Source: a virus
Lineage: Duplodnaviria; Heunggongvirae; Uroviricota; Caudoviricetes
Strand: one strand, 5' to 3'
Length of the DNA: 24,073 bases
Virus record (IMG/VR): IMGVR_UViG_2681813321_000026
Coordinates: 1 to 24,073 of that record
Shown: piece after piece, positions 1-24,073 of the stretch
How positions within the stretch are numbered: position 1 is the stretch's first letter
How the letters are laid out: every line of letters begins with the position of its first letter
The notes under the pieces: model-generated
Database searches by the model: none
Seen by the model: the letters and a program-made list of their open reading frames with translations, nothing else
Told to the model about the DNA's origin: nothing
Position numbers and translations under genes: made by a program

Positions 1-783
1 GAGGTCAGCACGAAACTGTGTCAGCATGGCTGTAAACAGCGCAGGTTGCTGTGCGTGGGTGGCGGCGCTCATGTCAAACTCTCCCTGCATCCAGCACACC
101 GCCAGCAACACATTTTTCGGGTTCTTCTGTAATGCAGCTTTAGTGCGCGCAATCAGGTCCTGATATAACGGTTTACCCACACCCCAGCGTGCCGAATCCT
201 GGCTGGCCCCCGTGTCCGCACTGAATGTCCCCTCCGCGCCCTGGGTGAATGCCGAACCACCACGACAGCATGGTACCAGCAGGATCCCCGCGTTATTCGG
301 GATATACGGAAGCAGTTTTTTGGCAATATGTAAGCCCTGGCCGACACAGCCGTACTGCCCTTTGCTCAGGTCTGCCTTCGGATGATTCAGCGTACTCATA
401 TCCTGCACATCATGCAGGCAGTGGTCGGCCGGAATAATATCGTTATATCTGCAGGCAGCCCCACCCGGCGTCACTGTACTGCGGCGCGCCAGCTGTTTAA
501 TACGCGGATCCGGAGCATCGTATGAATCCGGCAGCGGAAGCCCTTCACCGTAAGCCATGGCATTGGACTGCCCGGCCAGTACGATGACGTAGTACCACTC
601 CGGCTCAGTTGCACCACTGACGACCACATCACCTTCTGCTGCAATCGCCTGCATCAGGGTATAAGGGGTTATGGCCACCGGACTACCAAACGGCTGCCAG
701 CCCTCTTTCAGTTTATGTGTCAGCTTTTCCGCAAGGTCTGACGGCGACGCCGCCCTGACAACATCATAATGTTTAATCGACAT
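1..783 (-). CDS. Partial CDS (N-terminal 261 codons, C-terminus beyond window start): prophage NanS-like SGNH-family sialate O-acetylesterase with DUF1737-like N-terminal domain
   Basis: Minus-strand frame is open from ATG at 783..781 to position 1 (checked triplet by triplet, no stop). Translation starts MSIKHYDVVRAASPSDLAEKL and contains an SGNH-type GQSNA serine motif. Absent from ORF track because it has no stop inside the window. Confidence 0.65.
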   Translation of the reverse strand, partial: MSIKHYDVVRAASPSDLAEKLTHKLKEGWQPFGSPVAITPYTLMQAIAAEGDVVVSGATEPEWYYVIVLAGQSNAMAYGEGLPLPDSYDAPDPRIKQLARRSTVTPGGAACRYNDIIPADHCLHDVQDMSTLNHPKADLSKGQYGCVGQGLHIAKKLLPYIPNNAGILLVPCCRGGSAFTQGAEGTFSADTGASQDSARWGVGKPLYQDLIARTKAALQKNPKNVLLAVCWMQGEFDMSAATHAQQPALFTAMLTQFRADL

Positions 784-1237
784 CGAATTTCTCCCGTGTA
801 CAGGAACAGAGTTAAAAAGCCGGAACCGGAATCAAATTACAGGATGGCCATCTGCCAGTGGCTGGTCGTAAAAAAAAGGCCACGCCATGCGCAGCCGGAA
901 ATAAAGGGATAACGATGATAGTTTGAGAAAAACAGAAACAACACTTTTGTGGCAAAGCATGGTGCCGGGTGCCTCCCGGTGAATTCAGTATCAGCACCTG
1001 AATCCGCGATTATCCCATATACCTGGTTGCTGATCGCCCCTCCGCACAGGGGGATTCACCATGCCAGTTTCTTTTAACAAACTCCCCGCAAACCAGACAA
1101 CAGTCAACCGCCTGAATTGTGAGGTATTTAAAAATTTCAACGGGTAACTGATACCCTGCTAATCGCCTGATGCTTTCTTTTTCAGCAACGGGAAAGCAAC
1201 AACCACCACACCCACCAGCCGCCCATTTACCACAAAT

Positions 1238-1261
1238 AAAAAAGCCTTCAGGACTGAAGGC
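1238..1261 (-). terminator. Intrinsic terminator-like hairpin (8-bp stem gccttcag/ctgaaggc, 2-nt loop) followed by a T6 run on the minus strand
   Basis: Inverted repeat 1244-1251/1254-1261 with A-run 1238-1243 on plus strand; overlaps the stop codon of the 65-aa ORF. Confidence 0.4.
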
Positions 1262-1445
1262 GTCTGTAACAACCGAACTGATAGTCTGCCAGACCCGCCA
1301 TAACCAGCTGGGTCAGTATTAACTGGCAGCGTTCGCGTGAAAGGTAAGTATTCTGCGCAATCTCCCCGACGATCGCCGGTTCGGTGACGCTTAATTCATT
1401 AAACACCACTCTGGCGGTTTCGGTCATATCCTGCTGTTTCAGCAT
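1248..1445 (-). CDS. Hypothetical small protein (65 aa), possibly winged-helix DNA-binding
   Basis: ORF with ATG start at 1445 and weak A-rich SD; helix-rich segment AIVGEIAQNTYLSRERCQLILTQL resembles an HTH. Sits between Q and the esterase gene. Function not recognised. Confidence 0.3.
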   Translation of the reverse strand: MLKQQDMTETARVVFNELSVTEPAIVGEIAQNTYLSRERCQLILTQLVMAGLADYQFGCYRRLQS

Positions 1446-1560
1446 GTCTTTTTCCGGTTAACGTGACACACCAATAACTCTTGTCGAAAAAGCCAGCAAG
1501 CTGAAAGACCGGTATTCACCGCCGCCAGCGCGTTTACTGTACTGGACCGATTTCAGCCAT

Positions 1561-1590
1561 AAAAAAACCCGCTCGCGGCTGGTTTAAGCT
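1561..1590 (-). terminator. Possible weak terminator (tR'-like) about 60-80 nt downstream of Q
   Basis: T7 run on minus strand (A7 at 1561-1567 on plus) preceded by a short GC-rich imperfect hairpin (ccgc/gcgg). Stem is weak, so confidence is low. Confidence 0.2.
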
Positions 1591-1642
1591 GTGTGGCGTA
1601 GTAACCACTCTTAACATACTGACATACTTTTTGCGGACCGCG

Positions 1643-2035
1643 CTAATAATTTTTTACTTTTTTGGGCAGCCAGTCGTCCATCTCCAGCCTTACACCCAGC
1701 ATCGACAGACATCCGTCAATAAATCCTTCAGCAATCTGCATCTCAATTCGTATTGCCTTTTCGCTCTTCTTTCTTGTTCTGGCAATCTGCCTTTTTGATA
1801 TGCGCAGCAGATAATGAGCTACCAGCAGCGAATACTCGTCCGGTTTTTTCTTCTTCAGGCGCGTAAGGCAGTTTTCGATGATAAGGCCGTCATCATCGCT
1901 GCAGGCCGGGCGAGGTTTAGCGGTGGATGGTAAAAGGCCTTTAAATCCAGCAGCTATCGGAGAATAGTCCACCCCGGCGTTACCACTTGCCGCCCATGCC
2001 CCCCAGCGTTCGAGAACCATCTGAATATCACGCAT
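1643..2035 (-). CDS. Q: Late-gene antiterminator Q (82/933W-type Q family)
   Basis: Protein from the ATG at 2035 begins MRDIQMVLERWGAWAASGNAGVDYSPIAAGFKGL, recognised as phage Q antiterminator family. ORF track start at 2044 is a GTG; the ATG at 2035 overlaps the upstream stop by 1 nt (coupled). TAG stop at 1645..1643. Confidence 0.75.
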   Translation of the reverse strand: MRDIQMVLERWGAWAASGNAGVDYSPIAAGFKGLLPSTAKPRPACSDDDGLIIENCLTRLKKKKPDEYSLLVAHYLLRISKRQIARTRKKSEKAIRIEMQIAEGFIDGCLSMLGVRLEMDDWLPKKVKNY

Positions 2036-2892
2036 TATTCGCACTCACCAACCAGATTGAGAATGACCGCTGCACCGTCGTCTTCCATGCATTCACCCTT
2101 ACCACTTGCCAGAAACCAGCGGCACACCTCCACGGCTTCAGCGCGTGTCACCGGTTTGATGGTTGCCAGCAATTTTTCAAGGTAGCGCTCCCGGTCATAT
2201 ACCGATTCGTGATGCTCAGAGTAACCAAACTCATCGCCCTGTTCTTTAGTTGCAGTGTGGCGAACACTGTAGAGCCAGTCCCAGTAAACGAACTCGCGAA
2301 CAACATCAGACAGCGTATAAGGCTCAGGCAGCACATCGCGATATCCATCAACAAATGCCCGACGCTGTTCATCAATTTCGTTCATGCGGCTGCCGCCAAT
2401 GCTTCCGGCTTTTTTCTCTGCCGCAGTCCAGCCCCAGAGATGATCGTTGATAAATTTCTGGGAAGACCTGATGACCCGCTCTGCTTCCACATCTTCGAGC
2501 GCTGCTTCATAGCTACCAAACGTAGCCCTGACTGATGCCGCTTTTTTGATGTTCTCCCGGGCGTTCCTGATAACCTGCGCAGGGTTATCCATGCCGATGA
2601 TGCCGAACGCAACCTGGAAAGGTTCGTAACCATTCGCCAGCAGATAACGCGAATAGCGTTCCTGAGCCTCTTTTGGGGAAATTTTAATTTTCACCAGCGC
2701 AGCCTCAGCAGCATCCAGATGTGCGGGTTCGTTCAGACGGATAACCTCCAGCACCCAAAGATAAGCATCAGTCTGCTTATGCCCGGTGATTCTCCGTTGC
2801 TCTGGCAGGGGCTTGATGTTTGCGAGGGCGGAGCTGTACGCTGCCGTCGGGATGGTGAATAGTGCTTTATGTTCGTTATTATCAGTACGCAT
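2035..2892 (-). CDS. Hypothetical protein (285 aa) between primase and Q
   Basis: Long ORF, ATG at 2892 overlapping primase stop by 1 nt; stop overlaps Q start. No motif recognised. Confidence 0.6.
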   Translation of the reverse strand: MRTDNNEHKALFTIPTAAYSSALANIKPLPEQRRITGHKQTDAYLWVLEVIRLNEPAHLDAAEAALVKIKISPKEAQERYSRYLLANGYEPFQVAFGIIGMDNPAQVIRNARENIKKAASVRATFGSYEAALEDVEAERVIRSSQKFINDHLWGWTAAEKKAGSIGGSRMNEIDEQRRAFVDGYRDVLPEPYTLSDVVREFVYWDWLYSVRHTATKEQGDEFGYSEHHESVYDRERYLEKLLATIKPVTRAEAVEVCRWFLASGKGECMEDDGAAVILNLVGECE

Positions 2893-3860
2893 TACGCAAC
2901 CGCCTTTTTCTTATGGAAAACCAGCTCTCGAACCTGATCACCGTTCATGAGCATATTGTTGAAATCATCGTGATCCGGCCAGTACACGCTCACGCGCTGC
3001 AGGTCATTCTTTGCCATCAGATTGGCATGAGCACATTCGCAAGCCGCAGCCAGCCCGGTGGCGCTGTTCTCGTCACGGTCGGCAAAAATAATCAGGTGCA
3101 GAACACCAGCTGGTACGCGAAACTTTTTCATAAAGCCGCTGTTAATGGTTGCCCAGGTGTTCACGTTATAAATCTGGTGCGCTGACAGCGCTGTTTCGAT
3201 GCCTTCGGCGATACCCAGAGTGCTGGCGACAGGAAACATGCGGATAGCTACAGAACGAGCGTGATCCAAATAGTTATCTTCCTGCAGGGATTTGAGGCGC
3301 TTTGCACTGCTACCGATATCTGCTTTTTTATCACCATCAAGCAGAGTCTGGTGCAGATAGCACAACTCCCCTTTATCGTCCGTAGCAAGTGAATAAAGAG
3401 ACTGGAACACACTCCCGTTGTGTCTCTGCCTGGCATTGAACCGGATCGCCTCAGCAGGAAGACTGAATATTCCACGAGAATTAAGATACGCTGCGCCGGA
3501 TGTACCACGCAGTGCCTCCAGTTTTGAAAACTTGCTCAATACCCGTTTGCGTAAGCTGGTGGCGCTGCTGGTTACCGGGATTTTAACCCGTTGGTAATCA
3601 TTACCGATCAGGCGGTCTATTTCGGTACAAATCTCGTTAAATGGCTTCGCCTGTGTCAGGGTGACAAGTTTCATACCATCGCCACTACCACATACACAGA
3701 TCCACGTTCCTGCACCGTCGCGGTCGTCAATTCGGAACTTGCCACGTGCACCGCATACCGGGCATTCACCCTTGAAGTGATTTTTTCCGGTTATCGGCGG
3801 CAGACCGAAGTGCTCTAATATTTCAGGCCAGCGGCCTTTCGCTGCATCTGCTGTTTTCAT
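2892..3860 (-). CDS. DNA primase (N-terminal zinc-ribbon plus Toprim domain)
   Basis: 322-aa ORF with CPVCGARGKFRIDDRDGAGTWICVCG zinc-ribbon motif typical of phage/plasmid primases; ATG at 3860 lies 1 nt after helicase stop. Confidence 0.8.
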   Translation of the reverse strand: MKTADAAKGRWPEILEHFGLPPITGKNHFKGECPVCGARGKFRIDDRDGAGTWICVCGSGDGMKLVTLTQAKPFNEICTEIDRLIGNDYQRVKIPVTSSATSLRKRVLSKFSKLEALRGTSGAAYLNSRGIFSLPAEAIRFNARQRHNGSVFQSLYSLATDDKGELCYLHQTLLDGDKKADIGSSAKRLKSLQEDNYLDHARSVAIRMFPVASTLGIAEGIETALSAHQIYNVNTWATINSGFMKKFRVPAGVLHLIIFADRDENSATGLAAACECAHANLMAKNDLQRVSVYWPDHDDFNNMLMNGDQVRELVFHKKKAVA

Positions 3861-3861
3861 C

Positions 3862-5520
3862 TTACTGACTCAGACTGTTTATATTTTTCTGGAGTTGGTG
3901 CTTTGCCTGCATGATGCGCCAGGCCTCACTGCCTGCCGGTATCTCACGTCGTTCATCACGTTCCTGAGATAAATCAATCGTTGTTTGTGCGTTTTCAGTG
4001 ACCTTCTGAACCCGCTGGTGGCCTTTGGCAAACCGGATCAGTTTGTGTCTGATGTAGTTATTTACCTCAGGGGTAATTTCCATCGGAAAGTTACTCAGTC
4101 CGTCAGGCCACTCACCGAACTTTTCCCGGAAAGTGTGAGCACACCATCCGTCACTGACTGGACGCCCCAGCGAAGCACGCTGGCGCTGATAAAATTTGAT
4201 CTGACTCCACCAGGACTGTTTCTCTGCCTTCGTCGACTGATGCTGATTTTTACCCAGCTTATTAAGTTTGCGGCTAGTGTCAGTATCAACGTCTTCACCT
4301 CGCAGCGGCTTGTGTCCACATTTCGGGCAAACATAGACGCCTGCTGGCTTCATGTAGTGGCATTGAGGGCATTCATGTGGCAGTTTTTCGGCCCGTTCCT
4401 CAACTGCCCGGCGCGCGCTTTCCTCCATGCCGTCAGACTTACCGGGAAGCTCGTCGTACTCGATTGAATCCGGATAACCCAAACGGTGCACGGTGCCGCT
4501 GTGATCGAAGATAAGGCAGGACTCTTTACCCGGTGCGGTGCGCAGCCCACGCCCGAGAGCCTGCAACCAGCGAATTTCGCTTTTTGTTGGCCTGGCGTAG
4601 ATGATGCAACGAACGTCACTATCAAAGCCGGCCACCAGAACGCCCACACTAACGATGATTTTCGTTGCACCGGTTTCAAAGCGGTGAATGATGGTCTGGC
4701 GCTCATCTACCGGAGTGTCGGCGGTCATTACCTCAGCGTTAACACCCGCCAGGTTAAACTGGATTGTCAGATAATTGGCGTGAGCTACGTTGACGCAGAA
4801 AGCGATGGTAGGTAAATCCCGACCATTCTCCAGCCAGTTCTGTACGATGTCGCCCACCAGCGTAGAGCCGCACATGATTTCAGCCAGCTGTGTTTCGTTG
4901 TAATCGCGGCCGTACTCAAGCGAAGATGTGGTTTTAACACCTTTCAGATCCGGCTTAGTTGGCGCGTAAAATTCGTATTTACTCAGATCGCCACGCTGGA
5001 TTAACTCGCCGATGGTGGTCGGCTTAATCAGTCGGTCATAGTATTTGCCCAGGAACGGAGAAAACGGAGTACCCGACAGGCCAATCACCTTTACGCCTTT
5101 GCCGCGCAGACGTTCGATATCCTTCAGGATGCGTTTTTTACGCAGGTGCGCTTCGTCGATAATCAGCAGATCGATATTTTCAGGAAAAACACGACGAATA
5201 AGCGTGTCAGCGCTGGCAATCTGAATTTTCCGGTCCGGATCGTAGTTCGGGTGATCCGCCCAGATATAACCGATTTCATCTCCAGGTAAACCATACTGCA
5301 CGAACCGATTAGCCGTCTGACCAATCAGGATGGTGTACGGAACACAGAACAGAACACGCATACCACGGCTGACAAAACCAGCAACTATGAAGGCTGCCAG
5401 ACCCGTTTTACCGCTACCTGTTGGCGAGTAAACCATGAAGGTGTCGTTTGCCTTCCAGTCACGGCGCAACATGTTTAACGCTCGTTCCTGTGCAAAATTC
5501 GGCGTGATCGTCAGCTCCAT
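3862..5520 (-). CDS. Superfamily-2 DEAH-box helicase with C-terminal zinc ribbon (replication helicase)
   Basis: 552-aa ORF; Walker A SPTGSGKTG, motif II IIDEAH, C-terminal CPQC...CPKC. SD GGGAG 7 nt upstream of ATG at 5520. Confidence 0.85.
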   Translation of the reverse strand: MELTITPNFAQERALNMLRRDWKANDTFMVYSPTGSGKTGLAAFIVAGFVSRGMRVLFCVPYTILIGQTANRFVQYGLPGDEIGYIWADHPNYDPDRKIQIASADTLIRRVFPENIDLLIIDEAHLRKKRILKDIERLRGKGVKVIGLSGTPFSPFLGKYYDRLIKPTTIGELIQRGDLSKYEFYAPTKPDLKGVKTTSSLEYGRDYNETQLAEIMCGSTLVGDIVQNWLENGRDLPTIAFCVNVAHANYLTIQFNLAGVNAEVMTADTPVDERQTIIHRFETGATKIIVSVGVLVAGFDSDVRCIIYARPTKSEIRWLQALGRGLRTAPGKESCLIFDHSGTVHRLGYPDSIEYDELPGKSDGMEESARRAVEERAEKLPHECPQCHYMKPAGVYVCPKCGHKPLRGEDVDTDTSRKLNKLGKNQHQSTKAEKQSWWSQIKFYQRQRASLGRPVSDGWCAHTFREKFGEWPDGLSNFPMEITPEVNNYIRHKLIRFAKGHQRVQKVTENAQTTIDLSQERDERREIPAGSEAWRIMQAKHQLQKNINSLSQ

Positions 5521-5793
5521 TGTGCAGCTCCCGTGCTGATGAGATAATAATTTTGTGATGTGGTTTTCATGGATTCCCCCTCACATGGCTGGTGGCCTCC
5601 CCAAAGGCTGCCAGCCTCCCTTCTGATTCAGCTCCTCTGAAAAATCACTCTTCCAGGAAGAACCCTTTTCGTTTCTCAGCGCCTGAGCGCTTTGTACTAC
5701 CTTGCTGATACGGGCGTTTTTTTAAATTGCGCCCTTAAGACAGTGATCTACTTAACCAATGGATCTCTCCTGTTGGAAAAGACCCTATTCCTG

Positions 5794-5836
5794 CCCCAAC
5801 ACCCAATCCCCCCTTACCCCCCTTACCCTCTTCCCC
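5794..5836 (-). other. C-rich (plus) / G-rich (minus) tract with six runs of 3-6 G: potential G-quadruplex motif on the minus strand
   Basis: Plus strand ccccaacacccaatccccccttaccccccttaccctcttcccc; includes tandem ccccccTTA units. Lies in the 413-bp non-coding gap between the 102-aa ORF and the helicase gene. Confidence 0.4.
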
Positions 5837-5933
5837 ATAAAAACGTACTACTTCCCTAGTACACATGAGGAGTTGGGTCAGTTGGTTGCCAACCTGAACA
5901 GGCACCTTTAAGCCTGCTTCTGTTCGGGTACCT

Positions 5934-6242
5934 TTAAACCCGAAACAGTGAGGAGCGCGATTGCGATCCAGCCAGGGGAGGTTCGGCTGTATACCCCTGT
6001 AAAGCTCTGCCCTGATTTCTTACAAACAGGCGGAGCCTTGTGTTTGCTTCGTGCCTTGCTCTGTTCTCCTTGCGGAATGAAACAGGCTCAGCGTCAAAAG
6101 TGATTTCGTATACCTCCGCATATTTCAGGGCAACCTTCCGTCTCAGTGACGGAGGCAGCCCCTGTAACTGCTGCTGAATCCACTCTTCGTCTGCCTGGCA
6201 GTACCTAGATGGCATCTCTGTCTGAACGTAATTCTGGGACAT
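5934..6242 (-). CDS. Hypothetical protein (102 aa) in the cII/replication-initiator position
   Basis: ATG at 6242 with strong SD (GGGAGGTGA); overlaps the 3' end of the cro-like gene by 38 nt in another frame. No motif recognised. Confidence 0.55.
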   Translation of the reverse strand: MSQNYVQTEMPSRYCQADEEWIQQQLQGLPPSLRRKVALKYAEVYEITFDAEPVSFRKENRARHEANTRLRLFVRNQGRALQGYTAEPPLAGSQSRSSLFRV

Positions 6243-6492
6243 ACAAGCCCTTCACCTCCCCCGTGCGCGCTAAGCTTGGATGTGGAAAAAGCTCTGATAG
6301 GTCTGGCCGAAATTCATACGCTTGGATCTTTCCGTCGACAGCTGCAACCAATAACGGCACAAATTCTGGTGAAATCTTGTTCTTGCAGTTCAACCAATCG
6401 CAGACTGTTGACTGGGCCTTTCCGCATCGCTTGGCTAAGGCTTGCTGACTTCCAAGAATCTCAATAGCTTTCTCTATGGCTTTATGTTTCAT
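6205..6492 (-). CDS. Cro-like HTH regulator (Cro/CI-type, YdaS-like), 95 aa
   Basis: Start set to ATG at 6492 (MKHKAIEKAIEILGSQQALAKRCGKAQSTVCDW, HTH) with SD AGGAGA 7 nt upstream; ORF track start at 6543 is an upstream in-frame extension. Divergent from cI. Confidence 0.75.
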   Translation of the reverse strand: MKHKAIEKAIEILGSQQALAKRCGKAQSTVCDWLNCKNKISPEFVPLLVAAVDGKIQAYEFRPDLSELFPHPSLARTGEVKGLYVPELRSDRDAI

Positions 6493-6493
6493 A

Positions 6494-6578
6494 ATCGCAT
6501 CTCCTATTGAACGCATAATAACAACAGGAAAAGCGATATTCAACGTTAAACATAGAATATTTATCGGAAAGCCGATAA
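6494..6578. promoter_or_regulatory. OR-like divergent promoter/operator region between cro-like and cI genes
   Basis: Palindromic 14-mers ATCGCatctCCtAT (6494-6507) and ATCGGaaagCCGAT (6563-6576). Candidate minus-strand cro promoter TTGAAT-N17-TATTAT (-35 at 6543..6538, -10 at 6520..6515). Candidate plus-strand -10 TAGAAT at 6553-6558 with poor -35 (PRM-like). Confidence 0.5.
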
Positions 6579-6611
6579 ACTAGCCAAGATAGAGAGGGGA
6601 GGAAAATCGCA

Positions 6612-7304
6612 ATGACATTTTCAGAACGACTTGATTTAGCTATGCGCAACGCAAAATTTACGCAAGGTAGGCTGGCCAAAGAAGTGGGTATGGCTCAGTC
6701 CAGTGTTAATCAACTACTTAACAAAGCCAACGGTTCCAGAAAAACAGTCGAAATAGCAAAAGTTTTGGGCGTTAACCCGGAATGGCTCGCATCGGGTGTT
6801 GGCCCAATGGAAATCGTGACCTCTGCAGACTCACACCAAATACGTAACATTTCTGAAGATTGGGTTACTGATTCGTATGTCGTGGATGTTTTAGACATCA
6901 GATATAGTTGCGGACCTGGTAGTTATAACTCTGATTTTCCTGATATTGTCAGATCTATAGCGATAGAACCAGGATACGCATCAAGAGTTTTTGGCGGCAG
7001 ACCAGCATCAGCAATCAAAGCAATAAACGCCCACGGCGACAGTATGAAAGGCACAATAGACCCTGAAGACTTGGTATTTGTAGATGTATCAGTTCGCACA
7101 TTTAATGGTGATGGTATATACGCCTTTACATACTCTGGAACATCGCACATCAAAAGACTTCAAAAAATCAAAGATACTCTAACGGTGATATCTGACAACC
7201 CAGCTTACAAGGATTGGGCTATCGAACCGGAAGACTTCGAACAACTTCACATTGACGGAAAAGTAATTGTCAGTTGGCCTATGACACTACACCGTTTTGC
7301 ATAA
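6612..7304 (+). CDS. cI: CI-type prophage repressor (N-terminal XRE HTH, C-terminal S24 LexA-like peptidase domain)
   Basis: 230 aa; HTH QGRLAKEVGMAQSSVNQL; S24 catalytic motifs GDSM and downstream Lys; SD GGAGG upstream of ATG. Confidence 0.9.
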   Translation: MTFSERLDLAMRNAKFTQGRLAKEVGMAQSSVNQLLNKANGSRKTVEIAKVLGVNPEWLASGVGPMEIVTSADSHQIRNISEDWVTDSYVVDVLDIRYSCGPGSYNSDFPDIVRSIAIEPGYASRVFGGRPASAIKAINAHGDSMKGTIDPEDLVFVDVSVRTFNGDGIYAFTYSGTSHIKRLQKIKDTLTVISDNPAYKDWAIEPEDFEQLHIDGKVIVSWPMTLHRFA

Positions 7305-7322
7305 GCAAAAATCATTTAACCC

Positions 7323-7348
7323 GCCCACTCTTAAGTGGGCTTTTTTTT
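7323..7348 (+). terminator. Rho-independent terminator after cI
   Basis: Perfect 7-bp stem gcccact/agtgggc with 4-nt loop ctta followed by T8. Confidence 0.8.
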
Positions 7349-7356
7349 GGGAAAAA

Positions 7357-7398
7357 ATCGATAAACCGATTGACAGGTGAAATCGGTAAACCTATTAT
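7357..7398 (+). promoter_or_regulatory. PL-like promoter with two operator sites
   Basis: TTGACA (7370-7375), 17-nt spacer, TATTAT (7393-7398). Operator-like 14-mers ATCGAtaaaCCGAT (7357-7370, overlapping -35) and ATCGGtaaaCCtAT (7382-7395, overlapping spacer/-10), same family as the OR sites. Confidence 0.7.
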
Positions 7399-7447
7399 CT
7401 TGACATAGGTATCGAACTCACCAAAGCAATTATAGAGGATGAGAAAA

Positions 7448-7858
7448 ATGTCATCGTATATGGGATTACCAACAAATCAGCACGATGCTCTTGAGAATAT
7501 TCAGCTCTTAGTAGGGACTGGTGCACTACTGTATAGCAGCAATAACCCTGAGTTAATTGAACTTGCCAGCTCCATCCTGGCTGTAACTCAAAAATATAGC
7601 CTCACCGCGTCACGTTTATGCAAACAAAATTTAGCTATTAATTCCCAGAATCGGATTCGCACCCAACGCGAAACCTGCGGCTTAACAACCGCCGAACTCG
7701 CTAGGCTGCTCGATCTCGATGAAGAAATTATCATCCAGTGGGAGAGCGGAGAGTACGAACCAACCATCAGCATGCTTATCCCTCTGGCTAATGTTCTTGG
7801 CTGTGATCCAATGTTGTTATTGACTGATGCTTATAAACAAAATCAGGAGGAAGCATAA
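7448..7858 (+). CDS. Hypothetical protein with C-terminal XRE-family HTH (first gene of PL operon)
   Basis: Start set to ATG 7448 (SD GAGGA 8 nt upstream); track start 7439 has no spacing to the SD. C-terminal HTH LTTAELARLLDLDEEIIIQWESGEYEPTISMLIPLANVLG. Confidence 0.6.
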   Translation: MSSYMGLPTNQHDALENIQLLVGTGALLYSSNNPELIELASSILAVTQKYSLTASRLCKQNLAINSQNRIRTQRETCGLTTAELARLLDLDEEIIIQWESGEYEPTISMLIPLANVLGCDPMLLLTDAYKQNQEEA

Positions 7859-7859
7859 G

Positions 7860-8051
7860 ATGAAAATGTTCAAAGGCCTTACCAACGAACCGGAGACAAC
7901 TTTTCATCACATTGCCGTACTGCTTGAAGCGGGGTTAATCATTTCGGCTTCCGGTGATGAAGAATGTGATGAACTTTCGGATGATATCTTTTTACTGGCA
8001 CAACAATACGCCAGAAGCGCATGCGATGCATTTAAGGAGCAAAGAACATGA
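7860..8051 (+). CDS. Small acidic hypothetical protein (63 aa)
   Basis: ATG 7860 preceded by AGGAGG (9-nt spacing); track ORF 7827 is an in-frame upstream extension overlapping the previous gene. Confidence 0.55.
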   Translation: MKMFKGLTNEPETTFHHIAVLLEAGLIISASGDEECDELSDDIFLLAQQYARSACDAFKEQRT

Positions 8052-8239
8052 AAACTCCATTAAATATTCTTGAGGAAGTGGCAGCACAAATAAAAGAGAA
8101 TACATCAATGCTTGAATTTATATTTAAGAATTCGCCCGACTCAGGAGAGACAGACGATTATTTATGTTGCCTCATTCGCTCCATGAATAAAACCTGTGAA
8201 ATGGCTTACGCGTATATCGACACACTGCGCAACGAATAA
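8048..8239 (+). CDS. Small acidic hypothetical protein (63 aa)
   Basis: ATG overlaps stop of previous gene (ATGA coupling). Confidence 0.55.
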   Translation: MKTPLNILEEVAAQIKENTSMLEFIFKNSPDSGETDDYLCCLIRSMNKTCEMAYAYIDTLRNE

Positions 8240-8423
8240 AGAAAACTCAATAAACAATCACCCATAAAAACATAACGGTCTCTGGTCGGGAATTTCCACA
8301 ACCTGAAAATGGTGGTGATGCATGAAAAACAGAAGTGCTTATAAAACCGCATTATTAATGGCTAATGCAGGATACTGGTCAGTTGCAATACTGTTTCTCA
8401 GGAAAGCATACGGGAAATAACAA

Positions 8424-8783
8424 ATGACACATGAACCCATTAATACATATCGTCGCCGTATAGCTGTTGCGGCACTCCATCGAATAAAACGTAAAACAGG
8501 TGGTAATCTGCTTATTGTTGACCTTCCTGATGGGAACATTACGACCATAGAAATAACTGAACAGTTTATAAACCAGTTGCTGTTACGCTTCGAAGGTATT
8601 ACCCGTGGTGAATTGGGCCGGGTGGAGGGTGAAACCGAAATCCACACTGCATACCAGAATGCTATCGGGATTAATCAACATACTGAATACCTGACTGAAA
8701 CCGGAAAGTTAATTATAGACAACCTTTTTCAAGAGATTATTGATTACGCGAAAGAAAAATATATCAGCGGAGGAATTAACTGA
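8424..8783 (+). CDS. Hypothetical protein (119 aa)
   Basis: ORF with ATG start; stop overlaps start of next gene. No motif recognised. Confidence 0.5.
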   Translation: MTHEPINTYRRRIAVAALHRIKRKTGGNLLIVDLPDGNITTIEITEQFINQLLLRFEGITRGELGRVEGETEIHTAYQNAIGINQHTEYLTETGKLIIDNLFQEIIDYAKEKYISGGIN

Positions 8784-8998
8784 TGGCTAATTTATCCCCT
8801 GTATCTGTTGTGCACGAAAAAGTGCAGATCGTTATGACAATTGAAAATGGCCAAGTCACAGGTGTCTGCAAAGTCCGCGATGGCGAGCTGATTGCCAGCA
8901 TGGATACATTCATACGGCTGGCAGAAAGAGCGGGGTATCAGATAACAGCACCTGCTCAGGAGGAAACCGGTGGCATTAACAGCAACACGCATTCCTGA
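8783..8998 (+). CDS. Hypothetical protein (71 aa)
   Basis: ATG 8783 with GGAGGA 8 nt upstream, overlapping stop of previous gene. Confidence 0.55.
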   Translation: MANLSPVSVVHEKVQIVMTIENGQVTGVCKVRDGELIASMDTFIRLAERAGYQITAPAQEETGGINSNTHS

Positions 8999-9184
8999 GC
9001 GGATCCACCGGCAGGCATTGCAGGTCCTGTTGTTGTACCGATGCCGACGGATATTTCCGCATCGGATACAGCGCACCGGATATCTCAGTCTGAAGGTTAA
9101 CCGTCGCTGGCGGCTGTTATCGAAAGACGACGGCCGGAACTGGGAAGTAATGAGTCATGAACGTTATTCGGGAGAAATAAAGAA

Positions 9185-9577
9185 ATGATCGACAACCGCA
9201 CCGCCAGCACCATTGACCAGGCATTACAGAAACATGATACACCCGTCGGCCCGTTATTTTTTGTAACACGCCACGGAAGAACAAAAAAATGCCTCACCCG
9301 AAAAACGGCAATTCGTTACCTGGCATTCTTTATGACCACCCGCGCTTTTGAACGTTCAGGATTCCGACAACGCTATCCTGACAAGCGTTTTATCTTCAAC
9401 AGGAATGAGATATGGAAACGTGGAGAATCAACCACAGAGTATACCCGCGCACACCAGCGAACAATCAGACGACTGCGCAGACTCATCGCCAGGAAACAGT
9501 ATACAGAAAAATGGTTCAGAAAATATGACACATGGAGCGCCGGATATTACGAACTGATGGCAACAAAACCATTCTGA
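9185..9577 (+). CDS. Hypothetical basic protein (130 aa, Arg/Lys-rich C-terminus)
   Basis: ATG 9185 with GGGAGA upstream. No motif recognised. Confidence 0.5.
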   Translation: MIDNRTASTIDQALQKHDTPVGPLFFVTRHGRTKKCLTRKTAIRYLAFFMTTRAFERSGFRQRYPDKRFIFNRNEIWKRGESTTEYTRAHQRTIRRLRRLIARKQYTEKWFRKYDTWSAGYYELMATKPF

Positions 9578-9637
9578 CGTAAACGAAATTAACCATGACG
9601 CAATTAAATAAGGCAAGCCGAATACATCAGGAGGACC

Positions 9638-9826
9638 ATGAACATTTATTTCAGAATAGTTATATCACTGGCAATTATCACATGTATTTACGGATTAATC
9701 GTTCCGGCCCTCATATCAATGAAGGATACGGTAGCAGTGATTTCTGGCTTTGCTCTGGCGTGTCTGACCCCGCCCTGCATTTATGCCATTTATAAGGGTC
9801 TTTCTTTTTCTAAGGATAAAAGATGA
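9638..9826 (+). CDS. Small membrane protein (62 aa, two predicted TM helices)
   Basis: AGGAGGA upstream of ATG; two hydrophobic stretches; stop overlaps start of SPFH gene (ATGA). Confidence 0.55.
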   Translation: MNIYFRIVISLAIITCIYGLIVPALISMKDTVAVISGFALACLTPPCIYAIYKGLSFSKDKR

Positions 9827-10137
9827 AAAAATTACTTTTTGCTTTAGCCCTTGTTCTGCCGACCATTGGCCTTGTCGGTTGCGATCGCGTTGAGCCTGGT
9901 AATGTGGGCATCAAAGTAAACAAACTGGGCGACGATAAAGGCGTCGGTGAAGTGGTCGGTGTTGGGCGCTACTGGACGGGATGGAACACTGAGGTTTACA
10001 TCTTCCCGACCTTTAAGCAGATGAAGACCTACGATGATCCATTCAGTTTCCAGATGAGTGACGGTACAACCATCGGCTATCACATCGGCGTGGCCTACAA
10101 AGTTGATCCATCCAAAGTTACCACAGTCTTTCAGACC

Positions 10138-10167
<30 letters not shown>
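9823..10167 (+). pseudogene. Truncated copy of SPFH/band-7 lipoprotein gene (first 105 codons, then unrelated sequence after repeat boundary at 10137)
   Basis: Identical to the first 105 codons of the 275-aa gene at 19791-20618, then diverges and terminates after 9 foreign codons. Confidence 0.75.
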
Positions 10168-13550
<3,383 letters not shown>

Positions 13551-13576
<26 letters not shown>

Positions 13577-14096
13577 TCAGCAACCCCGGTATCAGTTCAT
13601 CCAGCGCGGCTGCTTTGTTCATGGCTTTGATGATATCCCGTTTCAGGAAATCAACATGTCGGTTTTCCAGTTCCGGAAAACGCCGCTGCACCGACAGGGG
13701 GAGCCCGTCGAGAATACTGGCAATTTCACCTGCGATCCGCGACAACACGAAAGTACAGAATGCGGTTTCCACCACTTCAGCGGAGTCTCTGGCATTCTTC
13801 AGTTCCTGTGCGTCGGCCTGCGCACGCGTAAGTCGATGGCGTTCGTACTCAATAGTTCCTGGCTGGAGATCTGCCTCGCTGGCCTGCCGCAGTTCTTCAA
13901 CCTCCCGGCGCAGCTTTTCGTTCTCAATTTCAGCATCCCTTTCGGCATACCATTTTATGACGGCGGCAGAGTCATAAAGCACCTCATTACCCTTGCCACC
14001 GCCTCGCAGAACGGGCATTCCCTGTTCCTGCCAGTTCTGAATGGTACGGATACTCGCACCGAAAATGTCAGCCAGCTGCTTTTTGTTGACTTCCAT
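13551..14096 (-). CDS. nu1: Terminase small subunit (lambda Nu1, 181 aa)
   Basis: Translation MEVNKKQLADIFGASIRTIQNWQEQGMPVLRGGGKGNEVLYDSAAVIKWYAERDAE... recognised as lambda Nu1; overlaps A start as in lambda. Confidence 0.95.
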
Positions 14097-14283
14097 TGTT
14101 CATTCCACGGCCAAAAACAGAGAAAGGAAACGACAAAGGCCCAAAAGTTCGTTTTCAGCACCTGTCGTTTCCTTTCTTTTCAGGGGGTATTTTAAATAAA
14201 AACATTAAGTTACGACGAAGAAGAACGGAAACGCCTTAAACCGGAAAATTTTCATAAATAGCGAAAACCCGCGAGGTCGCCGC

Positions 14284-14295
14284 CCCGTAGCCTGC
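14284..14295 (-). other. cosN cohesive-end site (12-nt GGGCGGCGACCT on minus strand); cosB lies between here and Nu1
   Basis: Plus strand aggtcgccgccc at 14284-14295 is the reverse complement of the lambda left cohesive end; the following 190 bp toward Nu1 matches the lambda left end from memory with a few substitutions. Confidence 0.85.
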
Positions 14296-14522
14296 CGGAT
14301 CGCCGGAAAGGACCCAATAAATGATAATAATTATCATTTATATAAATACCATCACACATCCCACGTACACCATAAAACCACGACAAATAATCAATTTTGT
14401 CCAAGTCATGCATTAATTGATCTGTGTCAACTTAACGTAAAGACATCTTAAGACAATACAAATCAGCAGCACTGAACACGGAAAAACACAATGTCATCAA
14501 AAAATAAAGCTTCCCAAACCAG

Positions 14523-14663
14523 ATGATTAATCAAATCCATATTGCCCTTGAACGTAAGGGATCGGGTAATTTTTCGGCATGGGTTATTGAAGCCTGCAGG
14601 AGAAGGCTGGCAACAGATGCAAAGCACCTGCGCCCGGCCAGCATGAAAAATAACGAGAAATGA
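14523..14663 (+). CDS. Small hypothetical protein (46 aa) in the cos-proximal right-end region
   Basis: ORF MINQIHIALERKGSGNFSAWVIEACRRRL...; resembles from memory the last small ORF before cos in lambda. An upstream ATG at 14491 is out of frame. Below track size cutoff. Confidence 0.3.
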   Translation: MINQIHIALERKGSGNFSAWVIEACRRRLATDAKHLRPASMKNNEK

Positions 14664-14795
14664 ACGTTCGGTTACAGGAACCGGTAGCTACTGTCTTCTA
14701 ACAATATTTCATCTTCATATCCGGCGAAACAAGACTTTACCCTGCAGGGATGTACTGAATAGCAACAGAGTGATAATTAACTTCTGATAAAATAA

Positions 14796-15122
14796 TCAGG
14801 GTGCTGAAGGACTAAAGATAAATGTTTTCTTCACGCCTTTACGCGGCTTGTCCTTCTCAAATCGCCATTTTGCCATCGCCTTTACAACCTGCTCATCAAA
14901 CAGATGGTGCGGCTCTGAACGGATAAACTCAATTCGGGTGACAGTACCATCAGCACCAATATCAAACTTCACATCAACCCGTCCCTTTATATAATTTGCC
15001 GCGGCATAGGCCGGATATTGTGGTAATGCCTTAACCAACTGTCGAGGCATATCTGTTTTATGTTGCGTACAGCCCATAACCAAAGAAGACAACAAAATAA
15101 TTAACGGAAGATTTCTTTTCAT
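14796..15122 (-). CDS. Lipoprotein consisting of a TonB C-terminal-like domain (about 108 aa)
   Basis: Signal peptide MKRNLPLIILLSSLVMGC with lipobox-like VMGC; mature region PQYPAYAAANYIKGRVDVKFDIGADGTVTRIEFIRSEPHHLFDEQVVKAMAKWRFEKDKP aligns closely with E. coli TonB C-terminal domain (PQYPARAQALRIEGQVKVKFDV...AMRRWRYEPGKP) from memory. Alternative upstream ATG at 15137 has no SD. Confidence 0.75.
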   Translation of the reverse strand: MKRNLPLIILLSSLVMGCTQHKTDMPRQLVKALPQYPAYAAANYIKGRVDVKFDIGADGTVTRIEFIRSEPHHLFDEQVVKAMAKWRFEKDKPRKGVKKTFIFSPSAP

Positions 15123-15138
15123 TTTTATTCCCGGCATA

Positions 15139-15158
15139 GATAAGAATAAGTCTTATTC
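15139..15158. promoter_or_regulatory. AT-rich perfect palindrome (GAATAAG-T-CTTATTC preceded by GATAA) overlapping the putative promoter of the TonB-like gene
   Basis: 7-1-7 perfect inverted repeat at 15144-15158; overlaps a minus-strand TAGAAT -10-like hexamer; partial resemblance to Fur-box GATAAT hexamers. Confidence 0.3.
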
Positions 15159-15761
15159 TAACAATGCAGCCCTGTCGGTCATCAATCCTCTGCTTAATGG
15201 CAATGACAATTATCCGACTTAAATCACAAATCAGACACATGACATAACAGAGTTTGCGAGGTAACACATCGTCCGGTTTCTTCCACCATCGCACCGGACC
15301 AGCGACCATGAGGGGACAACGCCGCGCTCCGTTTACGCGGTAAACCCCGGTGTGTATCGTTTTTGATTATCCCCGCACACTCTCGCAGAGGAGTCTCCCT
15401 GTCGGGCTGCGGTCTCTGTTAATGCAGGAATACGGCGACAATACCGCGCATGGATAATAAGGTCGCTCAACACACTGGCTGTAATTCAGCGGATACCATT
15501 CGGCATTTATCAGTATTCATCACACACTCAACGGTGAATTCTTCATGCGTGGCATTCACTTCATATGTTCGTGAATAACATTCAGTGCATTTACCTCTGA
15601 ACACCTCTTCAATCACTCTTCCAGGAAGAACCCTTTTCGTTTCTCAGCGCCTGAGCGCTTTGTACTACCTTGCTGATACGGGCGTTTTTTTAAATTGCGC
15701 CCTTAAGACAGTGATCTACTTAACCAATGGATCTCTCCTGTTGGAAAAGACCCTATTCCTG

Positions 15762-15804
15762 CCCCAACACCCAATCCCCCCTTACCCCCCTTACCCTCTT
15801 CCCC
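15762..15804 (-). other. Second copy of the C-rich/G-rich potential G-quadruplex tract
   Basis: Identical to 5794-5836. Confidence 0.4.
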
Positions 15805-15901
15805 ATAAAAACGTACTACTTCCCTAGTACACATGAGGAGTTGGGTCAGTTGGTTGCCAACCTGAACAGGCACCTTTAAGCCTGCTTCTGTTCGGGTACC
15901 T

Positions 15902-16210
15902 TTAAACCCGAAACAGTGAGGAGCGCGATTGCGATCCAGCCAGGGGAGGTTCGGCTGTATACCCCTGTAAAGCTCTGCCCTGATTTCTTACAAACAGGCG
16001 GAGCCTTGTGTTTGCTTCGTGCCTTGCTCTGTTCTCCTTGCGGAATGAAACAGGCTCAGCGTCAAAAGTGATTTCGTATACCTCCGCATATTTCAGGGCA
16101 ACCTTCCGTCTCAGTGACGGAGGCAGCCCCTGTAACTGCTGCTGAATCCACTCTTCGTCTGCCTGGCAGTACCTAGATGGCATCTCTGTCTGAACGTAAT
16201 TCTGGGACAT
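15902..16210 (-). CDS. Hypothetical protein (102 aa), copy 2
   Basis: Identical to 5934-6242. Confidence 0.55.
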   Translation of the reverse strand: MSQNYVQTEMPSRYCQADEEWIQQQLQGLPPSLRRKVALKYAEVYEITFDAEPVSFRKENRARHEANTRLRLFVRNQGRALQGYTAEPPLAGSQSRSSLFRV

Positions 16211-16460
16211 ACAAGCCCTTCACCTCCCCCGTGCGCGCTAAGCTTGGATGTGGAAAAAGCTCTGATAGGTCTGGCCGAAATTCATACGCTTGGATCTTTC
16301 CGTCGACAGCTGCAACCAATAACGGCACAAATTCTGGTGAAATCTTGTTCTTGCAGTTCAACCAATCGCAGACTGTTGACTGGGCCTTTCCGCATCGCTT
16401 GGCTAAGGCTTGCTGACTTCCAAGAATCTCAATAGCTTTCTCTATGGCTTTATGTTTCAT
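16173..16460 (-). CDS. Cro-like HTH regulator, copy 2
   Basis: Identical to 6205-6492. Confidence 0.75.
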   Translation of the reverse strand: MKHKAIEKAIEILGSQQALAKRCGKAQSTVCDWLNCKNKISPEFVPLLVAAVDGKIQAYEFRPDLSELFPHPSLARTGEVKGLYVPELRSDRDAI

Positions 16461-16461
16461 A

Positions 16462-16546
16462 ATCGCATCTCCTATTGAACGCATAATAACAACAGGAAAA
16501 GCGATATTCAACGTTAAACATAGAATATTTATCGGAAAGCCGATAA
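16462..16546. promoter_or_regulatory. OR-like promoter/operator region, copy 2
   Basis: Identical to 6494-6578. Confidence 0.5.
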
Positions 16547-16579
16547 ACTAGCCAAGATAGAGAGGGGAGGAAAATCGCA

Positions 16580-17272
16580 ATGACATTTTCAGAACGACTT
16601 GATTTAGCTATGCGCAACGCAAAATTTACGCAAGGTAGGCTGGCCAAAGAAGTGGGTATGGCTCAGTCCAGTGTTAATCAACTACTTAACAAAGCCAACG
16701 GTTCCAGAAAAACAGTCGAAATAGCAAAAGTTTTGGGCGTTAACCCGGAATGGCTCGCATCGGGTGTTGGCCCAATGGAAATCGTGACCTCTGCAGACTC
16801 ACACCAAATACGTAACATTTCTGAAGATTGGGTTACTGATTCGTATGTCGTGGATGTTTTAGACATCAGATATAGTTGCGGACCTGGTAGTTATAACTCT
16901 GATTTTCCTGATATTGTCAGATCTATAGCGATAGAACCAGGATACGCATCAAGAGTTTTTGGCGGCAGACCAGCATCAGCAATCAAAGCAATAAACGCCC
17001 ACGGCGACAGTATGAAAGGCACAATAGACCCTGAAGACTTGGTATTTGTAGATGTATCAGTTCGCACATTTAATGGTGATGGTATATACGCCTTTACATA
17101 CTCTGGAACATCGCACATCAAAAGACTTCAAAAAATCAAAGATACTCTAACGGTGATATCTGACAACCCAGCTTACAAGGATTGGGCTATCGAACCGGAA
17201 GACTTCGAACAACTTCACATTGACGGAAAAGTAATTGTCAGTTGGCCTATGACACTACACCGTTTTGCATAA
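16580..17272 (+). CDS. cI: CI-type prophage repressor, copy 2
   Basis: Identical to 6612-7304. Confidence 0.9.
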   Translation: MTFSERLDLAMRNAKFTQGRLAKEVGMAQSSVNQLLNKANGSRKTVEIAKVLGVNPEWLASGVGPMEIVTSADSHQIRNISEDWVTDSYVVDVLDIRYSCGPGSYNSDFPDIVRSIAIEPGYASRVFGGRPASAIKAINAHGDSMKGTIDPEDLVFVDVSVRTFNGDGIYAFTYSGTSHIKRLQKIKDTLTVISDNPAYKDWAIEPEDFEQLHIDGKVIVSWPMTLHRFA

Positions 17273-17290
17273 GCAAAAATCATTTAACCC

Positions 17291-17316
17291 GCCCACTCTT
17301 AAGTGGGCTTTTTTTT
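17291..17316 (+). terminator. Rho-independent terminator after cI, copy 2
   Basis: Identical to 7323-7348. Confidence 0.8.
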
Positions 17317-17324
17317 GGGAAAAA

Positions 17325-17366
17325 ATCGATAAACCGATTGACAGGTGAAATCGGTAAACCTATTAT
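17325..17366 (+). promoter_or_regulatory. PL-like promoter with operators, copy 2
   Basis: Identical to 7357-7398. Confidence 0.7.
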
Positions 17367-17415
17367 CTTGACATAGGTATCGAACTCACCAAAGCAATTA
17401 TAGAGGATGAGAAAA

Positions 17416-17826
17416 ATGTCATCGTATATGGGATTACCAACAAATCAGCACGATGCTCTTGAGAATATTCAGCTCTTAGTAGGGACTGGTGCACTACTGT
17501 ATAGCAGCAATAACCCTGAGTTAATTGAACTTGCCAGCTCCATCCTGGCTGTAACTCAAAAATATAGCCTCACCGCGTCACGTTTATGCAAACAAAATTT
17601 AGCTATTAATTCCCAGAATCGGATTCGCACCCAACGCGAAACCTGCGGCTTAACAACCGCCGAACTCGCTAGGCTGCTCGATCTCGATGAAGAAATTATC
17701 ATCCAGTGGGAGAGCGGAGAGTACGAACCAACCATCAGCATGCTTATCCCTCTGGCTAATGTTCTTGGCTGTGATCCAATGTTGTTATTGACTGATGCTT
17801 ATAAACAAAATCAGGAGGAAGCATAA
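17416..17826 (+). CDS. Hypothetical protein with C-terminal XRE HTH, copy 2
   Basis: Identical to 7448-7858. Confidence 0.6.
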   Translation: MSSYMGLPTNQHDALENIQLLVGTGALLYSSNNPELIELASSILAVTQKYSLTASRLCKQNLAINSQNRIRTQRETCGLTTAELARLLDLDEEIIIQWESGEYEPTISMLIPLANVLGCDPMLLLTDAYKQNQEEA

Positions 17827-17827
17827 G

Positions 17828-18019
17828 ATGAAAATGTTCAAAGGCCTTACCAACGAACCGGAGACAACTTTTCATCACATTGCCGTACTGCTTGAAGCGG
17901 GGTTAATCATTTCGGCTTCCGGTGATGAAGAATGTGATGAACTTTCGGATGATATCTTTTTACTGGCACAACAATACGCCAGAAGCGCATGCGATGCATT
18001 TAAGGAGCAAAGAACATGA
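17828..18019 (+). CDS. Small acidic hypothetical protein (63 aa), copy 2
   Basis: Identical to 7860-8051. Confidence 0.55.
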   Translation: MKMFKGLTNEPETTFHHIAVLLEAGLIISASGDEECDELSDDIFLLAQQYARSACDAFKEQRT

Positions 18020-18207
18020 AAACTCCATTAAATATTCTTGAGGAAGTGGCAGCACAAATAAAAGAGAATACATCAATGCTTGAATTTATATTTAAGAATT
18101 CGCCCGACTCAGGAGAGACAGACGATTATTTATGTTGCCTCATTCGCTCCATGAATAAAACCTGTGAAATGGCTTACGCGTATATCGACACACTGCGCAA
18201 CGAATAA
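18016..18207 (+). CDS. Small acidic hypothetical protein (63 aa), copy 2
   Basis: Identical to 8048-8239. Confidence 0.55.
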   Translation: MKTPLNILEEVAAQIKENTSMLEFIFKNSPDSGETDDYLCCLIRSMNKTCEMAYAYIDTLRNE

Positions 18208-18391
18208 AGAAAACTCAATAAACAATCACCCATAAAAACATAACGGTCTCTGGTCGGGAATTTCCACAACCTGAAAATGGTGGTGATGCATGAAAAACAG
18301 AAGTGCTTATAAAACCGCATTATTAATGGCTAATGCAGGATACTGGTCAGTTGCAATACTGTTTCTCAGGAAAGCATACGGGAAATAACAA

Positions 18392-18751
18392 ATGACACAT
18401 GAACCCATTAATACATATCGTCGCCGTATAGCTGTTGCGGCACTCCATCGAATAAAACGTAAAACAGGTGGTAATCTGCTTATTGTTGACCTTCCTGATG
18501 GGAACATTACGACCATAGAAATAACTGAACAGTTTATAAACCAGTTGCTGTTACGCTTCGAAGGTATTACCCGTGGTGAATTGGGCCGGGTGGAGGGTGA
18601 AACCGAAATCCACACTGCATACCAGAATGCTATCGGGATTAATCAACATACTGAATACCTGACTGAAACCGGAAAGTTAATTATAGACAACCTTTTTCAA
18701 GAGATTATTGATTACGCGAAAGAAAAATATATCAGCGGAGGAATTAACTGA
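18392..18751 (+). CDS. Hypothetical protein (119 aa), copy 2
   Basis: Identical to 8424-8783. Confidence 0.5.
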   Translation: MTHEPINTYRRRIAVAALHRIKRKTGGNLLIVDLPDGNITTIEITEQFINQLLLRFEGITRGELGRVEGETEIHTAYQNAIGINQHTEYLTETGKLIIDNLFQEIIDYAKEKYISGGIN

Positions 18752-18966
18752 TGGCTAATTTATCCCCTGTATCTGTTGTGCACGAAAAAGTGCAGATCGT
18801 TATGACAATTGAAAATGGCCAAGTCACAGGTGTCTGCAAAGTCCGCGATGGCGAGCTGATTGCCAGCATGGATACATTCATACGGCTGGCAGAAAGAGCG
18901 GGGTATCAGATAACAGCACCTGCTCAGGAGGAAACCGGTGGCATTAACAGCAACACGCATTCCTGA
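18751..18966 (+). CDS. Hypothetical protein (71 aa), copy 2
   Basis: Identical to 8783-8998. Confidence 0.55.
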   Translation: MANLSPVSVVHEKVQIVMTIENGQVTGVCKVRDGELIASMDTFIRLAERAGYQITAPAQEETGGINSNTHS

Positions 18967-19152
18967 GCGGATCCACCGGCAGGCATTGCAGGTCCTGTTG
19001 TTGTACCGATGCCGACGGATATTTCCGCATCGGATACAGCGCACCGGATATCTCAGTCTGAAGGTTAACCGTCGCTGGCGGCTGTTATCGAAAGACGACG
19101 GCCGGAACTGGGAAGTAATGAGTCATGAACGTTATTCGGGAGAAATAAAGAA

Positions 19153-19545
19153 ATGATCGACAACCGCACCGCCAGCACCATTGACCAGGCATTACAGAAA
19201 CATGATACACCCGTCGGCCCGTTATTTTTTGTAACACGCCACGGAAGAACAAAAAAATGCCTCACCCGAAAAACGGCAATTCGTTACCTGGCATTCTTTA
19301 TGACCACCCGCGCTTTTGAACGTTCAGGATTCCGACAACGCTATCCTGACAAGCGTTTTATCTTCAACAGGAATGAGATATGGAAACGTGGAGAATCAAC
19401 CACAGAGTATACCCGCGCACACCAGCGAACAATCAGACGACTGCGCAGACTCATCGCCAGGAAACAGTATACAGAAAAATGGTTCAGAAAATATGACACA
19501 TGGAGCGCCGGATATTACGAACTGATGGCAACAAAACCATTCTGA
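19153..19545 (+). CDS. Hypothetical basic protein (130 aa), copy 2
   Basis: Identical to 9185-9577. Confidence 0.5.
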   Translation: MIDNRTASTIDQALQKHDTPVGPLFFVTRHGRTKKCLTRKTAIRYLAFFMTTRAFERSGFRQRYPDKRFIFNRNEIWKRGESTTEYTRAHQRTIRRLRRLIARKQYTEKWFRKYDTWSAGYYELMATKPF

Positions 19546-19605
19546 CGTAAACGAAATTAACCATGACGCAATTAAATAAGGCAAGCCGAATACATCAGGA
19601 GGACC

Positions 19606-19794
19606 ATGAACATTTATTTCAGAATAGTTATATCACTGGCAATTATCACATGTATTTACGGATTAATCGTTCCGGCCCTCATATCAATGAAGGATACGGT
19701 AGCAGTGATTTCTGGCTTTGCTCTGGCGTGTCTGACCCCGCCCTGCATTTATGCCATTTATAAGGGTCTTTCTTTTTCTAAGGATAAAAGATGA
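19606..19794 (+). CDS. Small two-TM membrane protein (62 aa), copy 2
   Basis: Identical to 9638-9826. Confidence 0.55.
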   Translation: MNIYFRIVISLAIITCIYGLIVPALISMKDTVAVISGFALACLTPPCIYAIYKGLSFSKDKR

Positions 19795-20618
19795 AAAAAT
19801 TACTTTTTGCTTTAGCCCTTGTTCTGCCGACCATTGGCCTTGTCGGTTGCGATCGCGTTGAGCCTGGTAATGTGGGCATCAAAGTAAACAAACTGGGCGA
19901 CGATAAAGGCGTCGGTGAAGTGGTCGGTGTTGGGCGCTACTGGACGGGATGGAACACTGAGGTTTACATCTTCCCGACCTTTAAGCAGATGAAGACCTAC
20001 GATGATCCATTCAGTTTCCAGATGAGTGACGGTACAACCATCGGCTATCACATCGGCGTGGCCTACAAAGTTGATCCATCCAAAGTTACCACAGTCTTTC
20101 AGACCTACCGCAAAGGCGTGGACGACATTACCGACACCGACCTGCGCCAGAAGATAGCCGACGCACTCAACCGACTGGCCAGCAAAATGACCACCGACAA
20201 ATTTATCGACGGCGGCAAGTCTGAGCTGCTGGATGCAGCTCTTAAAGACATTCAGGAAGAAATGACGCCCATCGGTATTCAGGTAATGAGCCTCTCATAT
20301 GTGGGTAAGCCGGAGTACCCACCTACTGTTATCGACAGCATTAATGCCAAAGTCACGGCGAACCAGAAAACCCTGCAACGCGAGCAGGAAGTAAAACAGC
20401 GCGAAGCGGAAGCCAACATGTTGCGCGCGGAAGCTGCCGGACAGGCAGATGCGATTCGCACAAAAGCCCAGGCCGAAGCCGATGCTATTCGTTTACGCGG
20501 TGAAGCTCTGCGCCAGAACCCCGGTGTTATGGAGCTGGAAGCCATCAACAAGTGGAACGGTACACTGCCGCAATACATGACCAGCGGTGCCAACACACCA
20601 TTTATTCAGGTTAAGTAA
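19791..20618 (+). CDS. SPFH/band-7 (HflC/stomatin-like) domain lipoprotein, 275 aa
   Basis: Lipoprotein signal MKKLLFALALVLPTIGLVGC (lipobox LVGC); SPFH-like core and C-terminal Ala/Glu/Gln/Arg-rich coiled-coil segment (REQEVKQREAEANMLRAEAAGQADAIRTKAQAEADAIRLRGEAL) typical of HflC/QmcA-type proteins; SD AAGGA upstream. Confidence 0.8.
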   Translation: MKKLLFALALVLPTIGLVGCDRVEPGNVGIKVNKLGDDKGVGEVVGVGRYWTGWNTEVYIFPTFKQMKTYDDPFSFQMSDGTTIGYHIGVAYKVDPSKVTTVFQTYRKGVDDITDTDLRQKIADALNRLASKMTTDKFIDGGKSELLDAALKDIQEEMTPIGIQVMSLSYVGKPEYPPTVIDSINAKVTANQKTLQREQEVKQREAEANMLRAEAAGQADAIRTKAQAEADAIRLRGEALRQNPGVMELEAINKWNGTLPQYMTSGANTPFIQVK

Positions 20619-20661
20619 TACATATGCCCGGTATTACACGCCGGGCTGTCTGGAGATAAAA

Positions 20662-21411
20662 ATGAATATTGTAACCATCAACAACAAACAGTTTCCGGTA
20701 ATCGAATATCGCGGTCAGCGTGTTGTGACATTTGCAATAATTGATGACGTCCACCAGCGCCCGGAAGGTACCGCCCGTGCTGCGTTTAACCGCAACCGTT
20801 CTCACTTTATCGAAGGGGTGGATTTTCTTGAAATGACTGCGGACGTAATACGTACGGAGTCACTTTCTGATGCCTTTGCCGCGCGAACTGCCAAAGGGAT
20901 CATTCTTTTCGAGTCTGGTTACCTGATGTTGACGAAGCCTTTTAACGATGCTCTTGCATGGCAGGTTCAGCGCGAACTGGTTAACAGCTATTTCCGAACT
21001 CACGCGCCGCTGACGGAAATGGAGATGATCGCTGCAATGGCCGCCGATGCCGTTCGCCAGCAGAAGCGCCTGAGTCATGTTGAAGAGAAGATCGAAACGG
21101 TCACCAAAGCTGTGGAGAACATCAAACGCGGCACAATGCGCACCGGATATGTCGGTTACCGCCAGGTGGTAGCCAAAAGCGGAATGAGTGACGCCAAGTG
21201 TCGGAATCTGGTCAACGCCTACCACATCCCTACCGACACGCACGAATTTATGACTCCGGACGGTCTGTTGTCTCGCAGGGCTGTCGTCGAGCTTGAGACA
21301 TTTATGGCGGCGTTCCACCAAATGATGTCAGAGGCTGAACCACGCGGCACACGCTGGTATCACCCGAAGATGGGGCTTTTTCAGGTAATCGGATGGGAGG
21401 ATAAAGCATGA
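20662..21411 (+). CDS. Phage antirepressor-like protein with N-terminal ORF6N/KilA-N-type domain (249 aa)
   Basis: Start set to ATG 20662 (SD GGAG 6 nt upstream; track start 20587 is an upstream extension overlapping the SPFH gene end). N-terminus MNIVTINNKQFPVIEYRGQRVVTFAIIDDVHQRPEGTARAAFNRNRSHFIEGVDFLE resembles ORF6N antirepressor domains. Confidence 0.6.
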   Translation: MNIVTINNKQFPVIEYRGQRVVTFAIIDDVHQRPEGTARAAFNRNRSHFIEGVDFLEMTADVIRTESLSDAFAARTAKGIILFESGYLMLTKPFNDALAWQVQRELVNSYFRTHAPLTEMEMIAAMAADAVRQQKRLSHVEEKIETVTKAVENIKRGTMRTGYVGYRQVVAKSGMSDAKCRNLVNAYHIPTDTHEFMTPDGLLSRRAVVELETFMAAFHQMMSEAEPRGTRWYHPKMGLFQVIGWEDKA

Positions 21412-21976
21412 TCATCCAGTCAAAACTTATTCGCGCCGCTCTGGTGTGCGCTGCTAAAAACGACGTTCGTTATTACCTGAACGGTCTTCACATCACGCCA
21501 AAACATATTGAGGCAACCAATGGTTTCGTAGCACTGCGCATGACTCACGGCATCCGGACGAAGAAAAACATCATTGTCCAGTTCGAAGGTGGCGTCCCGG
21601 CCAAAGCCGAAACGACAGAGCTGATTTTTAGTAAAGAGCCGATCCTGTTCATCGCGACCAGTTTCAGCGCCGGCTGTCCATTACCGGCATTAAATTGGTG
21701 GACGGTTGTTTTCCGGATTTGGAACGCATCATTCCGAAAAAATTTGACCTCTGTACACACCCGGTGATCCAGGCGGGTTACCTGAGTTATCCAGAGAAGA
21801 TGTTTGGTCGTGAGCGTAAATTTATTCCCGTCCAGTTACGTTCCTCCGGTGACGGGCAAGCGGTCAGAATTCAGTTTGATTCCATCATCAACTCAATGTA
21901 TGGCAATCCTGAATTTGTTGTGATGCCTTGTCGTGATCATGGCGATTTCAATGTGGCTCAGGAGCATCCGGAATGA
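21408..21976 (+). pseudogene. DnaN (beta sliding clamp) domain II-III-like gene interrupted by a -1 frameshift near 21672-21676
   Basis: Frame-0 ORF 21408-21767 begins MIIQSKLIRAALVCAAKNDVRYYLNGLHI...ATNGFVALR (compare E. coli DnaN RLIEATQFSMAHQDVRYYLNGM...ATDGHRLAV). Frame-2 ORF open from 21635 to 21976 reads ...IKLVDGCFPDLERIIPKK...VVMPCRD (compare DnaN SKLVDGRFPDYRRVLPK...VVMPMRL). No SD or ATG for the second frame; ATG 21408 overlaps the antirepressor stop. Confidence 0.5.
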
Positions 21977-22011
21977 AAATCGAATACCAGGACGCCGCAG
22001 GAGGTGAATCA

Positions 22012-22095
22012 ATGAGCTGGCCTGATGCAATCGTAACTCTGGGGGTGGTATTCGCAGTAGCGTTTGTTGTGTTCTCAATTTGTCGATGGGGATAA
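22012..22095 (+). CDS. Small hydrophobic peptide (27 aa; 40 aa if started at coupled ATG 21973)
   Basis: Strong SD AGGAGGT 7 nt upstream of ATG 22012; translation MSWPDAIVTLGVVFAVAFVVFSICRWG is a single TM helix. An in-frame ATG at 21973 overlaps the stop of the upstream gene. Confidence 0.35.
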   Translation: MSWPDAIVTLGVVFAVAFVVFSICRWG

Positions 22096-22099
22096 CCAC

Positions 22100-22342
22100 A
22101 TGTTCGCTTTGATTCAACGCGGTCAGATATACACGGACAGAGCCGGATACCCCGTGGTGATTACTCGCATCACTGAGCACTCAGTGTTCTTTCGACGGAT
22201 GGACGGACGATCCGGGCGGGTACGCATTGGTGAGTTAAACTGCCTGTTCGAACATATTGACCACCAGGAGTACCGCAAAATTCTCGCGGACACTGAGCAG
22301 GAAAAGCACCTGAAAAAATTACGAGCCATAAAAAGGAAGTAA
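22100..22342 (+). CDS. Hypothetical protein (80 aa)
   Basis: ATG 22100 with GGGGA 7 nt upstream; track start 22064 is a TTG upstream extension. Confidence 0.5.
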   Translation: MFALIQRGQIYTDRAGYPVVITRITEHSVFFRRMDGRSGRVRIGELNCLFEHIDHQEYRKILADTEQEKHLKKLRAIKRK

Positions 22343-22345
22343 AGA

Positions 22346-22480
22346 ATGAATAAAGCATTTGAACGATGGGTCCACCAGCGTTACGGCAATCGCTATGACC
22401 TGACGCGAGATGTTGACGGCTTCTACTGTCGTGAAGTTGTGAAGCGAATGTTTGAAGTGTGGTGCCACTGCCGTGGATGA
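22346..22480 (+). CDS. Hypothetical small Cys-containing protein (44 aa)
   Basis: ATG 22346 with AAGGAAG upstream; MNKAFERWVHQRYGNRYDLTRDVDGFYCREVVKRMFEVWCHCRG; below track size cutoff. Confidence 0.35.
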   Translation: MNKAFERWVHQRYGNRYDLTRDVDGFYCREVVKRMFEVWCHCRG

Positions 22481-22498
22481 AAATTTTATGAGGTTGGC

Positions 22499-22753
22499 AT
22501 GCAGACAATCATCTATCAGATAACCCCCAGCAAATGGTGTACGGAGAGAGTCCTCATTGCATCAACAGGGCTAAAGCCTGGCACCATTGAGCGGGCAAGA
22601 AGAAAGTCATGGATGCAGGGAAAAGAATACCGCCATTACGCTGTAGAAGGTGATCCGGGGCACTACAGTGAATGCCTGTACAACATCGAAGAAATTATGC
22701 GATGGATCGAAAACCAGAAACAACCAGGTGCCAAAAATGCAAGTTCCGGTTAA
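22499..22753 (+). CDS. Excisionase-like protein (84 aa)
   Basis: Immediately upstream of the integrase gene, same strand; motif pattern W..E.L...TGLKPGTIERARRKSWMQGKEYRH resembles prophage excisionase-like (DUF1233-type) proteins. Confidence 0.55.
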   Translation: MQTIIYQITPSKWCTERVLIASTGLKPGTIERARRKSWMQGKEYRHYAVEGDPGHYSECLYNIEEIMRWIENQKQPGAKNASSG

Positions 22754-22786
22754 CCTGTTAATGCTCCTGGACGTCTGGGAGGTTTA

Positions 22787-24073
22787 ATGAGTAACGCATC
22801 ATACCCGACAGGCGTTGAAAACCATGGAGGATCACTCCGTATATGGTTTCACTATAATGGCAAACGTGTCAGAGAAAACCTCGGTGTTCCTGACACAGCC
22901 AAAAACCGGAAGATCGCTGGTGAACTTCGCACTTCCGTTTGTTTTGCAATCAGAATGGGGAGTTTCGACTACGCCGCGCAGTTCCCTAATTCCCCTAACC
23001 TGAAACACTTTGGTCTGGGAAAAAGAGAGATAACCGTTAAGGCACTTTCGGAAAAATGGTTGGACCTTAAGAAAATTGAGATTTGTGCGAATGCACTTAA
23101 TCGTTACCAGTCAGTAATTAAAAACATGTTGCCTATGTTGGGTGAGAAAAAACTGGTTTCATCCATAACAAAAGAGGATTTACTTTTCGCAAGGAGAGAT
23201 TTGTTGACCGGTTACCAAAAGCTTTCTAATGGAAAGATTTCTTCCATAAAAGGGCGCTCAGTGGTCACAGTAAACTACTATATGACAACCATAGCTGGAA
23301 TGTTTCAATTTGCAACAGATAATGGTTATACCTCAGGAAACCCATTTAACGGTCTGGCACCCTTAAAAAAGTCCAAGGTAAAACCAGATCCTCTCACCCG
23401 TGACGAATTTATTCGTTTTATTGAAGCTTGCCGTCATCAACAAACAAAAAACCTGTGGATTCTCGCTGTATACACGGGTATTCGTCACGGGGAGCTGGTA
23501 TCGCTGGCATGGGAAGATATAGATCTTAAAGCAAGGACTATAACCATCCGTAGGAATTATACAAAACTTGGCGAATTCACTCCACCAAAAACCGATGCTG
23601 GCACCGGAAGGACAATTCATCTGGTTCAACCAGCTATTGATGCTCTTAAAAGTCAGGCGGAAATGACCATGCTTGGAAAGCAACATTCTGTAGAGGTAAA
23701 GCAGAGGGAATATGGGAGAAGTACTGTGCATAAATGCACTTTTGTTTTTAGTCCTCAGGTAATAAAACAGCGGCAGTTTTCCGGACCGCACTATAAGGTT
23801 GACTCCATCAGGGAGTCATGGACAAGTATCTTAAAACGCGCAGGTCTGAGACACAGAAAATCGTACCAATCCAGGCATACTTATGCATGCTGGTCACTTG
23901 CCGCTGGAGCTAATCCTAGTTTTATCGCAAGCCAGATGGGCCACACAAACGCACAAATGGTATTCAATGTTTACGGAGCATGGATGAAAGACAACAATCA
24001 CGAACAGATAGAACTCCTTAACAAAAGACTATCTGAAAGTGTCCCATGTATGCCCCATAAGAAAGCTGGGTAA
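22787..24073 (+). CDS. int: Tyrosine-type site-specific integrase (428 aa)
   Basis: SD GGGAGG upstream; C-terminal catalytic region with RHGEL, SRHTYACW, HTNAQMVFNVYGAW (catalytic Tyr) typical of tyrosine recombinases. Last prophage gene before the expected attachment site beyond the window. Confidence 0.9.
   Translation: MSNASYPTGVENHGGSLRIWFHYNGKRVRENLGVPDTAKNRKIAGELRTSVCFAIRMGSFDYAAQFPNSPNLKHFGLGKREITVKALSEKWLDLKKIEICANALNRYQSVIKNMLPMLGEKKLVSSITKEDLLFARRDLLTGYQKLSNGKISSIKGRSVVTVNYYMTTIAGMFQFATDNGYTSGNPFNGLAPLKKSKVKPDPLTRDEFIRFIEACRHQQTKNLWILAVYTGIRHGELVSLAWEDIDLKARTITIRRNYTKLGEFTPPKTDAGTGRTIHLVQPAIDALKSQAEMTMLGKQHSVEVKQREYGRSTVHKCTFVFSPQVIKQRQFSGPHYKVDSIRESWTSILKRAGLRHRKSYQSRHTYACWSLAAGANPSFIASQMGHTNAQMVFNVYGAWMKDNNHEQIELLNKRLSESVPCMPHKKAG

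Follow-up and report, generated by a model that had tools for sequence, protein, structure and literature searches.

The window, by which is meant the whole stretch of 24,073 nucleotides that was analysed, carries a block of four genes, helicase, primase, X and Q, that is very probably the rightward early (PR-type) operon of a lambda-like E. coli prophage of the Fels-1/Stx2f-phage type, in which the interval between primase and Q is the counterpart of the nin region and holds the gene X. The block itself is ordinary, being the early operon found in a lambda-like prophage group already known, which includes Fels-1, the Stx2f phage phi467 and ENT39118, and it is already in public records. An earlier note on this DNA had regarded the arrangement as atypical, but synteny comparison shows it to be the standard layout of that described group.

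The four genes lie end to end on the minus strand (Table 1). Read on the coding strand, the helicase/primase joint is TAAgATG, in which a single G (3861) separates the TAA (3864..3862) from the primase ATG (3860..3858), and the primase/X and X/Q joints are both TAATG, with one-base overlaps between TAA 2894..2892 and the X ATG 2892..2890, and between the X TAA 2037..2035 and the Q ATG 2035..2033. The co-directional, tightly abutted block described in the earlier note, with junctions at 3860-3864, 2890-2894 and 2033-2037, is thus borne out, the last of these being likely and dependent on the start assigned to Q. The listed Q ORF begins at GTG 2044, and because the Pfam Q model begins at ORF residue 4, which is the ATG, that ATG is the likely start.

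Table 1. Features of the early operon and its flanks (coordinates in the window)
Feature	Position	Strand	Evidence
cI-type repressor (HTH + Peptidase_S24), divergent from operon	6612..7304	+	Pfam Peptidase_S24 7.5e-17; PHROG 4 transcriptional repressor
PR-like promoter candidate, TTGAAT-17-TATTAT with upstream TG	6515..6543	-	Consensus scan, 9/12 matches
cro-like HTH regulator (listed ORF)	6205..6543	-	Pfam YdaS_toxin 1.2e-14; PHROG 35
102-aa protein, second gene of operon	5934..6242	-	PHROG 852 3.7e-41
Untranslated spacer, ~410 nt	5521..5933	-	Sequence
SF2 DEAD/DEAH-box helicase, 552 aa, Eru1A homologue, C-terminal Zn-ribbon region	3862..5520	-	Pfam ResIII, Helicase_C, DEAD above cut-offs; PHROG 16 1e-104
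DNA primase, 322 aa, Eru1B homologue	2892..3860	-	Pfam Zn_Ribbon_Prim, DUF7146, Toprim_3 above cut-offs; PHROG 510 'DNA primase' 1.8e-130
X, 285 aa, acidic all-alpha, optional occupant of primase/Q slot	2035..2892	-	PHROG 6204 2.4e-182
Q antiterminator, 130 aa from ATG, PF06530 (QuuD type)	1643..2035	-	Pfam PF06530 3.1e-52
STnc100-family RNA element, downstream of Q	921..1093	-	Rfam RF02076, 108 bits vs gathering score 47
Strong intrinsic-terminator-like hairpin + T8 at end of STnc100 element, candidate tR'	878..896	-	Terminator scan: 8 pairs, 6 GC, then TTTTTTTT

Joints of this kind (1-nt gap, 1- or 4-nt overlaps) are also annotated in Fels-1, phi467, E110019, EC9682, KPP5665-2 and ENT39118, and are retained even in phages whose Q is of an unrelated family. 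They are real and conserved, yet typical of phage operons, and overlaps of 1-4 nt are the rule elsewhere in the window too, as in the leftward operon (8048/8051, 8783 and 9185/9188). The proposal that Q is translationally coupled to the replication genes therefore stands only in part: the overlaps are present and would permit termination-reinitiation, but because such overlaps are common throughout the window, and generic in phages, they do not prove coupling. A single transcript probably crosses the block. The terminator scan returned 10 terminator-like sites in 7.4 kb, against 7.0 +/- 2.5 expected, and no intrinsic terminator above chance between 5520 and 1643, where its two sites are both weak. 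A weak promoter-like match from the consensus scan (2063-2034) lies just upstream of Q, and an internal transcription start may precede that gene. No replication origin was located, 1500-6000 showing neither iterons nor tandem repeats.

Translation of the helicase shows the motifs GSGKT and DEAH, and the protein is 66% identical over 510 aa to Eru1A (YP_007001450) of phage TL-2011c. The primase (Pfam Zn_Ribbon_Prim 3.7e-14, Toprim_3 1.8e-14), whose translation shows CPVC...CVC, AEGIE and DRDE, is 58% identical over 320 aa to Eru1B (YP_007001451); it has the features of Zn-ribbon/Toprim primases of the P4 alpha N-terminal type, and primase activity is predicted. The Eru1 homologues have been interpreted as the replication unit of the Stx phage TL-2011c (Llarena et al. 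2021, PMC8044961).

Upstream of the helicase, the position of the PR-like candidate, a pattern match, fits a promoter for the cro-like gene, whose annotated homologue in E110019 corresponds to 6492..6205; the E110019 counterpart of the cI-type repressor is annotated as a LexA-family regulator. The 102-aa protein is conserved in E110019, VR50 and phi467. Within the spacer, segment 5635-5929 is a mosaic variant that contains a G-rich tract and stands in place of a 122-124-aa ORF of Fels-1, phi467 and EC9682. In local blastn, homology to phi467 and EC9682 stops at 5634/5635 and restarts at 5930, and the spacer version of the window is common to E110019 and ENT39118. This spacer could hold signals missed by simple scans.

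The Q protein scores 175.9 bits against PF06530 (cut-off 26), covering profile positions 1-118 of 118, and is 48% identical to the Q of TL-2011c; the VR50 protein at the equivalent X/Q joint is annotated QuuD. In E110019 the Q copy is annotated as frameshifted, so that some prophages of the window's type are decaying. Two unrelated Q families abut X or a short X, PF06530 in the window and EC9682, and PF03589 in Fels-1, phi467, ENT39118 and KPP5665-2, and the switch in DNA homology falls precisely on the Q ATG, since matches to phi467, Fels-1 and 611R1 begin at 2033 and those to Stx2a-phage Q genes end at 2035. It follows that X and Q are exchanged independently. Members of the STnc100 family also follow Q in Fels-1, E110019 and KPP5665-2, whereas in TL-2011c one follows stx; in relatives, as here, a terminator accompanies the element downstream of Q. 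The site of action of Q is predicted to lie downstream, where no late promoter or qut site was identified.

Equally tight helicase-primase-X-Q blocks occur in Fels-1, phi467, Cronobacter phage ENT39118 and Klebsiella phage KPP5665-2, and also in the E. coli prophages of E110019, EC9682 and VR50. By megablast and in annotated regions, the window has the collinear helicase, primase, X and then Q, downstream of divergent cI/cro, of the Fels-1/phi467 type, and its X protein is 82-100% identical to those of such phages. Fels-1 (NC_010391) matches the order and orientation of cro analogue, small ORFs, SF2 helicase (STM0901.1n), Toprim primase (STM0901), STM0902 and Q, with an X homologue of 82.5% amino acid identity, helicase-primase-X DNA ~86% identical and joints that overlap by 1-4 nt; it differs in its Q, a 271-aa PF03589 protein as opposed to the 130-aa PF06530 protein of the window, and in a 122-aa ORF upstream of the helicase in place of the non-coding variant. 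The Stx2f-converting phi467 (LN997803) is closer, at 95% for helicase-primase-X DNA and 92% for X protein, but has a PF03589 Q with stx2f downstream. Among E. coli prophages, that of E110019 matches most of the window at 99.8% identity and that of VR50 has the same X/Q joint; the EC9682 prophage differs in a 115-aa PF06530 Q followed by an ADP-ribosyltransferase/AB5-subunit toxin pair.

The comparison with TL-2011c bears on typing. Stx phages have been sorted by Eru type (PMC8951638), and compact cI-to-Q regions are documented for Eru-type, "non-lambdoid" Stx phages (PMC8044961, PMC8951638). As defined, the Eru1 unit consists of eru1A, a DEAD/DEAH helicase, eru1B, a Toprim protein, and eru1C, a DUF1367/NinB-like protein (PMC8044961). 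Like the window, TL-2011c has the DEAD/DEAH helicase and Toprim primase directly after cro and a small ORF, overlapping joints and a PF06530 Q farther on, but its primase/Q interval contains Eru1C (DUF1367/NinB-like), NinG and NinH, to which X is dissimilar. Judged by homology, the block is a relative of Eru1 and not Eru1 as defined, with eru1A and eru1B present and eru1C missing.

The primase/Q interval is accordingly a slot whose content varies by phage, with the full X in the window, NinB/NinG/NinH in TL-2011c, the C-terminal half (domain) of X only in seven Klebsiella phage records, and nothing in Fostie (PP925832) and YP3 (PV092592). The last two have helicase/primase DNA ~82-84% identical to that of the window in the same position after cI/cro, but in them Q directly follows the primase, with a 4-nt overlap in Fostie and a 6-nt gap in YP3, and a tblastn search of their entire records (E <= 1e-3) found no X. 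Because the slot is empty in these phages and filled by NinB/NinG/NinH in TL-2011c, X is optional and not a core replication protein.

In lambda, about ten genes, ren and ninA-ninI, form the nin region between P and Q. The slot lies at the equivalent map position, between replication genes and Q, and is likewise variable and dispensable in its group; it differs in comprising one gene, without a nin homologue or a terminator predicted above chance level, and no N-like protein was recognised among the 8 early-left ORFs scanned (7439-9577 and 20662-21411). The absence of a nin region, as the earlier note had it, held up: X and 57 diverse relatives, when scanned against Pfam (21 families matched), gave no nin-family match at E <= 0.01, blastp of TL-2011c NinB, NinG and NinH against loci holding X relatives found nothing, and a fusion of nin genes, which had been named as the finding that would overturn the idea, was looked for and not found.

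X was also rightly called uncharacterised. Its residues 1-285 align with positions 1-285 of 286 of PHROG 6204, a family of unknown function, and it has no match to a Pfam curated family, NCBIfam, PDB or PADLOC. An AF2 model (pLDDT 88.5, pTM 0.83) is confident and all-helical, with no structural relative found in PDB or BFVD. The family has a two-domain, acidic, all-helical core of ~260 residues with the invariant motifs DNxxHRxLFxLPP and TGDxEVDAxLWL. A conserved N-terminal HxxLF peptide may loosely resemble beta-clamp-binding motifs. Of 5,426 complete E. coli genomes, 97 carry X, and in 29 of the 30 matches listed its neighbour is a toprim or primase gene.

What X does can be read in several ways. 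The earlier suggestion of a replication accessory factor is weakened by the phages that do without X, and survives through the helicase/primase context; as a true accessory factor, for instance an adaptor bringing in parts of the host replisome or setting the helicase/primase in place at the origin, X would be non-essential and improve replication, which is a possible reading to be held tentatively. X relatives have a helicase or primase gene on the same strand within ~3.6 kb at ~30 of 45 genome loci, as do all of those in the enterobacterial phages examined, and these neighbours belong to at least five unrelated replication types (SF2 + Toprim, Zn-Toprim-DUF927 + SSB, Toprim + DUF927, PriCT_2-AAA_25 and DnaB/DnaB_C), although operon position alone could account for this. 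In E. coli and Salmonella, X is passed on together with helicase and primase as one unit, bounded by mosaic breaks at 2033 and 5634. An extra N-terminal domain is found in 33 of the 58 diverse relatives, a recognisable HTH in at least 10 of 58 (single Pfam HTH families matching up to 10 members), and Bro-N and a ParB-like region in one relative each, the latter read from the P0207 sequence without a Pfam match; such additions suggest recruitment to DNA. Against this, Fostie and YP3 lack X despite close helicase/primase homologues, as does TL-2011c, some relatives in integrase-proximal or Bro-N contexts (e.g. L014, L017, L024, L042 and L046) have no replication gene nearby, and the copy here is acidic (pI 5.4), has no DNA-binding domain and resembles none of the known loaders, initiators or clamp-binding proteins. 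A nin-like 'moron' or host-directed gene (anti-defence, host takeover or recombination), placed where temperate phages keep dispensable early genes, is a comparably tentative possibility, to which the variable, dispensable slot, an acidic, all-helical protein without an enzyme signature, and some relatives that adjoin Bro-N or ORF6N anti-repressor-like genes in other settings of the early region, would all be suited; but X matches no PADLOC model and no nin family, and its strong, wide conservation, invariant motifs and recurrence beside replication genes exceed what is expected for random cargo.

A regulatory role for X linked to late-gene control is rather improbable, whether in partnership with Q or directed at it (timing, stability, specificity), or aimed more broadly at transcription and not at replication. 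Q does lie directly 3' of X in every enterobacterial example, including locus L010 with a different replicase (primase-helicase, SSB, X, Q), and many relatives are labelled 'helix-turn-helix domain-containing' by NCBI, with N-terminal parts matching sigma-70 region 4 / HTH_23 models. However, X abuts two unrelated Q families with a homology break at the joint, Fostie and YP3 have the same kind of Q without X, Q queries found no match beside Pseudomonas and Burkholderiales relatives, and the copy here has no HTH. Helicase and Toprim gene pairs also occur in defence systems, and the helicase partially matches PbeA, DpdF and type IV restriction helicase domains in PADLOC. That the helicase-Toprim-X cluster is a prophage-borne anti-phage defence system of Gabija-like logic, and not a replication module, is nevertheless very hard to credit: those matches cover only the generic SF2 C-terminal lobe, PADLOC-DB 2.0 matched none of primase, X, Q and the 102-aa ORF, the primase has a primase-type Zn-ribbon + Toprim_3 architecture, and the cluster lies where O and P would be, flanked by cro and Q, in phages whose examined regions have no further replication gene annotated; the Eru1 literature, too, reads the homologues as a replication unit (PMC8044961).

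In the proposed operon, loss of the cI-type repressor would release minus-strand transcription from the PR-like promoter through the cro-like gene, the 102-aa gene and the spacer, and helicase, primase, X and Q would then be read on one message. Helicase and primase would be the phage's own replication proteins, replacing lambda O and P. As the last cistron, Q would be made as soon as the replication genes and would act downstream, on a late promoter region ending in the STnc100-like RNA and its terminator. The primase/Q interval would be this phage group's nin counterpart, a variable, dispensable slot that here holds the single gene X, whose product is most likely a protein-binding accessory factor, not essential, that accompanies the helicase-primase block. 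It is less likely, though conceivable, that X represents an undescribed fold and family, a portable adaptor for the replication modules of phages and mobile elements in Gamma- and Betaproteobacteria, which could, for example, connect an element's helicase/primase or DNA with a component of the host replisome.

The window carries its helicase, its primase, the 285-aa protein encoded between primase and Q (referred to here as X), and Q as four consecutive minus-strand genes. Read on the coding strand, the junctions from helicase to Q are TAA-g-ATG, TAATG and TAATG, matching the stop/start overlaps described in the earlier note. Q is 133 aa in length if translated from a GTG start and 130 aa if translated from the ATG at 2035 (ORF listing); because the residue encoded by this ATG is the start of the Pfam Q model, X and Q are likely joined by the 1-nt overlap at 2033-2037. 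The terminator scan found only two hairpins within 5520..1643, both weak, and 10 terminator-like sites over the 7.4 kb scanned, against 7.0 +/- 2.5 expected.

Features of the replication-Q block and its flanks, with coordinates in the window
Feature	Position	Strand	Assignment and basis
Helicase, 552 aa	5520..3862	-	SF2 DEAD/DEAH; ResIII, DEAD, Helicase_C; PHROG 16
Primase, 322 aa	3860..2892	-	Zn-ribbon/DUF7146/Toprim; PHROG 510, E = 1.8e-130
X, 285 aa	2892..2035	-	PHROG 6204 'unknown function', E = 2.4e-182; without curated family
Q antiterminator	2044..1643	-	Full-length PF06530, E = 3e-52
Cro-like HTH gene	upstream of helicase	-	Domain searches
102-aa gene	upstream of helicase	-	PHROG 852
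cI-type repressor	6612-7304	divergent from operon	HTH + S24 peptidase; domain searches
Promoter-like site	6543-6515		Upstream of operon genes; pattern scan
STnc100-family RNA element	921-1093	-	Rfam, 108 bits vs gathering score 47; downstream of Q
Strong terminator hairpin + T8	896-878	-	Ends STnc100 element; terminator scan
Strong terminator	7323-7340	+	Directly after cI
Near-consensus promoter	7370-7398	+	TTGACA-17-TATTAT, 11/12; consensus match
HTH protein	7439-7858	+	PHROG 'CII-like regulator'; first early-left gene

The helicase-primase-X-Q arrangement is a known one, close to Eru1 as published. A synteny comparison with primase-helicase-type phages, as proposed in the earlier note, recovered the same block in Fels-1, phi467, ENT39118 and E. 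coli prophages. The note's observation is confirmed and its interpretation supported in part: the lack of a nin region holds, but the arrangement is not unusual, since identical or near-identical annotated copies exist. Amongst phage records, the helicase-primase-X segment is 99.6% identical at the DNA level to Escherichia phage vB_EcoS-611R1, 95% to Stx2f phage phi467, and 86% to Salmonella phage Fels-1 (megablast). The best complete E. coli genome, that of strain E110019, matches at 99.8% over 70% of the window. X is present in 97 of 5,426 complete E. coli genomes (about 2%), with a toprim or primase gene adjoining it in 29 of the 30 E. coli matches listed, and is very common in Salmonella contigs. 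The helicase is 66% identical to Eru1A and the primase 58% identical to Eru1B, the helicase and Toprim primase of the Stx2a phage TL-2011c, whose replication unit was described as Eru1, the 'EHEC phage replication unit 1', by Llarena et al. in 2021 (PMC8044961). Of the thirteen Eru types documented, several show only a very short interval from cI to Q, and one has Q right after a primase-polymerase (PMC8951638). Given this homology and these short intervals, the layout is a known alternative to the O/P-nin-Q order of lambda. The operon itself adds little, being one more copy of a layout found in Fels-1, Stx2f phages and some 2% of complete E. coli genomes. In the nearly identical E110019 prophage, Q is annotated as frameshifted (11797-12193 of that locus) and there are further pseudogenes, among them terminase, portal and TerB-like, so this prophage type is decaying in at least some of its copies; the Q of the window, unlike the E110019 annotation, is intact across the entire Pfam model. 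A reading of the helicase and Toprim genes as a defence system was rejected, as PADLOC returned only partial generic helicase matches and none for the other proteins, and the cluster occupies the replication-gene site, with no other annotated replication genes in the regions examined.

Tight packing of the block is conserved but not distinctive. Annotated junctions in Fels-1, phi467, E110019, EC9682, KPP5665-2, ENT39118 and VR50 are likewise a 1-nt gap or 1- to 4-nt overlaps; similar overlaps occur in the leftward operon of the window (ORF listing), and in TL-2011c they run through its nin genes. Judged from sequence, the overlaps would allow termination-reinitiation coupling but are no proof of the translational coupling of Q to the replication genes that the earlier note suggested.

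We infer that, upon loss of repressor, a single transcript would run from the cro side through Q, and that the phage would use the helicase and primase it encodes for replication. Q is the final cistron and sits close against its neighbour; its level would rise along with those of the replication proteins, free of the delay that N imposes in lambda, and it would then override a late-leader terminator. Scanning eight early-left ORFs revealed no recognisable N-like antiterminator. Further STnc100 elements follow Q in Fels-1 (three copies), E110019 (where AgvB adjoins) and KPP5665-2, and in TL-2011c they are found after stx, next to AsxR; the stretch comprising STnc100 and its terminator is probably the late-leader or tR' region of these phages. 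No convincing origin emerged in 1500-6000 from a search for iterons, tandem or direct repeats and AT-rich dips, and a tRNA scan of the window found none.

Besides the X/Q joint, a second mosaic break lies upstream of the helicase, at 5634/5635. The segment 5635-5929 is an approximately 295-nt non-coding variant common to E110019 and Cronobacter phage ENT39118, whereas Fels-1, phi467 and EC9682 have a 122-124-aa ORF in its place. The coding strand of this spacer includes a G-rich tract with a strong GC skew, GGGTAAGGGGGGTAAGGGGGGATTGGGTGTTGGGGCAGG, at about 5830-5792; the stop of an upstream ORF of 19 codons (5570..5511) overlaps the helicase start. The window also contains an exact 4,495-bp direct repeat (5643-10137 = 15611-20105) that leaves the four block genes untouched; it begins 9 nt from the break and 122 nt ahead of the helicase start. 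Duplicated in it are the 102-aa gene, cro, cI and the early-left genes as far as an SPFH gene that is truncated. Between the copies lie 5,473 bp with genes for a lipoprotein (PHROG: Rz-like spanin), a lambda-type Nu1, terminase A and a portal protein; the portal gene is truncated, and its ORF continues into the repeat to form a chimeric ORF, 9844-11451. Junctions 10137/10138 and 15610/15611 are absent from all 5,426 complete E. coli genomes, though each half is present. The repeat may have arisen through partial duplication or inter-prophage recombination, as a rare event, or may be an assembly chimera.

The interval separating primase from Q, the map counterpart of the lambda nin region, varies in content. 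Full-length X fills it in Fels-1 (STM0902), phi467, ENT39118 and E. coli prophages; KPP5665-2 has only a 158-aa homologue of the C-terminal half of X, and six more Klebsiella phage records likewise match X in that half alone; and TL-2011c has NinB-like, NinG and NinH genes. In Fostie and YP3, whose helicase and primase genes are ~82-84% identical to those of the window at the DNA level, the primase leads straight into Q, and X was not found by tblastn anywhere in either record. The earlier note's statement that the operon has no nin region is correct at the level of homology: no nin family was detected in X or 57 aligned relatives (Pfam, E <= 0.01), a scan of 58 sequences that also rules out X as a fusion of nin genes. 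The interval is in effect a functional counterpart of nin that is dispensable, exchangeable, and here down to one gene.

X was described in the earlier note as uncharacterised, and it remained so after profile searches. Nothing below E = 0.17 was found in PDB by sequence and profile searches, and NCBIfam and PADLOC gave no match. An exhaustive HMMER search of 1.84 billion representatives yielded 136 clusters at E <= 0.001, of which 57 relatives were aligned with X. In this alignment, 33 relatives are extended at the N-terminus by 35 residues or more. HTH models (Sigma70_r4_2, HTH_23 and others, with up to 10 matches per family) recognise at least 10 of the 58 sequences; Bro-N occurs in one, and a ParB-like N-terminus, read from the sequence without a Pfam match, in one. 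The X of the window is not extended in this way. Two motifs are conserved: DNxxHRxLFxLPP, close to the N-terminus, and TGDxEVDAxLWL. The AlphaFold2 model built from the 58 sequences is all-helical (pLDDT 88.5, pTM 0.83), with a linker of lower confidence around residues 145-185, and Foldseek found no counterpart in PDB or BFVD at E <= 0.001. With a pI of 5.4 for the whole protein and 4.6 for its C-terminal domain, X is acidic, which disfavours direct DNA binding by this HTH-less form.

What X does was approached through the context of distant relatives in 45 loci, from Pseudomonas, Burkholderiales and other genomes, found with a 13-sequence subset and supplemented by metagenomic contigs; for two distant relatives, looking up the context yielded short contigs only. 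Same-strand helicase or primase genes lie no further than roughly 3.6 kb away in about 30 of the 45 loci, in most cases just upstream. These neighbours include a Zn-ribbon-Toprim-DUF927 protein followed by SSB (a locus in which X again precedes a PF03589 Q), Toprim with a DUF927 helicase, PriCT_2-AAA_25, full DnaB, short DnaB_C, and a PriCT_2-Toprim immediately downstream of X. In the remaining loci X is near integrases, cI-like repressors, or Bro-N/ORF6N anti-repressor-like genes.

Recurrence of helicase and primase neighbours of unrelated types is the best argument for X as a replication accessory factor, the role suggested in the earlier note, but the same association is equally expected of any gene in the post-replication-gene slot of temperate elements. 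Furthermore, X is missing from Fostie, YP3 and TL-2011c, which rules it out as an essential replication factor, weighs against an accessory role, and is consistent with some other dispensable early function. In view of these three phages, an accessory role and another dispensable early function are about equally likely, each to be held only tentatively, and a regulator linked to Q or to transcription is rather unlikely. X is the remaining point of interest in the operon, as a widespread, uncharacterised and confidently modelled protein without a detectable fold relative.

Immediately downstream of X, the Q gene itself has been exchanged. PF06530 Q proteins are found in the window (130 aa) and in EC9682 (115 aa), and PF03589 Q proteins of roughly 260-276 aa in Fels-1, phi467, ENT39118 and KPP5665-2. 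Megablast places the mosaic joint at 2033-2035, the X/Q TAATG that holds the Q start codon: 2033 is where similarity to phi467, Fels-1 and 611R1 sets in, and 2035 is where similarity to the Q region of Stx2a phages stops. In one such Stx2a phage, Stx2_14040, the same Q allele is preceded by a YdfU-like gene, which comes after a replication module of O-type plus helicase. Cargo beside this joint is stx2f or an ArtAB-like toxin pair in different phages; the pair in the EC9682 prophage, a scabin-related ADP-ribosyltransferase and a subtilase-family AB5 binding subunit just downstream of Q (14995-16281 of that locus), occupies the position of stx in Stx phages. The primase-Q interval of this phage group behaves as a minimal nin-equivalent slot, which can be empty or hold half of X, X, or NinB/G/H, and the exchange of unrelated Q families exactly at the start codon is a clean case of gene-boundary mosaicism beside toxin cargo.

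Follow-up and report, generated by a model that had tools for sequence, protein, structure and literature searches.

ColE1, with its RNA II pre-primer, and the T4 origins oriF and oriG start replication from a structured transcript that persists as a hybrid through G-rich RNA, and they need no initiator that binds the origin. The T4 system includes an SF2 helicase, UvsW, that acts on R-loops, and its origins combine a middle-mode promoter with an unwinding element rather than G-runs. In mitochondria, a hybrid G-quadruplex (G4) arises from the nascent RNA together with the displaced strand, transcription stops, and a replication primer is left behind; G-runs on the non-template strand have the orientation that gives co-transcriptional R-loops and hybrid G4 structures (PMC3488243, PMC4176368).

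We analyzed a 24,073-nt stretch of a Caudoviricetes record (IMGVR_UViG_2681813321_000026; hereafter the window), in which a gap at 5521-5933 precedes a helicase gene on the minus strand, and we put at about 35% the probability that this gap carries a transcription-coupled R-loop/G4 priming site of the kind seen at mitochondrial CSB II, ColE1, and T4 oriF. Like CSB II, the locus has two long non-template G-runs downstream of a promoter, in a non-coding control region beside replication functions, and its core 15-mer CCCCCCTTACCCCCC is identical to the CSB-2 of gecko and frog mitochondria (PMC6295329), although these are low-complexity motifs whose identity does not imply homology. G-run length also varies in human CSB 2 (PMC5027508), as it does from G6 to G9 between close phage relatives. 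Unlike the mitochondrial case, where the polymerase is T7-like, the phage polymerase would be bacterial RNA polymerase, and the phage tract sits inside a larger structured element that has conserved hairpins. As in ColE1 and T4, the element lies upstream of or among replication functions; on the other hand, it has no sequence similarity to either, and the gap lacks a promoter like that of the ColE1 antisense RNA I.

From the anatomy, conservation, strand specificity, and module linkage reported below, we infer R-loop formation, priming, and protein binding as follows. The rightward early promoter would transcribe the element, which would act as a single-stranded, sense-strand nucleic acid, and phage replication would begin there without an initiator protein. 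Transcription of the C-rich template would yield a G-rich RNA that may remain annealed as an R-loop. A G-quadruplex, in which the displaced G-rich strand takes part or which it forms by itself, would stabilize the R-loop, while the hairpins upstream would fold the transcript in a way that leaves the G-runs accessible when they are needed. The R-loop would then provide a primer and open the duplex, giving the SF2 helicase and the primase a place to assemble a fork, perhaps guided by the product of the gene that we call phrog_852.

The element belongs to a replication module

The gap falls into two parts, a helicase expression cassette (5511-5642) and a non-coding element of about 300 nt (5643-5942). 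The module genes all lie on the minus strand. The first of them, phrog_852 (5934-6242), encodes 102 aa and matches PHROG 852 at 3.7e-41; it has no Pfam or PDB match, its AlphaFold2 model reaches a pLDDT of 56, and a block reading ENRARHEAN-RLR is invariant among relatives. Beyond the element lie an SF2 helicase of the ResIII/DEAD type with a Zn ribbon (3862-5520), whose closest solved relative is Escherichia coli RadD (6jde, 3.4e-20), and a primase with Zn_Ribbon_Prim, DUF7146, and Toprim_3 domain matches (2892-3860). The helicase is strongly similar to RadD and more weakly to UvsW, a further likeness to T4, and it is not a hexameric replicative helicase of the DnaB type, which we count in favor of priming. 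A label of "cII-like" for phrog_852, suggested by its position, was dropped, as the protein has neither an HTH domain nor a CII family match. A different upstream ORF, in Providencia and Morganella, may be CII-like, judging by the resemblance of its translation to lambda CII.

Within Enterobacterales, the element was found at about 150 phage and prophage loci, from about 118 viral contigs and 27 genomes, and the module is common among the prophages of E. coli, Salmonella (Fels-1), Citrobacter, Enterobacter, Yersinia, Serratia, Pantoea, and others. At these loci, the element stands in every case between phrog_852 and this clade of RadD-like helicases, and phrog_852 lies upstream wherever the flank was long enough. 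The element is part of a replication module made up of phrog_852, the element itself, the RadD-like helicase, and the Toprim primase. The identity of cI and cro among the same loci ranges from 27 to 100%. An earlier interpretation of the letters alone (the sequence-only reading) had placed the gap between the immunity genes and the replication operon; this placement has to be revised, since the upstream gene at 5934-6242 is co-inherited with the helicase and primase while cI and cro are freely swapped. Linkage to phrog_852 and the helicase clade, maintained while cI and cro vary, argues for a role in priming. Counted against priming, the linkage of neighboring genes may reflect adjacency only, and one defective prophage retains the element without helicase or primase.

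Distant relatives in Morganella, Providencia, and Atlantibacter, whose helicases are 63-65% identical, lack the element and keep a phrog_852 homologue, which in Morganella and Providencia is 48% identical and sits in the same module. In these relatives, a gene for a RepL-like initiator (PF05732, 25.9 bits against a cut-off of 20.3) abuts the helicase ATG and is preceded by an unrelated spacer with inverted repeats, whose homology to the element is not above that of shuffles. That a RepL-like initiator replaces the element speaks for priming, and Fostie and similar phages carry the module without any initiator-like gene. Our searches found no paper on how the phrog_852/helicase/primase module starts replication, and the literature on Fels-1 replication and on the literal motifs yielded nothing concerning phages and no published report on the element.

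G-runs lie on the non-template strand in all loci

On the minus strand, the G tract reads GGGG AAGA GGG TAA GGGGGG TAA GGGGGG ATT GGG TGTT GGGG (5794-5835). The six runs, seen as C-runs on the plus strand at 5794-5797, 5802-5804, 5808-5813, 5817-5822, 5826-5828, and 5832-5835, agree with those first read from the sequence, apart from the end of the tract, which had been set at 5836 and falls at 5835. Its core is formed by the two G6 runs (5808-5813 and 5817-5822), and a tandem unit, CCCCCCTTA, is repeated 2.3 times over 5808-5828. Taking as a canonical G-quadruplex motif at least four runs of at least three G on one strand, with loops of 1-7 nt, the tract is the sole such motif on either strand of the window, apart from its own duplicate copy, which agrees with its original description as a G-quadruplex-type sequence. 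The G4Hunter score over 45 nt is 2.2 (range 2.2-2.4), compared with a maximum of 1.2 elsewhere in the window, and none of 5,000 shuffles of the region reached 2.2.

Of 97 distinct relatives, 96 retain two runs of at least G4 with 1-3 nt between them, and the four-run canonical motif is present in 78 of the 97 and never on the antisense strand. In all loci, the G-rich strand is the sense, non-template strand of both flanking genes, and we count this orientation, together with the identity of the 15-mer to CSB-2, in favor of priming. The block from the G tract to the core is at least as conserved as the helicase coding sequence and more conserved than phrog_852 (mean nucleotide identity of 82%, compared with 79% and 71%).

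Several features of the tract count against priming. Relatives of the Fels-1 type have only two G-runs (GGGGAGGGGG), short of the canonical four-run motif, and a long hairpin predicted at 5825-5878 would sequester some of the purine tract. In the fold of the full-length leader, thermodynamic prediction is neutral, with no gain in energy from a G4. Since the sequence 3' of the tract, by our reading, is not G-rich, a long R-loop is not predicted. The tract alone has no predicted Watson-Crick fold, and in a 121-nt context a G4 is favored.

A separate gene in the region, whether for a small protein or for a small RNA transcribed on its own from one strand or the other, is very improbable in our view. 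In its favor, the region shows conservation and structure, a start codon (ATG or GTG) often stands directly 5' of the G tract when the sequences are read by eye, and the C-rich antisense strand would make a good Rho-loading or sRNA-like sequence. However, one-base indels in the G- and T-runs of close relatives shift every reading frame, and the candidate peptides vary in length and sequence across subtypes. A sigma-70 scan detected no promoter-like site on either strand of the gap, the lone terminator-like site (plus strand, 5899-5916) is weak and not conserved in relatives, and the wobble pairs in the hairpins described below rule out the antisense strand. Searched against Rfam, the sequence gave a single match up to E = 10, a spurious one to a eukaryotic lncRNA model, and neither the window nor five related loci had any match at the gathering score.

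Conserved hairpins are specific to the sense strand

The description of the gap as non-coding and structured is borne out by conservation in relatives and by a predicted fold of its minus-strand RNA, with a z of -3.2 for the whole region. At the upstream end, hairpin H1a (5925-5942, minus strand; CGGGU-UUAAAGGU-ACCCG) has an invariant 8-nt loop that holds the phrog_852 stop codon, and the same loop recurs in H1b (5897-5918, minus strand; GCAGGC-UUAAAGGU-GCCUGU); the segment made up of the two also folds with a z of -3.2, and copies of the element carry one or two such hairpins. In 56 distinct instances, the H1 stems pair by Watson-Crick or G·U pairs, with 38 G·U against 4 A·C, and the closing positions of H1b covary as CG/GU/AU/GC/UA. 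Hairpins with the TTAAAGGT loop motif occur nowhere else in the window outside the gap and its duplicate.

Downstream of H1 lies the long hairpin P1ext (5825-5878, minus strand), which carries a GTAC-N10-GTAC palindrome at its apex (5845-5862) and whose pyrimidine-rich 5' arm pairs with the start of the purine/G tract. P1ext is predicted in nearly all subtypes despite their differing arm sequences (mean z of -2.5 over 97 variants). When arms were swapped between variants, the mean energy rose from -18.0 kcal/mol for native arms to -14.7 kcal/mol, and none of 10,000 permutations matched the native mean. Within type A, 86% of cells are paired, compared with 44-56% in slid controls; the 3' arm is invariant there, which makes a covariation count within this type uninformative. 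This per-sequence folding and permutation test replaced consensus folding: applied to 41 representatives aligned plainly with MAFFT, RNAalifold yielded a consensus of only -18 kcal/mol, a weak one that recovered H1 and no other hairpin, because the subtypes were misaligned where the arms vary. The hairpins are sense-strand specific, with compensatory pairing in both H1 and P1ext, and none was demonstrated in the remainder of the element by RNAalifold, segment folding, or counts within type A. Hairpins of this kind fit a pre-primer RNA or a displaced strand rather than a double-stranded protein site, and their strand specificity, like block conservation at or above the level of the helicase, is counted in favor of priming.

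A second GTAC-type palindrome, GUAUCAGCAAGGUAGUAC (5694-5711, minus strand), stands 151 nt from the first and is present in most subtypes; unrelated hairpins stand where the GTAC palindromes would be in Atlantibacter and Serratia. Next to it is a variable GC hairpin, GGGCG-CAAUUUAAAAAAA-CGCCC (5712-5734, minus strand), with a 13-nt A-rich loop, and the combination of a hairpin with an A-run recurs as GGGCA..UGCCC in Fels-1 and as GGGG-GAUA-CCCC in phi467. The palindromes in the sequence-only reading, like its G-runs and 19-codon ORF, were all found where it had placed them, and they fared unevenly in relatives. The palindrome cttccaggaag (5650-5660) is retained beyond the closest relatives; gggcg/cgccc (5712-5716 and 5730-5734) keeps its position and not its sequence; and ggctgccagcc (5606-5616) survives in type A and B relatives inside a larger hairpin. 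In contrast, agcgc-ctga-gcgct (5678-5691) and ggttgccaacc (5884-5894) are confined to the window's own subtype. The two TTAAAGGT-loop hairpins, the two GTAC-N10-GTAC/GTAT palindromes, and the long hairpin at 5825-5878 are additions to that earlier list.

The most conserved columns in alignments A1 and A2 belong to two invariant blocks, CUUUUCCAACAG and CAUUGGUUAAGUAG (5748-5781, minus strand), which are flanked by GATC sites at 5745-5748 and 5762-5765 and are kept with small changes in Pantoea, Yersinia, Serratia, Kosakonia, and Atlantibacter. Segment folding gave no consistent helix near CAUAGGUUAGGUAG or these blocks.

These structures are equally compatible with a cis-acting mRNA leader, a point against priming, and the main rival reading, to which we give only slightly less credence than to priming, is that the element acts post-transcriptionally on the stability, processing, or translation of the helicase/primase message. 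In such a leader, processing of the RNase III type, as between T7 early genes, could take place at the long imperfect hairpin, the UUAAAGGU hairpins could be operators for a phage protein, for which phrog_852 with its invariant arginine-rich helix would be a candidate, and the G-runs could be SD-like or G4 elements that modulate the access of ribosomes or RNase. The hairpins are sense-strand specific and rich in G·U pairs, the arms of P1ext covary, the phrog_852 stop codon lies in a hairpin loop, and the ENRARHEAN-RLR block is invariant, all of which favor a leader. With neither a promoter nor a terminator between them, the element and the flanking genes probably share one mRNA, and the adjoining upstream-ORF cassette is in keeping with helicase expression tuned at translation. 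On the other hand, the most conserved parts (the G-runs, CUUUUCCAACAG, and CAUAGGUUAGGUAG) lack consistent pairing and are near-invariant across genera, which would be unusual for an operator that coevolves with a phage protein. In short subtypes, the helicase SD lies about 20 nt past the element with no obvious sequestering helix, and a leader leaves the RepL-like substitution in distant relatives unexplained. With the early-gene RNase III sites of T7, the locus shares a long imperfect intercistronic hairpin with internal loops (5825-5878), a likeness of general architecture only. The T7 sites have no G tracts after them and no conserved-loop hairpins before them.

The gap lacks iterons and lambda-type antitermination signals

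An origin of replication was among the roles first proposed for the gap, and it is the best-supported one, though not in the form of a classical double-stranded origin with initiator-binding repeats and an unwinding element. Such an origin would have its protein-binding sites in the GTAC-N10-GTAC palindromes or in the TTAAAGGT boxes, and we give it the least credence of all the readings. Two GTAC-type palindromes 151 bp apart, two TTAAAGGT boxes 26 bp apart, a modest AT-rich dip with an A7 run (5690-5780), and two GATC sites could serve it. However, no iterons, defined as at least three direct repeats of about 17-22 bp, occur in the gap, where no repeat family exceeds two copies, and DnaA boxes are at chance frequency without a cluster. 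The gap also has no strongly AT-rich block (the lowest GC is 0.38 over 60 nt). The TTAAAGGT stems covary with G·T and not A·C, unexpected for a duplex site, and the GTAC palindromes are exchanged for unrelated hairpins in Atlantibacter and Serratia. Like lambda ori and the iteron origins of plasmids, the element is a cis element beside replication genes; unlike them, it has no iterons, no initiator gene in its module, and strand-specific pairing.

The position of the gap had also suggested nutR/tR1, and a functional analogue of that site, a transcription attenuator or antiterminator site, is an improbable alternative. A weak hairpin (5844-5863) with the U-run GUUUUUAU, or a roadblock formed by a G4 or hybrid G4, would limit read-through into the replication genes and Q and so delay late expression, and a factor recruited by the conserved-loop hairpins could lift that block. 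In the rightward early operon, the element maps to roughly the same place as lambda nutR/tR1, with the early regulators on one side and the replication genes and Q on the other, and, like the lambda transcript, its transcript has conserved-loop hairpins, which recall boxB as a resemblance only. In type A, a stem-loop is followed by U5, and non-template G tracts attenuate transcription in other systems (PMC4176368). However, the AU-rich stem with its U-run is absent from other subtypes, and a scan of the minus strand detected no terminator of the consensus type in the gap. No match to boxA (CGCTCTTA-like) was found on the minus strand of 5521-5942 with one mismatch allowed, and inspection of the gap hairpins revealed no lambda-type boxB with a 5-bp GC stem and a GAAAA-type pentaloop. 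The window has no second, nutL-like copy downstream of the leftward promoter, the motifs being confined to the gap and its duplicate; behind the PL-like promoter, the first gene encodes an HTH_3 protein. Moreover, phrog_852 has no match to an N-like family, no strong terminator between the gap and Q calls for antitermination, and the element is co-inherited with the replication genes rather than with the immunity region, where nut sites belong. The proposed nutR/tR1 role is therefore not upheld.

Possible transcription-coupled priming in lambdoid prophages

A promoter-like site lies upstream of the element (6543-6515, minus strand), as expected for a priming site of the CSB II type. More specifically, and tentatively, we suggest that lambdoid prophages of Enterobacterales may initiate replication without an initiator protein, using host RNA polymerase, a CSB II-like G6-N3-G6 motif, and a structured pre-primer RNA; the RadD-like helicase and the Toprim primase would use the R-loop or hybrid G4, with phrog_852 as a cofactor. 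If the R-loop/G4 model is true, the element would be a priming site of the G-quadruplex type without precedent among temperate enterobacterial phages. CSB II-type priming could then be studied in a genetically tractable model, mitochondrial heavy-strand priming would have a counterpart in a bacterial virus, and RadD-like phage helicases would gain a function in the form of a defined replication role. If the element is a regulatory leader instead, it would add a new structured RNA to those of phages, one for which a protein partner is likely. With its length of about 300 nt, conservation at least equal to that of the neighboring enzymes, folding confined to one strand, and absence from Rfam, this non-coding element offers a concrete handle on how the module starts replication.

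The 3' end of the element is a recurrent module junction

The element ends in a conserved UUCUUCCUGGAAGAGUGAUU (5643-5662, minus strand), within which CTGGAAGAG is invariant in alignment A2. Downstream of it, from locus to locus, stand the helicase start, ORF122, an HNH endonuclease gene, or foreign DNA. In the window, an exact direct repeat of 4,495 bp begins at 5643 (5643-10137 = 15611-20105), so that a second copy of the element, identical to 5643-5942, lies at 15611-15910 on the minus strand and is joined to a lambda-like late-region fragment rather than to a helicase gene. The repeat boundary at 5643 had been noted as falling inside a possible recombination hotspot, and this agrees with what we found: the boundary is a recurrent module junction where homing-endonuclease genes insert. 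Whether the element primes replication or leads an mRNA, the junction marks a hot spot for homing-endonuclease insertion and module exchange, which aids the annotation of mosaic prophages. We also considered 5643-5700 as a relic of the 5' end of ORF122, a candidate that was dropped because CTGGAAGAG is conserved independently in short subtypes.

It is very unlikely that the element is a recombination or homing target and nothing else, kept as the recognition site or flank of an endonuclease and as a junction for module exchange. ORF122, the HNH/NUMOD4 endonuclease gene, the upstream-ORF cassette, and the foreign late-region fragment all join right after CTGGAAGAGUGA, and the repeat in the window begins at this very junction. 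However, such a target would cover only about 20 nt (5643-5662), leaving 280 nt of strand-specific structure and invariant blocks unexplained, and the endonuclease gene is missing from most loci.

Helicase translation is probably coupled to an upstream ORF

The cassette between the junction and the helicase gene contains a 19-codon upstream ORF (MKTTSQNYYLISTGAAQWS; 5570-5511, minus strand) with the SD GAGGGGG at 5576-5582, and its stop lies 7 nt beyond the helicase ATG (5520-5518). The overlap is kept in the window, Fostie, ENT39118, Fels-1, and phi467. As exceptions, the ORF is shortened by an early stop in YP3 and fused in frame in L102, and the cassette is absent from the short subtypes. 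Since termination of the upstream ORF overlaps the helicase start, the arrangement points to coupling of helicase translation to that of the ORF.

Upstream of the ORF, a GC hairpin (GGCUGG..CCAGCC; 5587-5616, minus strand; -19.4 kcal/mol) is found in subtypes A and B only, and its pairing is preserved through changes in ENT39118 and Pseudescherichia. A Chi site lies on the plus strand at 5588-5595.

A conserved element tied to a helicase/primase replication module

The window belongs to an E. coli prophage of lambdoid type, in the group of Fels-1, ENT39118 and Fostie; the close relative H10 carries a P27-type terminase. On the minus strand, a cro-like YdaS/HTH gene (about 6205-6543) is followed by a 102-aa gene (phrog_852, 5934-6242), a non-coding gap (5521-5933), an SF2 helicase (3862-5520), a Toprim primase (2892-3860), a 285-aa protein (2035-2892) and Q (1643-2044), with a cI-like repressor on the plus strand (6612-7304). 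The closest solved relative of the helicase is E. coli RadD (3.4e-20), similarity to UvsW being weaker; the protein is not a ring helicase of DnaB type.

Phages of E. coli, Yersinia and Cronobacter share 88-92% identity with the gap region, as do Enterobacter and Salmonella "plasmids," and 87 of 5426 complete E. coli genomes contain the region. Searching with a pattern of two conserved blocks gave 118 viral contigs, and searching with a helicase profile gave 33 loci in genomes across Enterobacterales. In every locus with sufficient flank, a conserved element (window 5643-5942) lies between a phrog_852 homologue (62-100% identity) and the helicase (64-100%), while cI and cro range from 27 to 100% identity across loci that share it. 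With the exception of one Budvicia locus, the element accompanies every helicase of at least 71% identity, a group that takes in Pantoea, Yersinia, Serratia, Kosakonia and Atlantibacter. Mean nucleotide identity to the window was 82% from the G tract (six G-runs, 5794-5835, minus strand) to the GGTTARGTAG block, 79% at the helicase 5' end, 71% in the phrog_852 gene and 68% in the hairpin region.

The upstream gene belongs to PHROG 852, which has no known function and gave no Pfam or PDB match; its homologues form 467 protein clusters, each named "hypothetical," and the family is restricted to the helicase/primase replication module. Its structure model was too poor for use. An ENRARHEAN-RLR block (helix) is invariant; this arginine-rich block may loosely resemble the motifs by which N proteins bind RNA.

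Evidence that the element works in single-stranded, sense-strand form

The sequence-only reading had described G-runs, palindromes and a 19-codon ORF in the gap, and all are where it placed them. The tract that it called G-quadruplex-type is the sole canonical G4 motif on either strand of the 24 kb, with a G4Hunter score of 2.2 over 45 nt, compared to at most 1.2 elsewhere in the window and a value reached by 0 of 5000 shuffles. In agreement with the structure proposed there, the 431-nt RNA of the minus strand has a folding z-score of -3.2.

Comparison among loci indicates that the element works in single-stranded form, on the sense strand. Each locus has one or two TTAAAGGT-loop hairpins, whose stems are Watson-Crick or wobble paired, with 38 G·U versus 4 A·C pairs among 56 distinct instances, and whose closing pairs are CG, GU, AU, GC and UA. 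A duplex protein site would not give this G·U/A·C asymmetry. A GTAC-N10-GTAC palindrome forms the apex of a longer hairpin, in whose lower stems a pyrimidine-rich arm pairs with the beginning of the purine tract. Between subtypes, the arm sequences are wholly different (CCUCAU/AUGGGG, UCUCAUUG/CAAUGAGA, CUCGUUUGUUUUUG/CAAAAAUAAACGAG and UCUUUUUUC/GGGAGAAGG), with pairing kept; in an arm-swap test, native arms gave -18.0 versus -14.7 kcal/mol for swapped arms, and no permutation out of 10,000 gave a mean as low as the native one. Atlantibacter and Serratia carry unrelated small hairpins at the position of the GTAC sequence. Of 97 variants, 96 retain the two G-runs after the long hairpin, and in none is the G-rich strand the antisense one. 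Other invariant blocks of the element showed no consistent pairing.

Among near-identical relatives (L003, L028, L029, L065 and others), the two G-runs at 5808-5822 range in length from G5 to G9, similar to the homopolymer length heterogeneity described for human CSB 2, a mitochondrial conserved sequence block. GATC (Dam) sites at 5745-5748 and 5762-5765 flank an invariant GGTTAAGTAG block; in other subtypes, their positions hold GTAC…GTAC or AGATCTCGATCT.

The gap consists of two parts

Measured from the core to the ATG of the helicase, the spacer falls into discrete length classes: about 154 nt in short subtypes, about 260 nt in the subtype of the window, 516-590 nt where it contains an inserted 122-aa ORF (phrog_1347; Fels-1 and phi467 are examples), and about 800 nt where an HNH/NUMOD4 homing endonuclease is inserted (locus L043). 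Since all spacer-length differences start directly after a conserved UUCYUGGAAGAGUGA (window 5643-5662), where the window's repeat also begins, the gap consists of the conserved element (5643-5942) and a variable cassette (5511-5642). In subtypes A and B, the cassette carries a hairpin of -19.4 kcal/mol together with an SD site and an upstream ORF overlapping the helicase start. A second copy of the element is joined to a lambda-like late-region fragment via GAAGAG microhomology.

Both inserts are free-standing genes. The endonuclease (L043:3214-3867, minus strand) is a 218-aa protein of NUMOD4, HNH_3 and I-HmuI-like type. The phrog_1347 ORF occupies the same spacer point (L005:2630-2998, minus strand; also Fels-1, phi467 and many contigs), has no Pfam match and contains a conserved CTCCTGGAAGAG in codons 9-16.

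The element holds the place of an initiator and its sites

Helicase homologues at 63-65% identity, found in Morganella, Providencia and one Atlantibacter locus, lack the element and keep a phrog_852 homologue beside them (48% identity, E = 2e-26). In place of the element, the helicase start is directly preceded by a winged-helix gene of 144 aa (2561-2995 in L154, L155 and L159). The Morganella L154 protein matches the RepL initiator family above the Pfam cut-off, and by inspection L155 and L159 are evident homologues and L156 (2519-3004) a more divergent one; that the gene in L153 (Budvicia, 403-918) is of the same type is our guess. Besides Budvicia, these loci come from Morganella, Providencia and Atlantibacter. 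In L154, L155, L156 and L159, the gene follows a spacer unrelated to the element, which holds inverted repeats (CGACA-N5-TGTCG) and a purine block, AAGGAYAAGGAGAGGG, that is conserved. No initiator-like gene was found in the window's family, and the Fostie module comprises phrog_852, element, helicase and primase only. Since RepL-type relatives carry an initiator gene where the window's family has none, the element takes the position of initiator and sites together. The helicase class of the window works on branched or R-loop substrates.

Non-template G-runs downstream of a promoter form co-transcriptional R-loops and DNA:RNA hybrid quadruplexes, and at mitochondrial CSB II a hybrid quadruplex halts transcription and leaves a replication primer (PMC3488243, PMC4176368). 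The 15-mer of the phage core is identical to reptile and amphibian CSB-2 sequence, which we treat as functional analogy rather than homology. Because of the non-template G-runs downstream of a promoter, this identity and the initiator place, we rank first, at a probability of roughly 0.35, that the element is a transcription-coupled priming or entry site. However, G content downstream of the tract is weak, Fels-1 has the two-run form only, and part of the tract is predicted to be sequestered in the long hairpin. The same structural facts fit a regulatory mRNA leader, possibly a binding target of phrog_852, that would act in processing, stability or translation; we place this reading a close second. 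The terminator scan found no consensus terminator in the gap or before Q, leaving the suggested tR1-type terminator unsupported, and an attenuator seems improbable, less likely than either a priming site or an mRNA leader.

Other identities were rejected. For the lambda-type nut site suggested from the nutR-like position, no boxA on the transcribed strand of the gap, no second site in the window and no N-like match to phrog_852 were found, and repeat (iteron), DnaA-box and AT-content scans came out against an iteron or DnaA-type origin. One-base homopolymer indels among close relatives break all frames, excluding coding sequence, and no Rfam entry matches the element. Our literature search found no description of the element or of the module's origin; by mechanism, the element would vary a known kind, either an R-loop/G4 priming site or a structured phage leader.

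A 4495-bp repeat and other features of the window

The repeat boundary noted at 5643 belongs to an exact direct repeat of 4495 bp (5643-10137 and 15611-20105) that holds phrog_852, cro, cI and early-left genes. A lambda-like portal/terminase/Nu1/cos/bor segment lies between the copies, with junctions at 10137/10138 and 15610/15611. None of 5426 complete E. coli genomes carries the full arrangement as one contiguous stretch. Since IMG/VR contig L059 matches 10139-19472 at 99.98%, diverging at 10138, the 15610/15611 junction also occurs outside the window. The portal ORF (9844-11451) seems to be cut short at about 438 aa and to continue into repeat DNA. The arrangement may stem from prophages in tandem, from recombination between prophages or from an artefact of assembly.

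After cI, a strong terminator (7323-7340, plus strand; GCCCACTCTTAAGTGGGC followed by T8), a near-consensus promoter (TTGACA-17-TATTAT, 7370-7398, plus strand) and an HTH_3 gene (7439-7858) make up a PL-like layout without an N-like first gene. Downstream of Q, in the late-operon leader region, an Rfam match to the STnc100 sRNA (921-1093, minus strand; 108 bits versus a gathering score of 47) is flanked by two strong terminators (1261-1244 and 896-878). The window holds seven Chi sites (GCTGGTGG; 1212, 3555, 4014, 4854, 5588, 20751 and 22372) versus 0.8 expected from shuffles, and the one at 5588-5595 (plus strand), which ENT39118 has lost, falls inside the helicase leader's GC hairpin.

Follow-up and report, generated by a model that had tools for sequence, protein, structure and literature searches.

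A 434-like repressor and a YdaS-type Cro probably share one family of 14-bp operators in the immunity switch of a lambdoid Escherichia coli prophage

Results

The DNA analyzed here (called the window; 24,073 nucleotides) is the first 24 kb of the draft contig CYBF01000001.1 (assembly GCA_001285025.1) and represents a lambdoid prophage of E. coli. Apart from an insert at 10138–15610, the window is approximately 99.8% identical to a prophage in E. coli E110019, in which the gene order is Q, toprim, helicase, 102-aa gene, cro, cI, HTH gene, ..., SPFH, ..., integrase. The cro-like gene and cI diverge from a gap of 119 bp, as is characteristic of a lambdoid switch, and cI is followed by a terminator, a PL-like promoter and a gene for a helix-turn-helix (HTH) protein (Table 1). 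The original prediction placed four 14-bp sites of the form ATCGG-N4-CCGAT in this region. All four are present, starting at 6494, 6563, 7357 and 7382, with up to two mismatches each; they are called site a, site c, OL2 and OL1 here. One further, degenerate site (site b, absent from the earlier list) lies at 6524–6537.

The segment 5643–10137 is identical to 15611–20105, with 0 mismatches, so the whole immunity region is present twice in the window, at an offset of +9968. Neither junction of the duplication is contiguous in any of 5,426 complete E. coli genomes. The duplication probably reflects an artefact of assembly or a rearrangement specific to the strain. Rfam matched nothing within the switch region and only the STnc100 sRNA (921–1093, minus strand) in the rest of the window.

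Table 1. Features of the immunity region and their positions in the window.
Feature	Position	Strand	Description
102-aa gene, downstream of cro	5934–6242	-	phrog_852 (3.7e-41), no assigned function; RefSeq-annotated in E110019
cro-like gene, 95 aa	6205–6492	-	YdaS-type HTH; phrog_35, transcriptional repressor
Site a, weak candidate operator	6494–6507		ATCGCATCTCCTAT; 2 mismatches; over cro ribosome-binding site and leader, approximately +2 to +15 of PR
PR, cro promoter	6515–6543	-	TTGAAT-17-TATTAT, upstream TG; promoter scan
Site b, OR1 equivalent	6524–6537		ACAGGAAAAGCGAT; 3 mismatches; occupies PR spacer
OR2 remnant	6542–6555		AACGTTAAACATAG; aligns with OR2 of the relatives
PRM, probable cI maintenance promoter	6553–6581	+	TAGAAT-17-TAAACT, weak; alignment to L006
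Site c, OR3 equivalent	6563–6576		ATCGGAAAGCCGAT; perfect palindrome, 0 mismatches; inside PRM spacer
cI repressor, 230 aa	6612–7304	+	HTH and S24 autoprotease; phrog_4
Intrinsic terminator	7323–7348	+	GCCCACT-CTTA-AGTGGGC, then T8; end of cI transcript before PL
OL2	7357–7370		ATCGATAAACCGAT; 1 mismatch to ATCGG-N4-CCGAT
PL-like early-left promoter	7370–7398	+	TTGACA-17-TATTAT; −35 at 7370–7375, −10 at 7393–7398
OL1	7382–7395		ATCGGTAAACCTAT; 1 mismatch; spans PL spacer and first 3 nt of −10
First PL-operon gene, 136-aa HTH protein	7448–7858	+	phrog_4836, labelled 'CII-like regulator'
Second copy of entire switch	16462–17366		Exact repeat at +9968 (all sites, cI at 16580–17272, PL)

The cI repressor consists of a 434-like HTH domain and a C-terminal Peptidase_S24 domain (Pfam PF00717, E = 7.5e-17, residues 127–219); HTH families were also matched. 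The recognition helix is MAQSSVNQL. Using phmmer, the best PDB matches for the N-terminal domain were the DNA-binding domain of the 434 repressor (2r63 and 1per, E ~4e-4). Residues 4–62 align to this repressor, whose domain comprises residues 1–69, with the helices in register. The motifs GDSM (S144) and KRL (K181) are invariant in our alignment (A1), and Cys100-Gly101 aligns with the Ala-Gly of the relatives. On the basis of what is established for LexA and UmuD, we take S144 and K181 to be the catalytic dyad and Cys100-Gly101 to be the cleavage site. The exact protein is present in at least 1000 public Escherichia contigs, under generic names only. In a set of 50,697 phage records, no phage has a cI more than 52% identical over the full length, and the DNA-binding domain was found in only four Klebsiella phages, at 77% identity.

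The Cro-like protein matches YdaS_toxin (Pfam PF15943, E = 7.7e-15), and its best PDB matches are XPH1 (5w8y) and 3bd1, a chain deposited as 'Cro protein'. The recognition helix is KAQSTVCDW. The ribosome-binding site of cro, AGGAG, lies 7 nt before the ATG.

To describe the sites, we used two sets of relatives. The same-repressor set (n = 24) comprises four E. coli genomes (91–99.8% identity) and 20 IMG/VR loci. The more distant set (n = 71, including approximately 60 IMG/VR loci) carries a lysine at residue 34 of cI and is drawn from Klebsiella, Citrobacter, Leclercia, Erwinia and others. Loss of the sites from relatives with the same repressor was named with the original prediction as evidence against operator function; the sites are instead kept in the same-repressor loci. 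All 24 carry site a, site c and a 14-mer where site b lies, and OL2 and OL1 were recovered in 22, which are those with a locatable PL pattern. Substitutions in this set fall mostly in the inner four bases or change ATCGG to ATAGG. Close relatives vary freely in the DNA that separates OL2 from OL1 and in the flanks of site c.

At the right operator, PR aligns with TTGACA-17-CATAAT, the PR of the relative L006. The position of site b reads ATAGGTAAATCGAT in UMNF18 and in IMG/VR relatives with the same repressor, and several same-repressor loci carry either this sequence or ATAGGAAAAGCGAT there. Site b is syntenic with OR1 of all relatives and, from this position, is better placed than any other site to shut off the cro promoter. 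Site a is invariant in the 24 same-repressor loci, and 9 of 11 tabulated distant relatives have a 14-mer of the same pattern at its offset. It is a weakly supported candidate operator, with a conservation that is inseparable from the constraint on the ribosome-binding site. Its place relative to the start of transcription follows the inferred start point of PR.

The middle site of the right operator has decayed. The OR2 remnant aligns with ATCGCnnnnGCGAT, the OR2 of the relatives, and the OR2 interval is 7 nt shorter in the window lineage than in the relatives. The remnant is probably non-functional or a mere half-site. Alignment to L006 (TTGCCA-17-TACTAT) makes 6553–6581 the probable PRM; a simple promoter scan of the window made no call there. 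The first base of the −10 hexamer is the last T of the OR3-like site in the window and in both L004 and L006. Being in the spacer of this promoter, site c is OR3-like and off the cro promoter. It is identical in 23 of the 24 same-repressor loci; the exception, L041, reads ATCGGAATGCCTAT, which is changed at core position 12. In the four-genome alignment, site c is invariant and both of its flanks are variable. A scan also flagged site c as a minus-strand terminator. We rejected this assignment because the T-tail (ATTCTATGTT) is poor and because what is conserved is a two-fold site whose distance from cI is fixed.

On the PL side, cI is separated from the promoter by an intrinsic terminator with a stem of 7 bp (7323–7340, approximately −14 kcal/mol) and the T8 run, for which the earlier description as strong is fair but generous. 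The relatives have a stem-loop and T-run at the same place, with a different stem sequence. The promoter is near-consensus as predicted, matching at 11 of 12 positions, and is kept in close relatives. The two sites had been described as overlapping its −35 and its spacer and −10. This holds for OL1 but not for OL2, which abuts the −35 and has 1 nt in common with it. The distance between OL2 and OL1 is 25 bp, and the same spacing was seen in every relative with a PL located at most 270 nt from cI, a range in which three loci lacked one. In the same-repressor loci, OL2 varies at one inner-spacer base only. The variants of OL1 have altered inner bases, or C3 changed to A to give ATAGG.

Three other candidates on this side were rejected. 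A second TTGACA (7400–7405) has no −10 at 16–18 nt and reads ATGACA or ATGGCA in relatives. As extra operators, 7411–7424 (ATCGAACTCACCAA) has a poor right half, and 7453–7466 (ATCGTATATGGGAT) lies within the first PL gene and is altered in relatives at core base 13. The left operon of the window also contains a ParE-like gene.

We asked how far the sites stand above chance. With one duplicate copy removed, there are three sites with at most one mismatch against 0.61 expected (P ~0.03), and all three fall in the two regulatory intergenic regions. When two mismatches are allowed, the de-duplicated window has 12 sites. The full window with both copies has 18, compared with 10.3 expected from shuffling, an enrichment that is inflated because the region occurs twice. 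Sites with two mismatches are at chance level, so it is only position that speaks for the site at 6494. A symmetrized matrix built from 28 sites of the relatives only gave its three highest ranks in the 19.6 kb non-redundant window to 7357, 7382 and 6563, in that order, and site b ranked 12. No individual site scores outside the range reached by the best chance matches (null maximum approximately 11 bits in 19.6 kb). The case for operators is one of position and conservation, not of single-site scores.

The distant relatives include Klebsiella phage Mulock and prophages of Citrobacter, Leclercia, Trabulsiella, Erwinia, Scandinavium, Apirhabdus and E. coli. Their recognition helices are MAQSSVNKL (cI) and KAQSTICDW (Cro), and their sites are of the form ATCGC-N4-GCGAT. 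These sites are found at fixed offsets from the cI ATG: −45 (60/71), which is OR3 in the PRM spacer; −72 (59/71), which is OR2 abutting the −35 of PR; and −91, which is OR1 in the PR spacer. At PL, the relatives have OL3, OL2 (+21) and OL1 (+25), with the order OL2, TTGAC, OL1, TAT, and the OL2–OL1 arrangement of the window is exactly the same. Altogether, in approximately 95 related Enterobacterales immunity regions, 14-mers of the same family occupy fixed positions on PR, PRM and PL. In the window, one operator family is found on PR, PRM and the distal PL (sites b, c, OL2 and OL1), as expected of a switch. The relatives have three plus three operators. Three operators at each side were not found in the window, where PL has two and the right operator has one strong, one degenerate and one doubtful site. 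The family named in the original prediction is real, and its conserved core is ATCG-N6-CGAT, with position 5 being lineage-specific.

Where the cI helix is of the form QP(S/T)(V/I)W and the Cro helix is likewise QPSV-type, a different site occupies the same positions. In a Xenorhabdus locus (L020), the helices are MAQPSVWKL (cI) and VKQPSVWAW (Cro), and in phage SaltyDalty (L012), they are MAQPTIWRI and VKQPSVSRW; the sites in both are ATAGC-N4-GCTAT. The operator family tracks cI and cro, not the downstream PL genes. Since cI, Cro and DNA changed together, this covariation, which comes from few independent lineages, is the strongest argument for cI and Cro reading the sites.

The only difference between the cI recognition helices of the window group and the relatives is at residue 34, which is Gln34 in the window and Lys34 in the relatives. 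This residue aligns with Gln33 of the 434 repressor, and Gln33 of 434 contacts base pairs 4–5. Position 5 of the half-site is G in 16 of 24 distinct half-sites of the window lineage, and C in 95 of 134 in the Lys34 group. The association of Gln34 with G5 is suggestive only, because it reflects one phylogenetic split.

Discussion

The sequence anatomy, the homologies, the positional conservation and the covariation of helices and sites lead us to read the locus as an E. coli lambdoid immunity switch in which a 434-like/S24 cI and a YdaS-type Cro would share 14-bp operators at PR, PRM and PL. We put the probability of this reading at roughly 85%. Both proteins, the repressor and Cro, very probably recognize the palindromic sites. 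The original prediction that these are the likely CI/Cro operators of the phage finds support both in the fixed positions across approximately 95 loci and in the covariation with both helices.

The loci with altered helices, in which a change in both proteins goes with a change in the sites, also bear on whether one protein only binds them, for example with Cro reading the palindromes and cI a partly different or extended sequence. All three promoters carry the same sites, as expected of a shared operator set, and we consider such a division of labor improbable. It would nevertheless accommodate the fact that the cI and Cro helices are similar and not identical, that the Gln34/Lys34 difference is found in cI only with the Cro helix nearly unchanged, and that two overlapping repeat types have been reported in CP-933P (PMC8630535).

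It is very improbable that the palindromes are read by another regulator, either the 136-aa HTH protein or a host factor, with cI and Cro using other intergenic sequences. The 136-aa gene does accompany the immunity region in close relatives, and its PHROGs label is that of a regulator. However, Mulock, L006 and L013 have no 136-aa gene downstream of PL and still carry the operator family where the window has it. As the sites persist without the gene, the 136-aa protein is not their reader, and covariation with the cI and Cro helices points away from any third protein. The right operator does hold other repeats, such as the 25-bp palindrome ATATTC-N13-GAATAT at 6536–6560, but we rejected this as an operator, its right arm not being conserved in UMNF18 or strain 377323_2f.

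That the sites are chance palindromes preserved by ordinary promoter conservation, with no operator function, is scarcely credible: single sites do not score significantly in 19.6 kb and two-mismatch sites are as frequent as chance allows, but the three best matches of the independent matrix are confined to approximately 260 bp of regulatory DNA, conservation at the core positions contrasts with variation in the inner and flanking bases, and the offsets are fixed across genera at sites that co-vary with the helices.

In the switch with shared operators, a cI dimer would bind two-fold sites of 14 bp made of five contacted, four inner and five contacted base pairs. The preferred operator would have the core ATCG-N6-CGAT, G at position 5 and an A/T-rich center. 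OL2 at the −35 and OL1 over the spacer and the start of the −10 would bracket PL, and bound repressor would thus exclude RNA polymerase from the early-left operon. Site b, possibly with site a over the leader, would shut off cro and the replication operon. Site c in the PRM spacer would serve negative autoregulation by cI and the shut-off of cI by Cro. The Cro helix (AQSTV) matches that of cI (AQSSV), and Cro is predicted to read the same sites. Upon DNA damage, RecA-stimulated self-cleavage of cI at Cys100-Gly101 would lead to induction of the prophage. Binding, the order of site filling, the start points of the promoters and inducibility are inferred. The best palindrome is on the cI promoter and OR2 has decayed, so cooperativity between OR1 and OR2 and activation of PRM in the manner of lambda cannot be assumed.

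The switch has parallels with several known systems. In lambda, an early promoter carries paired operators, one abutting the −35 and one over the spacer and −10, and PL of the window is arranged in the same way. Also like lambda are the gene order and orientations, the OR3-like site on the cI promoter, the terminator between cI and PL (tIMM in lambda) and a repressor with a self-cleaving S24 domain. Unlike those of the window, the operators of lambda are 17 bp long and unrelated in sequence. Further differences are the decayed middle site of the right operator, which makes OR1–OR2 cooperativity and OR2-based PRM activation doubtful here, and the first PL gene, which is N in lambda and encodes an HTH protein in the window.

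The layout is paralleled in 434. Operators of 434 are 14 bp long, with five plus five contacted base pairs, of which four plus four are conserved, and an inner four that are not contacted (PMC1636474). The window shares with 434 a homologous DNA-binding domain, a 14-bp two-fold operator with conserved outer four plus four bases, a variable position 5 and an A/T-rich inner four, similar recognition helices in cI and Cro, divergent genes, and operators at both the right operator and PL. Unlike 434, the window has ATCG..CGAT in place of ACAA..TTGT (ACAA-N6-TTGT), and a Cro of the YdaS type. In contrast to the three plus three sites of 434, it has two sites at PL and two or three usable sites at the right operator. 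As the operator sequence differs, the immunity is not imm434.

A Cro of the YdaS family is also found in the PaaR2/YdaS/YdaT switch of CP-933P, and the ParE-like gene of the left operon is a further similarity. In this prophage of E. coli O157:H7, footprinting and reporters showed that a YdaS-type protein acts as Cro at the right operator and at PL (PMC8630535). Unlike CP-933P and Rac, the window has a cI of the S24 type and not a repressor of the PaaR2/RacR type, and no YdaT was detected downstream of cro. The operators of CP-933P are 18-bp GTTTAGTAA repeats and are unrelated to the sites described here. The comparison with known immunity groups that had been called for thus returns a 434-like layout with a distinct sequence.

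Mulock and three sibling Klebsiella phages, with the MAQSSVNKL helix noted above, are the nearest sequenced phages. Their Cro helix is that of the window, and their 14-bp sites on PR, PRM and PL are positioned as in the window. They differ in having the half-site ATCGC and Lys34 where the window has ATCGG and Gln34, and they have three-site sets at both operators and neighboring genes of the cII/O type. We found no experimental study of these four phages in the literature. Six operator 14-mers looked for in the searchable literature had no match there, and we found no paper characterizing the immunity type of the window. From sequence comparison, the locus appears to have a genuine CI/Cro operator set in a switch of the ordinary kind, with an uncharacterized immunity type. 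Such a switch works like those of 434 and lambda and leaves the understanding of switch function unchanged. What is added is the assignment of operator sequences to a common, generically named immunity type, which ties it to a larger operator family in Enterobacterales prophages and four Klebsiella phages. Homo-immune and hetero-immune prophages become predictable, and the family is a compact natural test case for the evolution of repressor specificity and of operator number.

A speculative and rather doubtful extension is that Gln34/ATCGG is a recently derived specificity, which would have arisen from the widespread Lys34/ATCGC family by one substitution in the helix, matched by a change from C to G at position 5 and coupled with loss of the middle site of the right operator. 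If true, this would be a natural immunity switch by one residue and one base pair, with a reduced two-site right operator.

The cro-like gene overlaps the 102-aa gene by 38 nt, as had been predicted; the overlap is seen in the list of open reading frames, and RefSeq annotates the same in E. coli E110019. The 102-aa gene has the position that cII occupies in lambda, and its product matched neither YdaT nor any other Pfam family significantly. Homology to relatives of the same immunity ends near 6250, and prophages that share only the 102-aa module are homologous over 5930–6284, which places the breakpoints within cro at approximately 6250–6284. EC9682 has a different cro, yet an identical 38-nt overlap. 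The last 15–25 codons or so of cro are part of the adjoining 102-aa module, across a mosaic joint. Given the breakpoints and the overlap in EC9682, the tail of cro and the overlap are a by-product of this joint; the overlap is not a designed coupling.

Duplication of the immunity region

A segment of 4,495 bp, which holds the entire immunity region and the early-left genes, occurs twice in the window as an exact direct duplication (see table). Between the copies lies 5.5 kb from a late region, with a truncated portal gene, gpW, the large terminase, Nu1, a DUF3950 gene and a TonB_C gene. This intervening stretch matches the EC9682 prophage at 97.5% identity. The duplication junctions are located at 10137/10138 and 15610/15611. 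The window covers the beginning of a draft contig, and neither junction was contiguous in any of the 5,426 complete E. coli genomes searched. An assembly artefact or a rearrangement specific to the strain is thus the probable explanation of the duplication. The "portal" ORF of 535 aa is a chimera: its portal part extends up to residue ~438 (the Pfam match spans residues 32–400), and the final ~97 codons run antisense to a truncated SPFH gene and cross the 10137/10138 junction.

Features of the window
Feature	Position	Strand	Remarks
STnc100 sRNA	921-1093	-	Rfam match, 108 bits, E = 4.6e-23
Duplicated segment, copy 1	5643-10137
Duplicated segment, copy 2	15611-20105
C-rich direct repeat	5800-5840		CCCCTTACCCCCCTTACCC
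cro C-terminal tail	6205-6284
OR2 counterpart	6542-6555		AACGTTAAACATAG
First gene of the PL operon	7448-7858	+	136 aa; XRE-type HTH at C-terminus; phrog_4836 (labelled "CII-like regulator")
ParE-like toxin-family gene	8970-9188	+	72 aa; PF24732; overlaps 8783-8998
Truncated SPFH gene	9823-10167
"Portal" ORF	9844-11451	-	535 aa

Right operator and cro

Relatives carry an OR2 site with a perfect core, which adjoins the −35 element of the cro promoter. In the lineage studied here, the counterpart at the matching position is decayed, and the right-operator interval is 7 nt shorter than in these relatives. The cro gene also differs in length, encoding 95 aa in the window versus ~81 aa in relatives of the same immunity. 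The coding sequence of its C-terminal tail belongs to the module of the adjacent 102-aa gene, and the identical 38-nt overlap is present in EC9682, whose cro is unrelated.

Palindromes with the same 5+4+5 layout are also found in the cro–cI gaps of more distant cI relatives. In phages 4A7 and SaltyDalty, the N-terminal domain of cI is ~50% identical and the helix reads QPTIW. Examples are ATACGCAAGCGTAT from the 4A7 gap and, from that of SaltyDalty, ATAGCAATTGCTAT and ATAGCGGAGGCTAT. Their presence in such distant cI relatives suggests a large superfamily of 14-bp predicted operators that differ at positions 3–5.

Early-left genes and non-coding elements

The 136-aa HTH gene holds the position that N occupies in lambda. 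Further along the early-left operon, the ParE-like gene has no recognised antitoxin beside it. The 71-aa ORF that precedes it shows a faint match to an anti-repressor PHROG, and the arrangement is reminiscent of the paaR2-paaA2-parE2 module of CP-933P, a prophage of E. coli O157:H7.

The STnc100 match has the SASA-esterase region on one side and the antiterminator Q region on the other. The C-rich repeat lies in the ~410-bp non-coding gap from the helicase gene to the 102-aa gene; it falls inside the duplicated segment, close to its left end.

Follow-up and report, generated by a model that had tools for sequence, protein, structure and literature searches.

A coupled trio of small acidic proteins, the first carrying an XRE-type helix-turn-helix domain, heads the predicted cI-repressed early-left operon of an N-less lambdoid prophage

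Which proteins does a lambdoid prophage without the antiterminator N make first when its early-left promoter (PL) is released, and what might they do? The phiP27-like prophages, which lack N and the lambda-type O/P replication genes, include many Shiga-toxin phages, yet to our knowledge nothing is known about the first genes that they express after derepression. We addressed the question in a 24,073-nucleotide stretch of a Caudoviricetes record (IMG/VR IMGVR_UViG_2681813321_000026, positions 1 to 24,073), hereafter the window, where three genes (g1, g2 and g3) follow PL. N and recognisable homologues of the lambda early-left proteins Ral, Gam, Kil and CIII are all absent from this type of phage. 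All the elements described in an initial annotation of the locus are present at the positions it gave them.

The promoter in front of g1 (plus strand, 7370-7398) combines TTGACA (7370-7375) and TATTAT (7393-7398) across a 17-nt spacer and matches 11 of the 12 consensus positions. Two 16-bp operators identified by pattern search (OL, within 7356-7396), AATCGATAAACCGATT (7356-7371) and AATCGGTAAACCTATT (7381-7396), cover the -35 and -10 hexamers, so that the near-consensus, operator-controlled promoter proposed earlier is recovered in full. When the whole window was scanned for AATCG-N6-CGATT with at most one mismatch, matches were confined to PL and the cI-cro intergenic region, and to a second copy of the locus described below. 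The intergenic sites (6493-6620) agree in type with the PL operators and read AATCGCATCTCCTATT (6493-6508), TATCGGAAAGCCGATA (6562-6577) and AATCGCAATGACATTT (6605-6620). The predicted regulator of the trio's promoter is a cI-type repressor (6612-7304, plus strand) with an HTH and an S24, LexA-like peptidase domain (Pfam Peptidase_S24, E 7.5e-17), annotated in E. coli E110019 as a LexA family regulator; a putative intrinsic terminator (GCCCACTCTTAAGTGGGC followed by T8; 7323-7350, plus strand) closes its transcript. The operator motif at PL switches together with the cI-cro operators in at least seven phages of different cI types. Such co-changing motifs were seen in SaltyDalty, Klebsiella phage ST16-OXA48phi5.3, phi467, Stx1_499, ASU11 and Combat2C1 and at loci L090, L092 and L095 of our survey, and an equivalent promoter and operator layout is present in L002-L007, L090, L092 and L095. 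This co-change argues that the trio's promoter is a true PL under cI control. A clean prophage, that of E. coli E110019, shows the operon extending from this promoter as far as the integrase; with that reach, and with operators that track cI, the proposal that the trio opens a PL operon under cI repression, as its first transcription unit, holds. Further down the same operons lie accessory or counter-defence-type genes, including a Lar-like restriction alleviation gene (L002, L090), ORF6N and a ParE-like gene.

The trio is encoded on the plus strand at 7448-7858 (g1, 136 aa), 7860-8051 (g2, 63 aa) and 8048-8239 (g3, 63 aa). The start of g1 is the ATG at 7448, in agreement with the RefSeq annotation and with all homologues; a longer ORF opening at 7439 was considered and set aside, as RefSeq and the homologues favour 7448. 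Starting one nucleotide past the g1 stop codon, g2 overlaps g3 through an ATGA stop/start junction suggestive of translational coupling, and the three genes have ribosome-binding sites AGAGGA, AGGAGG and AAGGAG. All three proteins are acidic (predicted pI 4.40, 4.45 and 4.50, respectively), and the expectation of two small, acidic and tightly coupled 63-aa proteins behind g1 was correct. The cassette occurs twice in the window: an identical set of operators, PL, g1 (17416-17826), g2 (17828-18019) and g3 (18016-18207) lies at 17324-18207 on the plus strand, at an offset of 9968 and with no nucleotide differences across the three genes (17416-18207). Both copies are held in a 4.55-kb direct repeat (5614-10162 and 15582-20130) that is 99.1% identical. 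With dN/dS of about 0.09 for g2 and g3, and of 0.1-0.2 for each half of g1, the three genes are real, conserved and under purifying selection.

The protein in the place of N has two parts. Residues 68-125 (7649-7822) make up the HTH domain, in which Pfam HTH_3 (PF01381) matches residues 70-121 with 40.7 bits (E 2.4e-10), above its gathering score of 23, and residues 1 to about 58 (7448-7621) form an N-terminal two-helix hook that is shared with g2. The AlphaFold2 (AF2) model of g1 has helices at 11-29 and 34-76, with a pLDDT of about 90 for the hook, followed by a five-helix HTH whose helices include 81-88, 92-100, 107-117 and 121-125. In Foldseek the HTH superposed on the DNA-binding domain of the P22 C2 repressor (3jxb) with an rmsd of 0.9 A over 62 columns (TMt 0.87, 32% identity). 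The C-terminal domain is, by prediction, a clear XRE/Cro-C1 HTH of the five-helix Cro/C1-type fold. Unlike P22 C2 and 434-type repressors, however, g1 lacks an S24 or any further C-terminal domain and has, instead, the hook at its N-terminus. Its HTH domain is also unusually acidic (net charge -8), and its recognition helix begins with D91-E92-E93, the first two residues invariant, where C2 has Ser-Asn-Val. DNA binding by g1 is uncertain because of this acidity and of the Asp-Glu-Glu start of the recognition helix. Nor did we find in front of g1 an operator that is conserved across immunity types.

These features also bear on whether g1 could replace N in function. Its position as the first gene after PL, and a small conserved stem-loop (4-bp stem) 3' of g3 at 8276-8288, where we identified no boxA, would suit such a role. 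However, the N-terminus of g1 (MSSYMGLPTNQHDALEN) has no arginine-rich motif, the N and Nun families of Pfam, PHROGs and NCBIfam were not matched, the fold is that of a Cro/C1-type HTH, and no plus-strand terminator was predicted between PL and position 10000. A search of 5500-10200 against Rfam returned zero RNA family matches. We therefore regard antitermination by g1 as having a negligible probability, and the initial description of an XRE-HTH protein, not of the N type, at this position is upheld.

The hook ties g1 to its neighbour. phrog_4587 matches g2 (E 6.5e-33) and also residues 1-55 of g1 (E 1.6e-5), and hhalign linked the g2 family to the g1 N-terminal domain (98.2% probability, E 3.9e-14, 57 columns); g2 and that domain align without gaps. 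On these profile alignments, g2 is a free hook and a paralogue of the g1 N-terminal domain; direct BLASTP gave no match between g1 and g2. The third protein belongs to a separate sequence family (phrog_6882, E 1.2e-40). Its AF2 model is a confident two-helix hairpin (pLDDT 89.7, helices 4-28 and 34-62), and the PDB entries closest to it in fold are designed hairpins, which assemble into homo- or hetero-oligomeric bundles. The earlier suggestion that g2 and g3 are paralogues found no support: the two are alike in size, charge and predicted fold, but BLASTP found no match (E 5.2), profile-profile comparison gave a probability of 0.09% (hhalign, below 1%) and the sequence relationship is undetectable. 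Even with enlarged profiles, the g2-type, g3-type, N4/N6-type (two of the hook types found in g1 homologues) and other hairpin families stayed unlinked to one another.

The g2-type hook, with the consensus MKTFKGLSLxPxDAFxNIAxMIEAGxLIS..D..E..E.GD.I...A..YA.AA, is rare, with 41 clusters in an exhaustive search of 1.84 billion representatives, and all three proteins are restricted to enterobacterial prophages. Word-indexed homologue searches with g2 and g3 retrieved only near E. coli relatives, and a scan of genome contigs confirmed no relative. The hook occurs free (60-90 aa), at the N-terminus of proteins with one, two or three XRE domains or a cI-like HTH, and at the C-terminus of 121-aa proteins, as would a discrete domain family. 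Some PL operons begin with an array of 2-5 small hairpin genes, whether or not an HTH fusion is present. In SaltyDalty, L095 and L093, PL opens with 2-5 successive hairpin genes and no hook-HTH gene; these arrays combine the g2 type, the g3 type and others, including tandem-hairpin fusions. Searches of Pfam, NCBIfam and PADLOC with g2 and g3 gave no match. PDB sequence and Foldseek searches matched g1 through its HTH only and g3 to generic or designed hairpins only, and a BFVD structure search returned only generic phage repressors. The structure prediction and profile comparison proposed in the initial annotation yielded folds (an HTH and hairpins) and the homology of g2 to g1, though among known structures only generic helical-hairpin and HTH matches. 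Its statement that the proteins belong to no known family stands in part: g1 is clearly XRE/Cro-C1, and all three match PHROG families (phrog_4836, phrog_4587 and phrog_6882) of unknown or loosely named function. A literature search by the RefSeq accessions found no paper, and the study that typed Stx phages by replication region (Eru) does not discuss g1-g3 (PMC8951638). The hook family is uncharacterised and most likely binds other proteins.

How the parts of the cassette travel among prophages distinguishes its two modules. The g2 and g3 genes are an invariant pair, co-occurring at 30 of 30 viral loci and in 72 of 72 complete E. coli genomes; their stop/start overlap is conserved, and they stay adjacent even at 35-47% identity (SaltyDalty, Fraca). 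A hook-HTH gene is followed by a free-hook gene in 79 of the 88 surveyed loci (g2 plus g3 in 30, a 121-aa type in 40 and a 66-aa type in 9), so that in other prophages a different hook-containing gene takes the place of the pair. The type of the g1 N-terminal domain tracks the type of cI without exception (88 loci; 25 complete genomes with the cI type of the window); in the same set, the g1 HTH half and g2/g3 do not. As judged from these sequences, when the immunity region is exchanged the g1 hook goes with it. Conservation of the trio as a unit was one of the checks named in the initial annotation; the trio is not a fixed unit, as g2 and g3 form one module and the front half of g1 belongs with immunity. 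We also considered diversifying selection on the hook, which was rejected (dN/dS 0.1-0.2), and conservation of the HTH through recent recombination only, likewise rejected as dS reaches 1.4 while dN/dS is 0.11-0.21.

The coupling of hook and cI types raises the possibility that the g1 hook binds and inactivates its cognate cI after partial derepression of PL, so that induction becomes irreversible; cI, its operators and the hook would in that case constitute the immunity module. There is precedent in phage P1, where the small protein Coi is expressed from a promoter repressed by the linked repressor C1 and binds C1 1:1 (PMC8546580). Besides the strict tracking of types, cI and hook co-diverge (identity pairs of 94/78, 88/52 and 66/43%; Spearman 0.60). 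Physical linkage explains this co-variation, however, as the hook starts about 50 bp past OL and the conserved HTH-coding DNA supplies a recombination junction. Moreover, the link between hook and cI type breaks in more distant phages: in L095 the DNA-binding domain of cI shares 68% identity with that of the window's cI and the operators are similar, but the first hook is only 21% identical to the window's (N0) and resembles a hook beside an unrelated repressor, which weakens the case for functional matching. The hook has no homology to Coi, and a cI with an S24 self-cleavage domain needs no antirepressor for induction. We thus consider a commitment factor of this kind highly unlikely.

The homology of g2 to the front of g1 recalls SinR and SinI of Bacillus subtilis, which associate through an intermolecular four-helix bundle (PMC3163267); there too an XRE-type HTH is joined to a two-helix domain and a neighbouring gene encodes a homologous small protein. 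By this analogy g1 would be an early regulator that dimerises via its hook, and g2, possibly with g3, would form a mixed four-helix bundle that switches off or re-tunes g1, thereby timing early-left expression or the lysis-lysogeny choice. The adjacency and coupling of g1 and g2, the recurrence of a free-hook gene behind the hook-HTH gene and the joining of the hook to several types of XRE domain, as expected of a dimerisation module, are all consistent with such a pair, which is the main rival to a role in host takeover or anti-defence. Yet the g1 hooks found in front of one and the same g2 protein are of five very different types (N0, N1, N3, N4 and N6), two of which (N4 and N6) have no detectable similarity to g2, and the supposed g1-g2 interface therefore shows no co-variation. 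Hook arrays also occur in phages that have no hook-HTH gene, and the HTH is conserved without a conserved operator in its own promoter and has the acidity and the recognition-helix start noted above. Further differences from SinR/SinI are the reversed domain order, with the hook N-terminal in g1, the location in a phage PL operon and the lack of sequence or Pfam relation to the SinI domain, for which neither the g1 N-terminal domain nor g2 gave a match at E values up to 1. On balance we view a regulator/anti-regulator pair as a realistic though unlikely account.

A toxin-antitoxin-like or exclusion module had also been suggested, and we considered it together with abortive infection; g1 would be the HTH antitoxin or regulator, and g2 and g3 would be toxins or exclusion effectors. 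The domain order of g1 is that of MqsA-type antitoxins, which have a C-terminal XRE HTH, and weak matches were obtained to TIGR03830 (E 6e-6, far below cutoff) and to RmrA, PDC-M64 and CapH in PADLOC. Every such match was confined to the generic HTH, and beyond it Pfam, NCBIfam and PADLOC gave no toxin, antitoxin or defence match. The g2 and g3 proteins are acidic helical hairpins unlike known toxins, and cI represses the promoter in lysogens, which would silence the genes exactly when exclusion is needed. We give this suggestion very little credence.

The cassette also has parallels in the operons and fusions of anti-CRISPR (Acr) and Aca proteins (e.g., AcrIIA15 and AcrIE10), in which small acidic proteins with a strong immediate promoter sit beside, or are fused to, a small DNA-binding domain (PMC10901769, PMC13530269). 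The trio proteins are likewise small, acidic, narrowly distributed and of unknown ancestry, are served by a strong early promoter and adjoin or fuse with a small DNA-binding domain. They are, however, homologous to no Acr or Aca, and the HTH gene is first rather than last in the cassette. In addition, the inverted repeats of the promoter correspond to the cI-cro operators and vary with the type of cI, whereas the HTH is conserved, and for this reason Aca-style self-repression is unsupported.

The reading that we favor, at a probability of roughly 0.4, is that the members of the trio are made immediate-early to bind other proteins, in the service of host takeover or anti-defence. An anti-restriction or anti-defence role, as suggested in the initial annotation, is in keeping with all that we observed. 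The cassette forms the immediate-early start of an early-left operon that cI represses, in a phiP27-like lambdoid prophage without N. Upon loss of cI, or upon infection, PL would fire and the three proteins would be made first and, through coupled translation, in fixed proportion. The hooks may be modules for binding proteins and may come together as helical bundles; g2 would pair with g3, and their small, acidic hetero-bundle would bind a host or competitor protein and neutralise it, and g1, a hook tethered to an XRE-type domain, could be a dimeric early regulator or a tethered binder. The job of g2 and g3 would be of the same kind as that of the lambda PL-operon proteins Ral, Gam, Kil and CIII, which share operon, timing and small size with the trio but no sequence or detectable fold relation. 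Most of the small lambda PL-operon proteins of known role act by binding a host protein.

Several observations favor this reading: the true PL position of the trio, the hook arrays without an HTH partner, the invariance of the g2-g3 pair, the discrete and rare nature of the hook domain, and the predicted folds, with a confidently modeled g1 hook and a g3 closest to bundle-forming designs. The proteins are small, acidic, confined to enterobacterial prophages, under purifying selection and without a database function, and accessory or counter-defence-type genes follow in the same operons. Other observations weigh against it. In our searches no known anti-defence, anti-restriction or host-targeting protein resembled the trio in sequence or fold; the matches were to generic helical hairpins and generic HTH repressors only. 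The Asp+Glu content is 19% in g2 and 17% in g3, and net charges of -7 and -5 in 63 aa are moderate rather than DNA-mimic-like; none of the trio matched the Ocr/ArdA-type DNA-mimic families in Pfam, and the extreme surface acidity of such proteins is absent. Further, g2 and g3 are near-invariant across E. coli prophages, without the turnover typical of arms-race genes. A regulator/anti-regulator pair is the simpler account of the homology between g2 and the N-terminal domain of its HTH neighbour, and the recurrent joining of the hook to XRE domains of several kinds suggests a generic role such as dimerisation. A bolder version of the binding role, which we consider doubtful, takes the hook, with its FKGL motif, and the g3-type hairpin as undescribed phage-specific binding modules, arrayed by N-less lambdoid prophages as immediate-early inhibitors of host or rival-phage proteins. 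In that version g1-type proteins would be hooks tethered to an XRE-like domain without classical DNA binding, as the acidic recognition helix suggests, and would serve as adaptors or decoys instead of transcription factors.

As a lead, with a mechanism that is still proposed, the cassette brings to light a compact and rare domain family that is always found at the start of the early-left operon, whether free, arrayed or fused to XRE domains, and that offers the candidate pairs g2-g3, g1-g2 and g1-cI. Should the hooks inhibit host defence or machinery, the counter-measures of phages would gain a new family. If the hooks are instead SinI-like, they would add a new layer to the lysis-lysogeny switch that controls the induction of toxin phages.

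The window is a phiP27-like lambdoid prophage of E. coli, of the type without N, and its positions 6500-9900 are 99.8% identical to a prophage of E. coli strain E110019. A 119-bp control region separates a YdaS/Cro-like gene (6205-6492, minus strand) from the divergent gene for a cI-type repressor with an S24 peptidase domain (6612-7304, plus strand). A terminator (7323-7350) follows cI, and a promoter (TTGACA-17-TATTAT, 7370-7398; 11/12 consensus positions) then precedes g1 (7448-7858, 136 aa), g2 (7860-8051, 63 aa), which starts one base past the g1 stop, and g3 (8048-8239, 63 aa), coupled to the g2 stop by an ATGA overlap. All three genes have good ribosome-binding sites. No plus-strand terminator was predicted between this promoter and position 10000, and the intact E110019 prophage continues on the same strand for ~15 further genes up to the integrase without an annotated break. 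The gene layout given in the initial annotation is therefore correct.

The trio lies in a 4.55-kb direct repeat (5614-10162 and 15582-20130; offset 9968; 99.1% identity) that doubles the entire immunity region together with the first part of the early-left operon; g1, g2 and g3 are identical in both copies. The first copy ends within an SPFH/band-7 lipoprotein gene of the early-left operon, which is truncated at the junction in copy 1 (9823-10167, plus strand), intact in copy 2 (19791-20618, plus strand; 275 aa) and preceded by the gene for a 62-aa membrane protein (9638-9826; phrog_1130). Copy 1 is joined there to a lambda-like portal'/terminase/Nu1/TonB-like block (about 10139-15451), which many E. 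coli genomes carry uninterrupted. No complete RefSeq E. coli genome was found to contain this cI region twice or to show the repeat junctions. The duplication may reflect a tandem or recombinant prophage, or may be an artefact of assembly.

The -35 and -10 hexamers of the promoter each overlap a 16-bp site, AATCGATAAACCGATT and AATCGGTAAACCTATT respectively. Sites of the same form (AATCG-N6-CGATT) also occur in the cI-cro region and, allowing up to one mismatch, nowhere else in the 24 kb. We compared phages and prophages that each carry a different cI type: SaltyDalty, the Klebsiella phage ST16-OXA48phi5.3, phi467, Stx1_499 and ASU11, and additionally the Combat2C1 prophage and loci L090, L092 and L095. 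In each one, the repeat motif before the first early-left gene was that of its own cI-cro region (examples include GTATCA/TGATAC, ATCAAGT, CAATAGCAA, AACAACTT and ATCGCC). The sites are thus predicted by the cI type and not by the conserved helix-turn-helix (HTH) of g1. Because the motif follows the cI of each phage, we consider this comparison of sequences decisive in identifying a genuine early-left promoter and operators (OL/PL). From the operator positions, PL would be silent in lysogens and first active on infection or induction.

The C-terminal half of g1 has a canonical Cro/C1 fold, with a Pfam HTH_3 match above threshold and superposition on P22 C2 at 0.9 Å (AF2 model, mean pLDDT 78.8), and is an ordinary member of the XRE family. 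This part is nearly invariant in protein sequence among g1 homologues, which carry one copy (proteins of 136-170 aa) or two (proteins of 213-243 aa). Its synonymous divergence reaches 1.4 with dN/dS of 0.11-0.21, so the conservation reflects selection and not merely recent exchange. Single-HTH forms (homologues P0002, P0007 and P0013) look as if derived by deletion from two-HTH forms: the tails at their C-termini (CDPMWLLTGKP...) match the end of the second HTH of the long forms, as though the two repeats had recombined. At a net charge of -8, the g1 HTH (7649-7822) is unusually acidic; it begins its recognition helix with Asp-Glu-Glu (Asp-Glu invariant) where P22 C2 has Ser-Asn-Val, and in the PDB its sequence is best matched by an MBF1-like protein and not by a repressor. 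Given this acidity and helix start, we hold DNA binding by g1 to be plausible at most; it may be atypical or lost. Neither an arginine-rich motif nor a match to an antiterminator family was found in g1, which rules it out as an N-like protein and makes its service as an N substitute extremely improbable.

The N-terminal 58 residues of g1 (AF2, pLDDT ~90) are predicted as a short extended segment and, after it, two helices (11-29 and from 34 on) with a four-residue loop between them, and occur in at least nine very different versions among homologues. The PHROG family of g2 (phrog_4587) matches g1 residues 1-55 (E 1.6e-5), the two sequences align without gaps, and hhalign pairs them at 98.2% (E 3.9e-14, 57 columns). 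These alignments identify g2 as a paralogue of the g1 N-terminal domain, and we call this two-helix 'FKGL' family the hook. The suspected paralogy of g2 and g3 was not borne out (BLASTP E 5.2; profile-profile probability <1%, even with enlarged families). g3 belongs to a separate family, phrog_6882, and has a high-confidence prediction (pLDDT 89.7) as a two-helix hairpin equal in size to the hook; the PDB structures closest to it, designed hairpins that form oligomeric bundles, are uninformative on homology. g2 and g3 alike have an acidic pI of about 4.5 and a dN/dS of 0.09, indicating strong purifying selection.

An exhaustive profile search (g2 plus the g1 hook) of 1.84 billion cluster representatives recovered only 41 clusters. 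Hooks occur as free proteins of 60-90 aa, as N-terminal domains before one, two or three XRE domains or a cI-like HTH, and as C-terminal domains of 121-aa proteins; among the members found, none is attached to any other kind of domain. Our survey covered 88 loci with a g1-type gene, 80 of them on viral contigs and the rest in annotated genomes and phages. At these loci the g1-type gene comes immediately after cI, in the same orientation, and before the other early-left genes. It is followed by g2 and g3 at 30 loci, by a 121-aa protein with a C-terminal hook at 40, by a 66-aa hook at nine and by nothing recognised at nine. g2 and g3 always occur together (30/30 loci and all 72 complete E. coli genomes that carry them, 1.3% of 5,426), and are still neighbours in SaltyDalty and Fraca, where identity falls to 35-47%.

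The type of g1 hook tracks the type of cI without exception at the 88 loci, and the two are collinear in 25/25 complete genomes carrying this cI. The hook diverges faster than cI (cI/hook identities of 94/78, 88/52 and 66/43%), and the HTH half, g2 and g3 form a different, widely shared block: an identical g2 protein stands behind five different hooks, and homology with other prophages breaks within g1, at about position 7656. The hook could be functionally matched to its own repressor. However, the cI DNA-binding domain of L095 is 68% identical to that of the window while its first hook is only 21% identical, which makes tight linkage to OL, about 50 bp upstream of the hook, the simpler explanation. 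That the g1 hook acts as a Coi-like antirepressor we consider unlikely.

The paralogy of g2 and g1 and the XRE-plus-hook architecture directly suggest a regulatory pair like SinR/SinI (PMC3163267), the main alternative, yet three findings weaken it: variation in the g1 hook is not matched in g2, some phages have hook arrays but no hook-HTH gene, and it is doubtful whether g1 binds DNA. We regard such a pair as possible but improbable. A tentative reading (probability about 0.4) accounts for more of the observations than any other: g1-g3 would be immediate-early protein binders. Two-helix hooks of this size would need partners to bury their hydrophobic faces, and a g2:g3 bundle would be a natural unit, since the two proteins are made in coupled fashion and always co-inherited. 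In the more distant phages L090, L093, L094, L095 and SaltyDalty, between two and five small hairpin genes of several sequence families stand in an array at the head of the operon, tandem-hairpin fusions among them, with or without a hook-HTH gene. Diversified small acidic hairpins arrayed in this way, and independent of any HTH partner, would be reminiscent of the proteins with which other phages target the host or counter its defences. Ral, Gam, Kil and CIII are the lambda examples: among the small PL proteins of that phage whose function is known, most bind a host protein. The initial annotation had also offered, beside anti-defence, a toxin-antitoxin or exclusion module, which we judge very unlikely for the trio.

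Other features mark the operon downstream of g3. A conserved small stem-loop (8276-8300, plus strand; CGGTC-TCT-GGTCG in the window), followed by a conserved GGGAWT..CAACC motif, shows compensatory changes in three of four predicted pairs across 11 diverged loci; as it lacks a U-run, it is not a terminator. Beyond it lies an unannotated 32-codon ORF (8322-8420, plus strand; copy at 18290-18388), MKNRSAYKTALLMANAGYWSVAILFLRKAYGK, with a hydrophobic middle portion suggestive of a small membrane peptide. It is retained in all operon variants examined (46 distinct upstream contexts as well as L090, L093 and L095), where its 32-37 aa end in LRKAYG(K/R), or in KKAYGV in L093. A 71-aa gene (8783-8998, plus strand; phrog_340), weakly similar to an anti-repressor C-terminus, runs at its end into a ParE-like toxin-domain gene (8970-9188, plus strand; Pfam ParE_like, E 3e-17), and the two overlapping genes may be a toxin-antitoxin pair within the operon. 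A 130-aa protein (9185-9577, plus strand; phrog_1886) has near its C-terminus the one arginine-rich motif noticed in this operon without N, HQRTIRRLRRLIARKQ.

Neither the hook nor the g3 hairpin is represented in Pfam, NCBIfam or PADLOC; both exist solely as PHROGs of unknown function. The g1 family, phrog_4836, is labelled 'CII-like regulator', a label with no traceable evidence behind it, and in phage ASU11 the g1 homologue and the Cro-position gene are both annotated 'putative CII repressor'. Our literature search found no paper that addresses g1-g3. The cassette is a phage early small-protein module associated with an XRE domain, and its architecture is unusual and cleanly testable.

Follow-up and report, generated by a model that had tools for sequence, protein, structure and literature searches.

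A five-gene early cassette of Escherichia coli lambdoid prophages that includes a ParE-like gene

Toxins of the RelE/ParE superfamily, among them RelE, YoeB, YafQ, HigB and ParE, are proteins of ∼85–105 aa built from two N-terminal helices and a sheet. In a type II module such a toxin adjoins a conserved partner, and the pair is preceded by its own autoregulated promoter. One prophage-borne system, PaaR2-PaaA2-ParE2, comes from cryptic prophages of Escherichia coli O157:H7 (structure 5czf), and its antitoxin PaaA2 is disordered. Lambda kil, Rac kilR and Qin dicB follow a different plan: these small genes on the pL side have no antitoxin and are harmless in the lysogen through the repression of their promoter. 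Regulators with a Phage_pRha or Bro-N N-terminus, some of which carry a small C-terminal domain, are the last group that bears on the locus described here.

The window analysed in this study, 24,073 nt of a Caudoviricetes genome (IMG/VR record IMGVR_UViG_2681813321_000026), holds five tightly packed early genes at 8240–9577, here called r32, r119, r71, r72 and r130. One of them, r72, is toxin-like by sequence and in its predicted model. It has 72 aa and one N-terminal helix where RelE, YoeB, YafQ, HigB and ParE have two, and it differs from the RelE/ParE type II toxins in that searches found neither a conserved antitoxin partner nor a promoter of its own. Compared with Pfam PF24732 (ParE_like) and the protein WP_001336513, r72 is a full-length member with no structural difference. 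Neither r71 nor r72 has a sequence relationship to PaaR2-PaaA2-ParE2; the cassette lacks a dedicated regulator gene or promoter, the pairing of r71 with r72 is not conserved, and r71 looks like a folded domain of the Rha/Bro-C type, whereas an antitoxin of the PaaA2 type is disordered. The comparison with kil, kilR and dicB is one of possible working only, based on the pL-like promoter and operator repeats that precede r72; the proteins differ in fold and target, Kil and DicB being directed at cell division. In the Phage_pRha/Bro-N regulators the domain is C-terminal, whereas r71 consists of the domain alone.

A preliminary description of this region listed a gap and a hairpin besides three genes without relatives. 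The corrected annotation replaces these with five coupled genes, of which the toxin-superfamily gene r72 is called only by some annotation runs and r32 is missed by standard pipelines. This is otherwise an ordinary phage accessory region, and r72 is uncharacterised; we do not regard the result as a surprise, but the correction is worth making and offers a reasonable starting point for experiments. The anatomical claims made below (gene structure, coupling signals, the pL-like position, the fold of r72, the conservation of r32 and the kinship of the r71 domain) are held with high confidence.

Setting and layout of the cassette

The window comes from a lambdoid prophage of E. coli, of which it covers the immunity and early region. 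Here a repressor gene of the LexA/cI type (6612–7304, plus strand) faces a cro-like gene, the minus strand carries replication genes (helicase, toprim), Q and lysis genes, and the plus-strand genes past cI run toward SPFH, ORF6N, xis and int. E. coli E110019 has the same layout in a single-copy region that is 99.8% identical. Directly 3′ of the repressor gene, an intrinsic-terminator-like hairpin with a T8 run (7323–7340, plus strand; 7-bp stem with five GC pairs, TTTTTTTT tail) appears to mark the end of the repressor transcript. Next comes a stretch (7357–7398, plus strand) in which a consensus scan and a repeat search located an early-left promoter of the pL type with operator-like repeats over it. 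The promoter is near-consensus (TTGACA-17-TATTAT at 7370–7398), and the repeat ATCGN6CGAT is exact over the −35 element (7357–7370) and has one mismatch over the −10 element (7382–7395). Exact matches to the repeat occur at only two sites in each copy of the direct repeat described below, at 7357 and in the cI/cro intergenic region (6563–6576). Since operator repeats lie both in the cI/cro region and over the pL-like promoter, we infer by analogy with lambda that 8240–9577 belongs to a repressor-controlled early-left operon.

The consensus scan, which a weak promoter could escape, found only two promoter-like sites in 7200–9900: the one at 7370–7398 and a 9/12 match at 8424–8453, which begins on the start codon of r119 and not before r71-r72 or r72-r130. 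It returned no promoter-like site in the gap upstream of r119 (8240–8423). Within this gap, 8240–8321 showed no structured RNA (fold z-score −0.15), and Rfam had no family anywhere in 8240–9577.

All five genes are encoded on the plus strand. The first, r32 (8322–8420), encodes a conserved small protein of 32 aa, and its stop lies 3 nt upstream of the ATG of r119 (8424–8783; 119 aa, phrog_1737), in the same frame. The junction between r119 and the acidic r71 (8783–8998; 71 aa, phrog_340) is a TGATG overlap, r71 shares 29 nt with the very basic r72 (8970–9188; 72 aa, GTG start, PF24732 ParE_like, phrog_1525), and r72 meets the basic r130 (9185–9577; 130 aa, phrog_1886) in an ATGA overlap. Because these junctions abut or overlap, the five genes read as a translationally coupled string. 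The Shine-Dalgarno sequence of r119 itself is weak, and this gene probably owes its translation to coupling with r32. The 119-, 71- and 130-aa ORFs had been located correctly before, as had the 32-aa ORF, with its sequence, and the minus-strand ORF that overlaps it.

The whole of 8240–9577 recurs identically at +9968. The second copy of the cassette, r32 to r130 (18290–19545, plus strand), is base-for-base identical and sits in a 4495-bp direct repeat (15611–20105); the repeat junctions at 10137/10138 and 15610/15611 had no match in 5426 complete E. coli genomes, and the duplication may be either a genuine rearrangement or an assembly error. The cassette is also widespread: prophages of the Fels-1, phi467, Fraca and Klebsiella types contain it, and all its genes there are labelled ‘hypothetical’. 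HMM comparison revealed no cross-family kinship among r119, r71, r72 and r130. No defence model of PADLOC-DB v2 was matched by any of the five proteins, r119 giving a chance-level match only (E 0.02). The suggestion that exclusion or defence functions may hide in this accessory stretch is borne out to the extent that it contains a gene of a toxin superfamily, r72, but not by any PADLOC match.

The small gene r32 and the ORF opposite it

The 32-aa ORF had been viewed as doubtful and as poorly served by its Shine-Dalgarno sequence. Its upstream site GGTGGTGAT (8311–8319, plus strand) matches 8 of the 9 letters of the extended Shine-Dalgarno sequence GGAGGTGAT, and 6 nt separate the core from the start as read from the sequence; this is a good site and not a poor one. 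Relatives of 32–38 aa share the C-terminal motif L[FY]L[RK]KAYG[KR]. When all fetched loci were scanned with a regular expression and an ORF search, ∼37 distinct peptides of 32–42 aa were obtained, together with one truncated call of 21 aa; their N-terminal halves are very divergent and the constant pattern is ...A[YH]KTA.L......G........L[FY]L[RK]KAYG[KR]. The ORF is present in 80/80 related viral loci, and also in Klebsiella phages, in Fraca (as an annotated CDS) and in Fels-1 (unannotated). In many E. coli relatives a mosaic breakpoint falls within r32 near 8394, and these encode a 37-aa form whose C-terminus is unchanged.

Variable sites are distributed over the three codon positions as 10/10/24 in the 32-aa class and 12/10/30 in the 35-aa class, and the NG86 dN/dS is 0.12–0.22; the counts are small, and the wobble positions are common to the antisense frame, which is itself excluded by stops. 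Against the Klebsiella copy pN is 0.25, with pS saturated. The motif and the dN/dS values argue that r32, far from being doubtful, is a conserved protein-coding gene under purifying selection.

The peptide had also been called hydrophobic. This holds for the variant in the window, but homologues have E, H and R in the segment in question, which makes a transmembrane r32 unlikely; on the same ground, a membrane peptide or a type I toxin was set aside. A helix-Gly-helix hairpin is the likely build. The gene may also serve translational coupling, and it is again tightly abutted in phages where another gene comes next. PGAP leaves r32 unannotated in E. coli and RefSeq omits it in Salmonella phage Fels-1, while some non-PGAP annotations list it as a hypothetical protein. 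Pfam, NCBIfam and PADLOC gave nothing above noise, and the only PHROG link is a weak one to phrog_2180 (function unknown).

The 102-aa antisense ORF (8339–8647, minus strand) is a shadow ORF in a frame that shares its wobble positions with r32 and r119. It is broken by in-frame stops in 11 of the 16 relatives examined, including L003 and L005, whose r119 is 72–74% identical, and in every relative examined with r119 below ∼70% identity. We rejected it as a gene because of these stops in most diverged relatives.

r72 and the hairpin inside it

The interval between the 71-aa and 130-aa genes had been taken for a gap. The overlooked r72 fills its 186 nt (8999–9184) and also takes in the final 29 nt of r71; it has its own Shine-Dalgarno site, AGGAGG (8958–8963, plus strand), inside the 3′ end of r71 and 6 nt before the GTG. 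The protein scores 62.7 bits against PF24732 (cut-off 24.4) over profile positions 2–65 of 67. This is its only Pfam match: no classical ParE_toxin, HigB or YoeB model was matched at E≤1, and NCBIfam had no match. In several complete E. coli genomes PGAP names the protein at the corresponding position ‘ParE family toxin-like protein’ (WP_001336513); in other genomes, or by some PGAP versions, it is labelled ‘hypothetical protein’. The family, a computational definition, is thus already covered by a Pfam model and named by PGAP. A literature search found no paper on PF24732 or on ‘ParE family toxin-like protein’, and one paper that came up for STM0898 was unrelated.

A word-index search returned 90 relatives of r72, all of them PF24732 members from Enterobacterales and nearly all 72–73 aa long. 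Pairwise dN/dS is 0.16–0.41, which implies that r72 is a maintained gene. The exact sequence is found on at least 1000 contigs, so any phenotype of r72 would concern many prophages of clinical E. coli, Klebsiella and Salmonella. Residues P9, W47, R48, G55, W58 and H63 are invariant, and R46, S51, Y66 and R32 are near-invariant, even when phage homologues of 36–40% identity are included.

In the predicted model, r72 consists of a first strand (residues 2–5), one helix (10–24), three further strands and a C-terminal helix, and it shows the characteristic alpha/beta fold of the RelE/ParE superfamily. The canonical architecture, two N-terminal helices and a sheet in ∼85–105 aa, is not reached in 72 aa. 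We consider the RelE/ParE-fold assignment sound, and r72 would, on this model, be a minimal member of the superfamily, one N-terminal helix short of the canonical build. When the r72 profile was compared with PDB sequences, only Asp-box repeats were hit (Ycf48, glycosidases) and no relatives. A structural Asp-box beta-hairpin, SxDxGxxW, would explain the conservation of S51, G55 and W58. As the hairpin accounts for these three residues, R46, R48, H63 and Y66 stand out as a candidate functional face; all four are kept, on the sheet and the next helix, across 36–88% identity.

The hairpin reported from this region, ccgatgc/gcatcgg, is real (stem 9038–9044/9059–9065), but its place is inside r72 and not intergenic. 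It occupies 9035–9069 (plus strand), corresponding to codons 23–33, and its 7-bp stem is extendable. The sequence in the window folds at −21.1 kcal/mol (z = −4.3 against shuffles), the stem is followed by ATACAGCGC without a U tract, and a consensus terminator scan found no terminator at 9035–9069. In 14 relatives the region has no folding advantage over shuffled sequences, apart from a weak one in three of them (z −1.9 to −2.2). In L013 and L034 the same peptide segment is encoded and one substituted base of the stem abolishes the hairpin (z ∼ −0.2). A terminator or regulatory element was rejected in view of the missing U tract and the unconserved pairing, and we treat the hairpin as a lineage-specific, incidental feature within the coding sequence.

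These results bear directly on the earlier picture, which comprised three orphan ORFs, a regulatory hairpin between genes, and a hydrophobic mini-ORF that is probably spurious and faces an antisense ORF. Every ORF named in it exists, as does the inverted repeat. Yet the ‘intergenic’ region is a conserved protein gene assigned with high confidence, the mini-ORF evolves under purifying selection, its antisense partner is broken in relatives, and the hairpin, which has no U tract, disappears in relatives that encode the same peptide. We judge this picture highly improbable.

Neighbours of r72 and its possible role

The larger ORFs had been described as devoid of recognisable motifs. For r71 and r130, scans of Pfam, NCBIfam and PADLOC gave nothing above noise, and searches of PDB sequences with profiles of their alignments found no relatives; r119, searched in the same four collections, had no match. 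All three are, on the other hand, members of PHROG families (phrog_1737, phrog_340 and phrog_1886 for r119, r71 and r130), the only families that profile searches matched and each of unknown function. The label ‘unassignable’ largely holds for r119, which is present in all cassette loci, and is partly relieved for the other two.

An exhaustive comparison of the r71 profile with 1.84 billion representatives yielded only 69 proteins. Five longer relatives have a Phage_pRha or Bro-N N-terminus and the r71 domain at the C-terminal end; the core of r71 (∼residues 14–56) aligns to the C-termini of P0295, P0311, P0315, P0317 and P0335. Several relatives are tandem duplications of the domain, some carry PF27490, and there is a partial match to positions 198–238 of phrog_4792, annotated ‘anti-repressor’. 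Judged by these alignments, r71 is a standalone version of a ∼45-aa domain that is also found C-terminally in Phage_pRha/Bro-N regulators. In Fels-1, which has no r72, r71 also lacks the conserved polar tail (..NSNT[HN]S), so the overlap with the r72 start probably dictates this tail.

An acidic protein encoded upstream of a basic RelE/ParE-fold protein would fit a classical type II pair, with r71 as antitoxin and r72 as toxin, serving prophage stabilisation or the abortion of superinfecting phages. The gene states tabulated for 115 fetched loci and 73 species-representative genomes speak against such a pair. r119, r71, r72 and r130 are all intact in 67 of the 115 loci. At seven loci r72 is intact beside a disrupted r71, and in six of these (L002–L004, L017, L018 and L024, three complete E. 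coli genomes included) the disruption is the same nonsense codon. In Fraca and ∼15 species r71 is absent, r72 is intact and r119 directly abuts it, whereas Fels-1 retains r71 and r130 without r72. Two further loci (L006 and L014) lack both r71 and r72 and contain r119 and an r130 with an N-terminal extension. Moreover, the r71 domain is a C-terminal domain of Rha/Bro-N proteins and probably not an antitoxin fold of a known kind such as RHH, HTH, AbrB or Phd/YefM, the consensus scan found no promoter before the pair, and PADLOC does not match it.

The wider family points the same way. Distant homologues of r72 (36–45% identity) sit in other gene contexts, among unrelated neighbours: 13 Serratia-type phage loci have the homologue immediately behind a ParB-like protein, 6 loci have it behind an Rv2179c-like 3′-5′ exoribonuclease and 11 behind a DUF2857 protein, while in Sortsne-like phages the homologue lies upstream of an acidic gene of ∼95 aa and a holin. 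These neighbours include no recognised antitoxin and none common to all groups.

The other candidate partner is r130. Its model has an alpha-beta-beta-beta-alpha unit (residues 4–58, of dsRBD-like topology), a beta-hairpin (67–78) and a basic helix of 43 residues (84–126). Comparison with dsRBD-like and HicB N-terminal-like alpha/beta modules gave noise-level scores for a query of 130 residues in which the long helix is dominant, and sequence searches lent no support to such a module; the dsRBD-like or HicB-like reading of this model is a lead, not an assignment. In a HigB/HigA-type pair, the N-terminal alpha/beta module of r130 would neutralise r72 and the long basic helix would bind an operator. 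r130 is absent from 8 of the 115 loci, and in L038 it is frameshifted beside an N-truncated r71 and an intact r72. We consider a pair of this type improbable, more so than one of r72 with r71, which is itself unlikely.

Either way, r71 or r130 can be lost with r72 intact, so the conserved adjoining partner of a type II toxin was not found, nor did the consensus scan find an autoregulated promoter before a pair. With neither of these defining features found, r72 does not present as part of a type II module. Almost all intact copies of r72 in the cassette group do adjoin an intact r71, an intact r130 or both, and at a single, anecdotal locus (L062) r71 and r72 are fused in frame; these two observations keep the toxin-antitoxin idea alive, at low probability.

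We tentatively favour r72 as an active toxin-like effector, a reading that we consider quite possible and that the conserved R46, W47, R48, H63 and Y66 would support: a RelE/ParE fold gated by the prophage repressor and expressed early, not half of an addiction module. If r72 is active, phages would be using the RelE/ParE fold in this repressor-gated way, which would bear on the recycling of toxin folds between defence and phage offence. The contexts of the family include lambdoid prophages, Sortsne-like phages and positions beside DUF2857 genes, the last presumably of a kind known from integrative conjugative elements. A broader version is rather doubtful. In it, r72 would represent a widespread, antitoxin-less ‘mini’ RelE/ParE-fold effector family of Enterobacterales mobile elements, controlled by the timing of transcription only, that would halt host translation or counter toxin-antitoxin or defence systems of the host early after induction or entry, and r32 would be a new small regulator heading the same cassette.

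Slightly less doubtful is that r72 is non-toxic, a degenerate RelE/ParE fold recruited by mobile elements as a nucleic-acid- or ribosome-binding regulator, or as a decoy against host toxin-antitoxin or defence systems, within a block of unrelated small early modulators. The short length and missing helix would fit such a protein, as would an Asp-box hairpin that accounts for S51, G55 and W58 on purely structural grounds. The family is likewise always without a recognisable antitoxin, whether in temperate phages, beside the lysis genes of Sortsne-like phages or next to DUF2857, and L038 keeps r72 intact with both neighbours damaged. The conservation of R46, R48, H63 and Y66 across the family argues against loss of activity, as an Arg/His/Tyr set of this kind is used by RelE-type RNases. 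The strongly basic charge of r72 fits binding to the ribosome or to RNA, toxic or not.

The 4495-bp direct repeat and the genes that follow the cassette

The two identical cassette copies, offset by 9968 nt, lie within a perfect direct repeat of 4495 bp (5643-10137 = 15611-20105), which contains cro, cI, the entire cassette and the 5' portion of an SPFH-domain gene. A lambda-like Nu1/terminase/truncated-portal segment on the minus strand (~10138-15610) separates the copies. In the first copy the SPFH gene, which begins at 9823, is broken off after ~105 codons and continues into portal sequence; a complete copy, together with the gene of a 62-aa protein, is found at 19606-20618. Queries across either junction (10137/10138 and 15610/15611) reached a coverage of ≥80% in no genome among the 5426 complete E. 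coli genomes searched; the order seen here must therefore be a rearrangement specific to this strain or an artefact of assembly.

The 62-aa protein (phrog_1130; 9638-9826) is a two-helix membrane protein, and its gene overlaps the start of the SPFH-domain gene by ATGA, which recalls NfeD-SPFH pairs. The same arrangement comes after the cassette in many relatives, and the two proteins could form a candidate exclusion-type module in their own right. The gammaproteobacterial sRNA STnc100 was matched at 921-1093 on the minus strand (108 bits, against an Rfam gathering score of 47); no other Rfam family was matched anywhere in the window.

Operator-like repeats

The operator-like inverted repeat ATCGN6CGAT is common to the cI/cro intergenic region (6563-6576) and the pL-like promoter (7357-7370 and 7382-7395), and the sites recur in the copies at +9968. 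When one mismatch or fewer was allowed, 23 matches were observed, compared to 10.3 expected; exact copies are confined to these two regions.

Variation within the cassette

The r32 and r119 genes share one reading frame and are separated only by TAA CAA (8418-8426), a 3-nt spacing retained in relatives with r119 directly downstream. Read-through of the r32 stop codon would yield an r32-r119 fusion protein. Salmonella phage Fels-1 (L115, NC_010391) carries the cassette without r72, and an unannotated 35-aa r32 homologue, MTFIKDQAAFKTAQLFHTSGYNIIAELFLRKAYGR, is encoded at 1716-1823, upstream of STM0898.4n.

An in-frame nonsense codon at E35 of r71 (equivalent to ~8885) is recurrent: three complete E. 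coli genomes and three viral contigs (L002-L004, L017, L018, and L024) carry it, and their r71 is split by it into halves of 32 aa each. r72 is identical in all six loci, and PGAP places no annotation over the interval of the split r71. In one viral contig (L062, 517-978), r71 and r72 are joined in frame to give 153 aa, while the two are separate in its close relative L061; the joined form is either natural and rare or the result of an indel error.

Near the N-terminus of r130, an Ala-Ser coding repeat (equivalent to ~9203-9215) differs in length between genomes: the window encodes TAST, and the two genomes L003 and L004 encode TASASASA(SA)INQ. This suggests a slippage-prone sequence. The gene also contains an A7 run (9283-9289). 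In one related locus (L038, 2716-3109) r130 is frameshifted immediately past the Lys codons equivalent to this run, and in another (L064) it is split farther downstream. These breaks could represent homopolymer sequencing errors or phase-variable inactivation.

Records assigned to hosts outside Enterobacterales

Homologues of r72 or of the cassette, with 36-80% identity, occur in records assigned to hosts outside Enterobacterales, namely Chryseobacterium sp. (L126), Vagococcus sp. (L179), and phage records from Elizabethkingia and Aeromonas. These records probably reflect contamination or wrongly assigned hosts. The Vagococcus locus agrees with L180, a locus from Salmonella, in the length of the upstream ORF, the offset, and the profile range.

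What the first reader, a model, noticed from the sequence alone, without database searches (positions are those of the whole stretch)
10120..10160. Novel junction fusing mid-portal gene to mid-SPFH gene
At 10137/10138 the repeat ends inside the SPFH lipoprotein gene (after codon 105) and abuts the lambda portal gene B missing about 95 C-terminal codons, on the opposite strand. Both genes are destroyed and two chimeric ORFs result (9823-10167 plus strand, 9844-11451 minus strand). No IS end, att-like repeat or obvious microhomology was seen, so this looks like illegitimate recombination or a chimeric join.
Basis: seen in the sequence. Interest (0 to 1): 0.6.

Follow-up and report, generated by a model that had tools for sequence, protein, structure and literature searches.

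The report
Scaffold gap mimicking prophage gene fusion
The apparent blunt fusion of a phage portal gene to an SPFH gene sits on a single unknown base (N) that joins two contigs in a draft E. coli assembly, so the fusion as written was never sequenced; at most it hides an ordinary prophage rearrangement at an 11-base shared sequence.

Summary
The coordinates check out. A perfect 4,495-nt repeat (5643-10137 = 15611-20105) ends after SPFH codon 105 and abuts a lambda-type portal gene cut after codon 438.

The window is the first 24 kb of E. coli draft contig CYBF01000001.1 (GCA_001285025.1). In that record base 10138 is 'N'; the window shows 'A'. The junction is therefore a scaffold join, not read-through sequence.

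The last 11 nt before the N (TCTTTCAGACC) also occur in every native lambda-type portal gene examined, ending 55 nt to the left of the base matching window 10139. The likeliest reading is a real SPFH-to-portal junction at that 11-nt homology, with 55 nt lost from the scaffold. Both chimeric ORFs would keep their frame and gain 18 codons.

The partner junction (15610|15611, 2-nt overlap) is contiguous sequence. It recurs at 99.98% identity in an independent IMG/VR contig whose portal gene is intact. An intact SPFH copy lies at 19791-20618.

Overall this is a rearranged lambdoid prophage with a loop in the assembly graph. Whether that loop is a tandem duplication, a circle or a mis-join needs the reads. 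Interest is low.

The parts
1..5642 (-). Segment A. It starts at the contig start inside a SASA esterase gene. It carries Q antiterminator (1643-2044), a 285-aa ORF, toprim primase (2892-3860) and DEAD-box helicase (3862-5520). Its junction with R at 5642|5643 is native.
   Evidence: It is contiguous with R at 99.86% identity in the E110019 prophage. The A|R boundary pattern occurs in 34 IMG/VR contigs. Pfam domains are listed.
5643..10137 (+). Repeat copy R1: immunity and early-left region (YdaS/cro-like gene, LexA/S24 repressor 6612-7304, HTH protein, ParE-like gene and others). It ends after codon 105 of the SPFH gene.
   Evidence: It is 100% identical to 15611-20105.
9823..10137 (+). 5' 105 codons of the SPFH/Band_7 lipoprotein gene (truncated copy).
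   Evidence: Translation. Pfam PF01145 matches residues 22-106.
10127..10137 (+). TCTTTCAGACC, the last 11 nt before the gap. The same 11-mer is present in native lambda-type portal genes, ending 55 nt left of the base matching 10139. It is the probable true crossover site.
   Evidence: On both strands of the window, the only 11-mers shared with the 100-nt native portal flank that do not depend on the substituted base at 10138 are the ones ending at 10137 and 20105.
10138..10138 (.). The base that is 'N' in the public record (shown as 'A' in the window). It is a scaffold-gap placeholder and probably stands for 55 nt of portal sequence.
   Evidence: it is the single difference between the window and CYBF01000001.1 over 21,451 nt.
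10139..11451 (-). Lambda-family portal gene (gpB type), N-terminal about 438 codons. This is the left end of segment X.
   Evidence: PF05136 at E = 2.8e-97. It aligns to lambda DE3 gpB. Native context is shown.
11448..14096 (-). gpW head-tail joining protein (11448-11654), large terminase gpA (11651-13576) and small terminase Nu1 (13551-14096).
   Evidence: Pfam domains. The TerL protein is identical to that of lambda DE3 and many other prophages.
14274..14285 (-). Exact match to the cosN core GGGCGGCGACCT.
14523..15610 (.). Right end of X: DUF3950 gene (14523-14663, +), TonB_C-domain gene (14796-15122, -), and the 3' part of a 74-aa gene that normally lies beside Rz. X is cut at 15610.
15609..15612 (.). 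Second novel joint, J2 (15610|15611). X is joined to the start of R with a 2-nt 'AA' overlap. Relative to a normal lambdoid layout the lysis, Q and replication genes are missing.
   Evidence: It is contiguous in the record, with no N. It is absent from 5,426 complete E. coli genomes. It is present in IMGVR_UViG_2537561991_000013 at 99.98% identity.
15611..20105 (+). Repeat copy R2. It continues natively into the rest of the SPFH gene.
19791..20618 (+). Intact SPFH/Band_7 lipoprotein gene (275 aa).
   Evidence: The same gene is annotated in E110019.
9844..11451 (-). Chimeric ORF as printed (535 aa), deposited as CTT16737.1 'phage portal protein'. It would be 553 aa if the 55 nt are restored.

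Best explanation
The join at 10137|10138 is a scaffolder's link between two contigs of a short-read draft assembly, marked by a single N. It is not a sequenced fusion.

Behind it there is most likely a real recombination joint between the SPFH gene and the portal gene of a lambdoid prophage. That joint would have formed at an 11-nt sequence (TCTTTCAGACC) that both genes carry in the same orientation, about 17 kb apart in a normal prophage of this type. The 55 nt of portal sequence that should follow the 11-mer were dropped by the assembler.

With the second joint (15610|15611) this gives the order A-R-[J1]-X-[J2]-R-B. That order is a cycle in the assembly graph. It is what a tandem duplication at short homology followed by an internal deletion would give. 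It is equally what a deleted circular phage derivative recombined into the prophage would give.

Shown: the N, the repeat, the 11-mer geometry, and J2 in an independent contig.
Inferred: that reads span the 11-mer joint, the order of events, and whether the loop is chromosomal.
For: - The N lies exactly at the join in the public record.
- The terminal 11-mer of R1 occurs in all native lambda-type portal genes examined, ending 55 nt left of the X start. This includes the near-identical L016 contig.
- On both strands of the 24-kb window, apart from the overlapping 11-mer that uses the substituted base at 10138, only the two R ends share an 11-mer with that 100-nt portal flank. Chance is about 4e-5 per end position.
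- Restoring the 55 nt keeps both chimeric ORFs in frame, because 54 nt are added net.
- 55 = k-12 for k = 67. That is the length of a junction-specific node in a de Bruijn graph. It is also the lowest odd k allowed by the Sanger Velvet pipeline for 100-nt reads (k is 66-90% of read length, PMC5320598).
- X has the orientation it would have in its native position relative to A, as a duplication predicts.
- In the EC9682 prophage the two 11-mers are direct repeats 17,201 nt apart.
- J2 is read-contiguous and inherited.
- RecA-independent joining at microhomologies of about 9 bp is the established route of aberrant lambda excision in E. coli (PMC11372144).
Against: - No read or contig containing the predicted joint was found. 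The predicted 553-aa and 132-aa products are absent from 15 billion proteins. The 28-nt joint pattern is absent from viral, GTDB-representative and metagenome contigs.
- In the related IMG/VR contig, X continues into an intact portal with no break. X therefore has a competing native left neighbour.
- I cannot explain how a short-read pipeline printed a 4.5-kb perfect repeat twice, or why the gap is 1 N rather than about 55 (note).
- Assignment of the assembly to the Velvet/SSPACE/GapFiller pipeline is an inference from the accession and annotation style. The paper itself warns that this pipeline makes false joins.
- Identity of the two R copies proves nothing if both were built from one read pool.
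Confidence: 0.57

Rival explanations
1. Pure assembly artefact. The genome has no SPFH-portal adjacency at all. It carries a defective prophage H-X-J2-R-B, as in the IMG/VR contig. It also carries a separate prophage or sub-population with A-R-B. A greedy scaffolder and gap-filler wrongly placed the A-R contig in front of the X contig, and R1 is the A contig extended into the shared repeat.
For: - There is an N at the join.
- The independent contig shows X natively attached to an intact portal, and J2-R with no A.
- The pipeline paper states that SSPACE and GapFiller are greedy, can make false joins and are run 16 and 120 times.
- A 4.5-kb perfect repeat inside a short-read scaffold is suspicious in itself.
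- No other assembly carries the join.
Against: - It leaves the 11-mer coincidence unexplained. R1 ends exactly at a sequence found 55 nt beyond the start of X, at about 4e-5 by chance.
- It gives no reason for contig breaks at exactly these two points.
- It offers no source for read pairs linking the two contig ends.
- A false closure on an 11-nt overlap would have kept the 55 nt and left no N.
Confidence: 0.28
2. This is a blunt, homology-free illegitimate fusion of SPFH codon 105 to portal codon 438, exactly as printed, giving chimeric proteins of 114 aa and 535 aa.
For: The window sequence reads this way. The 535-aa product is deposited as CTT16737.1.
Against: - The joining base is N in the record, so no read-through is documented.
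- The deposited protein is just a translation across GCN.
- The 11-mer geometry points to a joint 55 nt away.
Confidence: 0.03
3. The junction is real but not chromosomal. A circular deletion derivative of the phage genome is closed at the 11-nt homology. It coexists with the defective prophage H-X-J2-R-B as an episome or in a sub-population. Its content would be terminase-cos-lysis-Q-replication-immunity, about 17-19 kb, or the 10-kb R-X loop as printed. The assembler threaded this circle into the chromosome.
For: - The assembly graph implied by the four boundaries has a cycle, and a cycle cannot be told apart from an integrated duplication (inference).
- The related genome has X and R without breaks, hence probably once each.
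- A carries the primase and helicase genes, and X carries cos and terminase.
Against: No origin has been identified and no depth information is available. Nothing has been seen as a separate contig. Stable maintenance of such a circle under its own repressor is unproven.
Confidence: 0.1

Closest known systems
Scaffold joins and gap placeholders in short-read draft assemblies (Velvet/SSPACE/GapFiller-type pipelines, PMC5320598)
   Same: A single N lies exactly between two blocks that have no sequence continuity. A repeat ends at the gap. The contig begins at another repeat boundary. The pipeline paper describes N gaps at read-pair joins and warns of false joins.
   Different: The flanks are not random. 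The left flank ends in an 11-mer that belongs to the sequence missing from the right flank. This argues that a real junction underlies the gap.
Short-homology (microhomology) illegitimate recombination in E. coli lambda lysogens (lambda bio/Spi- transducing phage formation; Ikeda and co-workers, as summarised in PMC11372144)
   Same: The prophage is lambdoid. The joint lies between unrelated sequences sharing about 9-11 nt. No site-specific or transposon signature is present.
   Different: Both partners here are phage genes, not phage and host. The product looks like an internal duplication or loop rather than an excised transducing genome. The joint itself is not in the record.
Tandem duplication join points at short repeats, and MMBIR/template-switch complex rearrangements (PMC2621351; PMC11111574)
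   Same: Both copies are in direct orientation. Two novel joints have 11-nt and 2-nt overlaps. Duplicated and deleted segments are interleaved.
   Different: Copy number and contiguity are unverified. The events may be sequential rather than a single template-switching episode.
Lambda dv-type deletion plasmids and defective lambdoid prophages (from my own knowledge)
   Same: These are deletion derivatives that keep the immunity and replication genes or the structural genes only. J2 removes the lysis, Q and replication genes and is inherited.
   Different: There is no evidence here of autonomous replication.

Membership tests
Assembly scaffold gap | Ambiguous base(s) (N) in the deposited record at the join | tested here: met
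   Record CYBF01000001.1 has N at the position matching window 10138. It is the only difference in 21,451 nt.
Assembly scaffold gap | No independent sequence spans the join | tested here: met
   None of 5,426 complete E. coli genomes spans it. The GTDB representatives have no match. The chimeric protein is on a single contig.
Short-homology illegitimate recombination joint | A short identical sequence present in both parental sequences at the crossover point | tested here: met
   TCTTTCAGACC ends R (SPFH gene). It is also in native portal genes 66-56 nt left of the X start, on the same strand.
Short-homology illegitimate recombination joint | A recombinant molecule whose sequence runs parent 1, shared motif, parent 2 | tested here: inconclusive
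   The 55 nt that should follow the motif are replaced by N. The predicted joint was not found in any searchable collection.
Tandem duplication | Two copies in direct orientation with a novel join of segment end to segment start | tested here: inconclusive
   R is printed twice in direct orientation, and X is oriented as in its native place. Copy number is unverifiable in a short-read scaffold.
IS or transposon insertion | Terminal inverted repeats, a transposase gene and a short target-site duplication | tested here: not met
   There are no terminal inverted repeats at either end of X. X encodes only terminase, portal and cos-region genes. The 'duplication' is 4,495 nt.
Site-specific (att) recombination | A core sequence next to an integrase, recurring at the same site in other genomes | tested here: not met
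   The joint is unique to this record. The 11-mer lies inside conserved coding sequence of two unrelated genes. The integrase is 12 kb away at 22787 onward.
Lambda-family portal protein (PF05136) | Full-length match to the family profile and a native-length protein of 533 aa | tested here: met
   The Pfam profile is covered at 2-354 of 354, E = 2.8e-97. As printed, the C-terminal 95 residues are replaced. With the 55 nt restored, about 74 residues would be replaced.

The most novel reading that the evidence does not exclude
The strain carries two complementary deletion derivatives of one lambdoid phage. One is a chromosomal prophage that keeps the head, tail, terminase, immunity and integrase genes but lacks the lysis, Q and replication genes (joint J2). 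The other is a cos-bearing circular mini-replicon with terminase, lysis, Q, replication and immunity genes, closed at the 11-nt SPFH/portal homology (joint J1). Together they would hold a complete phage gene set.
Probability: 0.07. Interest if true: 0.5.

Novelty: already known. Interest (0 to 1): 0.13.

Why it matters
The main value is as a caution. A single N in a draft scaffold, silently turned into a base, produces a convincing 'novel gene fusion' with two chimeric ORFs, one of which is already deposited as a protein (CTT16737.1).

Biologically, the locus shows ordinary instability of a lambdoid prophage. One deletion joint (J2) strips the lysis, Q and replication genes and is inherited in at least two assemblies. 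A probable short-homology joint links two phage genes. Neither opens a new question.

Tried and rejected
- Lab lambda or cloning-vector contamination: rejected. X is only 98.9% identical to lambda over 79% of its length and matches natural E. coli prophages better.
- IS, transposon or att explanation: rejected.
- Phage satellite (PICI-like) reading of the helicase/primase island: rejected. The same genes sit in ordinary full-length lambdoid prophages.
- Search for the printed join and for the repaired join in complete E. coli genomes, GTDB representatives, IMG/VR and JGI metagenomes: nothing found.
- Exact look-up of the predicted repaired chimeric proteins: absent. This was expected if other assemblers break at the repeat, so it is uninformative.
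- Paper search for the accession: nothing found.
- The residual similarity of the antisense tail to the portal C-terminus in BLASTP (alignment running to residue 476) comes from the shared 11-mer (GLK) plus chance.
- The 97-codon open antisense tail lies in the codon-aligned antisense frame of SPFH. Its stop codons would correspond to rare sense codons, so its length is not remarkable (inference).
- Attempts to reconstruct which step of Velvet, SSPACE or GapFiller printed R twice and left one N did not give a consistent account (note).

Full report
WHAT IS IN THE WINDOW

The window holds one exact direct repeat of 4,495 nt, 5643-10137 = 15611-20105. Identity stops at 10137/20105 and at 5643/15611. 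I call the blocks A (1-5642), R1, X (10138-15610), R2 and B (20106-end).

A, R and B together are an ordinary lambdoid prophage arm. It runs Q antiterminator, a 285-aa ORF, toprim primase and DEAD-box helicase on the minus strand. It then has a cro-like gene and a LexA/S24 repressor, and the early-left genes including an SPFH/Band_7 lipoprotein, ORF6N and the integrase on the plus strand. A-R (1448-10137) and R-B (15611-22148) are each contiguous with the E110019 prophage at 99.85-99.86% identity. The A|R boundary occurs in 34 IMG/VR contigs. So 5642|5643 and 20105|20106 are native junctions.

X is the left end of a lambda-type late region on the minus strand. It carries portal (first 438 codons), gpW, gpA, Nu1, an exact cosN core at 14274-14285, a DUF3950 gene, a TonB_C gene and the 3' part of a small gene that normally sits next to Rz. 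X is 98% identical to natural E. coli prophages and 98.9% identical to lambda over 79% of its length. It is therefore not laboratory lambda.

There are 105 SPFH codons and 438 of 533 portal codons, with chimeric ORFs at 9823-10167 and 9844-11451.

THE JOIN IS A GAP

The 535-aa chimeric product is on record on only one contig, CYBF01000001.1 of E. coli assembly GCA_001285025.1 (280,924 nt). It is deposited as CTT16737.1. The window is the first 24 kb of that contig. Over the 21,451 nt I could fetch, the record and the window differ at one base. Window 10138 is 'A' and the record has 'N'.

The N falls on the third position of a GCN codon on the minus strand. That is why the deposited protein still reads Ala there. 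The 'junction' is therefore the point where two contigs, 1-10137 and 10139 onward, were linked with a one-base placeholder.

No complete E. coli genome (5,426 searched) and no GTDB representative spans it.

A HIDDEN 11-NT HOMOLOGY

I aligned the sequence a native portal gene has to the left of the X start against the end of R1. This gave an exact 11-mer, TCTTTCAGACC. It is the last 11 nt of R1 (10127-10137). In every native lambda-type portal gene fetched, it ends 55 nt to the left of the base matching window 10139. This holds for lambda DE3 in BL21, several E. coli prophages and the near-identical L016 contig.

On both strands of the window, the only 11-mers shared with that 100-nt portal flank that do not depend on the substituted base at 10138 are the ones ending R1 and R2. 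An arbitrary contig end would do this about 4e-5 of the time.

The simplest reading is that reads in this sample run SPFH...TCTTTCAGACC then portal, with crossover inside the 11-mer. On this reading the N stands for the next 55 nt.

Restoring them adds a net 54 nt, so both chimeric ORFs stay open and in frame, at 553 aa and 132 aa. The portal would then lose about 74 rather than 95 codons.

The number 55 equals k-12 for k = 67. That is the size of the junction-specific node in a de Bruijn graph when both parental contexts are also present. It is also the lowest odd k the Sanger Velvet pipeline would try for 100-nt reads. This part is inference, and the link of this assembly to that pipeline rests only on accession and annotation style.

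In the EC9682 prophage, which has both a lambda-type head module and this SPFH arm, the two 11-mers are direct repeats 17,201 nt apart. Exchange between them would give a tandem duplication, or in a circular genome a deletion. The result is exactly an SPFH' to portal' joint, with X in the orientation seen here.

THE PARTNER JOINT

X is joined to R2 at 15610|15611 with a 2-nt 'AA' overlap. This joint has no N. It is absent from complete E. coli genomes. Its 29-nt pattern occurs once in IMG/VR, in IMGVR_UViG_2537561991_000013.

That contig matches window 10139-19472 at 99.98% identity (2 mismatches) straight through J2. To the left it continues into an intact 533-aa portal gene that carries the 11-mer and the 55 nt.

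J2 is therefore real and inherited. It defines a defective prophage in which head, tail, terminase and cos genes are fused directly to the immunity region. The lysis, Q and replication genes are absent.

None of the 34 IMG/VR contigs with the A|R boundary comes from that genome. That genome probably has X and R only once.

PUTTING IT TOGETHER

The source sample contains four native contexts (A-R, R-B and, by inference, native portal-X and its rightward continuation). It also contains J2 and very probably J1.

These boundaries define a cycle in the assembly graph. The cycle can be read as A-R-J1-X-J2-R-B, which is the order printed. It can also be read as H-X-J2-R-J1-X-...-A-R-B. A third reading is a chromosome carrying H-X-J2-R-B plus a circle closed at J1. 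Short reads cannot choose between these.

A tandem duplication at the 11-mer followed by the J2 deletion in one copy would give the printed order. Homologous loop-out between the copies would then give the structure seen in IMG/VR.

Joining at microhomologies of about 9 bp, independent of RecA, is the established mechanism of aberrant lambda excision in E. coli (PMC11372144). Complex duplication and deletion patterns with 2-11 nt overlaps are also what template-switch models describe (PMC2621351).

WHAT REMAINS UNEXPLAINED

I could not derive how a short-read pipeline printed a 4.5-kb perfect repeat twice in one scaffold. I also could not derive why the gap is 1 N rather than about 55 (note).

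The pipeline paper says its scaffolder and gap-filler are greedy, are run 16 and 120 times, and can make false joins. A pure mis-join therefore keeps a substantial probability, about 0.28. Its weakness is that it makes the 11-mer geometry a coincidence.

The predicted joint was not found anywhere else. That is expected for a private rearrangement and for assemblers that break at repeats, so it decides nothing.

VERDICT

The best-supported account is a scaffold gap over a short-homology joint in a rearranged, partly duplicated lambdoid prophage. Both kinds of thing are well known. Interest is low, and the useful lesson is methodological.

Noticed in passing
window 15610|15611; L016 3848-3876: A second novel joint (J2) fuses the cos-proximal region directly to the immunity region and removes the lysis, Q and replication genes. 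It recurs at 99.98% identity in IMGVR_UViG_2537561991_000013, where the portal gene is intact. It is therefore an inherited defective-prophage architecture, not seen in 5,426 complete E. coli genomes.
   Followed up: yes
window 10138: The window shows 'A' where the public record has 'N'. By chance, 'A' is also the base that follows the 11-mer in native portal genes. Ambiguity codes in the source were evidently replaced before the first-stage read.
   Followed up: yes
window 1: The window starts at the very first base of contig CYBF01000001.1, inside a SASA-family esterase gene. The rest of that gene and the lysis cassette must lie on other contigs. This suggests another repeat boundary shared with other lambdoid prophages of the strain.
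   Followed up: partly
window 9844-10137 (minus strand): The 97-codon open tail of the chimeric portal ORF lies in the codon-aligned antisense frame of the SPFH gene. Its length probably reflects rare sense codons rather than any function.
   Followed up: partly
window 14523-15122: Two small cargo-like genes lie between cos and the lysis side: a DUF3950 gene (+) and a 108-aa TonB C-terminal-domain protein (-). Other lambda-type prophages have Bor/DUF1398 or YlcI/YnfO genes at this place.
   Followed up: no
window 8970-9188 and 18938-19156: A ParE-like toxin-family ORF (PF24732) sits in the early-left operon upstream of the SPFH gene. The record's gene caller called it in only one of the two identical repeat copies.
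   Followed up: no
L007/L008 and L011/L012: Single complete genomes carry two prophages with identical large-terminase proteins and lambda-type head modules. Many deposited portal proteins are 'partial' at contig ends. This shows how often this module breaks short-read assemblies.
   Followed up: no
L001 22379-23592 (E110019): The closest complete relative of the A-R-B arm carries an IS3-family insertion and several frameshifted genes (Q, TerB-like, terminase, portal). The window lacks this insertion.
   Followed up: no

What the first reader, a model, noticed from the sequence alone, without database searches (positions are those of the whole stretch)
14796..15158. Stand-alone TonB C-terminal-domain lipoprotein next to cos, with a palindromic site over its promoter
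The mature protein is essentially only a TonB C-terminal domain (strong similarity to E. coli TonB residues around PQYPARAQA...RRWRYEPGKP) fused to a lipoprotein signal. It sits in the cos-proximal moron position where lambda carries bor. Such a protein could titrate TonB boxes of outer-membrane receptors (FhuA, BtuB, FepA) and block TonB-dependent phages and colicins, or alter iron uptake. A perfect 7-1-7 AT-rich palindrome (15144-15158) with partial Fur-box character overlaps the -10-like TAGAAT, hinting at regulated expression.
Basis: partly seen in the sequence, partly recalled or inferred. Interest (0 to 1): 0.7.

Follow-up and report, generated by a model that had tools for sequence, protein, structure and literature searches.

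The report
Prophage lipoprotein made of TonB's tip
A prophage gene next to the DNA-packaging site encodes a small outer-membrane-type lipoprotein that is only the receptor-binding tip of the bacterial energy-coupling protein TonB; it probably acts as an unpowered TonB decoy, is found in about 30% of complete E. coli genomes, and has not been studied in any paper I could find.

Summary
The ORF is 14796-15137 (-), and the likely true start is 15122, giving 108 aa. It encodes a lipobox signal peptide (Cys18), an 8-residue tether and a TonB C-terminal domain. Pfam TonB_C scores E=2.7e-15. The protein aligns without gaps to E. coli TonB 153-231 at 40.5% identity. The AF2 model superposes on TonB from the BtuB and FhuA complexes at 1.0-1.2 A.

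The palindrome is real: 7-1-7 as reported, extending to 8-1-8 at 15143-15159. It overlaps an extended -10, TGtTAGAAT.

The family occurs in 1616 of 5426 complete E. coli genomes, always annotated 'TonB family protein'. It is under purifying selection (dN/dS 0.10-0.19). In five unrelated phage types it sits between the lysis cassette and the terminase genes.

New here: in 10 of 17 homologous loci, the best Fur-box match of the whole locus lies just upstream of this gene (15-17 of 19 in several). The window allele keeps a degenerate 13/19 version at the same place.

Best reading (untested, about 0.5): an iron-responsive, outer-membrane-tethered TonB decoy that occupies Ton boxes and blocks TonB-dependent phages and colicins. 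No paper on it was found.

In this window the gene sits in a rearranged, defective prophage.

The parts
14796..15122 (-). CDS of the TonB_C lipoprotein precursor (108 aa plus stop).
   Evidence: dN/dS 0.10-0.19 between alleles
15072..15122 (-). Signal peptide, residues 1-17 (MKRNLPLIILLSSLVMG), ending in the lipobox
   Evidence: PROSITE-type lipobox pattern met in the window protein and in four diverse homologs. The Cys is invariant among the lipoprotein homologs.
15069..15071 (-). Codon of Cys18, the predicted lipid-modified first residue of the mature protein. Residue +2 is Thr, not Asp, which predicts sorting to the outer membrane.
   Evidence: The +2 sorting rule is from established knowledge; localisation itself was not tested.
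14811..15047 (-). TonB C-terminal domain, residues 26-104, equivalent to E. coli TonB 153-231, including the edge strand beta3 (model residues 94-103)
15128..15132 (-). Shine-Dalgarno-like GGGAA, 5 nt upstream of the ATG at 15122
   Evidence: read from the sequence
15155..15163 (-). Extended -10-like element TGtTAGAAT
   Evidence: An (A/C)AGAAT preceded by TGT is kept in phage 21.
15177..15182 (-). Weak -35-like hexamer ATGACC, 16-nt spacer
   Evidence: 9 of 12 overall; the number of such sites in the region is no higher than in shuffles
15143..15159 (.). Perfect 8-1-8 palindrome AGAATAAG-T-CTTATTCT, overlapping the -10
   Evidence: Present in 78 fetched loci (77 of the 80 close IMG/VR loci plus phage Lys8385Vzw). 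It lies in a 29-nt block that is invariant against the P0003 allele, although dS is 0.39 in the CDS. Absent from the phage-21 allele.
15139..15157 (.). Degenerate Fur-box-like 19-mer GATAAGAATAAGTCTTATT. It matches 13 of 19 positions of GATAATGATAATCATTATC and keeps the hexamer order forward-forward-x-reverse.
14523..14663 (+). Convergent small gene, DUF3950 (YlcI/YnfO family). It is a constant neighbour in the E. coli loci.
14274..14285 (-). cosN, the 12-nt lambda cohesive-end sequence
15610..15611 (.). Recombination joint. The gene's upstream region is fused to DNA just downstream of the cII-like gene; the lysis, Q and replication genes are missing.

Best explanation
The gene is a phage accessory gene (a 'moron'). 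Its product is exported and lipid-modified at Cys18. [quoted passage not shown]

The protein has the Ton-box-binding fold and the exposed beta3 edge strand. It lacks TonB's transmembrane anchor and proline-rich rod, so it cannot connect to the ExbB-ExbD motor. It can therefore occupy Ton boxes by beta-strand addition without delivering energy. The Ton boxes could be those of transporters such as FhuA, FepA, Cir and BtuB, and perhaps those of incoming group B colicins.

The expected result is a competitive block of TonB-dependent entry. That would cover phages of the T1 and phi80 type, group B colicins and several microcins. The expected cost is some loss of siderophore and B12 uptake.

Expression is inferred to have two inputs. 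The first is its own extended -10 promoter, overlapped by an AT-rich operator that is a canonical Fur box in other lineages and a degenerate one here. That would switch the gene on in low iron, when the transporters that invaders exploit are most abundant. The second, in intact phages, is the Q-antiterminated late transcript, because the gene lies between Rz and cos on the late strand. In this window that second input has been deleted.

Shown here: domain identity, fold, lipobox, purifying selection, synteny, and Fur-box association in the family. Inferred: outer-membrane location, Ton-box binding, inhibition, and Fur control of this particular allele.
For: Domain and fold:
- Pfam TonB_C E=2.7e-15; TIGR01352.
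- Gapless 79-residue alignment to TonB 153-231, 40.5% identity.
- AF2 model with pLDDT 96-99 over the domain.
- Foldseek top hits are TonB C-terminal domains, including the chains from the BtuB:TonB (2gsk_B, rmsd 1.0 A, TM 0.92) and FhuA:TonB (2grx_C, rmsd 1.2 A) complexes.
- Structural and functional TonB residues are kept: Q162, Y163, P164, F180, G186, F202, W213, F230; Y215 becomes F.
[quoted passage not shown] The model keeps beta3 (residues 94-103), and the chain ends 5 residues later.

Lipoprotein:
- Lipobox and Cys are conserved from E. coli to Sodalis, and +2 is never Asp.

Not a TonB:
- No transmembrane anchor and no Pro-rich spacer (108 aa).

A real, selected gene:
- dN/dS 0.10-0.19.
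- Present in 1616 of 5426 complete E. coli genomes.

Phage accessory gene in a fixed slot:
- It lies between the lysis cassette and the terminase, on the late strand. This holds in lambda-like, HK97-like and phage 21 genomes, a Klebsiella phage, a Sodalis prophage and an uncultured phage.

Iron link:
- The top Fur-consensus match of the whole locus lies within 100 nt upstream of the gene in 10 of 17 loci.
- Scores: Sodalis 17/19; Erwinia typographi 16/19; Klebsiella sp. R390 16/19, with a perfect TGATAAT-T-ATTATCA; Raoultella 15/19; IMG/VR L104 and L105 15/19.
- The window has 13/19 at the same place. Only 2% of 100-nt windows of this sequence reach that score.

Precedent:
- T5 Llp and the Cor proteins are phage lipoproteins of the inner leaflet of the outer membrane. 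They bind the periplasmic face of FhuA, and acylation matters for complex formation (bioRxiv 10.64898/2026.03.26.714494).
- From my own knowledge, not retrievable here: TonB C-terminal fragments exported to the periplasm inhibit FhuA- and FecA-dependent transport and phi80 and colicin M sensitivity (Howard et al., J Bacteriol 2001).
Against: - No experiment or paper addresses this protein, and PADLOC has no model for it.
- Residues next to the Ton box in TonB differ: Q160 becomes L, R158 becomes K, R166 becomes Y. Beta3 is more basic (VKKTFIFS against IVVNILFK), so partner specificity could differ.
- Raoultella and Klebsiella sp. R390 carry chromosomal, non-prophage orthologs with the strongest type of Fur box. 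It is odd for a host to induce a general inhibitor of iron uptake exactly when iron is scarce. This favours either a selective target or a non-inhibitory role.
- The window's Fur match is weak: 13/19, and 8/14 on the 7-1-7 model.
- The same consensus count gives 15/19 at a cos-adjacent AT-rich palindrome (14317-14341) that is probably unrelated to Fur.
- The phage-21-type allele, which is the majority in E. coli, has no Fur-like site (10/19).
- The promoter call is not better than chance.
Confidence: 0.5

Rival explanations
1. It has an iron-starvation function that does not inhibit TonB. The tethered TonB-like domain would bind some other partner by beta-strand addition, such as a periplasmic or outer-membrane protein or an imported substrate. 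It would then help the cell, or the phage, under low iron rather than blocking transport.
For: Chromosomal, non-prophage orthologs in Raoultella and Klebsiella sp. R390 carry near-perfect Fur boxes. TonB-type C-terminal domains can bind substrates directly, for example FusB with ferredoxin (PDB 9hi3 among the fold hits). Residues flanking the Ton-box site differ from TonB.
Against: No candidate partner is apparent. The neighbours in the chromosomal loci (a lacZ-like glycosidase, a LacI-type regulator, a small periplasmic protein and another lipoprotein, judged from their sequences) have no obvious iron link. The fold and beta3 edge are those used for Ton boxes. The repeated capture by phages into the post-lysis slot fits a defence or exclusion role better.
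Confidence: 0.2
2. It inhibits the TonB system by pairing with the C-terminal domain of the host's own TonB (a heterodimer). This would trap TonB at the outer membrane instead of occupying transporter Ton boxes.
For: Isolated TonB C-terminal fragments crystallise as dimers, some through beta3 (1u07 and 1ihr are among the hits; different dimer interfaces are noted in PMC7014051). The phage domain is 40% identical to TonB's.
Against: TonB is far less abundant than its transporters (own knowledge), but the decoy would have to find it at the outer membrane. Nothing in the sequence distinguishes this from Ton-box binding. The physiological relevance of the dimers is disputed (bioRxiv 10.1101/2022.09.26.509584).
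Confidence: 0.12
3. It is a lysis accessory or spanin-type protein, as the PHROG label ('Rz-like spanin', phrog_1267) suggests. It would act on the outer membrane or peptidoglycan at the end of the lytic cycle.
For: Full-length match to phrog_1267 (E=2.9e-42). It is an outer-membrane-type lipoprotein. The gene follows the lysis cassette on the late strand.
Against: Phage 21, JLK-2012, the E. coli contig L102 and the Sodalis prophage already have their own Rz-type spanin upstream. An Rz1-type o-spanin is also present in phage 21 (annotated), L102 (Pfam Rz1) and Sodalis (a lipobox ORF embedded in the Rz-like gene, by inspection). The gene is separate and 150-650 bp downstream, not embedded in or abutting an i-spanin gene. 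The mature part is a folded TonB_C domain with no second cysteine, unlike the short proline-rich o-spanins. Non-phage chromosomal orthologs with Fur boxes exist. The label most likely spread from mis-annotated members.
Confidence: 0.05
4. It is a non-functional scrap of a tonB gene picked up by a phage ('partial tonB-like' in older annotations).
For: Older records call it 'Partial tonB-like membrane protein' or 'TonB fragment'. Several database alleles are frameshifted near the 3' end (P0012, P0013, P0018-P0021).
Against: dN/dS is 0.10-0.19 at dS up to 2. A dedicated lipoprotein signal that TonB lacks is conserved across genera. The domain boundaries are precise. The family is found across Enterobacterales and uncultured phages.
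Confidence: 0.03

Closest known systems
TonB C-terminal domain of E. coli TonB (PF03544; PDB 1u07, 1xx3, 2gsk, 2grx)
   Same: Same fold (rmsd 1.0-1.4 A) and 40.5% identity without gaps over TonB 153-231. The YP motif, the aromatic core residues and the beta3 edge strand that pairs with Ton boxes are all kept.
   Different: No N-terminal transmembrane helix and no proline-rich periplasm-spanning rod, so no coupling to ExbB-ExbD. It is anchored by a lipid at the opposite membrane. Q160 becomes L, R158 becomes K, R166 becomes Y. The chain ends just after beta3.
Phage superinfection-exclusion lipoproteins Llp (T5) and Cor (phi80, HK022, N15, T1)
   Same: Small phage-encoded lipoproteins of the inner leaflet of the outer membrane. 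They act on the periplasmic face of a TonB-dependent transporter and thereby block phages, colicin M and ferrichrome uptake.
   Different: No sequence or fold relationship; Pfam finds only TonB_C and TonB_2. Llp and Cor are FhuA-specific and work by remodelling the plug and loops. A TonB-domain decoy would be generic for all Ton boxes. Cor lies next to the tail genes (own knowledge), whereas this gene lies between the lysis cassette and cos.
Engineered periplasmic TonB C-terminal fragments (dominant-negative inhibitors)
   Same: The same domain, present in the periplasm without the energy-coupling N-terminus. These fragments were reported to inhibit FhuA- and FecA-dependent transport and phi80 and colicin M sensitivity (own knowledge: Howard et al. 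2001; not retrievable).
   Different: Those are laboratory constructs, soluble and over-expressed. This one is natural, lipid-tethered, under selection and carried by phages.
Lambda Bor / Iss lipoprotein
   Same: An accessory lipoprotein gene in the Rz-to-cos interval of lambdoid phages.
   Different: Unrelated sequence and opposite strand. Phage 21 has both genes side by side. Bor is expressed in lysogens and linked to serum resistance (own knowledge).
Fur-repressed iron-uptake genes (tonB, exbBD, fepA, fhuA, cir)
   Same: A Fur-consensus operator overlaps the promoter in many family members.
   Different: The product is predicted to oppose rather than serve TonB-dependent transport. The operator of the window allele is degenerate (13/19).

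Membership tests
TonB_C domain family (PF03544 / TIGR01352) | Profile match above the curated threshold | tested here: met
   57 bits against 24.6; 56.9 against 27.1
TonB_C domain family (PF03544 / TIGR01352) | [quoted passage not shown] | tested here: met
   AF2 pLDDT above 95 in the domain. Foldseek hits to 1u07, 2gsk and 2grx at rmsd 1.0-1.4 A. Y36-P37 correspond to Y163-P164.
Functional TonB energy transducers | N-terminal transmembrane anchor that couples to ExbB-ExbD | tested here: not met
   The N-terminus is a cleavable lipoprotein signal. The matches to full-length TonB models cover only their last ~80 residues and fall far below the cut-offs (74 against 315 bits).
Functional TonB energy transducers | Proline-rich periplasm-spanning spacer | tested here: not met
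   Only 8 residues lie between Cys18 and the start of the domain.
Bacterial lipoproteins (Lgt/LspA/Lnt pathway) | Signal peptide ending in a lipobox with an invariant Cys | tested here: met
   The pattern [^DERK]{6}[LIVMFWSTAG]{2}[LIVMFYSTAGCQ][AGS]C is met, with Cys18. It is conserved in the homologs.
Bacterial lipoproteins (Lgt/LspA/Lnt pathway) | Actual acylation and outer-membrane sorting | not testable with these tools
   +2 is Thr, Ser, Ala or Val in all members seen and never Asp. This is inference from the +2 rule.
Llp/Cor superinfection-exclusion lipoproteins | Homology to Llp/Cor | tested here: not met
   At E up to 1, Pfam lists only TonB_C and TonB_2. The fold hits are TonB, not the Llp type.
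Llp/Cor superinfection-exclusion lipoproteins | Blocks infection through a TonB-dependent transporter | not testable with these tools
   Needs plating assays.
o-spanins (Rz1-like), as labelled by phrog_1267 | Gene embedded in, overlapping or abutting an i-spanin gene; short proline-rich mature peptide with a cysteine for intermolecular disulfides | tested here: not met
   It is a separate gene downstream of complete Rz/Rz1-type spanin pairs (annotated in phage 21; a Pfam Rz1 gene in L102; by inspection in Sodalis). The mature part is a folded 90-aa domain with no further Cys.
Fur regulon | Fur box overlapping the promoter | tested here: inconclusive
   The window has 13/19 (2% of windows reach this). 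The homologs have 14-17/19, the best site in their locus. Consensus counting also gives 15/19 at a cos-adjacent palindrome.
Fur regulon | Fur binding and iron-dependent expression | not testable with these tools
   Needs EMSA or footprinting and reporter assays.
Known anti-phage defence systems (PADLOC) | Match to a PADLOC model | tested here: not met
   0 families at E up to 1.

The most novel reading that the evidence does not exclude
A widespread, iron-regulated 'TonB mimic' could be a previously unrecognised class of envelope defence. It would be a lipid-tethered copy of TonB's receptor-binding domain, carried by lambdoid and other temperate phages and also fixed in some enterobacterial chromosomes. 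It would uncouple all TonB-dependent gates from the energy source exactly when Fur derepression makes those gates abundant. One 90-residue protein would then protect against every TonB-dependent phage, colicin and microcin.
Probability: 0.33. Interest if true: 0.8.

Novelty: new variant of a known kind. Interest (0 to 1): 0.6.

Why it matters
TonB-dependent transporters are the main entry points for siderophores and vitamin B12. They also admit many phages, group B colicins, microcins and siderophore-antibiotic conjugates.

A natural, genetically mobile inhibitor of the TonB-transporter contact would have several consequences:
- It would explain part of the unexplained phage and colicin tolerance of lysogens. 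About 30% of complete E. coli genomes carry the gene, including O157:H7, O111 and ST131 strains.
- It could affect susceptibility to 'Trojan-horse' antibiotics.
- It would provide a minimal natural tool for probing how TonB engages Ton boxes.
- It would add a mechanism to phage superinfection exclusion that is generic across receptors rather than specific to one.

The Fur-box association found here gives a direct, cheap experimental handle. If the function turns out not to be inhibitory, the family is still an uncharacterised iron-starvation lipoprotein of Enterobacterales.

Tried and rejected
- The start codon at 15137 was rejected in favour of 15122 (no Shine-Dalgarno motif; GTG in relatives; RefSeq uses 108 aa).
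- The PHROG label 'Rz-like spanin' was rejected on gene arrangement and protein architecture.
- 'Takes the place of bor' was rejected, because phage 21 has both genes.
- The repeat finder with min_length 10 did not report the palindrome. It was verified with a script instead.
- PADLOC gave no hit. Rfam at E up to 1 over 14000-16000 gave no hit. BFVD viral structures gave no significant hit, so the TonB_C fold is essentially absent from that viral set.
- Nine literature searches found no study of a phage TonB-domain lipoprotein. The phage 21 genome announcement does not mention TonB. Howard et al. 2001 could not be retrieved.
- The word-indexed protein search returned only E. coli alleles. The exhaustive HMMER search was needed to find the wider short-lipoprotein class.
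- The first pattern scans with a broad alignment failed for lack of conserved stretches. The first successful viral scan returned only near-identical loci.
- The genome scan is limited by its patterns, so the 16 loci found are a lower bound.
- Fur scoring used mismatch counts to the 19-bp consensus, not a curated weight matrix. The 15/19 match at the cos-adjacent palindrome shows the method's false-positive risk for AT-rich palindromes.
Full report
OBSERVATION

The ORF 14796-15137 on the minus strand exists (113 aa). Its probable start is the second ATG, at 15122, giving 108 aa (MKRNL...). Three things favour it:
- It is preceded by GGGAA at a 5-nt spacing.
- The upstream ATG is GTG in close relatives.
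- RefSeq annotates the 108-aa form, and that exact protein occurs on 569 public contigs.

It extends to a perfect 8-1-8 at 15143-15159. It overlaps TAGAAT at 15155-15160 (-), which has an upstream TG (extended -10) and a poor -35.

Neither feature is significant alone. The window has 4 perfect 8-arm palindromes against 1.4 +/- 1.3 expected. Promoter-like sites in the region are no more frequent than in shuffles.

cosN, identical to the lambda 12-mer, lies at 14274-14285, 511 bp past the stop codon.

THE PROTEIN

Pfam TonB_C scores E=2.7e-15, well above its cut-off. NCBIfam gives the TonB C-terminal domain model, plus sub-threshold matches to only the last ~80 positions of the full-length TonB models.

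Against PDB sequences, residues 26-104 align without a gap to E. coli TonB 153-231 (E about 1e-16), with 32 of 79 identical.

An AlphaFold2 model built on 21 family sequences has pLDDT 96-99 across the domain. Its best structural matches are all TonB C-terminal domains. They include the TonB chains of the BtuB:TonB and FhuA:TonB complexes, at rmsd 1.0 and 1.2 A with target TM 0.92.

Residues kept from TonB are Q162, Y163, P164, F180, G186, F202, W213 and F230, with Y215 changed to F. Residues that differ are R158 to K, Q160 to L and R166 to Y. From memory, Q160L and Q160K are the classical tonB suppressors of Ton-box mutations, so that position tolerates this change.

The edge strand beta3 is where the FhuA Ton box pairs in the crystal structure (PMC11658791). 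It is present as residues 94-103, and the chain ends five residues later.

The N-terminus satisfies a PROSITE-type lipobox pattern with Cys18 and Thr at +2. The same holds for phage 21, Klebsiella phage, Klebsiella sp. and Sodalis homologs, and the Cys is invariant in the lipoprotein subfamily. No member seen has Asp at +2, so the +2 rule predicts outer-membrane sorting. That is an inference.

There is no transmembrane anchor and no proline-rich spacer. The protein therefore cannot be an energy transducer.

SURROUNDINGS IN THIS WINDOW

The window is a lambdoid prophage read backwards.
- Left part: Q antiterminator (1643-2044), primase, helicase, a cII-like gene, a YdaS/Cro-like gene and an S24-type repressor.
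- Middle: lambda-type portal, terminase A (11651-13576), Nu1 (13551-14096) and cos. The convergent DUF3950 gene (14523-14663) and the TonB_C gene follow.
- Right part: the same immunity region again, then an SPFH protein, an anti-repressor and an integrase (22787-24073).

A 4495-bp segment is present twice with 100% identity, at 5643-10137 and at 15611-20105.

The joint at 15610/15611 puts the TonB_C gene about 780 bp downstream of the cII-like gene and removes the lysis, Q and replication genes. No complete E. coli genome in the collection spans it. An IMG/VR contig does span it, at 99.98% identity over 10,984 bp (L012), so this joint is real and shared.

The other joint, 10137/10138, fuses a truncated portal gene to a truncated SPFH gene. 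It is not in L012, where the portal gene continues normally. Two deletions in a tandem double lysogen would explain the arrangement. So would integration of a 9968-bp circle by homologous recombination, or an assembly error. I did not resolve this.

NATURAL CONTEXT

In intact relatives the gene lies between the lysis cassette and the packaging genes, on the late strand. This holds for:
- an E. coli lambda-like prophage: holin, lysozyme, spanin, gene, DUF3950, Nu1, A;
- HK97-like JLK-2012 and the P0003 contig, with HNH, TerS and TerL downstream;
- phage 21, where the curators named it 'TonB C-terminal domain protein' and where bor is also present on the opposite strand;
- a Klebsiella phage;
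- a Sodalis prophage, where my inspection of the ORFs shows holin-, lysozyme-, Rz- and Rz1-like genes upstream and Nu1/gpA-like terminase genes downstream (lysozyme and large terminase confirmed by tblastn);
- an uncultured phage with yet another terminase type (L105).

So the gene is not the counterpart of bor.

By established lambda biology (own knowledge), a co-directional gene in this interval is transcribed by the Q-modified late transcript, which runs across cos.

DISTRIBUTION AND SELECTION

The gene occurs in 1616 of 5426 complete E. coli genomes. About 415 carry the window type (at least 90% nt identity, palindrome included) and 1201 carry the phage-21 type (60-80%). Every hit listed is annotated 'TonB family protein', apart from one partial match.

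Only 15 of 50,697 phage records have it. The BFVD library of viral structures has no significant match to the fold.

An exhaustive HMMER search found a distinct class of 107-133-aa lipoproteins with the same architecture. Pattern scans placed members in Raoultella, Klebsiella, Erwinia and Sodalis genomes and in uncultured phages.

dN/dS between E. coli alleles is 0.10-0.19, with dS up to about 2. This is a selected protein, not a tonB scrap. Some phage-21-type copies are frameshifted near the 3' end, as expected in decaying prophages.

REGULATORY REGION AND THE FUR LEAD

I counted matches to the 19-bp Fur consensus GATAATGATAATCATTATC over whole loci.

| Locus | Match | Position relative to the start codon |
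|---|---|---|
| Window | 13/19 | -35 (15139-15157), overlapping the palindrome |
| Sodalis prophage | 17/19 | -30 |
| Erwinia typographi | 16/19 | -30 |
| Klebsiella sp. R390 | 16/19 | -28 (contains a perfect TGATAAT-T-ATTATCA) |
| Three chromosomal Raoultella loci | 15/19 | -28 to -29 |
| Second R. planticola locus | 14/19 | -34 |
| IMG/VR L104 and L105 | 15/19 | -65 to -66 |
| IMG/VR L107 and L108 | 13/19 and 14/19 | about -48 |

(the L107/L108 position is re-based on the corrected starts used.)

In the window, 9 of 48,110 positions score at least 13, and 2% of 100-nt windows reach that score.

In 10 of 17 loci the 100 nt upstream of the gene is the best, or essentially the only, Fur-scoring window of a 6-12-kb locus. 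These loci represent at least five separate lineages, both chromosomal and phage-borne.

The phage-21 type, P0006, L106 and one Erwinia locus have no such site (10-12 of 19).

The window site keeps the hexamer order forward-forward-x-reverse (GATAAG AATAAG T CTTATT). By my count from the sequences it matches only 8/14 of the 7-1-7 model.

The 29 nt from -44 to -16, which include the -10 and the palindrome, are invariant between the window and the P0003 allele. Twelve differences fall elsewhere in the 110 nt upstream, and dS in the coding region is 0.39.

One caution. The same count gives 15/19 at an AT-rich palindrome beside cos (14317-14341). From memory, lambda itself has that palindrome, and it is unlikely to be a Fur site.

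My reading is that Fur control is very likely a family trait (about 0.85). It is uncertain for this allele (about 0.4). The perfect palindrome may be a diverged Fur operator or the site of another regulator.

MECHANISM

The best-supported model is an unpowered, outer-membrane-tethered TonB decoy that occupies Ton boxes.

Support:
- The fold and the binding edge are those TonB uses on Ton boxes.
- The protein lacks everything needed for energy coupling.
- The 8-residue tether would hold it at the periplasmic mouth of the transporters.
- The family is linked to iron starvation.
- Llp and Cor set a precedent as phage lipoproteins acting on the periplasmic face of FhuA.
- From memory, exported TonB C-terminal fragments have dominant-negative effects.

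Against:
- The protein is entirely untested.
- Residues around the Ton-box site are altered.
- Some bacteria keep a Fur-derepressed chromosomal copy. This sits awkwardly with a general inhibitor of iron uptake. It suggests either selectivity, for example for colicin Ton boxes, or a different partner.

The rivals are listed with probabilities in the Rival explanations section.

COMPARISON AND NOVELTY

By every test run here, the protein belongs to the TonB_C domain family and looks like a lipoprotein. It fails the defining features of TonB transducers, Llp/Cor, o-spanins and PADLOC systems.

The gene is annotated in public records, and the phage 21 curators recognised the domain. I found no paper on its function.

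What this analysis adds:
- the lipoprotein-only architecture as a coherent family across Enterobacterales and their phages;
- its fixed post-lysis slot;
- its prevalence;
- purifying selection;
- the Fur-box association.

I rate it a new variant of known kinds: TonB-domain proteins, and phage envelope-exclusion lipoproteins. Interest is 0.6. The idea is cheap to test and would matter for phage, colicin and siderophore-antibiotic susceptibility. The function is still inference.

Noticed in passing
window 5643-10137 and 15611-20105: A perfect 4495-bp direct repeat carries the whole immunity region (cII-like, YdaS/Cro-like and S24 repressor genes, an HTH protein, and the start of an SPFH gene). 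It flanks a 5473-bp segment (truncated portal, terminase, cos, DUF3950, TonB_C gene). The right joint, 15610/15611, is shared with IMG/VR contig IMGVR_UViG_2537561991_000013. The left joint, 10137/10138, is not; there the portal gene continues normally. Possible causes are a tandem lysogen with two deletions, Campbell-type integration of a 9968-bp circle, or misassembly.
   Followed up: partly
window 14317-14341: An AT-rich palindrome, ATAAATGATAATAATTATCATTTAT, lies 32-56 nt from cosN on the right-end side. It is the best Fur-consensus match in the window (15/19). It sits about 180 nt upstream of the DUF3950 gene. It is probably a conserved cos-region feature of lambda rather than a Fur site, but this was not checked.
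   Followed up: no
window 14523-14663 (+): A small DUF3950 (YlcI/YnfO family) gene is convergent with the TonB_C gene. It is its constant neighbour in E. coli lambda-like and HK97-like loci. Its function is unknown.
   Followed up: no
PHROG phrog_1267 (matched by window 14796-15137): This PHROG family matches the TonB_C lipoprotein over its full length (E=2.9e-42) but is labelled 'Rz-like spanin'. The label looks like an annotation error that will spread to phage genome annotations.
   Followed up: partly
L086, L088-L091 (Raoultella spp., Klebsiella sp. R390): Chromosomal, non-prophage orthologs have near-perfect Fur boxes. By inspection of the translated ORFs, they sit beside a beta-galactosidase-like gene, a LacI-type regulator, a small Spy/CpxP-like periplasmic protein and a glycine-rich lipoprotein. 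So the family is not only phage cargo.
   Followed up: partly
proteins P0010, P0012, P0013, P0018-P0021 (phage-21-type alleles): Several database alleles are frameshifted just before or within the beta3 strand and run into unrelated sequence. This suggests decay of the gene in some cryptic prophages.
   Followed up: no
window 15058-15309 (-): An 83-aa ORF overlaps the promoter and the start of the TonB_C gene. It is annotated as a hypothetical protein in phage JLK-2012 (gp71). It is probably spurious.
   Followed up: no
window residue L33 (codon 15024-15026, -): The residue aligned with TonB Q160 is Leu in the window allele, Tyr in the phage-21 type, and varies elsewhere. From memory, Q160L and Q160K are the classical tonB suppressors of Ton-box mutations. 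The family may therefore have relaxed or altered Ton-box specificity.
   Followed up: no
L107 (IMGVR_UViG_2791355159_000002) 1375-1734: In this uncultured phage the homolog is not in the post-lysis slot. It lies near an S24-type repressor gene, which shows that the gene moves as an independent cassette.
   Followed up: no

Follow-up and report, generated by a model that had tools for sequence, protein, structure and literature searches.

A probable illegitimate deletion joins the cos-proximal region to the immunity region of a lambdoid Escherichia coli prophage

The stretch of DNA analysed here, referred to as the window (24,073 nucleotides), contains a junction, J1, at which the cos-proximal packaging block of a lambdoid E. 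coli prophage is joined directly to an immunity region. J1 is very probably a genuine deletion junction that arose by non-homologous (illegitimate) recombination inside the prophage. One break lies inside the gene for a 74-amino acid (aa) hypothetical protein, which normally follows Rz at the end of the late region nearest to cos, and the other in the 413-bp spacer between a 102-aa early gene and a DEAD-box helicase gene, 122 bp before the helicase start. The ends overlap by 2 bp (AA), and about 9.5 kb is missing, presumably dropped from the integrated prophage in a single event. The resulting product would retain cI, the Cro-like gene, the leftward early genes, int, cos, and the packaging genes. 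Judging from its gene content, it would be unable to replicate, to antiterminate late transcription, or to lyse, and it would be passed on vertically as a defective, immunity-conferring prophage. The flanks of J1 are collinear with non-adjacent parts of intact relatives, the genes in between are gone, a gene is truncated at the join, and the junction is absent from these relatives yet heritable.

Organization of the window

The window consists of five blocks in the order X-R1-Y-R2-Z (Table 1). The repeat copies R1 and R2 are in direct orientation with an offset of 9,968 bp and are 100% identical across 4,495 bp. On the left, this identity ends abruptly at 5642/15610, and the flanks to the left of 5643/15611 are unrelated; comparison of the copies places the start of the identity exactly at 5643/15611, where an earlier note on this DNA had put it. 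In the following, the Y/R2 join (15610/15611) is called J1 and the R1/Y join (10137/10139) J2. These two joins are the novel ones. X/R and R/Z are native adjacencies, since E. coli E110019 carries a prophage that is collinear with both X-R and R-Z. The window begins at the start of the deposited draft E. coli contig CYBF01000001.1 (GCA_001285025.1; 280,924 bp). Its position 1 is the contig end and lies within a gene encoding a SASA-family esterase, so that the lysis and structural genes expected after X cannot be seen.

Besides the genes listed in Table 1, R contains genes for a helix-turn-helix (HTH) protein and several small proteins as well as the beginning (~105 codons) of an SPFH/Band_7 gene. 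A 72-aa ParE_like gene was called in one R copy and not in the other (9185-9403 versus 19153-19371 region) despite identical DNA, which is a gene-calling inconsistency. In Y, an 83-aa ORF is listed after the 74-aa gene remnant and before the TonB_C gene, and the Nu1-A-W region (11448-14096) has 98.9% identity to lambda.

Reading along the minus strand, the order in copy 2 is YdaS/Cro-like gene, 102-aa gene, J1, TonB_C gene, DUF3950 gene, cosN, Nu1, A, W, and portal gene. The gene table thus bears out the earlier description of this copy, according to which the 102-aa gene is followed by a TonB-like gene and cos; it shows no replication, Q, or lysis genes in between, in agreement with the claim that copy 2 is not a complete prophage on its own. 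The replication and Q genes that adjoin R1 (1643-5520, minus strand) are part of what the R2 side is missing. As the Cro-like, 102-aa, TonB_C, Nu1, A, W, and portal genes all share the minus strand, the packaging genes in copy 2 would have a single obvious route to transcription, namely read-through from the early rightward promoter.

Table 1. Positions of blocks, genes, and junction features in the window
Feature	Position	Strand	Remarks
Block X	1-5642		replication/Q module, native left neighbour of R1
Antiterminator Q gene	1643-2038	-	in X; start of SASA esterase gene lies beyond
285-aa gene	2035-2892	-	in X
Toprim primase gene	2892-3860	-	in X
DEAD-box helicase gene	3862-5520	-	in X
Twin of the CCTCTGAA 8-mer	5634-5641		2 nt outside copy 1
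Repeat copy R1	5643-10137		joined natively to X on the left
Block Y	10138-15610		cos-proximal/packaging block between R1 and R2
Portal gene	10139-11451	-	cut after codon ~438; from parental comparison
gpW gene	11448-11654	-	terminase region
Terminase A gene	11651-13576	-	terminase region
Nu1 gene	13551-14096	-	terminase region
cosN	14274-14285	-	identical to the cohesive-end sequence of lambda, GGGCGGCGACCT
DUF3950 small gene, 46 aa	14523-14663	+	in Y
TonB C-terminal domain 'moron' gene, 108 aa	14796-15122	-	TonB_C, E = 2.7e-15; native place between Nu1 and lysis genes
3' remnant of 74-aa hypothetical gene (47 codons)	15467-15612	-	from translation comparison; no Pfam family
CCTCTGAA 8-mer, Y side	15594-15601	+	10 nt from J1
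J1 crossover	15610-15612		from three-way comparison with both parental contexts and the repeat boundary
Repeat copy R2	15611-20105		spacer through codon ~105 of SPFH/Band_7 gene; native continuation into Z
Spacer remnant, 291 bp of native 413 bp	15611-15901		between 102-aa gene and J1
102-aa early gene	15902-16210	-	downstream of Cro-like gene; no Pfam family
Cro-like regulator gene, 95 aa	16173-16460	-	Pfam YdaS_toxin
cI-like LexA-family repressor gene, 230 aa	16580-17272	+	Pfam Peptidase_S24; divergent from Cro-like gene
Block Z	20106-24073		rest of SPFH gene, ORF6N gene, onward to an integrase gene

Native arrangement in intact relatives

The closest intact relative is the E110019 prophage, which is collinear with positions 1448-10137 of the window at 99.86% and with positions 15611-22148 at 99.85%. 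The collinearity breaks near ~22148 because an IS3-family element is inserted in E110019 at the matching region (L001 28379-29592). The segments on the two sides of J1, 15272-15612 and 15611-22148, map to the same strand of this prophage and lie 9.5 kb apart.

The prophages of EC9682, 2013C-4974 (Stx1a), and 2013C-3264 have the order portal, W, A, Nu1, cos, (DUF3950, TonB_C), and 74-aa gene, followed by the Rz/lysis genes, Q, the replication genes, cro, cI, and int, in the same orientation as in the window. The native place of the 74-aa gene (WP_000736096.1) is directly downstream of Rz, between Nu1/cos and the lysis protein gene. On the other side, the 102-aa gene is followed after 413 bp by the helicase, primase, 285-aa, and Q genes in all 25 long contigs that were read, which carry the identical 102-aa protein (10 of these places are listed, the others being grouped as similar). 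The fixed 413-bp spacing persists across different repressor/Cro types with repressors of 230, 218, and 229 aa (loci L007-L016); this constant distance despite differing repressors suggests that the 102-aa gene moves together with the replication module rather than the immunity module. A 57-mer spanning the native X/R join is present in 26 IMG/VR contigs. These comparisons show the left edge of copy 1 to be the native arrangement.

The spacer itself (15611-15933 and also 5643-5933) contains short direct repeats, among them CCCCTTACC, which occurs twice at about 15778-15796, and a 21-nt repeat pair at 15862 and 15888. Regions of Yersinia phage YP3, Escherichia phage Fostie, and Cronobacter phage ENT39118 match the spacer at 87-92% identity, and a role in regulation or as an origin is conceivable for it.

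Structure of the J1 junction

At J1, sequence specific to the Y parent ends with base 15610, the AA at 15611-15612 is common to both parents, and sequence specific to the R parent begins with base 15613. With a slash marking the join, the Y parent reads ...CACCTCTTCAA/GCAGAAC (longer stretch ...TTTACCTCTGAACACCTCTTCAA/GCAGAACACGG) and the R parent ...CTCTGAAAAA/TCACTCTT (longer stretch ...CAGCTCCTCTGAAAAA/TCACTCTTCCAGG), while the window across J1 reads ...CACCTCTTCAATCACTCTT (longer stretch ...TTTACCTCTGAACACCTCTTCAATCACTCTTCCAGG). If one mismatch is allowed, the patch common to both parents lengthens to AAnCA; this explains why the Y parent is matched by BLAST as far as 15615.

The break on the Y side lies inside the 74-aa gene, which has lost its first 27 codons including the start codon and has 47 codons left. 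On the R side, the break lies in the 413-bp spacer, and the 122 bp upstream of the helicase ATG are deleted. The missing block amounts to 9,456 bp in E110019. It comprises the 5' end of the 74-aa gene and the genes for the Rz/lysis protein, endolysin (lysozyme), YdfR, holin, SASA esterase, DUF3927, TerB, Q, the 285-aa protein, the Toprim primase, and the helicase. The breakpoints, the cut gene, and the lost modules are observed; the enzymology of the join and the defective phenotype are inferred, the latter from gene content.

The R side supplies an in-frame GTG exactly at J1, by which a 49-aa ORF is predicted from the remnant of the 74-aa gene (15467-15616, minus strand). Scans for promoters and terminators and for short repeats around J1 yielded counts at or below the shuffle expectation.

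A transposon or site-specific origin was considered and rejected: the window contains no inverted repeats of at least 40 nt and no transposase gene, and J1 and J2 have no common core.

Short shared words near the breakpoints

The earlier note had pointed to a displaced cctctga heptamer at 5634-5640 and 15594-15600 and had suggested a microhomology-mediated join. The heptamer is present at both places and even extends to an 8-mer, CCTCTGAA, but a join by microhomology at this word is not supported. The 8-mer is 8 nt out of register, and a crossover within it would yield ...CCTCTGAAAAATCAC..., which is absent at J1. The in-register microhomology is limited to the 2 bp AA, which is at chance level, as about 16% of random junctions reach at least 2 bp in a random-junction model calculation. 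An identical run at the crossover, typically of at least 4 bp, as expected of a microhomology-mediated join, is not found.

It is conceivable that short homology guided the join in a less direct manner, in that the 8-mer and CT-rich patches (CCTCT, CTCTTC) aligned the two sites and imprecise processing or template switching shifted the join by a few bases. In favour of this is the 8-mer, of which there are just two copies in the whole window on either strand versus 0.69 expected, both within 20 nt of a parental breakpoint. The probability that a random pair of window flanks shares a word of at least 8 nt is 0.003, 0.011, and 0.021 for flanks of 20, 30, and 40 nt, respectively, values that are post hoc since both the flank size and the motif were picked after viewing the data. 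Further displaced words, CTCTTC, CCTCT, and AGAAC, are common to both parents near J1. Against this, the register and the predicted product speak as described above, and guidance by short homology is regarded as rather unlikely. A purely homology-independent join leaves the nominally improbable occurrence of the 8-mer beside both parental breakpoints unexplained.

Distribution of J1

The region 15300-15900 was searched in three collections, of complete E. coli genomes (5,426), phage records (50,697), and plasmids (72,556). None of them contained a place covering at least 80% of it, and matches end at J1 from either side. A 35-mer across J1 had no matches in metagenome contigs and species-representative genome contigs. 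In IMG/VR it had a single, base-for-base match in IMGVR_UViG_2537561991_000013. This contig corresponds to positions 10139-19472 of the window with 2 SNPs (14318, 16265) and 99.98% identity. At the site of J2, it runs into the native 3' end of the portal gene and a protease gene, which are 99.7% identical to the 2013C-3264 prophage. A J1-bearing element with an intact portal gene and without replication, Q, and lysis genes thus exists on its own as a prophage.

The terminal 54-mer of this contig has at least 120 unrelated lambda-like matches, and the locus (L006) was not lengthened by it. A 58-mer just past the other end matched 40 contigs, none of which belongs to genome 2537561991; the contig therefore probably stops at the equivalent of window position 19472. 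A look-up of further J1 carriers by means of the terminase A protein returned 19,021 blocks and was too common to be informative, the contexts shown all being native. A literature search under the assembly, contig, and IMG identifiers found nothing.

Because the same uninterrupted junction occurs in two assemblies that differ elsewhere, J1 is regarded as a real, inherited scar, with support at the level of two assemblies and not of reads. Both assemblies may derive from isolates that are close relatives within a single lineage, in which case they would represent a single event and no recurrence. Grounds for suspecting an assembly or chimeric-read artefact are the draft status of the source assembly, the contig end at position 1, and an N-bridged join that lies 5.5 kb away from J1. 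J1 itself is unbroken sequence, however, and is identical in the independent IMG/VR contig with its 2 SNPs and its different downstream structure, which makes an artefact highly improbable.

Even less credible is that some lineage of lambdoid phages has the Y/R adjacency natively, as a mosaic module boundary, which could be proposed from the high mosaicism of lambdoid genomes and from the one IMG/VR viral contig with this arrangement: with 99.98% identity to the window, that contig is not an unrelated phage, J1 cuts a conserved gene and removes all replication, Q, and lysis functions, and nothing spans it in the phage, E. coli, and plasmid sets, whereas the native X/R join recurs in IMG/VR.

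A deletion scar remains the preferred reading of J1, for which the earlier note had proposed a rearrangement scar. The adjacency is absent from the E. coli, phage, and plasmid sets, and a gene is cut at the join. Among the related prophages compared, the 102-aa gene is always followed by the helicase module at 413 bp, and the sole other carrier of J1 is nearly identical to the window. Unrelated complete lambdoid phages with the 15300-15900 arrangement, which according to that note would speak for a native boundary, were not found.

The J2 join and the tandem layout

The window and CYBF01000001.1 differ in a single position among 21,451 bases compared, 10138, which is A in the window and N in the contig. 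This base lies exactly at J2, as R1 ends at 10137 and the portal homology begins at 10139. J2 is thus a product of scaffolding or gap filling, with no sequenced DNA behind it, and the tandem R1-Y-R2 layout therefore rests partly on scaffolding. The 535-aa ORF at 9844-11451 (minus strand), which was called as portal gene (Phage_portal_2), is a chimera: the native portal protein has 533 aa, and the last 97 residues of the ORF (from ~439) are read off the SPFH gene in antisense across the N-bridged join.

The odds that the tandem layout X-R1-Y-R2-Z is real are judged to be about even. If it is, it would have arisen by a duplication-type join at J2 plus the J1 deletion, or from a tandem double lysogen trimmed by two deletions, and a 9,968-bp block (truncated portal gene to cos-proximal genes plus a second immunity region) would lie within an otherwise complete prophage. 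The deposited contig has the segments in this order, and a scaffolder normally needs read-pair links to set contig ends side by side; two prophages with the same immunity would, moreover, be easiest to explain as neighbours. The copies are direct and 100% identical; such identity would result from repeat collapse or gap filling anyway, and the join base is N, so that no sequence crosses the R1/Y join. The related IMG/VR assembly passes through the J2 site into native portal sequence. The J2 adjacency was seen nowhere else, with 0 matches in IMG/VR when 0-12 free bases were permitted and none in complete E. coli genomes. Finally, the window begins at a contig end, and the rest of the prophage is out of view.

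If the tandem layout is real, J1, being common to two assemblies, would be older than J2, which would be private to GCA_001285025.1. The locus would then be recombinationally unstable, since an exchange between the two repeat copies would give back an X-R-Z prophage of intact appearance. Dating of the R duplication by the SNP at 16265 (and 6297), which is A in both R copies and G in E110019 and IMGVR_UViG_2537561991_000013, was rejected, as collapsed or gap-filled repeats are identical by construction.

It is very doubtful that the 9,968-bp R+Y unit (immunity segment plus cos-Nu1-A-W and the truncated portal gene) is a separate circle or an amplifiable tandem unit instead of being simply inserted in the chromosome. 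In the assembly graph, this would look no different, namely like a loop on R. cos is part of the unit, as are 291 bp of the repeat-containing spacer that lies upstream of the helicase gene. If this spacer holds an origin, the unit could replicate in trans by means of the helicase and primase of the neighbouring prophage; in that case, it could be packaged as 4- or 5-mers (39.9 or 49.8 kb), like a cosmid or lambda dv.

Comparison with known systems

J1 is an ordinary deletion scar, produced by a known kind of event, and will not surprise a specialist. It adds one more case of lambdoid prophage decay by non-homologous deletion with retention of immunity, with a base-level breakpoint that is common to two assemblies. 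The scientific weight of this case is small, and its practical value concerns annotation and assembly quality: the 535-aa "portal" is chimeric, the apparent tandem duplication hangs on a single N, and a prophage predictor would probably merge or mis-score the R1-Y-R2 region.

If the scaffold order is right, the window resembles tandem duplications of lambda, and likewise tandem double lysogens, in having direct, identical immunity segments 9,968 bp apart and one novel join. It differs from them in that J2 is represented by an N and in that the duplicated unit already contains the J1 deletion and is not a simple head-to-tail copy of the native arrangement.

Illegitimate deletions of lambda include those of the b2 or nin5 type, and lambda gal and bio transducing phages are formed with little or no homology. 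The J1 deletion is similar to such deletions and to abnormal excision in that non-adjacent sites are joined with 0-2 bp of in-register homology and without a transposase or a site-specific core. The classical lambda deletions, however, were selected as viable phages in which essential genes are spared, whereas the J1 deletion removes essential genes and would be able to persist only as a prophage.

Cryptic or defective lambdoid prophages of E. coli include DLP12, Rac, and Qin of strain K-12 and the defective Sp prophages of O157 Sakai. As in these elements, essential modules have been lost by internal deletion while some functional genes are kept (in the J1 element immunity, int, cos, the packaging genes, and the TonB_C moron), and inheritance is chromosomal. 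In contrast to the cryptic prophages of K-12, which are much more eroded, the J1 deletion looks recent, with one block missing and flanks that are 99-100% identical to intact relatives.

Follow-up and report, generated by a model that had tools for sequence, protein, structure and literature searches.

A phage gene pair for an SPFH lipoprotein and a small two-TM protein as a candidate split membrane scaffold

SPFH proteins, including HflK/C, prohibitins, stomatins, flotillins and erlins, are now understood to form cages that enclose patches of membrane and exert control over membrane proteases and channels. A locus in a 24,073-nucleotide caudoviral sequence (the window) raises the question of what a phage might do with such a protein, since it encodes an SPFH lipoprotein in tight linkage with a 62-aa protein that has two transmembrane (TM) segments. 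A first-pass annotation had suggested that the lipoprotein is a mimic of host HflC that acts on FtsH, and thereby on CII-type lysogeny factors. Here we set out what the sequence, the predicted structure and the distribution of this gene pair suggest about its role.

The gene pair and its place in the left operon

Both open reading frames, listed on the plus strand, proved to be exactly as first described, including the overlap between them. The gene for the 62-aa protein (19606-19794, +) is preceded by a ribosome-binding site, AGGAGG, at 19598-19603, about 5 nt 5' of its ATG, while the gene for the 275-aa lipoprotein (19791-20618, +) begins within the end of the first (AAG GAT AAA AGA TGA), so that start and stop share an ATGA, with the second ATG at 19791 and an AAGGA before it. 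An overlapping stop and start of this kind favours co-translation of the two proteins. Both products match established phage families, phrog_200 for the larger (1e-114) and phrog_1130 for the smaller (1.5e-23), which are catalogued as 'lipoprotein' and 'membrane protein', respectively, in entries that carry no assigned function. These matches, together with the retention of the pairing in distantly related phages (see below), indicate that the two-gene pair is real beyond chance. The gene in the window is an ordinary, already annotated member of its family: the pair has RefSeq entries (WP_000734576.1 and WP_001028879.1), the SPFH gene is present in 535 of 5,426 complete E. coli genomes (about 1 in 10), E. 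coli E110019 has the locus at 99.8% identity, and Stx phages as well as prophages of pathogenic E. coli also carry the gene.

The left operon is presumably regulated by a CI-type repressor (16580-17272, +) with HTH and Peptidase_S24 domains (Pfam Peptidase_S24, 7.5e-17; weak matches to HTH_19, HTH_3 and Phage_CI_repr, all below the Pfam cut-offs), for which the E. coli E110019 annotation reads LexA family regulator. The repressor transcript would end at an intrinsic-terminator-like hairpin with a T-run (17291-17308, +), just upstream of a candidate early-left promoter, TTGACA-17-TATTAT (17338-17366, +), that matches 11 of 12 consensus positions and lies 30 nt past this terminator. Two operator-like 14-mers of the form ATCGRNAARCCKAT, starting at 17325 and 17350, flank or overlap the promoter (17325-17363): ATCGATAAACCGAT at 17325-17338 and ATCGGTAAACCTAT at 17350-17363. 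The 14-mer recurs once more (16531-16544) between a cro-like gene and the repressor gene. Across the window the 14-mer has six matches, three in each copy of a long repeat, against 0.27 expected, and none of 100 shuffles reached six.

A consensus scan predicted no plus-strand terminator or promoter between the left promoter and the pair, no promoter-like site directly upstream of the pair (19545-19606) and no plus-strand terminator after 20618, where there is only a hairpin without a T-run (20626-20646); this is a crude search, by which a weak constitutive promoter could be missed. The promoter, the operator 14-mers and the uninterrupted stretch downstream of them make it plausible that the pair lies inside a repressor-controlled early-left operon, as had been proposed. 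The accompanying suggestion that it occupies the position of lambda's cIII holds in the loose sense that the pair is inside the left operon, and no further; among the open reading frames at 19153-19545, 19606-19794, 19791-20618, 20662-21411 and 21408-21767 there was no CIII-type Pfam match. Nor does the pair look like a moron expressed from the prophage with its own promoter and terminator, as the same crude scan found neither element around it.

The window contains a perfect direct repeat of 4,495 bp (5643-10137 and 15611-20105), which includes 19606-20105 and hence the first 315 bp of the SPFH gene. Through this repeat the window holds a second, identical copy of the two-TM gene (9638-9826, +), with an identical match to the family HMM, and a truncated SPFH gene consisting of the first 105 codons (9823-10137, +). 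Both lie in the first repeat copy. The truncated gene is broken off at the repeat boundary, its reading frame continuing to 10167, and joins lambda-like portal DNA in antisense, with the portal match running from 10139. Both repeat junctions are absent from the 5,426 complete E. coli genomes, and these give no support to the idea that the repeat stems from a real tandem prophage.

Features of the two proteins

Profile searches of both proteins, a check suggested in the first-pass annotation, gave an SPFH match for the 275-aa protein, while the 62-aa protein matched no Pfam family at E≤0.1. The former matches Pfam Band_7 (PF01145) over residues 22-208 with 107.9 bits against a cut-off of 23.6 (E 8e-31). 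At its N-terminus, which reads MKKLLFALALVLPTIGLVGC followed directly by DRVE, a signal peptide (residues 1-19) and a lipobox (L-V-G-C) with Cys20, and with Asp21 at +2, are predicted, which together would supply the N-terminal membrane anchor expected of an SPFH protein. Of 80 diverse viral loci, 75 retain this lipobox. In an AlphaFold2 monomer model (pLDDT 76.8), strands (19-94), helices (96-161) and a further strand (163-175) are followed by a single long helix of 65 residues (178-242), with an alpha/beta SPFH domain at about 22-175. The profile match and the modelled helix thus bear out the original description of an SPFH lipoprotein with a long helical region. The C-terminal 25 residues are modelled with low confidence; the protein ends in a conserved tail, KWNG-LP-Y...PF, and C20, K254, W255, G257 and P260 are invariant in an alignment of nine phages. 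Such a tail, conserved and modelled at low confidence, would be compatible with a cap element of a cage. Foldseek searches with the model returned erlin, HflK/C, prohibitin, stomatin, flotillin, vault protein and QmcA at E values from 1e-12 to 1e-6, the first four within about two orders of magnitude of one another and all at 14-18% identity.

The 62-aa protein has two hydrophobic segments, located with an in-house Kyte-Doolittle script in place of a dedicated TM predictor, and a basic C-terminus, KDKR; it is predicted to form an inner-membrane hairpin with both termini inside (N-in/C-in). Close homologues were found, and the loop between the segments carries a conserved motif, P23-A-L-I-S27-M-K-D-T, in which P23 is invariant and S27, like G37 beyond it, nearly invariant across the family alignment. 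The C-terminal OB-fold domain of NfeD is absent, there being no Pfam match to it at E≤0.1 and the protein being too short to hold it.

Distribution and pairing among viruses

The SPFH lipoprotein family was found in 423 phage records, whose members include Schitoviridae, Vequintavirinae, Ounavirinae, Bruynoghevirus, phiCbK-like phages, jumbo and Lak phages, and Halorubrum viruses. Six carriers were examined from lineages that we take to be lytic, namely N4-like Pylas, rV5-like 4MG, LUZ24-like TL, Felix O1-like phiEa21-4, phiCbK and the Bcepfunavirus Maja, and in all six the family gene lies in early or DNA-metabolism regions; neighbouring genes in lytic carriers encode RNA polymerase, dUTPase, thymidylate synthase, DNA polymerase and nucleotide pyrophosphohydrolase. 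(The 'band 7' mentioned in the phiCbK paper is a gel band, not an SPFH domain.) In the 186-like phage P88, the pair is found between a cox-like regulator and a replication gene. The mature SPFH domain is common to lambdoid, P2-like and P1-like phages at 86-92% nucleotide identity, in the last of these within a variable tRNA region, and the lipoproteins of E. coli and Ochrobactrum phages are about 40% identical.

An overlapping small membrane gene precedes the SPFH gene in P88, Pylas, Maja and ORM_20, and an HMM of the 62-aa family detects the partner in each of these as well as in 4MG, where the homologue lies two genes upstream (E 2e-17). The partner is a different one in TL (a one-TM protein) and in phiCbK (a three-TM protein). 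Since a viral-contig scan led by the window protein returned only loci 97-100% identical to it, a scan led by the ORM_20 protein was used to assess conservation; a protein search with the nine-phage profile brought no extra diversity over the first search. Non-redundant environmental viral loci with 43-68% identity to the ORM_20 protein numbered 73, of which 59 have a TM open reading frame upstream on the same strand, which has two TM segments in 54 of the 59 and in most cases overlaps the SPFH start. Across 80 diverse viral loci, the arrangement TM / P-x-L-[IVF]-S / TM is found upstream in 63 (about 80%) and the motif is absent in 17.

The two proteins also occur as natural fusions. A long N-terminal extension was seen in 23 of the top 150 cluster representatives, and in 15 of these 23 the hairpin loop motif stands in frame before the SPFH domain, with the lipobox kept in 13 of the 15. 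The fused topology, in-out-in-out, would place the SPFH domain in the periplasm. In one such fusion, P0002, MAFFT set the small-protein rows against the signal peptide and SPFH domain and not against the hairpin. About 82 of the representatives have a signal peptide with lipobox and 24 a plain N-terminal TM anchor, and many family members have Ser or Thr at +2. Judged by sequence, the 62-aa protein, with its P-x-L-I-S loop motif, is a conserved companion of the SPFH lipoprotein. This assignment is new here; our literature search found no paper describing phrog_200 and phrog_1130 as a linked or fused module.

A possible scaffold for lytic growth and competing readings

We tentatively propose that the two proteins function as a unit in lytic growth, as a split SPFH scaffold that is lipid-anchored at the periplasmic face of the inner membrane. 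Once the repressor is lost, the early-left promoter would transcribe both genes. The 62-aa protein would insert into the inner membrane as an N-in/C-in hairpin that exposes only a short loop, P-x-L-I-S-x-x-D-T, to the periplasm, and the 275-aa protein is predicted to be exported, lipidated at Cys20 and kept on the periplasmic face of the same membrane. This location is suggested by Asp at +2, by the alpha-helical partner and by the natural fusions. Asp at +2 is the Lol-avoidance rule of E. coli; its combination here with Arg at +3 may be a weaker retention signal, and since many family members have Ser or Thr at +2, the lipoprotein may be sorted to the outer membrane in some hosts. If it behaves like all the full-length SPFH complexes solved so far, the lipoprotein would form a homo-oligomeric ring or cage in which the SPFH domains rest on the membrane, the 65-residue helices make up the wall and the conserved C-terminal tail is the cap. 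The 62-aa protein might then serve as a membrane-embedded anchor or client of the cage, much as the N-terminal TM helices of HflK/C do or NfeD does in QmcA-YbbJ. A scaffold of this type could fence off or stabilise patches of host inner membrane, so that the cell would stay whole and energised up to the time of programmed lysis. Of all the roles that the module could have, 'membrane stabilisation' is the least specific.

A role in lytic growth is suggested by where the module sits: lytic phages have it in early or DNA-metabolism regions, and unrelated temperate phages in their lytic early operons. Because it is widespread in both, the module is probably a general inner-membrane device for lytic growth, neither an HflC orthologue nor specifically a lysogeny regulator of the lambda type. 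Phages of very different lifestyles and hosts thus carry a compact, lipid-anchored version of an SPFH protein with a separate or fused two-TM partner, and knowing its role would bear on phage handling of the host envelope in the interval from infection to lysis. The short genes, the sharply defined partner motif and the existence of lytic and temperate carriers on laboratory hosts make the question directly testable. For the window itself the result is a modest one, namely that the account based on FtsH and lysogeny does not fit the family's distribution.

A more ambitious reading, possible though we would rate it doubtful, is that of a pan-viral envelope module, shared by coliphage prophages and by N4-like, rV5-like, phiCbK-like and haloarchaeal viruses. 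In lytic growth it would build an SPFH cage with a specific client, located on the outward-facing side of the host's cytoplasmic membrane. Candidate clients include a membrane protease of the host, a channel and the machinery by which competing phages enter. If true, such cages would represent a first functional class of membrane-microdomain scaffolds made by viruses.

We consider it unlikely that the pair instead serves superinfection exclusion or defence in lytic growth, blocking the DNA entry of a second phage or its penetration of peptidoglycan and membrane. The predicted location on the periplasmic face of the inner membrane, the small two-TM partner and the early or middle gene position in lytic phages would suit this role, as would the cassette-like mobility implied by the shared mature domain of lambdoid, P2-like and P1-like phages. 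There are precedents as well: T4 Imm and Sp are early membrane proteins that block a second phage, Imm being a small protein with two TM segments, and T5 Llp is an exclusion lipoprotein encoded by a lytic phage. Against this, PADLOC gave no match at E≤0.1 for either protein, the conservation between E. coli and Ochrobactrum phages, with its invariant motifs, goes beyond that usual for arms-race proteins, and an SPFH cage covers only small membrane patches. The crude promoter scan gave no sign of expression in a lysogen, which, with the PADLOC result, argues against the classical, prophage-expressed form of a periplasmic exclusion or defence module envisaged in the first-pass annotation.

Less probable still is mimicry of HflC/HflK, by which the phage protein would bind or cage the FtsH of its host, or poison the host HflKC cage, and so alter the turnover of FtsH substrates such as CII-type lysogeny factors. 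In its favour, HflK is the best sequence match among solved structures (E 2e-4, residues 114-240), the HflK/C cages are among the top fold matches, the SPFH domain is predicted to share its side of the membrane with that of HflK/C, the gene lies in the left operon that is home to lambda's cIII, and the idea has been raised for other phages. The protein nevertheless falls far below the NCBIfam cut-offs for HflC (TIGR01932, 25.4 bits against 134.4) and HflK (TIGR01933, 23.4 against 159.4), for which reason we rejected it as an HflC orthologue. Erlin and prohibitin match its fold equally well at similarly low identity, and the locus lacks two hallmarks of HflK/HflC, an N-terminal TM helix and a second SPFH gene. 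The label 'HflC-like' therefore gives way to an assignment at the level of the SPFH superfamily only. No relationship to cIII or cII was found. The proposed tuning of FtsH and CII is further weakened by the 423 phage records, since the family occurs in six lytic lineages that have no lysis-lysogeny decision to make, and in haloarchaeal viruses, whose hosts are not known to have FtsH. As for the novelty claimed for this role, the hypothesis had already been put forward, without data, for phages CSP3 and AH14b; full-text literature searches yielded no experiment on the role of an SPFH protein in a phage, only remarks in genome papers and a study of PM0222 from Pasteurella multocida, so that this part of the claim stands.

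It is very improbable that the pair is a lysis-timing device, in which a holin-like or pore-forming two-TM protein is checked or organised by the SPFH cage. Stomatin-type SPFH proteins do regulate channels, a stomatin-aquaporin complex is among the fold matches, and the small protein has features of a class II holin (about 60-70 aa, two TM segments, N-in/C-in, basic C-terminus). It has, however, no holin family match among Pfam and PHROG profiles, the pair is never in a lysis cassette among the phages examined, a class II holin, a lysozyme and a lysis protein are encoded elsewhere in a nearly identical E. coli prophage, and the fusions to the SPFH protein suit an anchor better than a free pore. 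We rejected a lysis-cassette component on gene context. Finally, a lysogenic-conversion or virulence lipoprotein resembling PM0222, the only experimentally studied prophage SPFH protein found in the literature, is hardly credible even though the gene occurs in Stx phages and pathogenic E. coli prophages, as its operon position predicts repression in the lysogen and many lytic phages from the environment, without any link to animal hosts, carry the family.

Setting the proposed scaffold beside known systems, HflK/HflC (PDB 7vhp, 7wi3, 9cz2) shares with it the order of an SPFH domain followed by a long wall-forming helix and the periplasmic side of the inner membrane; the phage protein is only 17-18% identical, is lipid-anchored where HflK/C use an N-terminal TM helix, and comes from a locus with a single SPFH gene and a 62-aa hairpin partner in place of the K/C pair. 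QmcA-YbbJ (PDB 8z5g) and the archaeal stomatin-NfeD pairs likewise have an SPFH gene tightly linked to, and co-directional with, a small multi-TM gene, sometimes fused to it, and QmcA is among the fold matches of the phage protein. QmcA faces the cytoplasm, whereas the phage SPFH protein is predicted to be lipid-anchored and exported, and its partner has no NfeD/OB-fold domain or Pfam match. T4 Imm and Sp and T5 Llp resemble the pair as early, small inner-membrane or lipoprotein factors that act at the envelope, but bear no known sequence or fold relationship to it and are not SPFH scaffolds. PM0222, an HflK/C-like protein of a lambda-like prophage of P. multocida that is released in vesicles and triggers TLR1/2 signalling, is alike, by its description only, as a prophage-encoded SPFH protein, and differs in having been studied as a host-directed virulence factor and not for its part in phage biology.

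Two overlapping genes and their products

Both open reading frames were recovered on the + strand exactly where the first-pass annotation had placed them, one encoding a 62-aa protein (19606-19794) and the other a 275-aa SPFH lipoprotein (19791-20618). Read directly from the DNA, AGGAGG-N5-ATG (19598-19608) leads into the small gene, each gene of the pair has its own Shine-Dalgarno sequence, and the junction reads ...AAG GAT AAA AGA TGA, the start codon of the second gene being at 19791, so that the ATGA overlap described earlier is real. The 62-aa protein carries the two hydrophobic segments that had been described, called here with a home-made Kyte-Doolittle script rather than a dedicated TM predictor, and ends in KDKR. 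The 275-aa protein begins MKKLLFALALVLPTIGLVGC|DRVE, a predicted lipoprotein signal peptide with the lipobox L-V-G-C and Asp at +2, and the profile search that the first-pass annotation had proposed bears out its SPFH/band-7 domain (Pfam Band_7, residues 22-208, 8e-31, 107.9 bits against a cut-off of 23.6). An AlphaFold2 model built on a 24-sequence alignment (mean pLDDT 76.8) has an alpha/beta SPFH domain, a helix at 178-242, a short helix and a low-confidence tail.

While these observations were confirmed, the interpretation was supported only in part, and the label 'HflC-like' did not hold. The protein belongs to the SPFH superfamily and is neither an HflC nor an HflK orthologue, scoring 25.4 bits against the NCBIfam HflC model (cut-off 134.4) and 23.4 bits against HflK (cut-off 159.4); unlike HflK/C, it has no TM helix and no second SPFH subunit. 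HflK was the sole sequence match among solved structures (E 2e-4, residues 114-240). When the AlphaFold2 model was searched with Foldseek, the E-values for erlin1/2, HflK/C, prohibitin and stomatin spanned some two orders of magnitude (1e-12 to 1e-10); flotillin, major vault protein and QmcA came next (1e-8 to 1e-6), and identity was 14-18% throughout. Since the solved full-length complexes of these relatives each form a large ring or cage, a cage would be the default expectation for the phage protein.

A conserved two-TM partner

The gene for the 275-aa protein is common, had been annotated before and belongs to a catalogued phage family (phrog_200, 1e-114), which leaves the window itself unremarkable. 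In the collections searched, this family is large and mostly viral: tblastn found it in 423 phage records (387 full length), and an exhaustive search at the 50% identity level returned 227 clusters with E<1e-30 and 964 with E<1e-10. Temperate carriers include phiP27, Stx phages, the 186-like (P2-like) phage P88 and P1-like phage-plasmids; we also looked at N4-like Pylas and vB_EamP-S6, rV5-like 4MG, LUZ24-like TL, Felix O1-like phiEa21-4, phiCbK and Bcepfunavirus Maja, which we take to be strictly lytic. Jumbo phages, Lak megaphages and Halorubrum tailed viruses have members as well, and SPFH folds are present in giant eukaryotic viruses too.

The main new result concerns the partner protein, whose small gene is not peculiar to this locus. 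Upstream of the SPFH gene, and overlapping it, P88 (67 aa), Pylas (61 aa, annotated '2 TMDs N in C in'), Maja (71 aa) and the phage ORM_20 (69 aa) likewise encode a small two-TM protein, and in the alignment of these partners a Pro is invariant and a Ser and a Gly nearly so, with an interhelix loop G-x-x-x-P-x-L-I-S-x-x-D-T. An HMM made from the aligned partners matched 4MG gp235, two genes upstream of the SPFH gene (E 2e-17), and, weakly, phiEa21-4 gp84; it gave no match in TL or phiCbK, where the upstream protein has one and three TM segments, respectively. We extended the comparison to a diversity sample of 80 environmental viral loci (sharing 43-68% identity with the ORM_20 protein), in 75 of which the lipobox was kept. 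A same-strand TM ORF lay upstream in 59 of the 73 non-redundant loci, mostly overlapping the SPFH start by 1-35 nt and with two TM segments in 54 of the 59, and the signature TM / P-x-L-[IVF]-S-[AS]-x-[SDN] / TM was present in 63/80 loci.

Natural fusions tie the hairpin and the SPFH protein together functionally. Of the 150 top-ranking cluster representatives, 23 carry a long N-terminal extension, and in 15 of these (P0002, P0162, P0168, P0170, P0180, P0182-P0184, P0202 and P0203 among them) the hairpin and its loop motif are fused in frame to the SPFH protein, the lipobox being retained in 13; a further 24 representatives lack the lipobox and are anchored by a plain TM segment. The predicted topology of the fusions (in, out, in, then a signal-peptide-like helix out) would put the SPFH domain outside the cytoplasm. 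At the internal lipobox of most fusions, either cleavage by signal peptidase II or an internal start codon is possible.

A mosaic boundary was seen in P88 and P1-like phages at the lipobox (window 19839-19844, codon 17 of the SPFH gene): nucleotide identity is 86-92% over the part encoding the mature SPFH protein, and the signal peptide and small partner gene have diverged (18% amino acid identity between the window and P88 partners). Taken together, these comparisons indicate that a conserved two-TM partner, at times fused, and a lipid-anchored SPFH protein make up a module found across unrelated lytic and temperate phages; it is this family-level result, not the window's own gene, that is worth carrying forward.

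Genomic settings and a 4,495-bp repeat

In lytic phages the SPFH gene lies amongst early or DNA-metabolism genes (RNA polymerase, dUTPase, thymidylate synthase, DNA polymerase, nucleotide pyrophosphohydrolase), and in none of those examined was it in a lysis cassette or structural module. P88 carries it in an early lytic operon, flanked by a cox-like gene and a replication gene, and P1-like phages in the variable tRNA region, where the pair behaves like a mobile two-gene cassette; in P1-like vB_EcoM-Ro157c2YLVW (2784-3828) it sits among tRNA genes, between dmt and a primase/helicase gene. Within E. coli, 535 of 5,426 complete genomes have a family gene, 198 of its places being on plasmids, most of them about 90-100 kb among the matches listed.

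The window is a lambdoid prophage. Its CI-type repressor gene (16580-17272, + strand; HTH and Peptidase_S24) is followed on the same strand by a predicted terminator hairpin with a T-run (17291-17308) and a predicted near-consensus promoter, TTGACA-17-TATTAT (17338-17366). The 14-mer ATCGRNAARCCKAT abuts and overlaps this left promoter (17325 and 17350) and recurs at 16531, between the cro-like and repressor genes; the window holds six such sites, three per copy of a repeat, against 0.27 expected. Since + strand ORFs run unbroken from the promoter to the integrase at 22787, and a sequence scan predicted no + strand promoter or terminator between the left promoter and the pair, the CI-controlled left operon previously proposed is a reasonable reading of these motifs.

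Several neighbours were noted. Instead of an N-type antiterminator, the first gene past the left promoter (17407-17826) encodes a 139-aa HTH_3 protein (phrog_4836, 'CII-like regulator') with weak HTH-only matches to the PADLOC RmrA and PDC-M64 models. A ParE-like toxin domain protein (18938-19156; Pfam ParE_like 3e-17) overlaps the 3' end of a 71-aa ORF without family match (18751-18966), which could be its antitoxin. Eight nucleotides past the SPFH stop codon lies a GC-rich hairpin, GCCCGG-N9-CCGGGC (20626-20646), which lacks a T-run and so does not qualify as a predicted intrinsic terminator; a role in RNA stability or processing is possible for this element, which separates the SPFH gene from the directly downstream ORF6N-domain gene (20662-21411; Pfam 1.6e-12), whose product matches phage anti-repressor families (phrog_1726, 7e-70). 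The overlapping ORFs 21408-21767 (weak beta-clamp match, E 0.065) and 21695-21976 are probably one frameshifted gene (21408-21976), since E. coli E110019 lists the counterpart as 'frameshifted' and other genomes list it as 'beta clamp domain-containing protein'.

The first-pass annotation overlooked a perfect 4,495-bp direct repeat (5643-10137 = 15611-20105) covering the whole immunity region, from the cro-like gene, repressor and left promoter through the left operon to codon 105 of the SPFH gene. Because it stops there, the first copy duplicates the small two-TM gene in full (9638-9826) and the SPFH gene in truncated form (9823-10137); the 114-aa ORF at 9823-10167, 105 SPFH codons followed by antisense portal DNA, is a duplicate made by the repeat boundary. 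The truncated gene adjoins lambda-like portal, terminase and Nu1 DNA of the opposite strand (10139 to about 15451), which makes up most of the 5.5-kb segment between the copies. Since none of the 5,426 complete E. coli genomes spans either junction (10137/10138 or about 15610/15611), this A-R-B-R-C layout probably reflects an assembly mis-join through the repeat or, failing that, a rare rearrangement. The full-length SPFH gene is real, as it is contiguous in E110019 and other genomes. The E110019 locus is 99.8% identical over window 15611-22476, in two aligned pieces because of an inserted IS3 element, and its pair is annotated 'hypothetical protein' (WP_001028879.1) and 'SPFH domain-containing protein' (WP_000734576.1).

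Possible roles of the module

Under the E. coli +2 rule, Asp at +2 is an inner-membrane retention signal. The sequence directly predicts that the two genes are co-transcribed from the left promoter and translated with overlap, yielding a hairpin membrane protein and an exported lipoprotein with an SPFH domain and long helix. We infer that the lipoprotein would be kept at the inner membrane, given its Asp+2, alpha-helical partner and fusions, and may build a homo-oligomeric ring or cage. As any role must fit both lytic phages and the lytic early operons of temperate phages, we tentatively favour a function in lytic growth, in which the module would stabilise or compartmentalise the inner membrane until programmed lysis.

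Superinfection exclusion during lytic growth seems less likely. The first-pass annotation's alternative of a periplasmic exclusion or defence module may still apply, but the pair has no PADLOC match, and the predicted operon position argues against expression in a lysogen. That annotation's other idea, an HflC mimic that tunes FtsH and thereby CII, looks improbable: it is weakened by the presence of the family in lytic phages and haloarchaeal viruses, by the failed HflC and HflK membership tests and by the missing TM helix and second subunit. Nor is it new, having been suggested without data in the CSP3 and AH14b phage genome papers; according to another recent paper, why a phage should encode an SPFH lipoprotein 'remains unclear'. 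Control of a holin-like pore is more doubtful still. The only experimental work on a prophage SPFH protein in the literature searched concerns PM0222 of P. multocida, which is HflK/C-like and was examined as a virulence factor that activates TLR1/2, and a virulence lipoprotein of that type is the least likely role here.

The hairpin may serve as a membrane-embedded anchor or client of the SPFH assembly, its proposed counterparts being the TM helices of HflK/C or NfeD in QmcA-YbbJ.
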